The translations under genes and the position numbers were made by a program. From Chrysomallon squamiferum (Eukaryota > Animalia > Mollusca): a stretch of 64,000 nucleotides of DNA. Positions within the stretch are counted from its first letter, which is position 1. Every line of letters starts with the position of its first letter. The notes under the pieces were generated by a model. It was not told the origin of the DNA, ran no database searches, and was given only the letters and a program-made list of their open reading frames with translations. Below are positions 1-64,000 of the stretch, piece after piece. The stretch is from assembly GCA_012295275.1 (NCBI GenBank), contig CM022670.1, forward strand, positions 41,168,001 through 41,232,000, in the 5' to 3' direction.

Positions 1-636
1 TGACATTTTGTAAGTCATTTTATCTATAAAATGCAATTCCTCAGACCTGTGTTATTATTTTAAAACCGTTAATTTTCACAAGAATTATTGAACATTGTTA
101 CTTCTATTTAATTTTTTTAATTCAAAGTCATGTGTTCCTGTTCAGTTAATGAATTAATGATATTTTGTCTAAGATATTTCTGAGACACGAGAGAAATAAA
201 AACATTTACTATGATGTTTTTATAATGAAATTGTTCTTCTTACTGCTAAAACTGCTTTTACTGATACTATTATCAGCACATATTTTTTTATCTTATAATA
301 TATTGTGGATTATTTGTTAGTATATTTGACAAATAACTCAGTACTCAGGACATACTGTAGAGCATTATTAAATGTAAAGTCATAATGTAAATATAATTAC
401 ATTTAAGATTAAAATGTGTTTTTATAATAACATTTCTTTACTTGTAAGTTATTCATTATGGTGTAATTAAAGAAAAGATTTTTGTTAAGTAAATTTCAAA
501 TCAGACCAGAAGCAAAAAGTATTACCAGTAATTAACTGAAATAAAAAATAATTAATACTAAATAAATAAATAATAAAAGTAATAATGTTTACTGCAGTAA
601 TATAAATACGTGTCACCTTTTTTTTTTTATCTACAG

Positions 637-669
637 CCACTAGATCATATAGACACTACTGAGTGTTAA
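637..669 (+). CDS. Terminal coding exon of an upstream tandem paralogue of the TRP channel (gene starts before the window)
   Basis: ctacag|CCA CTA GAT CAT ATA GAC ACT ACT GAG TGT TAA = PLDHIDTTEC*. It is nearly identical to the last exon of the full TRP gene at 23228-23260 (PLDHQDTTEC*) and lies inside a multi-kb paralogous segment. Confidence 0.75.
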   Translation, partial: PLDHIDTTEC

Positions 670-2572
670 AAACTGATTTTTAAAGGTGAAAATTTCCACA
701 AGTTCTACCAGTGATCAACAAACGTATCTAAAGGGACATTTGAATGTGTTTTGTTATTTACTGCATTACAATATCTGCTAATTAATTTTTATACCTTTCT
801 GTAAGAAATAAAATTATATTTACAATCTTTTAAGAAGATTTTTTTTTTTTTGTATCATAACATGATATATTATATTTATATAATGTTTTTCAGTAAGGCA
901 CTGTGTTTTTAATATGTAATTATATGCTCTGTTTAATATTTGTAATCTGTGTATACAAGGAATTGATTAGGGTTCAAGAATGCATATGATGGGCAAATCT
1001 AATATTTCTCCAAGCTGACCTGTCCAAACATATAAATAATTTTGTGGTATTAATGAAAAATTCAGTTACAAAAGGGCTTAGAATCCATTTTTACTTATGG
1101 ACTGACTGATAATAATTAACCATTACTTCGACCTAATTAGTTGTAAAATCAATGACATTCAACAGTAAAGGACCAATGAATTGTTAAGATATGTGCAAAG
1201 GCACTTACATCCTTTTGAGTTTTGCTTTTTGTTTTTGTTTTAAAATTGATAAATGGTATGTAAATTCTTTTGCATCTAAGCTCTTCAAATCTTTTTGTAA
1301 TAATGGTTCACACTAAATGTATTCATCTGCTTCTTTCATCTCCTTGTTATTCTGTAGTACACTGTGCTGAATACAGTTTTGAAGGTATATTTATACTTAA
1401 TTTTAATGAATGAATATATGAACCTTTTACACCTTTCTTATTGATCAATGTTTATGTCCAACTATAAAGAAATGAAGAGGTGTGTCTGAAAGATTTCATA
1501 GTGTTTTATAACTTTTTTAATCAATATTTTTTTTGGCATTTTATATTTTATATGTTCAAAATACACAATATATTTAGATGTTCTGTGAAACTAAGGTAGA
1601 CATGGTGAGTTCAATTTTATTGCTGAATTCTGTTTGTCTTGCCCTAACAGAGAATAAGACAAACGAGTAGAAATATGGAATATCTCTTCTCTTTTTATAA
1701 ATTAATAAATATTTGGTCTGAATACCTCTTAAGACATTTAAGTATGGATAAGGTGTTTGACATGTTTTATTATTATTATTATTATTATGACTGTCTGAGA
1801 GAAATTCTGCTGATACTATTCTTGAACTAAGTCTGGTAGCAAGTTTTCATTTGTGCCAAGATCCAAAATAATCCCAAAGACATCAAGAATATTTATCCTG
1901 TAAGAAACTGTTGTCTTATCACTGACTTTATTTAGGGATATGTTCAATTTTAGAATTTCGTTTTGTTAATTTGCATTACATATTTTGTTTATTAATTTAT
2001 TTGTATTTTTACCAAATTTTTTTTTAAATATGTTTTGATACCAATTTTTACAGTAAAATAAAATATGTCGTGTGTATTGATCTATTTTATAATTATATGA
2101 ACGATAAGACTTTGTAATGTAACGTGATGCATAACCTGAGCATGTGACTGTTAATACATTTATTTTTTATTTTTTAAATTAAATTAATCCATTGGTTGTG
2201 TTGAAATTTTTATTTATATGTCAATTTTCAATGAAAGAAATAATTGGTTTCCAGTTTGTTTTATTAATTATGACATTGCTTGAGTGTTTTCTTCTCTTTT
2301 TTTAATGATTTACTTAGTTTCCTTTAAAAACTTGGATTATTTTATTTTATATTTAAATATTTCTGTTTAATGTGTCAATTACTTACATCCCTAACTTAGA
2401 GAATGAAAAGTTTGAGAAATATTTTTGATACTGGTTTAAATCTGTGTCTGACATGTATACAAGAGCTAATAGCATGATTAAAAATGATTGAAAATCATGT
2501 TTTTTGTTATTGATATTCAGTTCTTATTTACTTTGTATGACCACTAAAACACAACAAAATACAATATATATA

Positions 2573-3221
2573 CATTGGTACCTTGACTTACGAGTTTAAT
2601 TCGTTTAACTCAATTTCTCGTATATCGGTTCAATTATTCCAACTGAAATCTGTTAATCCGTTCCAGCCAATTTGTTTTGTTGCTTTTTTTTTTTTTTTTT
2701 TTTTTTTTAACGTGTTTTTAAATAAGAAAAATGTGTTTATAAATAACAAAAATTGTATAAAAACAAAGTAAAAAAAAATTAAATTAAAGAAATAAATTGG
2801 TTTTGTAAAGCGTATTTATCTTGGAGATCAATCAGATTATTTTAATGCCTTTGTCTGAGTTATACTTTATCGAGCGTCAGTTTGGTACATATCGTAGAAG
2901 TAGTACGCTCGTACTGCTTAGCTAAGTCAACTACACGCACACCTCGCTCATGTTTTTCTATGATTTCATGTTTTAATTCAATGGACATCATTCGCTTCCG
3001 CTTCTCAGCACTCGCTTTCTTATTTCTGGTCAGAAAATAGAAATTTGGAAAAATACTGCACAAAACGGGAGCACAACACAACAGAGATACTGCAACGGCA
3101 AGGTAACCATGTGATGTAAAGGAGTGAAACGCGATATGCTGAAGCTTGCTCGCAACTCAAAGCAAAAATCGACCAGGCGACTCCTCGTAAGTTGGTGTAA
3201 TCATTAGTCGAGCTACCAATG
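2573..3221 (-). mobile_element. Internally deleted Tigger/pogo (Tc1/mariner superfamily) DNA transposon
   Basis: Terminal inverted repeats cattggtaccttgact (2573) and agtcgagctaccaatg (ending 3221), with TA at the left end. The minus-strand ORF 2860-3081 encodes KRKRMMSIELKHEIIEKHERGVRVVDLAKQYERTTSTICT, a pipsqueak/CENP-B-type N-terminal HTH as in Tigger transposases. The element is absent at the paralogous site (~26095-26135). Confidence 0.85.
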
Positions 3222-3379
3222 TGTGTGTGACAAAAATATGAACTGAATGGAATGTGTTGAAATAACTATAAAGTGATTTACAAGTGAAAGTGATTGTCAA
3301 AATGATAATGAAGTCATTTTACCTCTTTCTCAGATAAAGAAAAAACAAAACAATAAAAACAACATCAGTAATAATAATG

Positions 3380-3414
<35 letters not shown>

Positions 3415-4554
3415 TATATTTAAAAAATTAAAATTGTTATTTTAAAATTAAACTCAGTTTGTCATTACTAACTTTTGATTTTCATCACAAAAATCAGCAA
3501 CAAATATTTTTTACAGTCTGCCTGGATTTTCTTTTCATACAAGCTGGTAAAATTTATGACTTACTGAAACAACCTGCAATTCCATACAAGCTTATCAATA
3601 TTTTTGTTATTCTGAAACAAATATCTTTGAGGGTGAACAAAAACAACAAAAAAAACAAAACGAAAACAAACCATAATTGGATAATTTATGCAATTGTTTC
3701 TAAAAGAAACAAAACAAATGTGTGACATTAAATTCACACAAAATCTCATTCTTCATCCGATATCAATCAAATATCCTTGTGGTTTCGGTTTTGATGGAGA
3801 TAAACAACAATCTCGCGTGGTGCAGAAATAACGATGTTTTTTTATGTTATTATTGACTGAGACTGAATGTAATATATATATATTAAAATATAAACATTAA
3901 ATTCAATATACATTGCGAGTTTTCGTTTGTTTCTAGTTAGTATGTGTAATACTTTAACATACTTACCTTTTTAATTCGGTATGGGTTTAGAAGCAGAACG
4001 TGTGAGTTCCATAAAACCAAACTGATGTGGTCGTGGTCTAATTGTTTAATCGTGTTCTATCAGCAGACGGCAGTGTTTTGTGCAGTTTGTGAGTGTAATT
4101 CATTGTTTATCCATGGCTAAAAATTGCCGTATGAAAAACAGCACTTTTTATTATATGGTTATGTTAATTGTTTAATCTTACCGCAAGCATGCGAATAGGA
4201 AGCATTGCTTTATTTGGTAGATGAAAAAAAAAACAAAAAAACAAACAAACAAAAAAAACAACCAACATTCCGAAAATAAAATCTTGTCCATGATTATGTT
4301 ATTTAACGATAGTTTTTTTGTGTGTGTGTGTGTTTTCTCTCTTCCCTCTAATATTCTAACAGCGACAACTTCATAAATAAAGGAATTAACTGTAATAAAA
4401 TTATTTGTGTACTGAAATCATTTCAATGAAGAAAAACTATCTAGTTGTTTCTGTTCATCACTTTCTTCAAGGAAATAAAAATAATACTAATTGCGGTTAA
4501 TGAAGGCTTTATATTGTGCTATATTTTAAACTGCATTTGTTTATTTGTAAGCAG

Positions 4555-4930
4555 GTGCTCGTTGTTATTGGTAACCAATGAGTCCAAAATGGCGTCTGCT
4601 TTCACTGTGTTTCAGGTCTGCCTGTAAACTAAAGTAATGCTGATGAACACACAGCTGTAAAACATAAAACCAGGTTAGCTTTCTTATATATCGCTTCAAT
4701 TACATTATTCACTACAAACCATCAGGTTGTAAAATATTCTAAAATGGTTTTAATTTTGATTCTGAATGTAAAGAGTCGTTGGTAACAACACAAAACAAAT
4801 GTTTAGGCAAGCAAAACGGAAGTTAAATATCCAAATGTTCAAATAATAATAATAATCAACGAAGGAATTATACTTTTTTTTCTAAAATATAAATAAGTTT
4901 TAATGAATGCAGTAGTGAAGGCGGAAATAA
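4555..4930 (+). promoter_or_regulatory. Probable TRP promoter with X-box-like, CCAAT, YY1-like and ETS-like motifs
   Basis: gttgttattggtaac (4561-4575), then ccaat, then aaaatggcg (~4586), gtcgttggtaac (4775-4786) and cggaagt (4817-4823), all just upstream of ATG 5019. These motifs are degenerate in the intronic copy at ~7441-7760. Confidence 0.5.
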
Positions 4931-5018
4931 AACTACTGGGAATTAAATTTTATGTGTGTGTTATCAATACAGAAGCGCACTTTTAAATTTTATATTTTAT
5001 TTTAAGTTTAGAGTGAAA

Positions 5019-5307
5019 ATGGATGAAATAGACTATAAAAAGAAGAAAAAGAAAAAATCTAAAATATCACCAACCGAGGAAGTTAGTAACACAAGAGGAA
5101 AAGAAAATCAAGGATTTTCTATGGATAATCTCAACCATGTTGGGTGAGAAATATATATTAACTAAAATATGAAATAAGCAATGTGACTATAATGTCTGTT
5201 GTATTAGAAAGAAAGACAATTGTTTTGACTTGGTTTTTGAGCTACTAGCAATACAATTAGAAAGTTCCAACAAATTCTTTTAAATTACCTTTATTTTTTA
5301 TTTTTTT

Positions 5308-5367
<60 letters not shown>

Positions 5368-7870
5368 TATTTATTTATTATGACAAATATATGAAAGAAA
5401 TTTCTTTTATTAAATGACAGATATTTTAATACAGTTTACAACATATACTGGAAAAAGATTGTTTTCTTTCACCATCAATTTTTAAATTATTTTAAAGCAA
5501 ATAAACAAAATTCTTTCTGCAAACAACAAAGATCAAAATTTAAGAACTAATCTGGATCACCAAAATTATTCTACCAGTTTGATTTCATTTTTCTTTCATT
5601 CACATTATTTTTCAGTAATTTTAAAGATGTAGTAATGGAGGTGGGACACACTACAAATTTTCTTGAAGCAGTTATTAATGCCAGACACCAAGCCTCAAAA
5701 TGGAAAGGTTACGTGACAAGAAGAAGAATGCGAAAACGAACAGGTACAGTTATCAGGATATTTATTTATTTATTTATTTATTTATTTATTGGACTAAATT
5801 TTTATTTTTTTATTGTTTTTAATTTAAGTGTGTGTGTGAGTGTGTGTTGTTTTTATTTTACTGTTGTTTTTTGGAATGAGATTTGTCATTCTAGACTTGT
5901 ATGTGATTAACTAATTTAGACAGAAATAATTATTCACATCAAAAGAAAAATCCTGAAATGCCTACTCAGTGTGTATAAATATAAAAGCAGTAGACCAATA
6001 TGTTTAGTCAATCAGTTTGCCTTCATTCAACTTAATTATTTATGTTCACACACACACATAATGTAATCCTAATGCATTTAGAAAGTCACTTGTATATATT
6101 AAAATGATTAGAGCTAAAATCTTGAATATTAAATATAAGTTGACTAACATCATGCAGATGACACAAACTTCTGCTTTGTTAATAGCTGTATAAGTTGAAA
6201 ATTAACATTGTTGATCATCCCATTTTTCATTCTGTTAATAGCTGTATAAGCTGAAAATTAACATTGTTGATCATCCCACTTTTCATTCCTGTTACTGAGA
6301 TTTATTTTATATTATAAAAAAAATCAAATGTTGCAGTATTTTGTAGTTCAGACATGATTTTAAAATGCTTTATTTTTGGCAATAAATATCATTGGCTTCA
6401 TATTTTTAATTATTTATTTTATTTTATTTTATTTTATTTTATTTTATTTTGTAAATTATTAAAAAATATAGTTTACTTCCTGATCAGGTATTTTTATTTA
6501 AGTTTTGTTTATGTTTTATGTTTTAAGGTTTCGTTAAACGTAAGTTCAGTAACTTCTGTGTTGGTAGCATGTTTAAATTCTGCAATACTATGATTAACCT
6601 CTGATGTTCATTTTTCATATTATAGAATATCTGAGGTAATGTCAGGGGTTTAGATAAATACTGTTAGCATTACTATGCTTTTTACATATTTGTTTCCAAA
6701 TGCATTCCTTCACTCTTTTTACTTAAACTTCACTGTGAATTACTGTTGTTTACCAACAATGTCATGCATTAAACTAATTAACATCTAAAATCTGAATTTT
6801 TATCACTTTTAAAAATCTGCTAGCCACTGGTGTTGTAGTAAATAAAGACAAGGCCATACCTTAAAATAGAGAAAAAAAATACAACAAAAAACTTCAATAA
6901 TAATAATAAATAAATAAATAAATAAATAATCATAATATAAGAAAAACGTTTATGAAATTAATTTCATATAGTTCTTGTATGTAACTATTTAAAGGTTACA
7001 TTATTTAATGATGATGATGGTGATGATGATATGATTGTGTTGTTTTAAAGCATGGCCTGATAACATAGAACTATTTCTTTGAATTGTCTTTTAATACTTA
7101 AAATAAACTAACATTTTTTTCACTAAAACTTATTTTTACTAAACTGACAGCTGATGAGTGTCCATCAGGTATGTATTGTAGTTACATAGAGTAACAAACA
7201 CAATGCATGTTATTTGATGTTGGTAGATTTTATTTAAAACTAATCACATCGTGCTTCAGCAACAAACGAGCTTTTCAGTGTGTTAGTATTTTTTTATCCA
7301 TTCATTCACTGACTCACATTTTAGTCCAGATAAATTAGAACAAAAGTAAAAGTATGATTTACAGTTTTATGGATCCCTCAATCTCTGGAGAGTTTTTCAT
7401 TTCTATTTTTATCTGAGATCTGAAGATTATCTAAATTCACTTTGTTATTGATAACCAGTGAGTCCAAAATGTTGTCTACTCTCACTGTGTTTCATGTCTG
7501 CCTGTAAACTAAAGTAATGCTGATGAACACACACCTGTAAAATATAAAATCTGGTTAGCTTTCTTATATATCACTTCAATTACATTATTTGCAACAAACC
7601 ATCAATTTGTCTAATAAATTCTGAATAAAAAGAATACAAAAAAAATGTTTATTCAAAAAGTTAAATATTCAAATTTTCAAATAAACTTTTCAACTTAACG
7701 AGTTTGGATTTTTTTTTAAAAAATGATAAAATGAAAATTCAAGTTTTAATGAATGCAGCTGTACAGCTGAGAGCAAACAAAAATTTGAGTTTATTGCCTT
7801 TTGTATATATTTGATCATATATCTGTCACAATTTCTATTGCTTTGCAAATTTCAATTTTTATTTTATTTT

Positions 7871-7906
<36 letters not shown>

Positions 7907-10900
7907 TTTCATAATTTACAATTTTTCATGTTAAGATTTTATATGTGGATTAATAATATTAATAATATAACAACAACAACAGTAACATTAACCATTTCAA
8001 TTTGATATTCAATTTTTTTTATTATAGTTTTTGTACTCTTTCATTTCTTTATCCATTCATTCACTGACTCACATTTTTGTCCAGAACAAAAGTAAAAGTA
8101 TGATTTACAGTCTTATGGATCCCTCAATCTCTGGAGAGTTTTTCATTTCTATTTTTATCTGAGATCTGAAGATTATCTAAATTCACTTAAAAACAACTTT
8201 TTTTATTCATCTGTCTTTAATTTTCAGTGAATATTTTCACTTCATTCTATAACCAAATTGGTTTTAACAGACACTATCTCATTGTCAAAATAATATATAA
8301 ATGTATTATTCCTAAATTCCTAAATAAAATATTATTTATTTTTCACTAATACTATGTGGGAAGTTTTATTAAACAAGCCACTGAAAATTAGTTCGTTAAA
8401 TGTGTTTCCTTTTCTAAAACTGTGAAGTGGCAAAATTGTTCTAACATTTATTAAATATTTAAGATAGACAAACTTTCATGTATTGATCTCTGAATTATGT
8501 ATAGAATAATTAATTATAATTTGTTATCTGCATTGTGTATTATTATATTTGCTTTTTTCCATTATACAATAAATATTTAAATATTTTATATACTTCATAT
8601 ACAAACATAGGAAGCAAAGTATATGTGATAACCATGCCTAATTATCACTCTTGTATTTACAAAACTGGTTTGTTTACTTTTGTTTCCACAAATAACAGCT
8701 GTACTAGAACATGAATATGAACATCACACAGACCGAGAGACAACAGGTCAGTTAGGACTGGACGACATCCACCAAGACTTTGTGAGTACCCAGGCAGAGA
8801 TCAAAGCTGCATCATCAAAGGGTCTTAGAGATCAGAAAATGTGTGTTGCGAGCAATCAAGCATTAATACAATACTTTGCCAAACTTGGCCAATCTATTGA
8901 GGAAAATGAGACAATAAATCTGGATTTTGTTGAAACTCTGCTGCATGGTGGAGCAAACATAAACTGTACTGACAAACATGGACAGACAATTTTACATGAA
9001 GTAAGTGTAGCAGAAATTTCTTAGTCTTATTATTTTAGTCTTGAGCACATTGTCCAAGTGGTTTTTTAGTACCAGAGACTTTCAATTCAGTTTTCATGGG
9101 TCACTAGATCTATAAATCTTGATTATCTATATTTTCTGTCCTTTCATAAACTAATGATCTGTAAATGGCCTCCCTTAGAATTAAAACTTGTTTATTTACT
9201 ATTGTCCAGTTAATATTTTTAGAACTGTATTTGACTTTAATTATATTTAGGTTGCTCGAACATGGCATGTAGATGTTGCCAGATTTTTGATTGAACATGA
9301 AGCCAATGTCAATGCTGCTGACTTCTATGGCAGAACTCCACTCCATGTTGCAGCAGCAGTAGACTATGCAGACATGGTCAACCTACTCATTGACAACAAA
9401 GGTGTGTTATTGTTTTTCTTATTTACTAAGTATCTTCTGTCTCAAGGGGATTGATTGGTCCCAGTTTAAATCATCCAGATTAAAGATTATATAAACAGTC
9501 ACAGTGCCATTGTATATTGCTTCATCAAATATATAAATTTTCCAGTCATTAAAATGTGTAAACCGTGAATGTTTATTTTCTTATTGTCAGATATATAGGT
9601 AGGATATGTATATATAAATTAATTAAAACATTTAAAAATTGAGATTAATGAAGTAAAATCTGATTTCATTCAAGAATACAGAGTATCAATTATTCCTTTT
9701 AAACCACCAAAACTATGCAAGCTATTTTTGGACAACAGAAGTGTGTTTGAGATGTGCTGATTTTAAGTAATATGTTTTATATATAGTAGTAAATTATATG
9801 TGTTTATAAACAATTAGCTTTGTTGTCTGTTTCAGCTGACAAGGAAGCTCTGACAATGAAGGGAGAAGATCAGACTCCTGTCTATTATGCAGCTAAATCT
9901 GATTCCTGCAAGTCTTTGAAAGCTCTCATTAAAAGAGGATGTGAGTTCAAAAGAATCCGAGATGGCAAAGGTAGAACACCCATTCATGCTGCTGCTCAGC
10001 TAGGTAAATTTAAGATTTAGAAATTCTAATATTTGTTGTTGATATTTGTCTGTATGAATTGATATGTTTGTAATTAATCATTTTACAAATTGCTTTTTGT
10101 AGATGTTTTTTCTTTTTAGTACAAGGTAATCAGTTTCTTTTAAACAATTTATTTACTTTTTTGAAAATATAAATAAAAAAAAGGAATTTTTACTTCTTTT
10201 TAAAATAAATATTTCAACTTTATTGATTGCTATTATTATTATTATTATTAATCGGTTTTTAATTATCATTAAATAATAATATTTGTTTTATATTTTTATT
10301 TTTATGTATTTGTACTAATACAAACACACACACAAACACACACACACATACACACACAAATATATAAGTTTATAAAAAGATAAACATTTTCAGATCGCAG
10401 TGAGACAGCCAGGTTACTCCTAGATCTACAGGCTCCTGTAGGAGTCAGTGACAACTCTGGTAGAAAAGCCATCACCTGGATGATCACAAAAATGCCACCT
10501 GTGGTATGTACTATTAAACCTTCACAAAATTAATAGCATTTCCTAACGAACAGAAATGATAGATGTTTTACATTTGACATATTTGTATTGACATAGTTAA
10601 CATTTTCACAGAGATAGAGTTTATATATAAAATTTTCTGTGTTTTTCAGGCCAGTGAAGCTCTCAATCAGTTCCGAACAACGAATCGGCCAAACAGAGAA
10701 CAGTGTTTTTATCTCAATCTTCTAGTTCAAGATATAGGTGAGATGTAATAACAAATTTCTCTCTTAAGATTTTGTAATATTTCAGTTGGTAATTATGTTT
10801 GACTGTTATTAAATATTAGTTGTGGAAACTGACATACTCATGTACCTTCTCACAAATTTTAACCTCTAGTAAAGTGTATTAAATCTCACTGTCCAAATTT

Positions 10901-13900
10901 TTACAAAAAAGTGTCTTAACATATAATTTATTCTTATCAGAATATTATTTTGTTTGAAAATTGTATATTACTGTAAAGAAATTAGTAAACATATCTGTAT
11001 TTCAGTGTTAGAGTATTTGGCTGTAAATCAAGAGGTTTCCAGTTTGATCTCATGTGTCCCCATAAACTTTTATTTATTTATATTTCATTTTTTTAATTTA
11101 AATTATTATTTTATGAATTTTACAGTTTATATTTATTCTATTCCAACTTTACTGATCAAAATTGAATTATTTCATTTAAGCCATATTTGATTTTGTATCA
11201 CACACGCACACACACACATTTAATTGTTTTGTATAGTTTTCAATGTTTTCAAATGTGATTATGTTTTAATGTTTATAGAAAAAGATCCAGATGGCAGAAG
11301 TCAGACACCTGTAAGTATTTCTCTTCTGAATTCTAAAAATATGTGAAATTGTAATTAATAAATTTAGAATAATTTTTATTATAAGATTATGTTAAAAGTC
11401 TAAGAATGTTTTACAAATAAATGTAATTACTGTCATGTTTCTGATTGATTATATGTATATATCAAATTGTATTTTAAATCTACTTTAGGTTATGTTTATT
11501 AATTAATTAAATTGATTATACAATCAATAATATAAAATGTATAGCATAAGTAAAAACTTATTTATCAACAGAGGTATATTTTCCTGGGCTTTTCAGTTTT
11601 GTTCATTTACCGTATATACTTGTGTACAAGGCGACCTTATGTATAAGTCGATGTGTATTTTAAGACCAAAAATTGCGTCATTTTAGGTATTACTTGTGTA
11701 TAAGTCAACTGTAGATTCCAGGCACCGTCACTATTTTTAGACCAGTGTGACAGTGCCATGAAGGCCTACATTGTACGCCTACTGTAACATAATAACGTAA
11801 ATGCATGTATTACACGAGCGATAGCCTAAATGTATCATAAATAGTATCTCTTTAATGTAATAGGTCTAACATGGAGACCTAACTTACCGTTATATTTAGC
11901 CGTTCTGTGATTTACAAAATGTGTCGGTAGTGGATATTAATGACGATTGCAATATTATTTCACCAAATTCTTTACAATTAAACAAGTGAGTTTTGTTTAT
12001 GAAATTAGGACCGATATTTAGTGCAATTTGGCAGAGAAGTCTGCATTCCTAGATCATTGCAAGACACCGTAAGGCATAACGCCGTACCGACGGTTTTCTC
12101 GCTTTAAAATGTATTTTTATGTCATTAAACGGAAGAATATCATGTTTTACATTCATATTTGGTTTTGTTATTTAATTTTTCAAAATGTTTTATACAATAA
12201 AATTATATTTTTGAAAAGCTGAAAGACCGCGATTATTTTAGATGCATCCCGTAGCAAAAAATAGTCAAAATGGCGACTCTTCAGCAACAGCTACAAAAGC
12301 ATTAACTATGTATAAGTCGACCCCCAAAATATTACCTTAATATAGTCTCCCAAAAATTCGACTTATACACAAGTATATACGGTAAATTATTTTCAAGATA
12401 TATATATTTTTATTCTCTCCTTATTTTGGACAGTTTTTGAAAATGCGTGCATAATTATATGAGAGAAAAAAATTGTTACCTGAATATAGATAAAGTTAAA
12501 AGTACCTACAAGAAAGGTAATAATAATAATAACATAAATAAATAAATAGATAAATTAAATAAAAATCGCTGTTTACATTTGTACCAGCTTCATATAATTA
12601 ATTAACTAAGTTAAAATACTGATTTACTATGAAAGTTTAAAACATATATCTAGTCAGATAAGAACTAAATAATTCATGAGAAAAATTTAAAAGCTATTTC
12701 CTTTTATGCCAGCTCCATACTATTGTGCAGCAGAAACAATTCCAGCTTCTTATGAATGAAACTATTCAGCGCTTGATTGAAATAATGTGGAAAAAATTTG
12801 GCCTGTAGGTTTTAATGTGAATGCAGTTCTATATTTGCGGTGGTGGTTGTATTCTTCTCAGTGTTACTGTCTGCTCAGATGGCTAAAGTGTGTTAGTCTG
12901 TATTAAAACACAATAGCATGTAGCTTCAAATTACAGGTTTTGTAGCATATATTTAACATACATAGGGGCTAAATAAAACAATTTGTTAAAACTAAATTTT
13001 TAAATTTTAAATATCTGTAACTAATCTTTCTTTCAGTAAGGTAATATTTCTCAATTTTTAACCTAACATAATCATATTAGTTAATACTAATGGTTTTCCT
13101 TCTACATTTTTTATAGTGATTTTGAATCAGTAAAATTAGTTATATATATTAAAATAATATTTTTATATTGCTTTTATTGTAGTACATATAAAATTTTCTT
13201 AGAACAGAAGCTATCATTTGTTAGACTTTGTTTAGAGTTTTTGTTTTATTGATATTTGTTCATTGTTAACATGTTCAAATAAGCATCTTAGTTGTTTTCA
13301 TAATAATTAATTTCATTCAGTGTGTATAAATATGAGATAAAAATCAAATTATAAACAGCTATTAATACAAAAATTTCACAAACTATATAATAAGTGCATA
13401 GGTGATTTCTGAAGAGGGCAGTTGGTTTGATATAATGCATACACATCAACCATTTATATCAGTGCCAAATTCAATTCTGTTTATTAGTATTTTTTTTTGT
13501 TTAATTTATATATAATATGTCTATTTTTATTGTTGGATATTGAATTTTTGTCATGTGATTGTCCAGTGTGTTGTTCAAAATAAACCAAAAATATTAAAAT
13601 GTTCATAAAATGTTTATTTAGCAGTAATCTTAAAATAAATAACAAATGTAGATATATGTAATACCTATTTGTTCACTCCTTCACATTTAAACCAACATTA
13701 TATTAATTTGTAATGATATATTTAATATTTACTAAAATAATAAAATTTGAAAATGTTCTGGAAAATGATCTGCCCTGACAATTAGCATTGCCTCCCTTAA
13801 TTCAGCTGCAGATGGCAGTAACATACCGACAATATGATCTCGTTATGCACCCGGTATTTATTAATCTGCTCAATGTACAGTGGATAGCATTTGGCAGGTC

Positions 13901-16900
13901 AGTTGTGAAATGGTTGTTTATTTATAATGTTTATTTAATTATTTTTATTTGTTTATTTTCCATTTAAAACATTTTATTTCCTAACACCAATACTTTTCTT
14001 TGCACATGTTAAAATTTTGTATTGCACTAAAATATATATTTTTGTTTAGTTTTGTATTTATTTATTTATTTTTGTTTTGATTTTATTTGTTTTAAGTTTC
14101 ATAATTCAGTGATTTAAAAACCTAATAATTTTAATTTAGAAGAAAAACAAATATAAGAAGTAGAATGAAATCTAATTTTGACAAGCAAATTATAATATCT
14201 TTATTAATGAGAAATAAAGAGTAGCATTTTATAATCATTACTTTCTTTTTTATTAATTAATCTAATTATTTACATTATGTTAATAAAAACTGTGCTTGTT
14301 CAATTTTAAATAAAAAAATTTTTTTTTAATTTTCTTTGAATTATGTCACTTTGATTCAGTAAATGAGACAGCATTTAAAATTATTTCTTAATGCTTAAAA
14401 AGTGCTAATTGTTTCATGATAACATAAGAATGACTAATTGTTTTATGATTCTATAAATATGAGACTGTTTAGATAATTTTGTATTTTGTATCCTGTTTGT
14501 ATTTGCACTCTTTAAGCTTTAATTTAACTCAGCTTGAATCAGATATAATGCATATAATTGTTTTCAAATTTAATTAACAAGAATGAAAGTTATAATTAAG
14601 AATATACAGAAAATATATCAGTATTTGATACTTATATTCATATGAAATGTGAATAAAGTTAATTTTATTGTTAAGTTTTAAATGTTGAACTTACAGATTT
14701 TTAAAATTTTTTAAATTTTCAATACTTATTAATAAGATATTGTTTTTTTAATGTATAACTCTTTTTCATTTTGTATTGTTTAAATGCAATAATTATTCAT
14801 AAATATTTTATTAACAGCTTAAAGGGGTGTGTGTGTGTATAATAATGCATACCAATAGAGAAAATGTAAATTTTATGCAATAAACAAGAAATTAATTTTA
14901 TGTTAGATAAAGTTAAATGAATTAAAACAAATTCAGTAATAATGTTATATTATTTCAACATTATATTATAAGATAAGAATATTTTTTAAACAATTTTATT
15001 ATGTTAATATTTTAGGTTGTATATATTAGTATAAATGTTTTATGTTAGTAATTTACATCTTTTATTACTATGTTGTTATGTTAGTCTAAGATATGTTTAT
15101 TACAGTGTTGTTATGCTGATTTGTAATGATATAAATGTTTTATGGTGGTGTGTTATTAGATATCTTTTTGTTACAGACGAGGTGCATGGATTAACTTGAT
15201 CCTAAACTTGTTGTATATTCTCATGTGGACTTTTATTGGTGTTCTTGTGGAATATGATGACAGGCACCAATACACTTTACCAAATGACATCTGGAGAATT
15301 GTGTTATGGGTTAGTATCTCATTAAATCAATGGCATTTCATGGGTCCCAAAATTTTCAAATGAAGATGTATCTGGCCAAAAAAGACCTTAAAATGACCAT
15401 TGTTGAACATTTATAATTTGTTTATTTCAAAACATAACTTCATCGTTTCAAAGTTGTCCAGTTCCCGTGCTAAACCTGGGTGTCACTATTGGTCTCTCAC
15501 CCAGATGTCATCTCAGGTTAAGCAAGGAAGCAGACTAGAGTTCAAAGTTGACTGACCTTAAAATCTCAACTGTCTCTTTACTCCTGTAAATATGAAGTTA
15601 TAAATAATTGATCTCAGAAATTATCAGTGTTGAAGGTGTAATGTTCATTTAGAATAAACTGAACTGTTTTCAAAATTGAATTTAAAATAATAATAAAAAA
15701 TATTTATTGATAAAAGTTTGTATTTTACACACACCCAACATACAATCAGCTTCCAATATTATCACCAGGAAAAAAATGACATAGTGAAAAACTGGCTAGT
15801 AAATGGATGCATGTTTGCAGTAAACTAGAATAACAGTTTTTTAAGCTCTCTTATGCTATGTGCGATTCAGTTGCAGTTTCATTCAGTATTTCTTTAGCAG
15901 GCATTCATAGCAGTTATCTTATCATTTAAAGTATTTAGAAATTGATGTTACTTTTACTGCATCTTGAATCAAATATCTAAATTTTCTTTTATTATTCTGA
16001 TGTTTTAAAATATTGTTTTAATTATTATAATTATTCAGTTTTTATATTTGAGGTTATTTGATAGCTTCATTATTCATTGTTTGGTTGTATATTTGTTTCA
16101 GTTGGTAGCTGTTGCATTTACTGTATGGCAGATAGTGGAAGAGCTGTTGGAATACACTCGGTCAAAAAGAGCACATCGGGTTTGTAATCTAAGTACTCTG
16201 ATTCATAGCCATAGATTATACTTTGATATAACCATTGTATTACATTTTTAATTTCAACAAACTACAACAACTCCACCATTAATGTTGAGGTTATGTTCTT
16301 GAAAGTACTTCTTTAACTGAAATGTTAAGTTAAACTGATTTTACACAGTTATATAAATGGAGGATTATGTGTCTTTGAAACATATCTGGCATATATCCTC
16401 ACATGGTTAAGAGAAAAAAAAAAAAAAAAAGTTTGTTCTCTATTGTAAACAGAAATAATGTATATTCACATACAAATAAGATAAATAAACAAAAATAAAA
16501 TTAAAATTTGTTTGATGGCTGATGCAATAATGGATGTAGTTGTGGTGGTTGGGAGGGTGGGAAGCTACTGATAGATAGAAGAGATTTCGGTCCTTCTCAT
16601 GATCACTGAAATGGACTCGAAATGGATGTTTGAAAAGAGCAAAAAAAACACCAAACAAATATGGTGCTTAAAACGTCTGTTACAGAATGGAGCATTATGA
16701 TAGTCAGGCTTGGAGTGCCTATATACCAAATATTTTATGTCATCATATATTTACATCTTTTATCTTTCTTAATTGTTGTTTGTTTATTTATCAGTTTGTT
16801 CCAACCTCATTTTTTGATTACCTCATCAGACCATCCATCCATCCACGAGTCTGCTCATGTTTTATTTTTGTTTTCAGAATGCAATGAAGTGGCGAACTCA

Positions 16901-19900
16901 GGAAATAAATGAAGATTTAAAATTCTGTCACCCTCAATGGCCAGAAGAAAGACATTTCCTAGAATCAGAGTTGAAAGAACTAACTAAGCTAAGCCCTAAC
17001 TACTTCAGTGACTACTGGTAAAACAAAACAAAAATTTTATTTCATATTTCAGTTATAATTGGTGTATTAGAAACACTGTAACTTTTGTTTCTGTTTGAAG
17101 ATGAGTGGAAATCACAATTTATCTGTGCAAAATTTCTGACATTAAGATTTAGGCACATACAACAGAGTTGTTTGATTAAAAACATGTATTTTCTAAGAAT
17201 ATGTTTTGATGTTCTTTACTTCTTGTTTAATGTTTTATTTTGTTTCTTCTTGTTTACTCATTTTTGAATTTTTATTTTAAAACAATAATGGTTTTGTGTT
17301 TTTTAGGAATATTTTTGACTGGGTGTGTTACCTTTTGTTGTTGACATCACTCATCACTCACCTGGTTGACATTGGTTACCACACAAACCAGCTTGCACGT
17401 GCACACATCCGTGTGATGAGTGTTACAATAATTCTGCTCTGGCTGAGGCTAATGAAAAATGCTAGAGCATTTTCAGTTTTTGGTATTTAAAATAATAATA
17501 TTTTTGTTTGTCATTATGCAGTTTTAATATATAAGACATTTATGGTGCATGAACTTTATATGTAGTTCATAACCTGTTGATATTTGAAAGCAAATAATTA
17601 TTATGAAACAAATCAAAATAGAATCTGAAATAAATTAGTCAATAGTTTTTTAAAAATAAAAGAAAAGAAAGAAAGAAATTGTGAAATTTTTTGTCAGACT
17701 TTTTATTATGAATGTGTTTTTTTTTGTGGTGATGTTGTGTTTACTTGATATACTTTCTAACAGGACCTTTCATTGTGATGCTGGGACACATGATGGGAGA
17801 CATGGTGAGGTTTGCATTTCTCTACTGTGAGTTCTACATTCCATACGGTGAGTAACTTATTCTTTACATAATTACTACATGTGTTTATTTCTGCATTCAG
17901 AAAGGTCAAAAATGTGAAAAATTCAGTCATGGTTGATGTTGTATTTTCTTTCATGACAGTGAAAATTTTCTATAAATACCTCATTTATTCAAATGCATTT
18001 TGTTTTGTTTTATGTATGTATGTGTATATATATATAAAAGAAATTTCCCTGAGTTGAAGGAAATTCATGGATTATTTTCCAGTTTGTGCCTTTTGGATGT
18101 TGTTTGGTGGGGAGAAGAAACCAGACTCAGGGGAAGGTCCATTGATCAGTGTGACCTGGTTTAATGACATTGGTCAGGTCATGTTTAGTCTGTTCAGGCT
18201 GACCCTAGTTGATGAATATGATTATGGGGTAAGTTAAAACATTTGTTATTATGTATTTATAATATTAGAAAAGATGAAGTACATCCATTCGTACAGATAT
18301 TTTCCATATTACTGTTCATATTTTCACTCTCTCAGTCTTTTTAACTGTTATTAATTTGAGAATTTATTTATATGTATCCATAAAAAAGACTTGTATAAAA
18401 ATTAGTTATAAAACTTAAACAAATAGTTTAGTATTTTTTGCTTTTAATTTTTTTACACCATTTCAGCATATACATATCAAAAATTAATTTTCAGGCAATG
18501 AAACAAGTTGATTCTGTCATGACCGATATTCTTATTGGAACCTGGTTGGCACTGTCAGCCATATTGTGCCTTAATCTCTTCATAGCACTGTTGTCAGACA
18601 CCTTTCAGCGGTATGTTTTTGTTTGTCCTTTATCTGGTAACAGCTGAATATGTTTGAGTGTGCTGTTTAATACCATATACTGGTGTGTTATTTTGGTGTG
18701 TGTAAAAGATTAATTATTTTGTTAAATTTATAGTTACAGATGCAACAGTTAAATTTAATGTTAGTTAAAAGATTAATTATTTTGTTTTAAAATTTTTATC
18801 ATTTTATTTTTAACAGTTCAAATTTATAAACATAATTTGTTAAGTAACTAAACTTTTTGTTTGATGTTTTCTGGGTCAGAATAAATATTTTATTGAATGA
18901 TTATATTTTGAATTATTAAAAAGGAAGCCCCAAGTTCAATAGTTACTCTTTTTCTCAACAAAATATGTTTTATATATAAGTATATACAAGAATTAGAATG
19001 TTGACTGGATCTAATATCCAAACATAGCACTGATTGATTATGCAGTCTAGTGATACTCAATCGATTGATGTATGTAGAGCTACAGCTCAGATAAAAGTAG
19101 TTTCCCTTATCTTATACTAATATTTGATATTTTCCTGCACAGAGTTTATGATAATGCTCGGTCAAATGCTGTCATGCAGAAAGCTATCACAATTTTAAAC
19201 ATCTGGGAAGGAATGTCAAAGAAACGGCGCCACAAATTTCTTCTCTATGTGCACAATGAATGCAACCCCAAACGAGATCCATACGATGATGATGTGACAA
19301 CTAGTGGAGAGGAGGATCTTAAAAAAGTCACCATCCAAATCAAGGTACAGGTTTTGAAATATTTGTTATAAATAATAATAATAATAATAATAATAACAAG
19401 AACAACAATAATAAGAATAATAATAATAACAACAACAATAAAAATAATAGTAATAATAATAATAACAACCAGAACAACAACTATAAAAATAATATTAATG
19501 ATAATTTATGATAATGACGATGATATTACTGTTAAAGACTTAGTTAATGGTCATGTTTATACTATTATAGCTAATAATATTTGTTATTACAATGATGATA
19601 TCCTAATAATAATAATACTCATCCTTTTAAAGGAAGGACTTGATGAGCTGTTAGAAGGCTGGAAAGCAAGGTTTGGACATGACGAATTATCTGACATGCT
19701 GGTAAATATAAAAATATTTTTAAAAAAGAAAATATCTGCTGATTCCTATGAGCTTTTAATATTTTAAATATGTTACATGTCTTTAAAATAACCTTCACTT
19801 CATTAATTCATTTTTATTCAAATGTGTCCAAAAACCCATTTTATTTTAGGAATTCTCTGGTGGTTCTGGTGGTGGTGGAGGAGGTGGTGGTGGTGGTGGT

Positions 19901-22900
19901 GGAGGAGGTGGGAGTGGAGGAGGAGGTGGTATGGGTCAGGATATAAAACGTAATCGTGGGGTGGTGGTCACGGTAGACCGGTTTGAGAAGGAGATCAGTG
20001 TTTTACACACTGGAATAAAAGACTTGCAGGACAGACAGGAAAACATCATGAACAGTCTGAAACGTGACACAAAAACTATCAAACATCTACTTCAGCAACT
20101 GCTCGGTCGATCCACATTAGAATTAGGTTTGTACTGTTTAATAATAATGTGAGGTTGACTGATGTTATTGTTTATGTTATAAATACATAACAAAGATTTA
20201 CTTATTTTACATTATAAATAGGTAACAGACACCAACATATTTTACACTGTTAATAGATGACAGGGATTGACTGATTTTACATTATAAATACATAACCGGA
20301 TTATTTTGCATTAGATAACATATTGGCTTACTTTACATTATAAGTAGATAATAGACTGACTTATTTTGCATAAATAGATAACATATTGACTTATTGTATA
20401 TTATAAATAGATAACTAAGATTGACTTATTTTACATTGTTAATAATAACAGAGACTGACTTCTTTTACATTACAAATAGATAAAAATGACTGACTAATTT
20501 TACATAATAAATAGATAACAGAAACTGACCTACTTTACATTTACATTGATTTATTTTTTTACATTATAAATAACAAAAGAGGTTGACTTATTTTATAACA
20601 TTTTATTTTAAATGAATAGATAACCAGACATTGATTTATTTTACATTATAAATAGATAAAAGAGATTGACATATTTTACATTATTAATATATAACTGATT
20701 GACTTATTTTACATTATGAATAGATAACCAGAGATTGACTTATTTTACATTATAAATAGATAACAGAGACTGACTTATTTTGCATTATAAATAGATAACA
20801 TAGGCTGACTTACTTTTCATTATAAACAGATAACAAACTGACTTATTATACATTATAAATAGATAACTGAGATTGACTTATTTTGCATTATAAATAGATA
20901 ACTGAGATTGACTTATTTTACATTATAAATAGATAACTGAGATGGGCTGATATTTTATATTATAAACAAATAACAAAGGTTAACTGATATTGTTCATATC
21001 ATAAATATTGTTAATGTTTACACATTATAAAGAGTTAGTTATATTAATATTGTTTATAAATTATTATTATTGATGTGTTTGTATATGTATTATGTTGAGT
21101 ATATACACACATGAGAACAAAATATATGCACACACAAATACATGTAAATATTCAAACATGTTAGATTTTATTGAAATGTTCAAAAAATCATGGAATGTTG
21201 TTTCTTATTAATGGAGTATTGTAATTTATATATTTTATCTTTGATTTTATAAACTTCAAATCAGGAATGTTGATGAGAGTTAACTACATTACTCTTTGTT
21301 TTAGGTGATACAGGTCAGGAAGACACAGAAACAAATGTAGAACATGAACATCACACAAGATCTGGACATGAGTATGTTTTCTTAATAATTCTTCTTTACA
21401 CAATATACAGTTCTTATTACTTGTAAATACTTCTATTTTAAAGTTTAATCGTCTGATATGTGTATTTATCACTTTTTAATACAACCATTTATCAGTTACA
21501 ATACATCTATCAGTCTGTCAACAAATATCTTTTCTACATTATGAACAACATAACAAACTTAAAATGCAGTAACGAAGTATATAAAAAATCACTCTTTAAC
21601 ACCTTTCTGTGTTGGTTTAAATATCATTTAAATTAGGAATATTTTGTTTTATTCTTTAAATTCTTAAACCATCTCTGGACTTCTTCTCTCAACTTTGTCA
21701 AATTCATTTTTATTTCTCTTTCTTCTTCTTTTCTTGTTAACTTACAACTTATTCTGATGTTTCTATAAGTTTCTAAAATAAAGAAAACACTGAAAATTGA
21801 TATATTGTTGTCCCTCACTTGGATATTTTGTATCACACTGTTTACAAAAGATATTAGTTTAGTAATTTTATTTATTATTACTGAGCAGATCTGAAGGTCG
21901 AGTTAGACGAGTGAGACGTAAAAAGCAAACAAAAACACAAACTCATGAAGAATACAGAGATTCACAGGAACCAGCAACATGTAAGAATGCAGTCAGCTAC
22001 TGCAACCTGCTTTTAATTTGTAGACAATATTAGTTACTTTTAATTTTGATAACTACATGTAAGAATAGAGCATCCTTTTTTAATTTGTAGACAGTATTAG
22101 TTATTGTCATTCATATTTTGATAAGAACCATCAAGAATTCAATAATATTAGTAATCTGTTTTCTGTTTATGCTTTGTAAACAGTATTTTCTATTGTTTAT
22201 TTTTTGTATACAGTTCTTATCCATTACAATTGAATTTTCAGGACTGGTGCTCCCCCTATTAGTCCATGAAATGAAGGGTCAGCAGTATATAAATATATTT
22301 TCTTTCATTTAGTTGTATTTGATTTGTTGGGGTTTTTTTTTTTTTTTTTTGCAGACTTCTCACATATTGATATATCTACCATAGAGCTTCCTTCCCAGAC
22401 CACACCTCAGGTATTATTTTTATATATTACATTATCTTTAGATAGACACAAGTTGCTTTTCACATTTTTACTTAAATATGTAACAAATTAAGTTGAATTG
22501 CAATTTCATTTTTTTATTTTTATATATATATTTGGAATATATTTAAACACAGAATTTTTAATATTTTTATTTAAGTGTTATATATCCAGACAAAATTTCT
22601 CAAATTAAGTATTTCTACTGAAAACACTTTAACAGACAGTAAGTATAGTTAAATATGACATTTTGATAAGTCACTGTGTTATTATTATTAACTATATTTT
22701 AAAAAGTTAATTTTCACAAGAATTACTGAACATTGTTATTTTCTTTTAATTTTTTAAATTCAAAGTCACTTTTTACCTGCTCAGTTAATGAATTAATGAT
22801 TTTTTGTCTAAGATATTTCTGAGACACATGACAAAAAAAAACACATTTACAGTGATGTTTTTGTAATCAAATTGTTCTTGTTACTGCTAAAACTGCTTTT

Positions 22901-23260
22901 ACTAATACTATTATCAGCACATTTATTTGTATCATTTAATATATTATAGATTATTTGTTAGTGTATTTGAAATATTTTATTTTATCATATATTGCAGATG
23001 TAAAGTCATAATGTATATATAATTATATTTAAGATTAAAATATAATGGGTTTTTACAAGTAAGTTATTCATTTTAGTGTAATTAAAGAAAAGTACATTTC
23101 AAATTAGACCAGAGTAAAAAGTATTACCAGTAATTAACTGATATAAAAAAATATATATAAATATATAATAAAAGTAATAATGTTTACTGCAGTAATATAA
23201 ATATGTGTCACTTTTTTTTATCTACAGCCACTAGATCATCAAGACACAACTGAGTGTTAA
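5019..23260 (+). CDS. Ankyrin-repeat transient receptor potential (TRP) cation channel, TRPV/TRPA-related, ~954 aa
   Basis: Phase-consistent GT-AG exons: 5019-5143, 5616-5743, (7151-7168 optional), 8699-9000, 9251-9401, 9836-10003, 10394-10503, 10650-10737, 11279-11310, [12713-12804 OR 13806-13897], 15177-15309, 16102-16179, 16878-17017, 17307-17482, 17764-17847, 18083-18228, 18495-18610, 19143-19344, 19633-19701, 19850-20126, 21305-21371, 21889-21980, 22355-22410, 23228-23260. Total 2865 nt without the microexon. Ankyrin motifs: GQTILHEVAR, GRTPLHVAAA, DQTPVYYAAK, GRTPIHAAAQ. S3 YWNIFDW; S4-S5 WLRLMKNARAFSVFGPFIVML; pore FSLFRLTLVDEYDY; S6 LCLNLFIALLSDTFQRV; C-terminal coiled-coil-like segment. 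The last few C-terminal exons are less certain. Confidence 0.92.
7290..8190 (+). repeat. Intronic rearrangement: ~145-bp direct repeat (7290-7440 / 8045-8190) flanking a decayed copy of the TRP promoter (7441-7760 ~ 4561-4915)
   Basis: 'ttatggatccctcaatctctggagagtttttcatttctatttttatctgagatctgaagattatctaaattcact' occurs twice. 'gtctgcctgtaaactaaagtaatgctgatgaacac' occurs at ~4616 and ~7496. Confidence 0.88.
11610..12382. mobile_element. Non-autonomous Tc1/mariner-superfamily element (MITE) with TA target-site duplication
   Basis: TA|CCGTATATACTTGTGTA ... TACACAAGTATATACGG|TA: a perfect 17-bp terminal inverted repeat with internal repeats of 'gtataagtcga'. No ORF, and CpG-rich relative to the host intron. 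Confidence 0.88.
12713..12804 (+). CDS. TRP mutually exclusive exon A (linker/pre-S1 helix)
   Basis: gccag|92 nt|gtaggt, phase 0 to 2. Encodes LHTIVQQKQFQLLMNETIQRLIEIMWKKFG(L). Confidence 0.85.
13806..13897 (+). CDS. TRP mutually exclusive exon B (linker/pre-S1 helix)
   Basis: ttcag|92 nt|gtcagt, phase 0 to 2. Encodes LQMAVTYRQYDLVMHPVFINLLNVQWIAFG(R). Confidence 0.88.
20180..20990. repeat. Minisatellite, ~33-37-bp unit (gattgacttattttacattataaatagataac...), in a TRP intron
   Basis: About 20 degenerate tandem copies beginning shortly after the 20126 donor. Confidence 0.88.
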
Positions 23261-24589
23261 AAACTGATTTTTAAAGGTGAAAATTACCATGAGTTATACC
23301 TGTGATCAACAAACATATCTAAAAGGATACAATACTACATTTGAATGTGACTTATTATTTATTGCATTACAATATGTGCTAATTAATTTTTATACCTTTC
23401 TGTAAAAAAAAAAAAAAAAATGATATTTATAGTTTTCTTTTAAGAACAGTTTTTTAATATATATTATATATAAAAAATTTCAGTAAAGCACTGTGTTTTT
23501 AATATGTAATTACATGCTCTGTTTAATGTTTATGCTGTTAATGGAAAAATAATTTATCTAATTTGAAGATGTTTATAATGATGAAGTTGGTATGAAATAA
23601 AATAAAGAATTACTGGCCAATTCAAGCACAATATTTCTCCAAGTTGACCTGACTAAGGATGTAATAATTCTGTGATATGAATGAAAAATTCAGTTACAAA
23701 AGGGCTTAGAATCCATTTTTTACTTATGGACTGATCGATAATGATTAATCATTTCTTCAATCTAATTAGTTATAAAATCAATGACATCCAACAGTAAAGA
23801 ATCAGTGATTTGTTAATGATAGCGCAAAAGTTCTTTCCATCTTTTTAAGTTCTGCTGTTTGTTTTTGTTTTAAATGGTATGTAAGTTCTTTTGCAGATAA
23901 GCTCTTCAAATAAATCTTGCTGTTAAAATGGTTCACACACTGTAAATGTATTCATCTACTTTTTTCATTTCCTTGTTAATCTGTGATAGACTGTGCCAAA
24001 TAGTTTTATGTACTTAATTTTATTGAATAAATGTATGATTAATGTTTATGTAAAACTGAAATGAAGAGCTATGTCTGAAAGATTTTATAACTTTTTTAAT
24101 CAATATTTTGTGCATATTATAATTTATGTGTACAAAATACACAATACAGTTACACGTTCTGTGAAACAAAGGTTGAATTTAGACATGGTGTGTTCAGTTT
24201 TATTGCTGAATTCTGTTTGTCTTGCATTAAGAGAGAATAAGAATTAAATCAGCTGAAATATGGAGATATCTCTTCAGCTTTTAGTTGTAAGTTGGAAATA
24301 ACTGAATAAATGTTTGGTCTGAATACTTCTTAAAAACATTTAAATATGGATACGGTGTTTGACATGTTTTTTTATTATGATGAGTGTCTGAGAGAGAAAT
24401 TCTGCTGATACTATTCTTGTAATAAGTCTTGTAACAAGTTTTCATTTGTGCCAAGATCCAAAGAAATCCCAAAGACAACAAGAATATTTATTCTAATCTG
24501 TCGTTTCCTATAAGTAACTGTTGTTTTATCAGTGCCTTTATTTAGTGATGTTCAATTCTAAAATTTCATTTTGTTAATTTTCATTATAT

Positions 24590-25362
24590 ATTTTCTTGTT
24601 TTAATATTATTTTCCTACAAATTGTTTTAGTATAATAAAATAGATATTTACATAAATTTAATTTATAATTATATGAACTGTATGATTTTTTAATGCAATG
24701 TGACTGTTAATATATTTATTTTATATGCACATATCTTTTTTGTTTTTAAACAGTATTTATTAATCCAGGTATTTATAAATTAGGACATTCCTAAATCTCT
24801 TTTTAATGATTTACTTAAATATTTTAAAAACTGGGATTATTTTACTTTATATTTACATACATTTTTAAGCATTTTATAAAAATTTCATTCTTCACTTTAG
24901 CTCACTGGGTTTAAGTTTTATAACTTTCTTTAACAAAATGAATAGTATAATAATAGTAAGAAAAATGATAATAATCGTGGTAATTTTGAAATGAATATGT
25001 GAAGCAGTACAGACTATAAGAGAACAAGCTGAGACTTTCTGAACTTTTTTATTTAAAAAAAATTAATTTTCTATTGGTTATGAAATCCTTTATAGTGTTT
25101 TCTTGTTTTAATATTATTTTCCTGCAAATTGTTTTAGTATAATAAAATACATATTTACATACATTTTATTTATAATTATACGAACTGTACGATTTTTTAA
25201 TGTAATGTGACTGTTAATATATTTATTTTATATGCACATATCATTTTTGTTCTTAAACTGTATTTATTAATCCAGGTTAACCATCATTTTGTAGAAATTT
25301 TATACAGATATATATGTGTGTGTGTTTGTTTGTGTGCGTACATTTATACAAAATAATAGATA

Positions 25363-25422
<60 letters not shown>

Positions 25423-25840
25423 AATAGAATATGTTTTATATTTGGGGGTTTTACTAGATTTTATTTATTTACATGTTAATTTTCATTCAGTGAAAGAAAT
25501 AATTGGCTTTTAGTTTGTTTTATAAATTAGGGCATTCCTTGAATGTTTTCTTCTCTTTTTAATGATTTACTTAAATATTTTAAAAACTTGGATTATTTTA
25601 CTTTATACTTACATACATTTTTAAGCATTTTATAAAAATTTCATTCTTCATTTTAGCTCACAGGGTTTAAGTTTTATCTTTCTTTAACAAAATGAATAGT
25701 ATGTTAATAGTAAGAAAAATGATAATAATCATGGTAGATATTTTGAAATGAATATAATGTGAAGCAATATAGACTAACAAAGCTGAAACTTTCAGAACTT
25801 TTTTATTTAAAAAAATAAATGTTCTATTGGTTATGAATCC
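24590..25840. repeat. Local tandem duplication in the TRP 3' flank (~24590-25090 / ~25095-25840)
   Basis: 'aaattgttttagtataataaaata' and 'tttttaagcattttataaaaatttcattcttca' each occur twice in colinear order. The first copy lacks the middle (TA)n segment. Confidence 0.85.
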
Positions 25841-26821
25841 TTTGTAGTGTTATTAGTTACAATTTGACATTTTATTTTTTTATATTTAAATATTTCTGTA
25901 AGGTCTAATGTCTCAATTATTTACCTCCCCATCCTAGAGAATGAAAAGTTTGAGAATTATTTTTTTATATTTTTTTAAATCACATTTCAATAATCATCTA
26001 CATGTATACAATAGTTAATAGTATGATTAAAAATGATTGAAAATCATGTTGTTTTGTTAATGATATTTAGTTCTTATTTACTTTGTATGGCCATAAACCT
26101 AAAAACAAAAGAGAGAAAGAAAAGATATCCCAAAAAATTAACTGAATGGAATGTTTTAAAATAACAAGAAACTGATTTACAAGTGAAAATGTACCCAAAA
26201 TGATAAAATGAAGTCATTTTACCTCTTTCTCAAATAAAGAACAAACAAAACAACCACAGTATCAATAAATAAAAAATAAAAATAAAAATAATAATAATAA
26301 TAAAAATCTAATAATAAAACTATTGAAAAAAGCAAAATTGTTATTTTGAAAGTAAACTCAGTTTGTCATTTTTAGTTTTTTATTTCACTGGGAAAATCTG
26401 CAAGAGTTATTTTTGAAAGTGTGTCTGATTTATCTTCAAGTCTTTCTTTTCATATAAGCTGGTAAAGTTTATGACTTAATGAAACAACTGAAATTTCATA
26501 TAAACTTCTCAAATTTTATTCACACAAAATCTAATTCTTCATCTGATATCATCAAGTATGATTTTCTCTCTTCATCCAATATTCTAACAGCGACAACTCC
26601 AAAAATAAAAGGAATTAACTGTAATAAAATTATTTGTGTACTGAAATCATTTCAATGAAGAAAAACTATGTAGATGTTTCTGTTCATCACTTTCTTCAAG
26701 GAAATAAAAGCAATACTAACTGCAGTTAATGAAGGCTATATTATATGATGTTTTTTCTCACAGAGACTGGAATGATAAACATTTGTAGCAGTGCCACATG
26801 ATATTTGTAATTATAATCACT

Positions 26822-28142
26822 TCATTCTGCAGCAGTTTTGTCAAATCTCGGTAAAACTGGGAGAATCAGATTTCCAAATGATGAATCTTGTGTGATGTAA
26901 AAACCTACTGAATTGGCATGAGCATGCTGAAAAGAAATGAGAAAGATTATTCATTAATAATTAAAAACATTTCTGCTGTTAATAAGGAGTATAATTCAAA
27001 ATATCATTTAATACGTACATACACACACATTCTTTGATGTTAAATTCAAGCAAAATAATGTTTAAAAGTTGAAAAGGATTAATTAGTAGTATTAACAGAA
27101 TGCTGTAGTATTAACAGAATGCTGTTGTTAACAGAATGCTGTAGTATTATCAGAATGCTGTTGTTACCTGAAGTGCTGCTCTTTGTTGTGGTGTCATATG
27201 TTGCTGGTCTGTGTACAACTGCACCAAAAAAAAAAATAAGTGAATAAATTATTTTTTAAAACATTCCGAAATGTAATTGAGATATAACGTTAAAAATGTG
27301 AAATTGATTAATTAAACATCACTTACAATTGATGCTGGGGCTTGCTGAGGCTGAACTGGAGGAACTTGGCTACAGGCAATATAAAAAATAATAATAATAA
27401 TAACAAATTTTTAATTTTAAAACATTGAAAAAGTTCTACATTATACATGGTTTGGACAACTTAATTTTAGAATAAATCAATATGTGAATATTTCTGTTTT
27501 TATTTATCTACAAACTGGTAAGTAAACTGATTATAAATCAGTATGTTCACATGAATGACAGTTGTAAACTAACCATAACTGAAACAAAGAGTTTAACCAT
27601 AAAGGGTGTAAAAATATTAACAATTAACATAATTTAAAAGGCAACTGAATTTATATAAATATAAATATTTATAATTCATAAGGGAATTTTCTGATATTTT
27701 TTTTATATATAATGATTCTTGATAAATTAATTTTAAACTTTATTAGGATATCTAAAATTACCTAATAGCTGGAGGACGAACACTGGCACTTTTTGTTGGT
27801 GTTGTCGCTGTAGGCGTAGCTGCAACAGCACCATGAGATTGCAACTGAAGTCTTTTCTTCTGTTCTTCCAGCTGTTCCAACAGATTACGATTTTTTGTCT
27901 CTAAGGACAAACAATTATTCATATAATAATAAAATTTCGTAAATGTTATTTAATTGAGTATTATTCTAGAAATACTGAAAAAACCACAATTTAAAATAAA
28001 TAAATAAATAAATAAATAAAATTAATTAATTAAACAAAAATTAAAATGCTTTTATTTAATTTTATTTAATTTTATTATGTTTTTACTTTTCATCTCAGAC
28101 TTTATTTGTACCTTGACTAGAACTGGTTGCTTGAAATGCCAT
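26822..28142 (-). CDS. INIP: SOSS complex subunit C (INTS3- and NABP-interacting protein), 122 aa
   Basis: Minus-strand exons 28142-28112, 27900-27762, 27369-27327, 27218-27168, 26926-26822 (369 nt, phases consistent). Protein: MAFQATSSSQETKNRNLLEQLEEQKKRLQLQ...LYTDQQHMTPQQRAALQHAHANSVGFYITQDSSFGNLILPVLPRFDKTAAE*. The C-terminus matches the INIP signature AALQHAH..S.G..ITQDS.FGNLILPVLPR. Confidence 0.95.
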
Positions 28143-28388
28143 TGATATGTACACTGCGAATTGCTATGAAATTTTGTAGAATAAAATCATTTAATCATTT
28201 AGATCTTGGAAATCTTCACAAAATAGAATTCTCCGCTATTATATCGCTTACATCATTTCAAAACGTGTGGGTTCGAATCGCTTATTTCCATTGGTCCATT
28301 CGTGTAGTTACTACACCAATGCTTGTTTTTGTCTTACAGTTCTTTATTTTCGTGTATTACAAGCGACCAACCGGCTGTCAAAATCAGA
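28143..28388. promoter_or_regulatory. Compact bidirectional promoter shared by INIP and SNX30/7
   Basis: Only 246 bp lie between the divergent ATGs. The region retains CpGs and has oppositely oriented CCAAT boxes (attgg ~28290, ccaat ~28316). Confidence 0.75.
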
Positions 28389-31300
28389 ATGGCTGAATCA
28401 GAAGGAAGTGCTGATTTGAAAGAAGAAGAAAACAATTCTTCATCGCCTTCGGATGATGTAGCCAAGTTTAAAGACCCATTACTAACAGGTCTTGACAGAG
28501 ACAGTGACGATGATGGGGTAAAATAATAATAAAATACTAAATAAATTATTTATTTTATATGGAATAAACAATGATTCGTTACAATGGGGGTGGGGCTTGT
28601 TTTCAGTCGATAAGAATTAAAGAATCGCGGAAAACATATAATTTACAACCGACAGATATAAAGTTATATCGAAATCATGCAGTACTTTATATCAAAGGCT
28701 ACTTTGGCATGTCAAATGTAAAGAATACATTTTTTTTTTTTTTTTTTATTTTTTTTTAAACTCCATATTAATACATACATTTATTACTTTCACTTAACAA
28801 AGTAATAATATTAAAAATATCTGTGGCAGTAAAAATAATTTTGCATTATATTACACAGTTCTTTCTTTCAGACGATTTTAGATGTAACATTTTACATTTT
28901 TACCATGATGGCATAATCACTATCAGAATATAATTGGTAGTAAATAATTTTGTACATCGACAGCGTGTATACGTAATAACTCATATACGTTTCAGATGGA
29001 AAGTCTTGACCTTGATGCATCAGGACGTTCGGACAACACAGTGTCAAGAAGTTCTAGCCTGATCGCCAACTTTCATCTTGAAGACTACCAAGATGGAGAA
29101 ACAAAAGATCTCTTTGTGTTTGTTGACAATCCAGAAAAACACAGCGGTACCATAGAAACATACATCACATTCAGAGTAACCACAAAGGTATGGCATTGAA
29201 TTATCTCCATGGTAACAAAATAATCAGCATTTTAATCAACCCTCATTACGTATGTGTGTGTGTGAGTTATTTATTGATACAGATTTCTGATTAACTATTA
29301 CCATCAAATTTTTTTATCCATAAACATAAAATGTAAATAAGACATTCTCTATAAGGCCTGTAGGAAGAATTCATTTAGATGGAATTGAAAGAAAAGAAAG
29401 ATATTTGTTAAATGTTTTTCTTACACAGAGCTGGAAGTATGTTTAAAATGTTAATCTTTTACTTGCAGACAACTAGAAGTGTTTTCGATGCCACTGAGTA
29501 CAGTGTGAGAAGAAGATACAATGATTTTCTCTGGCTGAGACAGAGACTTGAAGAAACGTACCAGACACACCTAGTTCCAGTGAGTCTGTTTTTAAAGTGT
29601 ATCTGTGTATATCTCAAACATTCATTTTCATACAAGTTTCCTAATTTTTACTTTCAAGCTGAATTTCAAAAGAGCCATGATTATTCAGCAGGCTTGATGA
29701 TATTTTTTTGTTAGGATATCATCCTAGGAATATTTTAGGACAAACAGTTTTGTGATCATGTTAATAAAATTAAATAAACAAATATTCATTGACCAGTTTC
29801 GTTGTAATAGTAATGATGAGGATAATAGTAATAATGGTAATGGTAATAATAAAACGATGATGATGATGTTAATAATAATGATGGTGACATGATGTTGGTA
29901 ATGATTTTGATAATCATCATAAAATGAATATATTAAAATTTCTGTCAGCCGCTACCAGAAAAGCACAGTCTGAAGAGACTTGACCGGTTTAGTGCTGATT
30001 TCCTGCGAGTCAGACAAGCAGCTCTTCAGAAGTTCCTCACCCGACTGGCTGACCACCCTGTGCTGTCCTTCGACAAAAGTTTTCAAACCTTTCTTACATC
30101 AAAGGCTTGGGTAAGTCAAACAACGAGGATACTAAATGTGAAGGTGTTAGGCCTCTTAATACAATATCAGAATCAAAGGGTAGGAAATGTAATTAAATGG
30201 AAGGTGTTAGGCCTCTTAATACAATATCAGAATCAAAGTCATAGGTAAGTAAAATAAATAACAAAATGAAATGTAATTAAATGTGAAGGTGTTAGGCCTC
30301 TTAATACAATATCAGAATCAAAGACATAGGTAAGTAAAATAAATAACAAAATGAAATGTAATTAAATGTGAAGGTGTTAGGCCTCTTAATACAATATCAG
30401 AATCAAAGACATAGGTAAGTAAAATAAATAACAAAATGAAATGAAATTGTTTTAGGCCTCTTATATTAAGATCAATCAAAGGCATTTATAAGGAAATGAA
30501 ATTGTTTTATTCGATCAAACAAATCTTAATCAGATAAACAGATAAAGTCAGATAAACAAGGAAATGAAATTGTTACAATTGGACTAAAGGTGTGAATGTG
30601 TTAGGCCACTTTTTACGAGATCAGAATGGTTCAAATGCATTTTGTTTGTTTGTTTGTTTGTTTCAGGAATTCCAAGCTTACAAAAAGCAGGGTTCGGGTT
30701 TAATTACTCGAGTGACTGATTCTCTTCACAACATGGGTGCATCGTACATGATGAAGAACCGACCTCCAGAGTTCATGACGATGCATGACTACATCAACAC
30801 TTTCAGTGACAAGGTTGGGGTGATGGATCGGATAGCGACCCGGATTCTCAAAGAACAGACAGGTAAGAGTAAAGATTTGTATTTTAATGCATCCATTTTA
30901 GACTGGGCTTATTAGAAATGACTTTATAACTTTTTGGATTCGAATTATAAAAAGTATGTTAATTTTTGTTTTTATATTTGGAGATATGTTATTTTTCCAA
31001 TTTATGTAAAAATAGTATCACAAAAATAACTTAATGCAAGAAAAGATATTTCAGTGCAGCCTTGTTGCCATGGAGAATAACTCCATTGAAATTTCAGAAT
31101 CATCCATTTTAGTATTATGTTTCATGCCAAATTCATTTCCTGTTGATTAATATTTTAAAACTGAGTCCCCAAGTCCTCACTGATCAGTGTTATCTGAAAG
31201 TTTTGATAATCAGCAGAAGTAATATGTGTGATATGTCACACAAATGTTAGTGATGCAATCACTTGTTTTGTTTGTTTAATTACAATTAGTTGGAATACTG

Positions 31301-34039
31301 ATATGTGAGGATTGTGTCGGAGGAAAATAGAAAATAAATCCTGCTTTAAATCTGTCAGTCTTCACTAGACTGGTTGTTTCTCTAGGTATTTGTAAATACA
31401 TAATGTTTCTTTCACAGATTATTTGAATGATTTAAATGAATGGGGTCCTGTTTACACTTTGTGGTCAAATTCCGAGGATCAGCTGAGTTCATCTCTGCTG
31501 TACATGTCCAAAACTATAGACAGGTGTTGTCAGGCTCTGAAAGAAGTCGTGAGTTTTATTTCACTTCTTAAAGTTTAATACAAATTAATGTACATATTTA
31601 ACATTGTATACAATCTCTGAAAGAAGAGATTAGTTTTATTTCACTTTTTACAATTTTATCCAAATTTATGTACATATTTAACATTACTTACAAATGTGTC
31701 CAACCTGTGAATGAAGAGATTAGTTTTATTTTGCTTCTAAAAATTTATTCACGTCTTTAAATTTCTGTACATGTTTAAAACTTTAGACCAGTTAAAAAAT
31801 GTAGCCAAATTTTTCTATTGTTATATATAAGTGATAGATGCAGTAGATATTATACTGATATTTTTATTAGTATTTAACTGTGCAGCTCTTAAACTTTAGT
31901 AGAAATATGACCTGTATGTATTTGTTACGACACAAATAAAATTATGTTTCATCACTGGTAGTTACAGTCTGATGTTTATTGTTTAAAAATTGTCTTAGAT
32001 TGATGCCACGGACGATAATCTGACCCAGCCTCTCAGGGAATACATCCTGTACTCTGACTGTATAAAGGTTTGTTTTCATTTTTTATTACTGAAATAAATC
32101 TAAATTATAAACGATTTCATGTCTTCAAGATTCTTTTTTTTTTAAATATCATTAAATTAAGTAATTCAGATTGATCTGTAGATACGTGTTTGTTTCTCTT
32201 TCCTTCCTTCATATAATGAATAAATTCAAATTGATCTCTAATTATGTGTCTGTTTTTCTTTTTCCTTTTTCCTTTTTTTTTTTAATAAACAAAATTTTAT
32301 ATCATGATTTATTTGTTTGTAAGCATTTAAGAAATTTTGATTTATTATGGATTGTGTTTTTATATTTAATTATTTAAATTTTGTTTTCATACCAAGATTT
32401 ATTTGTTTATAAACATCTTACAGATCAAATAAATATTTTGTGGATTGTTTTTTCATATTTAATTTTATTTATTAAAATGTTGCTGTTGTACTGATGAAAT
32501 GTACACTATTAATAAGTTCATTTGTATTATTATTATATTTATTTTTGCTACTACTGCTGATACTTTTTCTACTATAACTCCCATTACCACTATCACTGCA
32601 TCATCATCATCAGCAGCAGCATTACTCTTATTGTCACTGTTATTGATATTGATACTGTCACTGTAATTAATAATGATGTTACTGTTATTGATATTGTCAT
32701 TTTATTTATCCTTGTCATTGTCATCATCAGTTTTATTGTTATGTCATTAATAATGGTAATGATGCTGTCATTGTTGCTGTTGTCACTGCAGGCTGTGTTA
32801 CGCAGACGAGATGCTATGCAGATGGAGTATGACATGATAGTGGATGATCTGAACAAGAAAAAAGAAGAACGAGAACAGGTGATTAAAAAATATTTTACTT
32901 AATTATTTCATATAAAACCATGTATTAGTCTTACTTCCTGTTACATTTAAAATGTTTTCATTTAATGCCAAGTTTACATTTGTATTGTAATACACATATT
33001 AATCTGGGCCTAAAAAAAAAAAAAATCAATATATAGACGTTTTGATTAGACCGACATATTTCTTTATTGTCTGTAACTGTTGAAATTTTCAGTTGAAGGC
33101 CTCAGACCAGACTTACTCAATTGGTGCTTTTCTTGGCAAAGATCCTGAAGACGTCAAACAACAGAAGCAAGAGAAGTTAGAACAGCAAATACGAGAGGTA
33201 AAACTAAAAGAAAGAAACTCATAAACAAATAAAAACTTAAAATATAATATTAAAAAAAAGAAGAAAAAAATGTTAGAAGAACAAACAAAATGTCACTTGA
33301 AATTATACAAACTGTTTTTATTATAACTGTCAAAAATTTAAACATTTTTCTCTAAATAATCTATTAGTACCATGAAATCTTTTTTTTTTTTTAAATATTT
33401 ATAATGTAAAAAAAATCATTGTGGAGTGGATATTTGTAATGAAAACGCTGTTGTGACAGTTGACGTATCAGATGGAGATGCTGAATGACAGGACGGTGGT
33501 GGCCAACGCTGACCTCAAAGCAGACATGGAGCGCTGGCACAAGACCAAGCAGCGAGACATGAAGGAAATCCTCCTCAGCATGGCTGACAGGCAGATTGCC
33601 TACTACGAAAAGGTTTCTTGTTTATTTGTAAATCAGAACTACATAATCCAATACTAAAATATAGTCTGCTAATTTAAATATATTTATACATGAGAAAACA
33701 TTGATGCTATTGTCATAATTGTCTCTCTGTGTGTGTGTTGTGTCTCTGTGTGTGTGTGTGTTGTGTGGGGGGAATAACTGGTGACTATCTTAAGATATCA
33801 GGCTTACCCTGCAAAGGTGAGAAAACCAATTTGCAGCTGCCCAAGCTACCTTGGGCCATTTAACTTGAGCAAGATGAAACTGATGTCTTTAAATAGTGGG
33901 TTGATGCATAATGATTCCATTTATACTATATATGTCAAAACATAGTATTTGTTATATAACAAAAAGTTATTTGCTGAATGTTTTTTTTAATGAATTTTCA
34001 AAATGGTATTTTAAGATTTAAACCAGCAATTAAATGCTA

Positions 34040-34072
<33 letters not shown>

Positions 34073-34576
34073 ATATATATTTGTTTATATTTACTCTGTG
34101 ATATATTTGTTTATAACAGTATTAATTACTCTGTGAGATATTTGTTTATATTTACCTGTGATATTTGTTTATGTTTACCTGTGATATATTTGTTTATATT
34201 TACCTGTGATATTTGTTTATGTTTACCTGTGATATATTTGTTTATATTTACCTGTGATATTTGTTTATATTTACCTGTGATATTTGTTTATATTTACCTG
34301 TGATATTTGTTTATATTTACTCTGTGATATATTTGTTTATATTTACTCTATGATATATTTGTTTATATTTACCTGTGATATTTGTTTATATTTACCTGTG
34401 ATATTTGTTTATGTTTACCTGTGATATTTGTTTATGTTTACCTGTGATATTTGTTTATGTTTCAGTGCCTGTCAGCTTGGGAAGATGCAATCAGAACATT
34501 TCAGTTCACAGGAGAGAAGAAAGGGGAGACAACCACTGAAAAACAAACAGAACCAACAACAGATTCCACAACATGA
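28389..34576 (+). CDS. SNX30: Sorting nexin of the SNX7/SNX30 (PX-BAR) group, 481 aa
   Basis: Exons 28389-28517, 28996-29187, 29469-29579, 29949-30110, 30667-30862, 31418-31548, 31999-32067, 32792-32878, 33093-33197, 33460-33612, 34466-34576 (1446 nt). PX motifs: [48 protein letters not shown] end: [12 protein letters not shown]...CLSAWE. It is probably co-orthologous to vertebrate SNX7 and SNX30. Confidence 0.92.
30135..30470. repeat. ~85-bp tandem repeat in SNX30 intron 4, carrying repeated AG|GTAAGT motifs
   Basis: 'gaaggtgttaggcctcttaatacaatatcagaatcaaag' occurs four times and 'cataggtaagtaaaataaat' three times. Confidence 0.9.
34080..34462. repeat. Minisatellite, ~24-27-bp unit (tttacctgtgatatttgtttata), abutting the last SNX30 acceptor
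   Basis: About 14 tandem copies ending at 'ttgtttatgtttcag|' (34465). Confidence 0.92.
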
Positions 34577-35431
34577 AGAAAACAACAACAACATAAACTT
34601 TTATTAGTCAAAGCAATCCACCATCCTAGCAACACATGTCAGGTTTTTTTTATTTTCTTTGTATTCTCACATTAAAAATTATTTTTTGGGGAACATTATA
34701 TATATTTTTGATATGAGTTGATTTCATCAGTTTTTGTTACAATTGATTTTTATTTATTAAATCACTGAAAAAGGAAGAAAAAAGTGAGAGAGAGGTTTGT
34801 TTTGCTTTGATGATTTTTATATATTTTTTTTTAAATGTGATGAGCACACAAGTTTTGTTATTACTCAATTTATATCACTTTCTGGATATTTTTTAACATA
34901 GAGCTGTTACTGCTCATGCTGTGAAAAAAACTAAATGTTTTTTTTGTTTTTTTTAAATTATACAGAACTGTAAAGTCGCACAATGTTTTTTCTTTAGAAT
35001 GAGAAACTAATGGTCTGCAGAAATGTGCCAAAATGTTCTGTTTGCTCTGCCACAGTTTGTGTAGTGTCACTTTAAGTCTACACACAACAGTGAGACTTTC
35101 ATCAGTGTAAAACCTGTATTAAACTATAACTGTATAAAAAAACTTAACTCAGTAACATTTAAACAGGACTGTGTATACATTCCAAATCAATAAATGATTA
35201 GAATAATGACGTTTTGTAAAATTTCTAAAAATTGTCGTCTTTATGAAAAAAACAGAAATAACTTCAGTACAGGTTTTTGTTATTTTATAGAAAGTTTGTA
35301 GAAAATTATGGTTTATAAGTTCTGCTACAGAGAACATGTGTTAATTTGAAACCACAGGTTCGGATCTTAACAAAGTCTGGTAAATCTTCAGTTCGTGGTT
35401 GAATTTAAATTTGCTGAGGTTGTAAGCTGTG

Positions 35432-35883
35432 TAAGCTGCAGATGCTCTGTTTGTAAAGTGTTAAAACAGAACAAGGCTGTGAAGTGGCCTTTTCAGTTAG
35501 GTTCTAAGCTGCAGATGCTCTGTTTGTCAAGTGTTAAAACAGAACAAGGCTGTGAAGTGGCCTGTTCTTTGTTAGGTTCTAAGCTGCAGATGCTCTGTTT
35601 GTCAAGTGTTAAAACAGAACAAGGCTGTGAAGTGGCCTTTTCAGTTAGGTTCTAAGCTGCAGATGCTCTATTTGTCAAGTGTTAAAACAGAACAAGGCTG
35701 TGAAGTGGCCTTTTCAGTTAGGTTCTAAGCTGCAGATGCTCTATTTGTCAAGTGTTAAAACAGAACAAGGCTGTGAAGTGGCCTTTTCAGTTAGGTTCTA
35801 AGCTGCAGATGCTCTATTTGTCAAGTGTTAAAACAGAACAAGGCTGTGAAGTGGCCTGTTCTTTGTTAGGTTCTAAGCTGCAG
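35432..35883. repeat. 73-75-bp tandem repeat (six copies) downstream of the SNX30 stop, probably in the 3' UTR
   Basis: Unit taagctgcagatgctct(g/a)tttgtcaagtgttaaaacagaacaaggctgtgaagtggcc...gttaggttc, with 'taagct' starts at 35432, 35505, 35580, 35653, 35726, 35799 and 35874. Confidence 0.95.
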
Positions 35884-38800
35884 TATGATTACATTTTTTA
35901 TTTTTTATTTTTTTATTCATTTTTCCTTTTCCTTTTATTAATATTATTATAACTATTTTTTTTTTTTTTTTTTTTTTCTGTATCATGCTCAGATTTTGTT
36001 TATCATTCCAGACAAAGACCAAGGCTGCTAGAAAACATGGCAGACTCTCACTTGTAAAGTTTATTTGTGAAACAAATGTTGTGTCTGTGTTTGAACCATA
36101 TGTATGATCTCAATCATTGTGTGTTTATTTTTATTTTTTATTTGTTTACTCCACACCTGCTAGCTTAGTAGTTATAAGAGTTGTTTACACACAAAGTGAA
36201 ACACAAATCTATAAAAAAGAATCATCTTTAGTGCTTTGTTATATTTAAGATTATTTTTAATTTTTTTGTTATTATTTTTTATTATTTTTACTATTATTAT
36301 TATTATTTTTATTGTTATTATTATTTTTGTTATTATTATTATTATTATTATCATCATCATTATCAAAATTCTATTATTAATCAACTATTTATTTATTTAA
36401 TCTGTCAGTATTGATAATAAATATTACATTATTTGGAACTTTTCGCATATTACCCCAAAACTTCACCGTTGAAAAAAAGAAATATATATATTCTATATGT
36501 TATCCAGGATCTTTAAAATTAATTACTATGAAAATAAAACGTGTATGAACTTCCACATAAATTTGAATACAGTTTAGCTTCACATTACATAAATTCAGGT
36601 GACCAGTACACATTTGTCTCACATTGTTACCTGAGATTTTGTTTAGGTTTTTTTTTAAATGGACTTTTTTTATTCCTAGGTTGTTAATGATACTTCTGTT
36701 AGTTTTGTTTCAGGTATTGTTGTGGATTCTGTTATTGTGTTTATCATTCTTTAATCATTGTTATTACCATTCTAGTCATTTTGTTATCACTGTGCTCATA
36801 TAACATTTTAATAAAGGAAAAATATGTCTTACGATACAAATTTATATAAATTATGTGAATGATTCATGAATGTTAAAAGCTGACATTTTAAATAATTATA
36901 TTTTAGCGTTAATTATTCATCTAACTTGCGAGTACTTTTTCAGCTTCTTGACTTTGTTTTAAACTTAGATTTAAGTGTTGAGTCATGGTTTTGACACTGA
37001 AAGATGTACTCATAGTATTGACTTTGAAAATTATTTAGTTTTGAGTTATTTTTCAGTTTAATCTGAACATGAATCATGAGTCAAATTTTAAGCCATAGAA
37101 CTTTGAGTAGTCATATAGATAGATCAAATAGATAAATAAATAGATAGATAGAGATAGATAGATAGACAGACAGTAATTGCACATAGATGTATCTATAATT
37201 AGTAACTTGGGTATTTTTAGACACTTAGTATATGTCTGTTTGTTTCTGTATAATTGTGTATTAATGAGTGACATTTTATGGTTGTGAATGGAGAAAGAAA
37301 TTAGATAAAAACAAATTGTAAATTCTTTTGTCTTTATTTTTTTCTTCTTTCTTTAAACAACTGTAATCAATATTAGTATTTAAAATATTTATTACTTGAT
37401 GTAATTATCACTGTCTACATTTTATACATTTTAAAATATTGTTTATTACTACAATATTTGTCTTCTAGGTTTTTCTGTTTTTCAATTTTTTCTATTTTTT
37501 ATGTACACTATATATATATATGTATGTATGTATGTATGTATTTTTATTTATTTATTTATTTTTTATTTTTTTATTTTTTTCATTTTAAAATTTTCTATAA
37601 AATTATTTATACATGGATCTTTATTTTGTTAGTCACAGAAGTTTGGAATACATGTTTGAAGAATTTTTTTTTTTTTGCAGATGAATTATATGCAGGAAGT
37701 AACTGCCAGTGTAAATAACCATCATTCTCTTCTCCATTTATTCAGTTTATTGTTATCCATTAAAAATAATTTCTGAAGTTCATATTTTTGTTAAATGATT
37801 GTACATAGATTTTGAAATAGTAAACATATAAATAAATTTTTAGTACATGTAGATTGAGGTTTTTTTAAGCTTCATTTGTGTTATTAGAATATAATTATAG
37901 TTGTTGTTTTTGTTATAGTGGTTGTTGTTGTTATTATTATTAATATGCTGTTCTTTTTTATTTTGAGGTGGGATGTACTGTATAGACTTATTTATAAATG
38001 AGAAAATGTATCTTTGTGTGTCTGTGTGTGTGTGTGTGTGTGTGAAATATATAGGTCTGTTTGTTTGTGTGTGTGTTTATCTGTACACACAGGCCTAACC
38101 TTTGAATATCACTGTTTTGAAGAACTGATCATGTCTGTAATAAACTATACAAGTAATAAAAAATAATGTAGTATAAACTGTAAGTGACTTATAGCCAAGT
38201 TTAATCATGGTAGTGCTGATTTTAAAATACAGTTTATTATTTTTGTTTTGTTTTTGTTTAAGGACATAGAAACAGAGACCAGAATTAAAATAGTATCTAC
38301 TAAGCAATTGTCTTTTGATTTAGATAGAGAGGTGTTAACATAGAATCAGGCTATGACTTCATTGAAACATTAGTAATTCCATTATTTAAATTATGCCTAA
38401 ATAAGACAATTATGTAACTTAATTATCATAGTTTATAAAATTTTGATCAGTAAAACATTATGCAGTCACTTTGAAAATAACTTGTTTGTTTGTTTTGTTT
38501 ATGAATTATTGACATGAAATCTAAAATTCATTATCAGTCACTTTCAATTGAAATGTTTTGGGTTTTTTTGTTAATGAAATATTAAGATGACATCTGAAAG
38601 TTTGTAACTAATCACTGTTGTGTTTGTATCAATTTTCTTGTAATTAACCATTATTACATTAAACTGGTAATTATCACATTTGTAATTCACCATGCAGAAC
38701 TAAGTAATCATTAGTCCATTGTTGCACATCATTAGTTTCACAGATCAAGTAAATTTGGGTTCTGTTACTACATTTCATTGTTCTTTTCACCGTGAATGGT

Positions 38801-41800
38801 TTGAACTGTGACCACTGTGTAGTGTGTCACGTGTGTGTCAAAGTGAGTAGTAAATGTATCCAGACACAATTATTTATTTTTTCAGACTCTGCAGACTGAC
38901 AATCCTTAATGTGAAATTTCCAAAAAAAAAAAAAATAGTAATAAAAATGGCTGTTTTTATGAGAGGGCATGAAAAGTAATTAAGTACTGATATATTTAAT
39001 TTTATGTTTTACAAGACTTTTTTTATTTTCCTTTTTCTTGTAGACTTACGCTATTGATTATTTCTGGTTGGTCTAAATGAATTTCAGATAAATGGTTTCA
39101 GACATGTAGTTAATTGATTTTCATGTTCCACTAACATTATTTTCATACACTAATCACATTATTTTTCATACACCAGTAAAATTATTTTCATGTTGTAGTA
39201 ACATTATTTTCATACACTATTACATTACCTTCACTAAACTTGTACATGTAAAATGTTGTACAGACCTGTTAACTGTAGAAATTTGTAAAATATTTCCATG
39301 TCGACAAAACTAGTCTCTGTGTTACACAGTGTGGTGAGTAAACAAACACTGAAAACTGTTGTTGTTGTTGTTCTTTATTCTGTCAACCCCAGCCCACTAA
39401 GACGATGTGGTATCTCCTGTTTTTGAGAAAATTCTGTTAATTGAAGTTGTAGGAGGAGACATTTCCTTTTATTCTTTTTTAGTTTTCAAAAGTTTAGTGA
39501 TGCGTGGTAATGTTAAAATACAAAGAAATGTTATTAAGTAATTGGTGATTAATTTACCTACCTAGATGTGGATGATGCTTTATTACAGGTGTCAGACAAT
39601 CAATTACAAATTACAGACTGGTCATTTTACTTTGTTTTTGGTGTAAAGGGTATTCACACGTATGTATGTGTGTGTTTTTTCAATCATTTTTGTTTGTGTT
39701 TATTTTTGTGTTTATTTTCTTCTTATTTTTTGTGAATGTTTTTGAACAGGAAGAACAAACATAGATGGGGGTTTTTTGACATATTTCAGAACCTTTTTTT
39801 TCCCCCACCTTTTTGATTTATTTATTCTTTTTCTTTCAGATTAAACCTTTTAAATAAAAGCTGAAAATACACTGTACAGAGATAAATACAATTTTATTTT
39901 CAAACAAATACACAATAAAGTTACACCACATAATCAAAAATATACATGTATATAGTTCAAAAACATAAAATAGCTGTTATTTGCAACACCATGATACAGA
40001 AATATATGTACCAGTATATATATATATATAAAAACACAACAATAACAAGAAAATAATAATTAAGATTGGTTTGAAGACACAAACAAAAAATAAAAATAAA
40101 TAAATCTTGCAAAAACTTTCACAATGAGCATGAATCAGAATAGCAATGATTTATTTTTTTTTTTTTTTTTTTTTTTTTTTATTTTTTTCTAGTTTTATAT
40201 ATATATAAATGATATATAGTGGCATTTATATGTGACCAAGAAAAACAGAATAGTTTTTTTTTTTCTAGAGGTAACAATCAGTTTGGGTTTCATAAAAAAA
40301 AAAAATTTATTTATTTTTTTATATAAAATTATGAAACAGGCAATTCAGGCATTTTATCTTTCTGAAAACCTTTATTAGCTACAGATAGTTAAGCATGTTT
40401 AATGCCACAAAATAAAGAATGAAAAAAAATTTGATGACAGTTTTCTGAACAGGAATAACCTGTAACATCCATATTGAACTGTCTGTTAAAGTTGGTAAAG
40501 TTGCAGTATTTTAAACCTTATAATCTGTGATTCAAGAAAATATTAAAGGAAATGATTTAGGCTAGCTGGGTTAAAAAGAAGAAAATGAACTATGATTAAT
40601 TATAAGGATGAACGTTTCAATGATTTATCACATTTTTTGGGGGGCTTATTTATTAAGCAACATCTAACATAGTGTATTGAAAATAAATAAATAAAAAGAA
40701 TAAAATGAAATTGTAGAAATAATTTATTAATAAAAACAAAAATGGAAGATATTTCAGCAAAAGCAAACAATGATATTAATAACAAAAATTCCCTACTTTT
40801 AAATTTATGTACATGTAACAGTTGATTCTTTTTGGTAACTTCAGTTTAAAAATAAGCGTAAAGCTAAGAGTACATCTAAGGCACATGGTGTGGGTACAGT
40901 ACAGATATTACATTTATTGTCATATTAATTGTCTACCTTCACAGAAATTATATTTATAAATACTTCTGAATACCCAAACACTTTTGATGCTGTTTTTCCT
41001 ACAGCTAAATGTCATTATTGCAAAGGTTTGTTGAACTCATATACAGATAAAAAGAAGAATACAGGATAACAACTCGACTAAAAATGGATACAAAATATTT
41101 TCACACTTCAGCAAACTTGACTTGCCTGACCAATTTCATTTGATGAGAAAAAAATGATGTGGGGAATATGAATGAAAAGACTGAATGTGTTTTGTTAAAC
41201 TGAAGTACACAGTTTCAGTGACTGAATGTCATGGGTGTCTGACTGGTTGAAATGATGGGTGGTGAACTCTTCACAAAACAGAGAGGAGGAAGAACTTTTC
41301 TTTTCAATAAAGGGCGTTGTTTGTAGTTTTAGCTGGTTTTACTGGTATCACACCTGTACTTAAAACTTATTTAATATTTTACAACTTTGTGTTTAGCTGT
41401 ATACTTGTGATTTATGTTCAGAACATTATTAAATTTTAAAATATAATATTTATTACAAAAAACAAAATAAAAAAAATTACAAAAATAAAAGGAAAATCAT
41501 AAGATTACTTCATAATAATATATCATACATTTGACTGTTTTAATGTATTAAAATAACGGGGCATATTTTAGAAATACCATAAATAAATGTATTTTACCTT
41601 AACAGACAATATAATTATACAACACTTTGTTCCTGTAGTACATATACAGTATACATAGCTAGCACGTACTGAATGTATAATATATTAAATATATATGTAT
41701 TACACACCCACTTCAAGACACAATACATTACATTTGCAATATACATTTCACCACAGTGACATTATGTACACAGTAGTAGATATATTAATGATATTTATAA

Positions 41801-43147
41801 AGCTATAACATATTTCTGTTGTTAATAAAATTAATACTGATGTCAATGGGAGTAAGAGAGAAAGTCGTTAAAACTAATATTCAGAATTAATGCGACCAAA
41901 ACTGAAACGATAAAAAATAAAGATAAAAAAATTATAAAAAAAGAGACATGAAAAATGGCTGCTAGATGGCAGTTGAAGTAATTAATTCATTATTTGACTA
42001 GAAAGCATGTTTTATAAAAATCTGGTGATCAAGACTATCCCCTAGCTGTAAAATACATTCTGCATCCTTATTTTAAATTTTATATTTCCTAAAAAATATG
42101 TTTTTATTTAATTCAAAAACACTAATTATAAATAAATGGCATAAATTTTGATTTATGTCTCATGATAAGCTAATTAAAAAATATACATATACAAATGTTT
42201 TCTCCAAAAAAGATTTATAAATATACACTAAATATTATTTCCAAATAAGTCAGATCAAAATATTCTTTATCACAACATGGTATATTTTGTACAAATACAA
42301 AAAAAATCACCGGCAGAAATTCTTCTTACACAAAATTCTTTTTATAAAAATGAAAATATGACAACAGATTCCAAATAACTGACCAACTAATTCTCATTTA
42401 CATTATCAAAAAATTATAATATTATAATATAAAAATATCTAAAAATATTTCTCATGAATCAATGATAACCAAAATAATCTGAATAAAATACTTTTAACAA
42501 TGAAAGATTGAAAATTATACATAGAACATAATTATCAGAATTTTTGCCCTCCATGTTCGAAGATATTTGTTGGTATTTATACTTTTCCTAGGGTGAAGCT
42601 TAAATCTACAATAGCCATGATTAAAATCTTTATAAAAATAGTGTTATCACAATAAATATTTTCATTTAACATGAATAAATACTTTCACAAAACGTTTCTA
42701 ATATTTTATTATAAAAATGTTTGATTAATATTGACTGCTTTCATAGATCAATAAATAAAAACAAACCTGAAAATAAATTCATCCACAATAAAATAAAAGA
42801 TATATGAAAAAATATATAAAATTTCAGGATGTTTTGTGTGTACTAGTATACATATCTTAATCTGGTTTTTAATCATTATTTTTATATTTATTTACTTCCT
42901 TAAATATTTATTTATTTAGTAATTTATTGTCTCTCATTTTAGATTATGTAAGAAAAATTTGTTTACAATCACAAATATATATATTTTTGTTCAAATTACA
43001 CAAGTTCTGAAATACCATTAGTTATATTATTAGGGATAACAAAATTCTGAATATTAAATCAGTCAGCTGTTTACTTATATATACGATTTTTACCTCATAC
43101 CATTGCACTGAAACATTATTTACCTAGGATATAGAATTTCTTTTACG

Positions 43148-43431
43148 TTATTCGTAGTATATACCGTACACACAGCCTATGGCGTACAGGGATCTGTTAC
43201 GAAATTCAAACGATGCGAAGGTGTCGCTGCCAGCATCCCACAAACATCGGCTACTGACTCGCATTCCCTGGGACGCAAGCTGACCAATGTGTACCACACA
43301 GATTATCTTGTATCTGGGAATGCTCAGTTCTTTAACCCGAGCCTTGATAACCTGAAAGTTTCAAAAAATATATAATAATAATAATAATAATAACAACAAT
43401 AACAACAATAACAACAACAACAATAATAGTA

Positions 43432-43469
<38 letters not shown>

Positions 43470-43501
43470 GTAGTAGTAGTAGTAACAATAATAATAATAA
43501 C

Positions 43502-43533
<32 letters not shown>

Positions 43534-45275
43534 TAATAATAATAAAATAATAATAATAATAATAATAATAATAGTAATAAAAATAATCTTAATAATAAGA
43601 TTGTAATAGTAATAATAATAATAGTAATAACAATAATAATAAAATTGTAATAGTAATCATAATAACAGTAATAAAATAATGATATTAATAATAAGAAGAA
43701 GAAGAAGAAGACAATGACGAACAACAACAACAGTATAACAGAAAAATATGTCATAGAATAAAGTAGTAAATATGCATGCTTATGCAAGTCTGTATGTATA
43801 CAAAAAGTCCTATTTGTTACATTTGGTTTAAATGTATGTATGTATGTATATCTTTATATATAATTTACAAATACATATATATGTGTATGTTATGGGTTTA
43901 TATAAATGTTTCTATGTATAAAATAATCAATTTCTATGTTAAAATAATTTATTTCTATGTTAAAATAATTTAGTTTGTAAAGAAAGCAGCTTTCATGAGT
44001 AAAAACTTGATTTTTAAAATTAATTATATTTATGCATATATGTATTTTTTTTGTTTGTATGGCTGGCAAAAATTTAGATGTCTTTCAGAGATCACAAAGT
44101 AATAACAACAATACAGCAAAAGAAATAATAATAATAATTAAAAAAATGTTCCCTGTTCAAATATTAACCATAACCTCCCTCTTTAGGCTTATGTTGATGT
44201 TTATATTGATGTTTATGTTTATATTTATGTTTATATTGATGTTTATGTTTATGTTTATGTTTATGTTTAGATTTAGATTTAGATTTATGTTTATGTTTAT
44301 GTTTATGTTTATGTTTATGTTTATGTTTATGTTTATGTTTATGTTTAGATTTAGATTTAGAGTGATGTTGATGTTGATGTTTATGTTTACCTCTGACAGA
44401 GTCCTCGTCATCTGTCGACACAACTCTGGCTCGTACCTCTCCTCCCCGAGGTACGCCTCTAAAACATCTTTAATCAGCTGTTGTATCTTCACAGTGGGGA
44501 ATCGCTGGAGGGGGGTGAGCTGGTACGTGTTTTCCAGGCGAATCGGTGGTCGGAACTGCTCATCATGTCCAGGTTCGTCCATGTACGACACAGTACTCAT
44601 AGAACTGCAAACCAGCAGTCTAAATGTAAAACACTTTACAAAATGTGTCTAAACGTATCTAATACCTCTGTCTCTTCTAACATTCTCAGTTTTCATTATT
44701 ACCTATCAATGTATATATATATATATGTAATTGTGTGTATGTTTGTATACATATATAAATTATGTGTAATTTATATACATTATCTTTTAATTATGAGAAA
44801 TTGAAATATATTTTCTAGAAAAATCTGTCTGAAATATTTTAATATTATTCCCTGATATTAATTATTGTCTAACATTAATATGATATTAGTATCATAATAT
44901 TATATATAATCTAATACTGATGTGGTATTCTAGGTTACAAATATATTTTCATGTAATGAATTTAGAAATGATTAATTATAACTCATAGGTAGTTTAAATA
45001 CAAGTAATTTTGTTTGGTAAAAAAACCCACCAAAAAAACCTAATAATTTAAAGCAAAATATAAATAATAACACAAAACTATTAACAACAATCTAATTAAT
45101 GTCTTTCATTTATATATGTCTCCTAAATTAGTGATAGATACAGAAATATTAATTATAATGTTTTTAAAACATACCCAACTTTCTGGTGTTTTGTGTGTTC
45201 TGCACTAGAAAGGGATGAAACGCTGCCCTGTTTCCTCAGCAACCTTGCTGCTTTCTCTCGAGCTGTGTCAGTCAT
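43148..45275 (-). CDS. DYNLT5: Tctex1-domain dynein light chain (TCTEX1D1/DYNLT5-like), 172 aa
   Basis: Minus-strand exons 45275-45175, 44604-44391, 43351-43148 (519 nt). Protein: MTDTAREKAARLLRKQGSVSSLSS...GSMSTVSYMDEP...LENTYQL...[39 protein letters not shown]...SRCLWDAGSDTFASFEFRNRSLYAIGCVYGIYYE*. The SMSTVSYM and [10 protein letters not shown] motifs are characteristic of TCTEX1D1. Confidence 0.92.
43370..43730. repeat. (AAT/AAC/AGT)n trinucleotide low-complexity tract in a TCTEX1D1 intron
   Basis: Directly visible. It explains the spurious ORF 43332..43787. Confidence 0.9.
44188..44390. repeat. (ATGTTT)n hexamer microsatellite starting at the TCTEX1D1 exon 2 donor
   Basis: The minus strand reads GAG|gtaaac ataaac atcaac..., which produces the poly-IN, poly-MF and poly-HK ORF artefacts. 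Confidence 0.92.
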
Positions 45276-45479
45276 GTTGTGATTTTATGTCTGTTAATGT
45301 TAAATATATTCATTTATGGTTTCTGTAGCATCCCATAGCTTTAGCCCATTATCACAAAAACCTGCAAAAATCTGCCGTTTTGTAACATGTATTAAAGTAG
45401 AGTTATATAAGCTACATACAAGTTCAGTGACATTTAATTTTGTTATGTAAATAATAACTTTAGTCCATATTAATAAAAC

Positions 45480-46850
45480 ATTTTTGTGTGTCTGAATTTA
45501 GACTGCTCAATTTAAAATGAATATATGACAGTTGCATCATTTTAGCCTTTTATTCAGATTTTTTATTTTATATATTGCCAGAAATGTTTTATAAATTCAG
45601 TCTATAACTCTTTTAATTTTATTTGTTGTAGATTTTTGTCAATTCTGATGTATCTTGTAAATGAGAATTGTTGAAGTATAACTGCTGAAATTATTTTCTG
45701 ATTCAAGATTAAAGTAATGAAATAAAAGACAGAAAATCAAGAAAAAAATATAAAATAAATTAAAAAGTTACCTACATGTATTTTTTAATTAATATATTAT
45801 TTATCAATTATTTTGCATGTTTTAGTATTTATTTGGTAATAAATAAAAATAATTATAATTAAACTTAGTGTTGGAAATTATACTTCTTTTCTTTTTCATA
45901 ACATTAGAAACTATTTTAAAATTAAATGAAATAAAAAAAAAAAACAGTTAAAGCAAACAATTGAACACATAAAACTTCAAAAGCAATAGTTAAAATCATA
46001 TTAAAGTCATACTTATGTCAGATGATCTTTTTTCTCTCCAGAAATTGAAGTTATTATCTATTACTGGTTCAAAACTTATGAACCCAAAAGAGTTTACTTC
46101 AAATAAATTAGTAAATATAAGAGGACAAATAATAAATCAGTTAATAAATCTTGAAAAAAACTTCATGTCTAAATCTAGACTAGATCAGCTAAAAACTAAC
46201 TTCATGTCTAAACCCGTTCTGATATCCTAATCCTGTCAGTTAATAAAAAAAAGTCCATAGTCACTTGACACAATAAATATGTCAACTGAACAACCCTTCA
46301 GATATTCAGATAATACTTGTGTTTCCAATAGTCTGCAATACTGGTGTTATTCATGGGTCAGTGAATATAGAGAATATAATGTAGTATGTGAAGTAGTCAT
46401 TAAATCAGTCCAGTAGTTAAGAAAAATGTTAATACCATCACACTGATGCACTTGGTAAAAAAGTTATCAAAAAAAAAAAAAAAAAAGAAAAAAAGGTTGA
46501 GGTCGAATATTAAATATTTGTTAATATATCCTTATGAAATGACATATATACTTTCTTCAAAAAATTCTATAATAAAATATGCCAACAATTTGAAATAAAT
46601 AAAATTAACAGACCTCTAGACTGAATTTATAAAATATTTCCAGCAATTATACTTCAACAATTCTCGTTTACAAAATACATCAAAATTGACTAAAATCGAA
46701 AACAAATAAAATTGAAAGAGTTATAGACTGAATTTAAAAAACATTTCTGGCAGTTCTAAAAACAATCTGAAATAATAAAGGCAAAAATGATGCGACTGTC
46801 ATATATACATTTTAAATCGAGCAGTCTAAATTCAGACGACCAAAAATTTA
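45480..46850. repeat. Long inverted repeat (~220-bp arms at 45480-45700 and 46625-46850) upstream of the TCTEX1D1 coding region
   Basis: 45490 'gtctgaatttagactgctcaatttaaaatgaatatatgacagttgcatcattt' is close to the reverse complement of ~46785-46838 'aaatgatgcgactgtcatatatacattttaaatcgagcagtctaaattcagac'. Colinear matches continue inward (aaattcagtctataactc / gagttatagactgaattt; gagaattgttgaagtataa / ttatacttcaacaattctc). Confidence 0.88.
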
Positions 46851-46889
46851 TTTAAAAAAAAAACACTTTCATTTATGATATAACGACAA

Positions 46890-47443
46890 CTGGTTACCTG
46901 TGACAATACATAATAAATAACATTTTCACATTTAAAATCACAAATAAATTAAATTAAATTAAGAAAATCTTTATACCTAAATGTCCAATTCAAGTCAAAA
47001 TTATTCCACTCCTGAGAAAGGCTATGTATTTATTTTTTGGATGACAATTGATATTTAACGAAATATAACAGTTGCTTGGCGATAGGACGCTCTAAATATC
47101 CGTCGGGATATTGTTCCAACTACCAATTTTATCGATAAAACCTGACTATGTTTACTCTAAATAATTATATCAGTACATAAAGTTAGTTATAAAATAAGTT
47201 AAATGACTGTACATGTAATAGATTTTATCTCTTTATTCACGTTTATATATTTTCGGAAATGAAAATATAAACCCCTTTCAATCAACTTCCGTTTAAACAG
47301 ATTGTCGGGCACCTGCTAGTAAAGATATTTTTATAGGTTAATTTTATGACAGCTGTCCAATGAAATACATCGTAGTTTAGCTTTACAGAGTTTGCAAGAT
47401 GGTTTCTTGACATGTACTTGTGGCATAAAGACTCCAAGACGAT
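46890..47443. promoter_or_regulatory. Probable divergent promoter of TCTEX1D1 and RIC1 with RFX X-box-like and ETS-like motifs
   Basis: CpG-retaining region. gttacctgtgacaa (46893-46906; reverse complement contains GTCACAGGTAAC), gttgcttggcgat (47071-47083), cggaaat (~47254) and acttccg (~47285). A candidate minus-strand 5' UTR intron has its donor at ~46976 and acceptor at ~45362. Confidence 0.5.
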
Positions 47444-48297
47444 ATGTATTTCCCTGTTGGTTGGCCAAAATATTTGAAACAATCACAAAATGACTCCACT
47501 CCAATTCACTACATTGTCAGTAGTGGTGATCGTATGTTCTTCGCTGTTTTATCAGCAGAAACACTAACAATTTGGTACTCAAAGGTAAGTGACAGATCCA
47601 AATGTCTTACTGAAAGTTATTCTTAGTCTACGCATTATCATGTTTTACGATGTTTATAATAACTGTTAGTATCATTATTATTAAATGGCAAGAACGTCAG
47701 AAATGTGAACCATTAATTAGTTAATATATAAACCATTCCTGTATAATTATTTAACAATTTTTAAATATATATATAACATAACGAATCTAAAATATTATGT
47801 ATTTATTTAACCCATGTAATATGTATAATAATCATAATGTATTATTGTTTTGAAATTAATCGTTTTAATGTCACCAATTTGACAGTCCCCATTTGTGACA
47901 AATACATTTTATTTTGTTAATCATGTAAATGTGAACTGAATTTATTCAGAATTTATGTACATAAAATACAGTGCAGTAACAATAAGCACAGAAGGAATTC
48001 TGAAGTAAACTAAAGTCAGTTTCATTTCCAGAGGTAAATTATATAGGAATATGTTATCAAAAGAAATCTATGCTGTTGAAACGTTTATTAAGAGATGTGA
48101 TAAGAATCTTTTGACAGTTTATTTATTTATTTATTTATATTGGTAATTTTTTTCGAACATATAATATTTACAATATTAAAAATAATGGAATAAAATGATT
48201 AAAATCAGATATATGTATTAATCAAATAAACATGAAAATTCTGAACTATGAAGAAGAATTAATTTGTGATGTTTATACTAAACTTGCCTTCTTTTTC

Positions 48298-48336
<39 letters not shown>

Positions 48337-49227
48337 CATTGCTTAGCTGGCATACATCTTACTAACATGATCATGTTCAGCTTAAATGAACTTTGCTGTG
48401 TGTTGTAATATAATAATTAAATGTGGAAATACGTACATACACACATAGACAGACACATGTATACACACACATCATACACATGCAAATACAAAACAAACTT
48501 TCATATATAAATATAAAAATATTTGTGAAATTGTTTCCTTTCAGCCATCTATTCAGATTGTCACATACACACAGTCACAGAAATGTCAGGAAGAGTTTGG
48601 GAACTTACAAAGTTGCAGAATGGAAGCCAGATTCGTCTATGCTAGCAGTGATGGTAGGTCAACTTAGATGTGTATTCAGTTAAAATCAGTTCAGTCACAT
48701 TTAAGTTTAATGATTTAGTTTTCAAGTATGAACACAAGCAGTGCAGTTAATTTGGTTAAAGTTTGTCGTATTTGTTTTTGTTTTTTTGGTATCATAACAA
48801 ACAAAGAGCATCTGCTTAATCTTTTTCAAAAAGATAAAATGCTTTATATTAGCTGGTTAATGAGTAGTATCATACTGAATAGAGACACTGATCATTTGCT
48901 ACAAACAGTGTTAGTTTTAATAATAGCATAAGACTGTTAGCTATTATTGTAATGTTTAAGTGTGTGTGTGGTTCTCTGTGTGTGTGTGTGTGTCTATTCT
49001 GTATGATATATATAAATATATAAAAATTAATGTTTAATCCTCAACATATTTTAATATTTAAATTAAATAAGTGGATGTTGTCCATTAGATTTCATTTATT
49101 TATTTGTTTTTATTAAATGATGATTGTGAGAAAGAAAACCTGATGTTGTCACACTATGGATACTTTTATTTGTTAGGAACACATTGTATGTGTCAGTATT
49201 CACATTCTCTGTCTGTATAGTTACACT

Positions 49228-49283
<56 letters not shown>

Positions 49284-52200
49284 TATGTATATACACATAC
49301 ATTCAGATATACAATTTATTCAAAACCATTTCACTCACAGTAAATTGCCTCAGTGTGGGTCATAACTGTTTTGTTTGTCATTACTGTTAATATTTAATAT
49401 TTCAGTTATAACTGTTATATTTTGTTTATTTTTATTTCAGACGTCCAAGTGCTGTGTACTTTTTTTCAGAGTGGAGATAGACACGTCTGTCCCCAACCAC
49501 CACTGTCTGTTCGTACAGACAGAAGGACGACACCAGTAAGTAGAAAACACTTATTTTTGTGTCGTTTTCCACTGATTACGCAAAACCAAACAAAACATCT
49601 GGGTGTCTTGAATTGTACAACACCGGTTGAGGAGCAAATCTCATTTGGCTTGCTGTTCAGATTATTTTAAAATTAACTGTGATATTTGTATGCTTACTGG
49701 TTTTAGTTTTCGCTCAAGTCTATTACTGTTGCTGGCTTAATGTGACAAAGAATTTTAATTTTGTTGTTTATTTTGTGTTTTCATTTTTCGGTTCTTATGT
49801 TTTTTTTTTGTATTTTTTTTTTTTTTTTTGTTGCTTTAACATACTTAAAGAATGATATTATCATTTAAAAATATTTTGTACTCAAGAAAACGTTTAGATT
49901 TAATAATGTACTTTATGACATGTGTGTATGGGGTGCTCTGCACTAACCGCAAGCTGTTTTCACATTTTAGTTTTATTTAAAAAAAAAAAAATTTAAATTT
50001 AAAATTAAAAAAAAAAAAGTGAGATAAAAGTTAATATGTAAAATAAATATTTTGTCACATGATAGAATCATCAGAAACTGTTATTCCAAAACATTAAAAC
50101 AAATAAAAAGAAAAGAAAAAAGAAAAAAAACTTAGAAAATAATCCATTTATGATTTATCTTTGAGACATTTTACAAACAGTAAAATTTTTATGTATATTT
50201 TATTTTGTTGTGGCCTGTTTCCACTGAGTTAATTACTGATTGTACTCAGGCATATTACATAACAGTTGTATTTTAAAACTTCGGAAGAACATAACTAAAA
50301 TATAATTTTCAAAATAAATAAATAAATAAATAAATAATCATCCAACTCTGAAAATGCTTTGTTTCCAATTTCTGTATTTCAGATCACCATTTAAAAAATT
50401 TTTAAATTTGTTTTACAAAAGGTTAGTAATTGTATTTACAGCCATAATCTTAATATTTACTAAAGTGGAAGCTTGCTTTCTGGTCTAAGCAACTGGTGCT
50501 TTTGTGGTCAAGTTCTTCATTTTATTTTATTTTTTTTACAAACAGAGGGTCATACTGAACTAATATTAAACTTTTATTGAAACACATATATTAAAAACTA
50601 TATTTATTAAAACTGCTAGATATGTTTCTTAGAAATAACCAGGTAAAACAAAACTAATTTTTAAAATGTTTATTTTAACAAAAGCAAGACAGAATTTGAA
50701 ATTAAGAATATGATGATACGGAATTACAAATTAAAGTGTAGCTGTGTGAAGAAATAGACTAAATATATTTTAAATATTTACATATTGTTGTGTGATGAGC
50801 ACTCTTTGTTAATAATAAAGTATAACTGTAACATAACAAATTCATTTTAAACATGAAACAGATATAAAGTTTTGATTGTAATTTATTCTGTTTTTAAAAA
50901 TGGGTGTCTGATTTGTGATGGGTTGCATCATTATCTTCCTCAACATTTTTCCTGATGATCTAATGAATCTTTTTTCCTCAAAAGCCATTGACTGTATGCA
51001 CTTTTCTGTCTGTGAAAGGATAACAAGAACAAAATATTCTGTGAGGTTGCAGTAGGTTTATCTAAATGATGTTTAACCCTATTTTTGAAAGTTAAAAAGC
51101 TGTGGATTAAAAACAAAATGTCTTCAGGACACAATTAAATAAAGCATTCCTGCCTGCCTTGCAAAACAGTGAAGTTTAAAAACATAGCGTAATTAAAAAT
51201 AAAATAGGTGATAAAAACAGGCAGGCTTGGTGATAAAGTAACAGTACAAGCACATTAATGTGAGTCAGAGTTCATTCCAAGTTCTTGCAGCTGACTTTGC
51301 TCTGTTCTCTCTCTTTTCATTTCATTCTGTTGTTTTCTTGCCATCCAAATCCTTGGCACAGTCAGTTGATTGTTTGTCTGAGTCTTTTTACAAATCTTTT
51401 TAATTATTTCTTACAGTCAACCAATCATTTTGAAACACAGATGTTTATTTGTATTTTGTATAACTCAACACGCTCAGTTGTCTTTTCCCAATTAATGCAT
51501 GCAGAAATGTTTACATAGCTGTTTCATGTTTTACAAGACATAAGTGCAGTAATTATTGTTTTATAGATCCATTTTGGTCCAGTTCTGTGTAAAGGGCCCA
51601 TTTTGATCTCATTCTTTATTTTTATGCACCAGACTGTTATTAGCTGCAGATTTATTTGTAATATACAAATTCTGTTTATCGCTTTTGGCACTCGTGCATT
51701 TAACTTTAAGATAACATTCAAAGTGAATTCACTATGCTGCAGCTTTCATTTAAACTATCTTCCATCTTTTTGTCTGCAATATATAAACAAAACAGTATTA
51801 ATCTAATGACATACATTCTGTTAATCTCTAGCAATTTATAAATTGTGAATAACTGATTTTTAAGTCTTTATAAATAATAGACTCATTTTTAAACTGGTGC
51901 TTGCAAAAATCTTAAATACTTAAAATTTCTAAATGGTGACATTCTGTTTTGAAACTGATTATTAAAACATTAATTCTTTCATCAACTAATATTTTAAAAC
52001 TAATTATATGAATAACACTGATAATATACACTTACTATAACCTTTTACAGAATTAATGTATTTACTTTCTAAGAATAGCTTTCTTTATATTGCTTTTTTT
52101 TTTCTTCTGTTCTAGTTTTCATGAATCTATTTGCACAGTGTTAACACATTAGATTTTTTTGAATAGTGAACAGGTTTTAAACATTATTTTATTATTATAA

Positions 52201-53659
52201 TTTAAAAAACTAAAATTAATGATCTATCTTGTTTAATAATATATTGATCTGAAGACCATTGTTAATATTCACAAACATGTCACAAATAAAAATAAAGTGA
52301 AAAAAAGAAGTTTTATTAGTAATTTTTTAAAGAAGTGCTGTTTAGATATTCTGTGTTTCAATTAAAGATTCAGTTCACAGAGTCTACAGTATGAACAGTT
52401 CTGACAGATGTTATTAATCAGACCTAGAAAATATTCATGAATTAAACAAGTTATCAGGATTTTTAAAGATGTAAAGTTACTGCAGGAATCTTGAATATTT
52501 CATTATATCTTTCTTCATGTGTGTCTAAACATCTTTCTTCATGTGTGTGTCTAAACATCTTTCTTCATGTGTGTGTCTGAACATCTTTCTTCATGTGTGT
52601 ACATGTCTTTGTATGTATGTGTGTCTGTGTCTTTGTATGTGTGTTTTTGTCTGTGTAATAATATTTTAATAAAATGTGTATTTACAGATGTATCACACTG
52701 ACCAGTATTTACTGAAGTATAACAAATATTTAGTTTTTGAAAGGATGAATGTTGATACATATAAACCTAATACATACTGAAGTGGGTTTGGGCTAACAAC
52801 TAACTACATAGTTAGTACATACTAACAAGTATATCCAGTTCTACACTAGCTACAAAAAGTGTAATGTATTAAATAGATGACATATTGCATGCATACTATT
52901 ATGTGTGTATACTTGCATACCTCATTATGTGTGCACATGTGGGTAAATGCTTGATTATCTATGCAAAGCTGTTTTAAAATGCTATTATGTAACTTATTTA
53001 TTATCAGATAACATTACAGAAATACTTCAGTTACTAAAATATTAAATCATTAATTTTTTTAAAACAGCTTTGTAACATTTTTTATCTGTACTGTGCTTTT
53101 GGTTTGATGTATTGAAAATGAGCTCTAAATTGCTCTCCTGAAATTATATAGGAGAGCAGTAGCTCTCAGTATCAGTGTGAAATTATTTGTGTGAAAATAC
53201 AGTGATCAAACCATGAGTACTGGTACTAAAGTTTGTTATTTAATACATGTATTATACAGCGTTAATTGTAGATTAGTATTTATCTTTCACTCAGTTATTA
53301 ATATTAGTATGATTTATTCATAACAAAACTAAAAAAACAAAAAATCGTTTATGGAAACTAATTTCTTTTTTCTTGTAATGTGTGGTACAGACACACGAAC
53401 ACACTGCCAGCTTGCAGTTGACACAGCACATTTCAGTGACGCGTTTTACAAACTTACACTTCATTTCACTGACAGCAGTTGCCTCCAGCATTCAGCCACA
53501 AATATTTTTACTTTTTTATGGCATTGTTTAATTTTTTTTTACTCCTATGTGTGTTTTTCTATGTTTATATTTTTTAACAATGATGGAAAATGACATGGCT
53601 GTAATATTTGTTGTTTTTTTGCCAATGTCTTTTTTCTGATTGCACAGGTGGTTGTTAGC

Positions 53660-53696
<37 letters not shown>

Positions 53697-55282
53697 ATTG
53701 CTCTATATTTTAAATTATTTTGAAAATGTTAATTGATGAAATAATCTTACCATACCTTCCACACAAAAAAAAACACTGATAAAAATTGATCAGTGTCTGA
53801 AATTAGTAAACATTTTAGTTAAATATTTAGAAAATGTTCTTTCAAATGTGGAAGTGAAGACCATTTTTTCTTTCTTCTTTTTACCCCCCACTGCCAAACA
53901 TGAAATAATTCATAATTTATTATTCAAGAAATTAAATTTTAAAATCAGTTTAAACGATGAAATAGCTGGCATGATGGTATTGAATGTTTTACAAAATTGG
54001 AGTTTAATAACACCCGAATGAATAATGCATAAGCAGTAAATAGAAACTATAAAAAAAAAAATTGTTTTCATTAAAACTGAAACAACAGTCCCTGTTACCG
54101 GTTATTTGAACAAACACTGTGTTCATACTTGTATTTTATTTGTCAGCATCAAGTACAGCATCAATGGCATTCTTGACAGTGACAGCGTTCCAGCCTTGAA
54201 ACTCCACTTCATCTCACACATAGAACTGTCTGCTGAAATATCCTGGTAAGTCTTTTATTTTAGTTTATTTTAGTTTAGTTTAGTTTAGTTTAGAAATTAG
54301 TTGATGTTATTAAGTGACAGAAAAAATACAGTTTTTACATTGTGTCTCTGACAACAAAATCGAAGACCATGAAAGTACATAAACAAATTTTACTGTTCTT
54401 CGGAACTTAATCAAATATACAGTCATCAGAAATAGCAGATGTTTAACATAAAACATTAAATTAATCAAAGAGTTCTGTGATATGTAATTAAATAAAATAT
54501 CTCAAGTTTATACACAGGCATTTTTCTGTGCTAAAATTTTCATGTCGTAGGATTTTCATCACAGGATTTTCATGTGAGAGAATTTTCATGTCACAGGTTG
54601 TAGGTTCAGTTTAGTTCAGGGGCTGGGTACATCAGGTTTTTGTTTTGTTTTAACCCTGGATGCATTAATGTTTACATTAAGATTATTTAAAAAAAAAAAA
54701 AAAAAAAATAAAATATGATAATAAAATGTCTAAATTACAGAGAAATGAGGTTTTTAGTATCTTTTCATTATTCCTTTATGGATTGCTGTATATAAGTTAC
54801 ACACCCACAAGTTAGGTAATAAACTGAGCTGTCTATAAATGTCAGATATTCCGGTTGTGAAAAGCAGTCAATCTTAAGTAACGTCAGATGTATAAAACCA
54901 CAAAATTCTCCACAGTTACACTTTCATGTGACACTGCAAGCATGATTTTCACTAAGTCAGTCAACCGTATCATTAGCCTAAAACTTAGACTTTGTTTCCT
55001 TGCTTTGATGAACAGTCTGGCAATCTGTCTAATTTAAAAATAAAAGCCTGTTCCTATTTGTCTGATATGTCTAACTGAGAAGAAGACAGAGAGAAAGAGC
55101 TGATATAAAACTAAATATTTATATAACTGTGTTTTACCACACAGAGTAATAATACTATTTAAAATTACATAGTGTGTTTGCTGTGTTTGTGTGTGCTTAT
55201 GAGTACGTGTCTATGAGAATACTTACATTTCAGAACATTAAGTACTGGTGTATTGTACTGTTCATTTTGAAGAAGCTTCTGT

Positions 55283-55334
<52 letters not shown>

Positions 55335-55740
55335 TATATATATATATATCTGCAGTGACTATAAATTGTGGCAAGTGACTTGATATATTTCTGTATTTTC
55401 CATAGCTGGCAAAAAATGCAGCTTTTTGTTACCAAACAATTTTTACTTAGATACATTACTTATTATTTACATATATATACATACATACATACATACATAC
55501 GTGTGTGTGTGTTATTTTTTACTGTTTAATTGCTGGTTTACATATGAAACTTTTGAAAACAGTTTTTGTTTAAAAAATAACAAATTGTTATTGCAGAAAT
55601 ATTTAGTTTTGATGTTTATTTTGTGCAGATAAAAACAAAATCAATACACATAAATCCACTACTCTCAAGAGCATTGTGTTGAAAAATAAAATTGTTAATT
55701 TTATTTAGTTTTTGTTAAAAATAAATAACTGGTTATTCCA

Positions 55741-55788
<48 letters not shown>

Positions 55789-58700
55789 GAAGACAGAGTC
55801 TGTACACACTTACAATATATAGAATATATAATTATTGTAATTAAAATAATCAGAAATTAATGATTATTATTGTATGAAATATGTAAATAGACTGCAAAAT
55901 GGAAGAAAAAACTAGAACACAAAATAAATTAATAAATAATAGTATTTCTGGGATGTTTTGCATTTATAAGAAGTGCATTAAATGACATAATAAAACATTT
56001 TTTATGACAAATATTTGTTTGTGTGTTTTAGAATTCATCAAAAAACACTTTATGGAACAGCTGTTGTCAATTTATAATTTTATTTCAGACCCAGACATAA
56101 AAAATTATTTGTACAGAAAATGGATACACATATGCACACACAAACCTAAAAAGTCATATGTACATAACACATGCATGCATGCACGCACACACATACATAT
56201 ACACATAAAGTCATACTTGGGAAGGCACGAACACTCACAGACATACACACAGTCATTTATATAGGATGAACATACACACAGAGACACACACACACACACA
56301 CACACATATATTGATGCACATTTTCACTGAAATTTCTCTTTTTTCTAATTATGAATTGTGTACACAAAGTAAATAAGTGACAGGTTACATGGTCAGTTAC
56401 TTGGTAAAGCTGGTTATGTGAGATGTTACACTGCACTTCCATGTGTTACTTTCAGTTTAGAGCAAGCCCTGATTTACATACATCTTTCTATAAACAGGAC
56501 AACACATACCAGTTCTTTGTTCTAGTCATGGATAATGTGGAAAATGTCACTGTAACCAGCCTATTATTATAATAGAAAATAACAGTGTGTGTAAGTTAGT
56601 TTTAGATCTGGTATTTATAACAATGGAATATGACACAGTATTTTTAACCAATAAATTAGTATAATAAAATATAACACTGAGTAATTTTAAGCATTTGGTT
56701 AATATTCTGTTCCTGAAATAAAATGGACTCCTGTAAACAAACAAAACAAAAATATTTCTAATTTAATCAGTTATTTTCACACCTGTGATATTTATTAACC
56801 TGATTACATCTAAATACAGGTAAGTTTGAGTGTGACTCAACCTTGAACTGGGGTGAGGAGCAGCTTGTTTCTGTACGGTTAAAACATTCAAACTATCTGT
56901 GTTAGGTTGCAAGATCAATCCCACTTCAAGGAAGTCTGTGGCAAATGTTGTGAAAATAGTTTTTATACCTCCAGGTTTCTATTTGATTGTTTTACATCAC
57001 CTATCAACACTTATAAACAAAGCATGACACTGAAATAATTCTCTTATAAAATATTTTAACATTACAATTTCTGCTCCTTAACAGATGGAGCTGTAAAGTC
57101 ACTGCATGCCTGGTTGACCTACAAGTTGTAATTTTTCTGCTAATTCTGTATGAAACTAAAGAGACTTCATGGGCTTCCAGATGTTGTTAGCTGTACTTAT
57201 TTTATTGTTATACTTAATTAACAATGAACATTAAGAACCAAATATAATTTAGGAAACAGGCAGGATGCACACAGACTGTTTATTCATACTGTCCACAGAG
57301 AATCTGAATGAATTGTCAAAGGCTAGGGCACTGCTTTCTTCTTTATAAATACTCAGTGGTTGTTGAATGATAATAATAGTCCTTCATACTGAGGCTTTTT
57401 CTCTTATAACTTCACAAATAAAAAATTTGACTAATAACAATAATGATGATGATGATGATAATAATAATGAACAACAACAACAACAATAACAATAATAGAA
57501 ATAATATTAATACACTCAGCTACTTGTTCTAAATTGTGCTAGGATAATACTAGTCAAACAAACATTATTCTGGTTTATGTTTGTAAAGAAATGAATAGTT
57601 TGATAATTTTTTATTTTTTTTATTTTTTTTTATGTTCTGTTGTTTGCTGTTCATATTAACATTATTTACAGAGACTTGAAATCTTTTGCACAAATTTAAA
57701 ATGATGTTTTAGTTCCACTGTTCCTCTGTCAGATAACTGTGTGTGTGTATTGTCAGATAACTGTGTATTGTCAGATAACTGTATATATGGTCAGATAACT
57801 GTGTGTTGTCAGGTAACTGTGTGTATTGTCAGATAACTGTGTATTGTCAGATAACTGTGTATATTGTCAGATAACTGTGTGTATTGTCAAAATACTGTAT
57901 TGTCAGATAACTGTGTGTATATTGTCAGATAACTGTATTGTCAGATAACTGTGTGTATATTGTCAGATAACTGTGTATATTGTCAAAATACTGAATTGTC
58001 AGATAACTGTATCAGTTAAAATACTGTATTGTCAGATAACTGTGTGTATATTGTCAGATAACTGTATATTGTCAGATAACTGTGTATTGTCAAAATACTG
58101 TATTGTCAGATAACTGTGTATATTGTCAGATAACTGTATATTGTCAGATAACTGTGTGTATATTGTCAGATAACTGTGTGTATATTGTCAGATAACTGTA
58201 TTGTCAGATAACTGTGTGTGTATATTGTCAGATAACTGTGTATATTGTCAAAATACTGTATTGTCAGATAACTGTATGTGTTTTGTCAGATAACTGTATG
58301 TGTTTTGTCAGATAACTGTATATTGTCAGATAACTGTGTGTGTATTGTCAGATAACTGTATGTGTTTTGTCAGATAACTGTATATTGTCAGATAACTGTA
58401 TATTGTCAGATAACTGTGTGTATTGTCAGATAACTGTATATTGTCAGATAACTGTGTGTATTGTCAGATAACTGTGTATGTTGTCAGATAACTGTATTGT
58501 CGGATTTAACTGTGTATATTGTCGGATAACTGTGTATATTGTCAGATAACTATGTATTGTCAGATAACTGTGTGTTTGTGTTTCAGCTGTCTGAGTGTGA
58601 GGGATGAGCTGGTGGTTAGTACAATTGATGGCTATCTGAATCGAGTTCGCTGGACAGGCAACAAGAATGACAAAGCAACTCTTCACCTTGGTGACATACC

Positions 58701-58896
58701 TGTCTCCACCGACTTGCAACAGTTCCGAGGTAAATACCACTTATCTGTCTGTCTGTCTGTCATCATTTTTTTTTTAATTTTAATGTGGTTTTTTTGTAAA
58801 CTGATTGTAGAATATTTTAGAATTTTTTTTATTTTTTTTGTGTGGATGTGTTTAGTTGGTGTATATGACCATTGCTATATGACTGTAAGCATGTGT

Positions 58897-58929
<33 letters not shown>

Positions 58930-60715
58930 AGATGAGATTTTTGGTCTAATGTTTTTTATTAATAATATTGTATCAGTATTGTGTTGAAGATAATGAAAGA
59001 CATTTTTTAAATTTAACTATCATCTAGGCATATTTTTAATTAATAATTGTGTGGAAGTATTCATACAGATAATGGAAACAGGTAAATAGGAACCTGCACC
59101 CTCCATGATGTACTCTTTTTGATTAGCAGAGAGAGATATTTTTAAACTGTTTTCCCATAGACAGGAGAACACATACCATGACTTTTGACACACCAGTTTT
59201 GGGCTGTGGTTAGACAGCTATATGTGTGGTTATGCCTGGTTGCATGTGTGTGGGTATGCCTGGTTGCATGTGTGTGGGTGTGGAAGTGGGTGTGTTTGTG
59301 TAAGTATGGGTGTACTTGTGTTGATAGGCTTTGTATAAATGGTTAATTAAGTATGCAAGGTTTGTAGACATTTCTGTGTGGGTTTGCATAAAACAACAGT
59401 TGTGAGCTGGAGTGTGTTTGTTTCACAAATCTGAGTTTACAGCTTTTTAAAAATGTACATCATCAGTTGTATATTAAATGAAGATAAAATAATAATTTTA
59501 TTTTTGTATTAGTATTATTTATCTTATATATGTGAGGTGTGTTTGTACATGTGCAAGTGGGTGTGTAAATTAACTGTGTCTGGTTGTTAAATAAAATGTT
59601 TAAACCTGTAAAAAAAGAATGTATGACTTAGAAAACAAATAACTGTCTGTGTGTGCTTAAGTTACACTAGAAACAGGCATTTCTTTTCTTCATTTTTTAA
59701 ATATTTTTTTTTACCTTTTTTTATCCTATTTTTATTAAAGAACTAGCAGTTTAAACTAAATTTCACAGTTTCTCACATGTCTTAAAGTTAAATCTCTGTT
59801 TTTTGTATAACTGACTGTTTACTAATGGTTTTTTTTTTTTTTTTTTTGAAAAAACTGCCAGCAGTTTAATTTCTATTACAGTAACAATGATTTTTATTCA
59901 GTATTTACACGACACAAATTTAAGAAAGTGCTAGCTGTAAGTTCTCCAGTTTGATACTTGTATGTTAATGTCAGTTTGTGTATTTTCCATGGAGCTTCCG
60001 AAGCAAGGACATTGCCAAATGGAATCACTGGTAATAAAAACTGAAACCATTGCATAAAGTCCATAACCTGGCTGTTTGTCTGTCTGTCTCTCTGTTTGTC
60101 TGTGGTGCTGGTATCAACCAATAAATGTAACAAAAGGTTTCAATTTTAAGAAGAAAAAAAAAATTTAAAGATAGGGAATACTAGATTAACCAGATAATAA
60201 TGATGTGAAAATTAAAATATTAAATACAGTAATACAAAATAAAATGTTATCGTCAGATTTAAAATAATATTGTTCTTTTTAATGTTGCATGTATGTTCTA
60301 ACAGAAATTATGTAAATAAACAGAGGAGAAATAACATGTCATATTGATTACTTTAAAAAAAAAACTTCTTATCTGCAGGAAAATAAATCAATAATGGAAC
60401 ATGTTACAAATGAAAACAGAAAATTCATTTATCAAAACGTACATGAAACCTTGAACTTTCCTTAATTTGATTTTAATAATGAATCAGCTAAAGAAGTGCA
60501 TTAATAAAAATGTGGTCTGCCACTATTAAAACAGCCAGTGAGTTTGTCAAACAGCAGCAGGGAATAAATAAATAAATAAATAATAGCAAAATCAAAAATT
60601 CTTCTACATTGCTAAATGATTTAATTCTTTTTCAAGTTAATTTTACTGTTTATAGTTTACACAGTAATAGTTAAATATCCCAAAAAATAAATAAATAAAT
60701 AAATAAAAATAAATA

Positions 60716-60767
<52 letters not shown>

Positions 60768-61777
60768 AATATAAATAAATGAAAAAAAACAACAACAGAA
60801 AAGAAAGAAAAAAATTCTGTTTTTATTAAATCAACATTTTAACAATTAAACCGACTTAACTTCTAGACATTAAAGATAAAGTAATTTAAAACGTATTAAT
60901 CTCAGAAAACATCAGTCACACTTGACTGGTTTTATATCCTTTCTGTTGCATGTTCTAATAGCAAATTGACTTCATACATTAGATTAGACTAACCTAATTC
61001 AGATTTTTGGATTCATTGTGGTCACTGATGATAATTAACATATACCCTTTTGGTTCTTAGTCTAGATAAAATAAAAGTAAAATTTTCTGAAACCAGAGAA
61101 ATCTCTGGTAGCAATTAAAATGAAATTAGCATCAACTGTAATTTAACTTTTTATCACCGATGAATGAAAGAAAAGAACAGAATTTTATTTCATTTTAATT
61201 TATCAGAAGATTTAATTTTTTTCTTTTCATTAAATTTTATTTAATTATTATTATTTTTTTTTAATTTATTTTTTTATTATTTATTTTTTTAATTTATTTT
61301 TAATTTTTATTTTTTTTTTATTTTTATTTTTATTATTGTTTTTTTGTATTTATTATTAAAACATTTTTTTTGCAATTATTATTCACAACTTTTGTTTGAA
61401 CCGAGTAAACATTATTTTAAACTAGTTGTTTCAGAAAACCATGTAACAGATGTATGTATTGTTGTATGTTAAATAACAATGTATGTCACTGATTGTGATT
61501 ATTTGCGATGCTACTAATGACAAGAAATGTGAATTTGATATGTTATGTTATTCTCTCTACTCTGGTAATGACAGCTTTCTTTAAATTCCATCTCTCTATG
61601 CCTCTATTATAATTAGTTATTTTTATTATTATTATTATATATTATTATTATTATTACTTTTTCTCATTTAATTTTTATTATTTTAATTTATTTAGTTATG
61701 TGAATTTTATTTATTTATTTTTTTAATTTTTTAAAAAAAAAAAAAAAAATTCTATTATTATTTGGTTTTATTTTATT

Positions 61778-61816
<39 letters not shown>

Positions 61817-63674
61817 TATTTATTTATTTATTTATTTTATTTTTTTTGTAAATTAGATTTTCTTTTCTTTCCCTCTATCTTTGTTTGTTGGTTCAGTCTG
61901 TATCCTGCATGGAGTTTAACTTTGTTTGGTATATTTATATATTTATATTCATTTTTAATTGTTTTGTCTTATTGCTCTTGGAAATGTTTAGTATTATTTT
62001 TTCTTTTAAATACATTTCTATTAACCAATAATTAAACATATATTTATACATCTGTTAAATATTGCCATCATATTTCTTCTTTTTAAATATAAAAAAAAAA
62101 AAAAAAAAAAAAGACATAAAATTTTAATAGTATTGTATTAGGTTTTCTTTTAAATTTAATTTATTATATTTAATATTTGAGTAGATGTGTAAAGTTATAC
62201 AGAGGTGTATATTAATATTATGCAATGTTTGACAAAACTGACATTTGTTATTTCAAACAGTACTTGTGTTGATGACAGTTTTATTTAAATAATTGATAAT
62301 CTGATGTTTTGTTTTTCAGTAACAGATTTACTTGCTAAAATGTAAACTCAAATAATGTTTTAGTCAGATCACTAGAAAATTAATTAAAATTTTAATAATA
62401 ATAATAATAATAATAATAATATTAAAAGTACTATTATATTCCCATTCATTTATATTTATACACATATAATTATTAAGATTAAAAATTCAAATAAAGTGTT
62501 AACATTAATTAAAAAAAAATAATAATAATAATAATAAAGTTAAATAAAATTAGTTTTTTGAATTAGATTTTAATTTTACTTGAGATAAAATCAGTAGAAA
62601 GGAAACAAAACATAGCTTCTTTAATTATATTCTAAATAAAACATAAAATTGTCATAGAATATGCATGAGTTTTCAAATAAATATTTAAACTATCATATGT
62701 TATTAGTATTACCTTTTTTTTAAAAATCTTTTTTATCATTATTAAATGTTTCTTTATTATTATTTAAATTATTTAATGGAAATGAGTTGAATGTTAAACA
62801 GAATTTTCACTTTGATGTATAACCAGAATAGTTTAAAATGAAAGCATATATTAATAAAATATTCTGCTTTGTTTTAAAAGCCTCCAAGTTGACCTATGAT
62901 GATGGGATTGTTGTTCAGATGGAGTACAGCCCCACCCTGGGGGGGTACTGTCTGGTTTTGTCAAGTGGGAAAGCTCTGTTTGTGATCCCCCCTTCAACAC
63001 GTTCAGAAAAAACGGTTAGTTTCATATTTATTACCTACCACTGTTTTAATAAATACCGAGCTGTATGAACATTCTGATTCTACATCATGACTTTTTATAT
63101 TTTATATAAAATAAAGAAAGTCCACTACATCAGAATGACAGTTTTATATTTTATACAAATCACATGACTGAGATATTATTTTTCTGTTTGAAAACTTTAG
63201 TACAAATATTAATTGTTGTTGATGAAAGATAAATTTGTATGCTGTACATGAACTGAATTGCCACTAATACCATTTACATCGATGTAACATAAACAGAATA
63301 ATAAACAGTGTTTAATTGTAATGTTCTGTACGTTACAGCTGTGCTTTTTTTTTTTCAACATTCAATAAAAAGATAATAATATAAAAACACTATATTAAAA
63401 AGATACAGAAATATTTTTTATTGCACATTGAATAAAATCAAGGGTGCATAGTATATTCACTGACTTTTTTAAATGCTTTGATTCAACTCAAGGGTGCTAG
63501 AGTGCACAGTACATACATAGTACAGACTTGTTAGAATGTTTGAGTCATGTGCTGTGTTTAACAGTGTTTATGTAATTTTCAGAGTGCGCATGGAGTGTGG
63601 GCTCAGGAACTGTCCAATGCTACAGCCCTGGCTGTCAATCACAGGTACAGGTTGATGGCTTTCGGCTGTCGCAG
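47444..63674 (+). CDS. RIC1: RIC1 (RAB6A GEF complex partner 1), 5' part; continues beyond the window; apparent +1 frameshift in exon 2
   Basis: Exons 47444-47584, 48545-48653, 49441-49535, 54147-54245, 58587-58729, 62881-63014, 63583-63674. Motifs: N-terminus MYFPVGWPK, GTYKVAEWKPDSSMLAV, ELVVSTIDGYL, MEYSPTLGGY, HGVWAQELSNATALAVNHRYRLMAFGC. Confidence 0.92.
57725..58580. repeat. Minisatellite, ~18-24-bp unit (attgtcagataactgtgt...), abutting the RIC1 exon 5 acceptor
   Basis: Roughly 40 tandem copies of gtcagataactgt with variable (gt/at) spacers, ending ~15 nt before the acceptor AG at 58585-58586. Confidence 0.95.
59060..59220 (-). mobile_element. Degenerate SINE fragment resembling the central domain of molluscan Meta/MESC-type SINEs
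   Basis: 'tactctttttgattagcagagagagatatttttaaactgttttcccatagacaggagaacacataccatgacttttgacacaccagt' resembles, from memory, the reverse complement of the GGTATGTGCTATCCTGTCTGTGGGA...TGCTGCTAATCG core. Not verified by search. Confidence 0.5.
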
Positions 63675-64000
63675 GTAAACCTCACCTGTTTAATTATCAG
63701 ACCATTTGTTTAACTTCAGACGTGTTTTAAATAAACTGGAGACTGTCGTAAAAATCATCATTTCTAATTATACGAAAATAGACAAACAAAGAATTTTATA
63801 TTAGTTGTCGCTGTTTTGTTGTCAGATTGAATCTGTATTATTACTATAAAGAAATATCTTTATTATCACTCTATGTACTTCAAAGTAACTCTTTTGTTTG
63901 TAGTTAAACTGTAATAATGAAAATAGTTACCTTTATTATATTGCTAAGTAATAGTTTTATTTTTTGTTGGACTGTATTATAAAAAAAAAATAAATAACTT

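Follow-up and report, generated by a model that had tools for sequence, protein, structure and literature searches.

Genes of the window and the family of the channel

The window, the whole stretch of 64,000 nucleotides of Chrysomallon squamiferum DNA that was analysed, carries a putative TRPVL channel gene within which two alternative exons, here termed A and B, lie about 1 kb apart (Table 1). The PX-domain gene that follows on the same strand is presumably a sorting nexin of the SNX7/30 type. The scattered exons beyond it are taken to resemble RIC1, and the short minus-strand frame ahead of the channel gene presumably resembles the DNA-binding start of a Tigger/pogo transposase. The flank behind the channel gene (22695-26741) resembles positions 56-4512, at 77% identity over about 2 kb and at 71-93% in other blocks, which fits a tandem duplication with the upstream copy of the gene ending just before the window. 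The upstream paralogue mentioned in a preliminary description of this DNA is thereby borne out indirectly.

Table 1. Features of the window, with coordinates, strand and the basis of each assignment
Feature	Position	Strand	Basis and remarks
Reading frame	2860-3156	-	no Pfam match
Putative TRPVL channel gene (ankyrin repeats, six TM, TRP-like helix)	5019..21979, 3' end beyond	+	tblastn with Gigantopelta isoforms, RNA joints, Pfam on orthologue, sequence
Constitutive upstream exon, 32 nt, ends in phase 0	11279..11310	+	RNA joints 10737>11279 and 11310>12713; splice sites
Alternative exon A, 92 nt; last linker helices and pre-S1 helix	12713..12804	+	sequence, RNA joints (form seen spliced in RNA), 28/30 residues as in Gigantopelta isoform X2
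Exon B acceptor region, predicted (CTGAC branch-point-like motif, pyrimidine tract, acceptor)	13775..13805	+	sequence scan
Alternative exon B, 92 nt; same helices as A	13806..13897	+	isoform in relatives' annotation; 21/30 residues as in Gigantopelta isoform X1; profile 64.6 bits; no spliced RNA in four runs
Constitutive downstream exon (S1), starts in phase 2	15177..15309	+	sequence and RNA joints
Further likely exon of the TRPVL gene	near 22357-22412	+	
PX-domain gene	28390-34600	+	PX by Pfam
Tctex-1 family gene, two exons	43148-44650	-	Pfam
Scattered exons	47445-63800	+	two exons scanned, no Pfam match

The gene had been described as an atypical TRP channel with likenesses to TRPA and TRPV. 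A TRP channel it is, but its fingerprint residues file it with TRPVL rather than with either of those families. All nine TRPVL fingerprint positions that could be anchored by offset (W, N, G, W, N, F, I, A and A in Table 1 of PMC9242649; two others have no reliable anchor) match in the Gigantopelta aegis protein P0045, where they are W400, N415, G581, W674, N684, F686, I687, A688 and A705, and the exons of the window carry the same residues. The likeness to TRPVL extends to four to five ankyrin repeats and six transmembrane segments. TRPA1 would show about 16 ankyrin repeats and Y, F, L, G and R where this channel has N, W, F, A and A, and the TRPV fingerprint calls for a Tyr in S1, a Leu after the S6 Asn and a Trp in the TRP helix, in place of which Asn, Phe and Ala are found. 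Structure comparison does not separate the two: Foldseek with the full model matched TRPA1 and TRPV alike (E 2e-14 to 1e-12, high rmsd), and exon B by itself had no match among solved structures. The best sequence matches of the membrane part among solved structures are TRPV5 and TRPV6 (E about 1e-12), with the swapped exon aligned to their linker helix and pre-S1, but identity in structural alignments is about 20% and the fingerprint is another one.

One downstream exon used as query returned 44 proteins, the best from Gigantopelta aegis (89% over 66 residues) and the next from Haliotis. Among the best 120 of 193 homologues are proteins of molluscs, annelids, nemerteans, brachiopods, echinoderms, amphioxus, tunicates, fish, amphibians and cnidarians, and a 28-row tree computed without the swapped segment roughly tracks species relationships. 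This orthogroup tree, which has no TRPV or TRPA outgroup, contains homologues from Capitella, Dimorphilus and Dendronephthya; these were matched by species to the reference TRPVLs, which, in the available part of the PMC9242649 supplement, include the same three genera. The family reaches fish and amphibians, one example being zebrafish si:ch73-193i2.2 (P0175), a gene name not found in the literature searched; the TRPVL references of PMC9242649, as far as that source is available, are cnidarian and annelid.

The exon pair and the choice between its members

As the preliminary description had it, A and B are neighbouring homologous exons of equal length that run from phase 0 to phase 2, both of them open; each is bounded by its own AG and GT. 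The description had also called them highly diverged: their peptides share 9 of 30 residues and their DNA 43 of 92 bases. Its further point, that joint inclusion and double skipping each lead to a stop, is confirmed by the computed joins, which reach stop codons within a few codons, and no A>B joint is among the RNA joints listed. Codon 31 of the segment is split and is completed by the first base of the exon at 15177, so that it reads Leu after A and Arg after B.

Resemblance of this kind does not arise by chance within the window. A profile of 104 family segments, from which the paired species were left out, served to score the 346 AG-92 nt-GT segments of both strands (52 of them open); A reached 66.4 bits and B 64.6, and the next best stood at -30.4. 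When all 127,816 frames of 30 residues in the whole window were compared with the profile, the next best after A and B was -10.1. Because the two exons score so far above all other AG-92-GT segments, the pair is not a chance find; with equal length and phase, and splice sites of their own, the mutually exclusive pair first proposed from the sequence holds up, and that it is real and conserved in this lineage is very probable.

The RNA evidence consists of contigs from four runs of one study, a kind of evidence from which minor forms drop out; 15 of 18 joints, spanning 9000 to 19142, are listed. Among these, 11310>12713 occurs in three of the four runs (X1, X3 and X4) and 12804>15177 in X1, X2 and X4, with X3 added by narrower mapping. 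A single X3 contig passes from the upstream exon through A to the downstream exon and skips B. Two of the four junctions that had been put forward for checking are therefore present, whereas the other two, 11310>13806 and 13897>15177, were not found in these contigs. No joint into or out of B is listed in either mapping, of which the narrower one took in X2, X3, X4 and X5, and the RNA cover of B is one unspliced X3 contig. The A form alone is seen in RNA contigs, and the B form alone as annotated isoforms of relatives.

Several other transcripts touch this region. In X2 and X3, a TRPVL transcript about 95% alike has a variant upstream exon joined directly to 15177, skipping both A and B, and would be frameshifted; skip products exist, then, for a close paralogue or divergent allele. 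Run X5 holds several copies of the 11279-15330 region, one of which is without 49 nucleotides (13805-13853) at the start of exon B, and the deleted and skipping copies could belong to a decaying paralogue. Contigs of X2 and X4 run from A into the next intron (12713-13007), in X4 attached to upstream spliced exons, as intron retention at the donor of A might produce. Within the A-B intron, positions 13021-13046 combine a branch-point-like CTAAT, a pyrimidine tract, a CAG and, 4 nucleotides on, a donor-like GT; this may be a poison microexon of 4 nucleotides or a recursive site, and no RNA joint was seen there in the contigs examined.

Identity between the window and Gigantopelta is 93% for A, 70% for B and 73-97% for the other 14 exons, B being the lowest of the 16. 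This low value, the A-only joints and the X5 copy that has lost part of B could all be read as signs that exon B is decaying in this species and that the A form alone is now made. Such decay seems improbable. The B exon of the window is open, has both splice sites and a branch-point-like motif, scores as well as A against the profile, and retains the consensus HP, which is no longer present in B of Gigantopelta; identity is likewise low, at 73-75%, in the two exons that follow. Moreover, the RNA stems from one study, and the deleted copy may be a paralogue, because depth points to several copies.

How only one exon comes to be used has no special device to explain it in these introns, where neither a close branch point nor docking/selector pairing was found. 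The A-B intron is 1001 nucleotides long and contains many AGs, and the branch-point-like motif of B lies at a normal spacing of about 30 nucleotides before its acceptor, some 970 nucleotides past the donor of A; an intron of this length and so ordinary a branch-point position make steric exclusion unlikely, and this candidate was rejected. As for pairing, the best intron-intron duplexes differ by about 1 kcal/mol or less from the best obtained in a small control of four shuffles per pair, and the only well-formed inverted repeat among the introns consists of transposon ends. Since 92 nucleotides are not a multiple of three, splicing factors are likely to set exclusivity by choosing one exon, with nonsense-mediated decay removing the transcripts that escape. 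Regulated choice followed by nonsense-mediated decay is the simplest model where the reading frame depends on the use of one exon. The transposon-like sequence in the intron before A is a MITE-like element (11605-12387) with terminal inverted repeats of 37 nucleotides, 86% complementary; its RNA contig depth of about 90-600 marks it as a common repeat.

Occurrence in other species and age

Thirty protein clusters were examined, four large ones through 15 of 16, 15 of 87, 15 of 16 and 15 of 164 members. Among the members listed, two forms of the segment occur in 3 of the 30 clusters, and a single form in 27, including bivalves, caenogastropods, heterobranchs, limpets, amphioxus and tunicates; the latter count is of annotated proteins, for which unannotated exons are possible. 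The Gigantopelta aegis isoforms P0001 and P0045, equal in length, differ at 21 positions, all at residues 376-405. In Haliotis, two pairs of equal length (P0046/P0052 and P0050/P0051) show 17 differences each, confined to the swapped segment; Haliotis rufescens has seven isoforms, five of the B form and two of the A form, and in a second Haliotis species each form occurs once. The same limits recur in the annelid Owenia fusiformis, in which P0133 and P0229, both of 986 residues, differ at 19 positions, all within 350-380, a swap of 31 residues. With pairs in Gigantopelta, in two Haliotis species and in Owenia, the switch is not confined to this lineage.

The isoform pairs are database models, and they might be taken for annotation artefacts and the second exon for a chance look-alike. 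The chance control, the orthologous A and B forms in Gigantopelta and two Haliotis species and the exact limits in Owenia speak against this, and the objection, now highly implausible, is largely refuted. Further species were sought by two routes: a search for short fragments carrying the A form found none, and a three-sequence A profile run against 1.84 billion representatives gave 22 matches, none of them a named new species with two forms. One exon-sized fragment, P0339, combines gastropod A residues at positions 15-18 with a non-molluscan Lys at 25.

The second exon would stem from a tandem duplication older than the divergence of the Neomphalina and Haliotis lineages, which took place in the Palaeozoic. 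An AU test on 31 columns and six sequences rejected independent duplications in the two (p 0.045), which lends marginal support to a single one before their split. With Owenia added, a shared duplication was best by 3.2 log units and independent origin had p 0.32; a common origin of the gastropod and Owenia pairs is thus favoured but unproven. A 47-row tree of the 31-residue segment leaves 27 of 44 inner branches open and neither shows nor rejects a single A clade that includes Owenia, nor does it reject the two Owenia forms as sisters (p 0.197). In this tree one Owenia form clusters with sequences from two nemerteans and three annelids that have a single form each (98/87). The other Owenia form stands apart, a hint of an old origin for this pair; gastropod A lies outside the nemertean and annelid group.

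A bolder reading is that the pair predates the split between molluscs and annelids, persists whole in Neomphalina, abalones and Owenia, and is reduced to one exon or under-annotated elsewhere; it would toggle TRPVL between two sensitivity states, with gastropod A as a natural equivalent of the K750A mutant of Drosophila TRPA1 (see below). This remains doubtful. If true, it would make the pair a Cambrian-age splice switch on a gate-coupling helix, convergent with the switch of the fly.

The swapped segment and its possible role in gating

The segment encoded by either exon aligns to TRPV6 residues 282-345, a stretch made up of linker helix and pre-S1. The TRP fingerprint begins with Trp 26 of the segment. 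AlphaFold models of both Gigantopelta isoforms have identical helices (374-380, 384-387 and 390-428) at a pLDDT of about 95. Alignment and models together uphold the initial assignment of the exon to the linker and pre-S1 region.

A residue pattern shared by all four taxa (the window, Gigantopelta, Haliotis and Owenia) separates the forms. Position 4 of A is bulky, with Thr, Ser or Cys at 17, Val or Ile at 18 and Arg at 20, and B has Ala at 4, Val at 17, Phe at 18 and Lys or Asn at 20. Positions 4 and 18 are the strongest covarying pair among 112 distinct family segments, a signal confounded by shared ancestry, and genes with a single form show both states (bulky with Val/Ile in 48 of the 112, Ala with Phe in 31). 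This covariation suggests two alternative packings; it is also a caution that convergence can produce states like those of A and B.

Charge and the HP motif follow a looser pattern. Position 31 is basic (Arg or Lys) in 95 of the 112 segments. It is Arg in all four B forms; among A forms it is Leu, Leu and Ala in the gastropods and Lys in Owenia, and single-form genes of limpets have Ala. To judge by the limpet Ala and the Owenia Lys, the channel can do without this charge, and its absence does not mark A in every lineage. At the HP motif, His is found in 93 of 112 segments and Pro in 76, which makes HP the family consensus. The preliminary description held that B keeps HP and A is without it; A is indeed without the Pro in all four taxa, but B keeps HP in only two of them, the window and Owenia. 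Its contrast between a basic WxxFG motif in A and one without basic residues in B is for the most part not kept beyond this species, for B has a Lys there in Gigantopelta and Haliotis, and the counts of Lys plus Arg in A and B are 4 and 2 in the window, 4 and 4 in Gigantopelta, 2 and 4 in Haliotis and 4 and 6 in Owenia.

Work on related channels bears on this segment. According to the available part of PMC7452202, W321 in the pre-S1 of TRPV6 bonds to the TRP helix and R302 belongs to the PIP2 site of TRPV5, both within the region aligned to the exon. In Drosophila TRPA1, the K750A change leaves about 33% of the heat current and lowers the NMM current only slightly, as given in the accessible portion of PMC10073219. 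Position 31 corresponds to K750 by spacing from the pre-S1 glycine alone, and the partner helix of K750 is one described, in the text at hand, for TRPA1.

The explanation that best covers these observations, at a probability of roughly 0.6, is a conserved either-or pair, born of tandem duplication, that repacks the linker/pre-S1 region and so tunes the coupling to the gate. With the swap, the packing of the linker helix on pre-S1 likely changes, A pairing a bulky residue at 4 with Val/Ile at 18 and a small one at 17, and B pairing Ala at 4 with Phe at 18 and Val at 17. In gastropod A, the basic residue directly after the pre-S1 glycine would in addition be removed, a charge loss whose expected effect is on the activation threshold or on regulation by lipids, not on ion selectivity. 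Two differently tuned channels are the likely outcome. A somewhat unlikely alternative grants that the pair is real and maintained but lets both proteins gate alike, with the switch acting on assembly, trafficking, partner binding or, through frameshift-coupled decay, on mRNA level. The like predicted folds of A and B agree with it, as do the workable 4/18 states of single-form genes and the skipping transcript that two RNA runs contain from a divergent allele or close paralogue. A decay switch, however, needs no second coding exon kept at 93% identity, and gating of TRPV6 and of Drosophila TRPA1 responds, in the parts available of those reports, to single-residue changes in this segment.

The proposed tuning of gate coupling by alternative exons has a known counterpart in the linker exons of Drosophila TrpA1 (A/D versus B/C), a group 1 TRP channel in which splicing also swaps 30-40 residues lying between ankyrin repeats and membrane domain; the available text of PMC10073219 and PMC8944580 describes isoforms that differ in heat response and in sensitisation by Gq-PLC. 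The fly channel is of the TRPA family, and its alternative segment is an unresolved "nexus" loop, with the separately resolved pre-S1 outside it (PMC10073219, in the part available), whereas the TRPVL swap involves structured helices and pre-S1 and two duplicates of equal length. The TRPVL switch is analogous to, not homologous with, that of the fly, and its independence, claimed from the outset, stands. Exons 8/8a of CaV1.2 likewise are tandem homologous exons for alternative versions of one helix, but, as far as the source available goes, they swap a transmembrane segment in another branch of the channel superfamily. No comparable pair in TRPVs was found in the literature searched, nor any functional study of TRPVL. 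No paper on TRPVL splice forms or the A/B pair turned up in a search that most subscription papers lay outside, or in the accessible parts of 10.1101/2021.11.14.466824, 10.1101/2025.05.09.653172, 10.64898/2026.06.15.732245 and 10.1101/2024.05.23.594666. The abalone TRP survey PMC12980990, in the portion available, lists one TRPVL and no isoforms, and the words "isoform" and "exon" are absent from its main text.

The isoform sequences as such are already present in automatic annotations; what is new is the recognition of a conserved either-or pair, of the family to which it belongs, of its recurrence in an annelid and of the residue pattern that separates the forms. TRPVL channels are widespread, in cnidarians, spiralians, amphioxus, fish and amphibians, and a pair of isoforms alike in everything but the linker and pre-S1 helices offers a built-in control for finding what gates them. 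The pair would also add a second case, independent of that in the fly, in which splicing targets the region that couples the ankyrin repeats to the gate. Another site of variation appears in the nemertean Lineus, whose equal-length TRPVL isoforms P0140 and P0231 differ by four residues, from 606 to 629 near S5, possibly through a further duplicated alternative exon.
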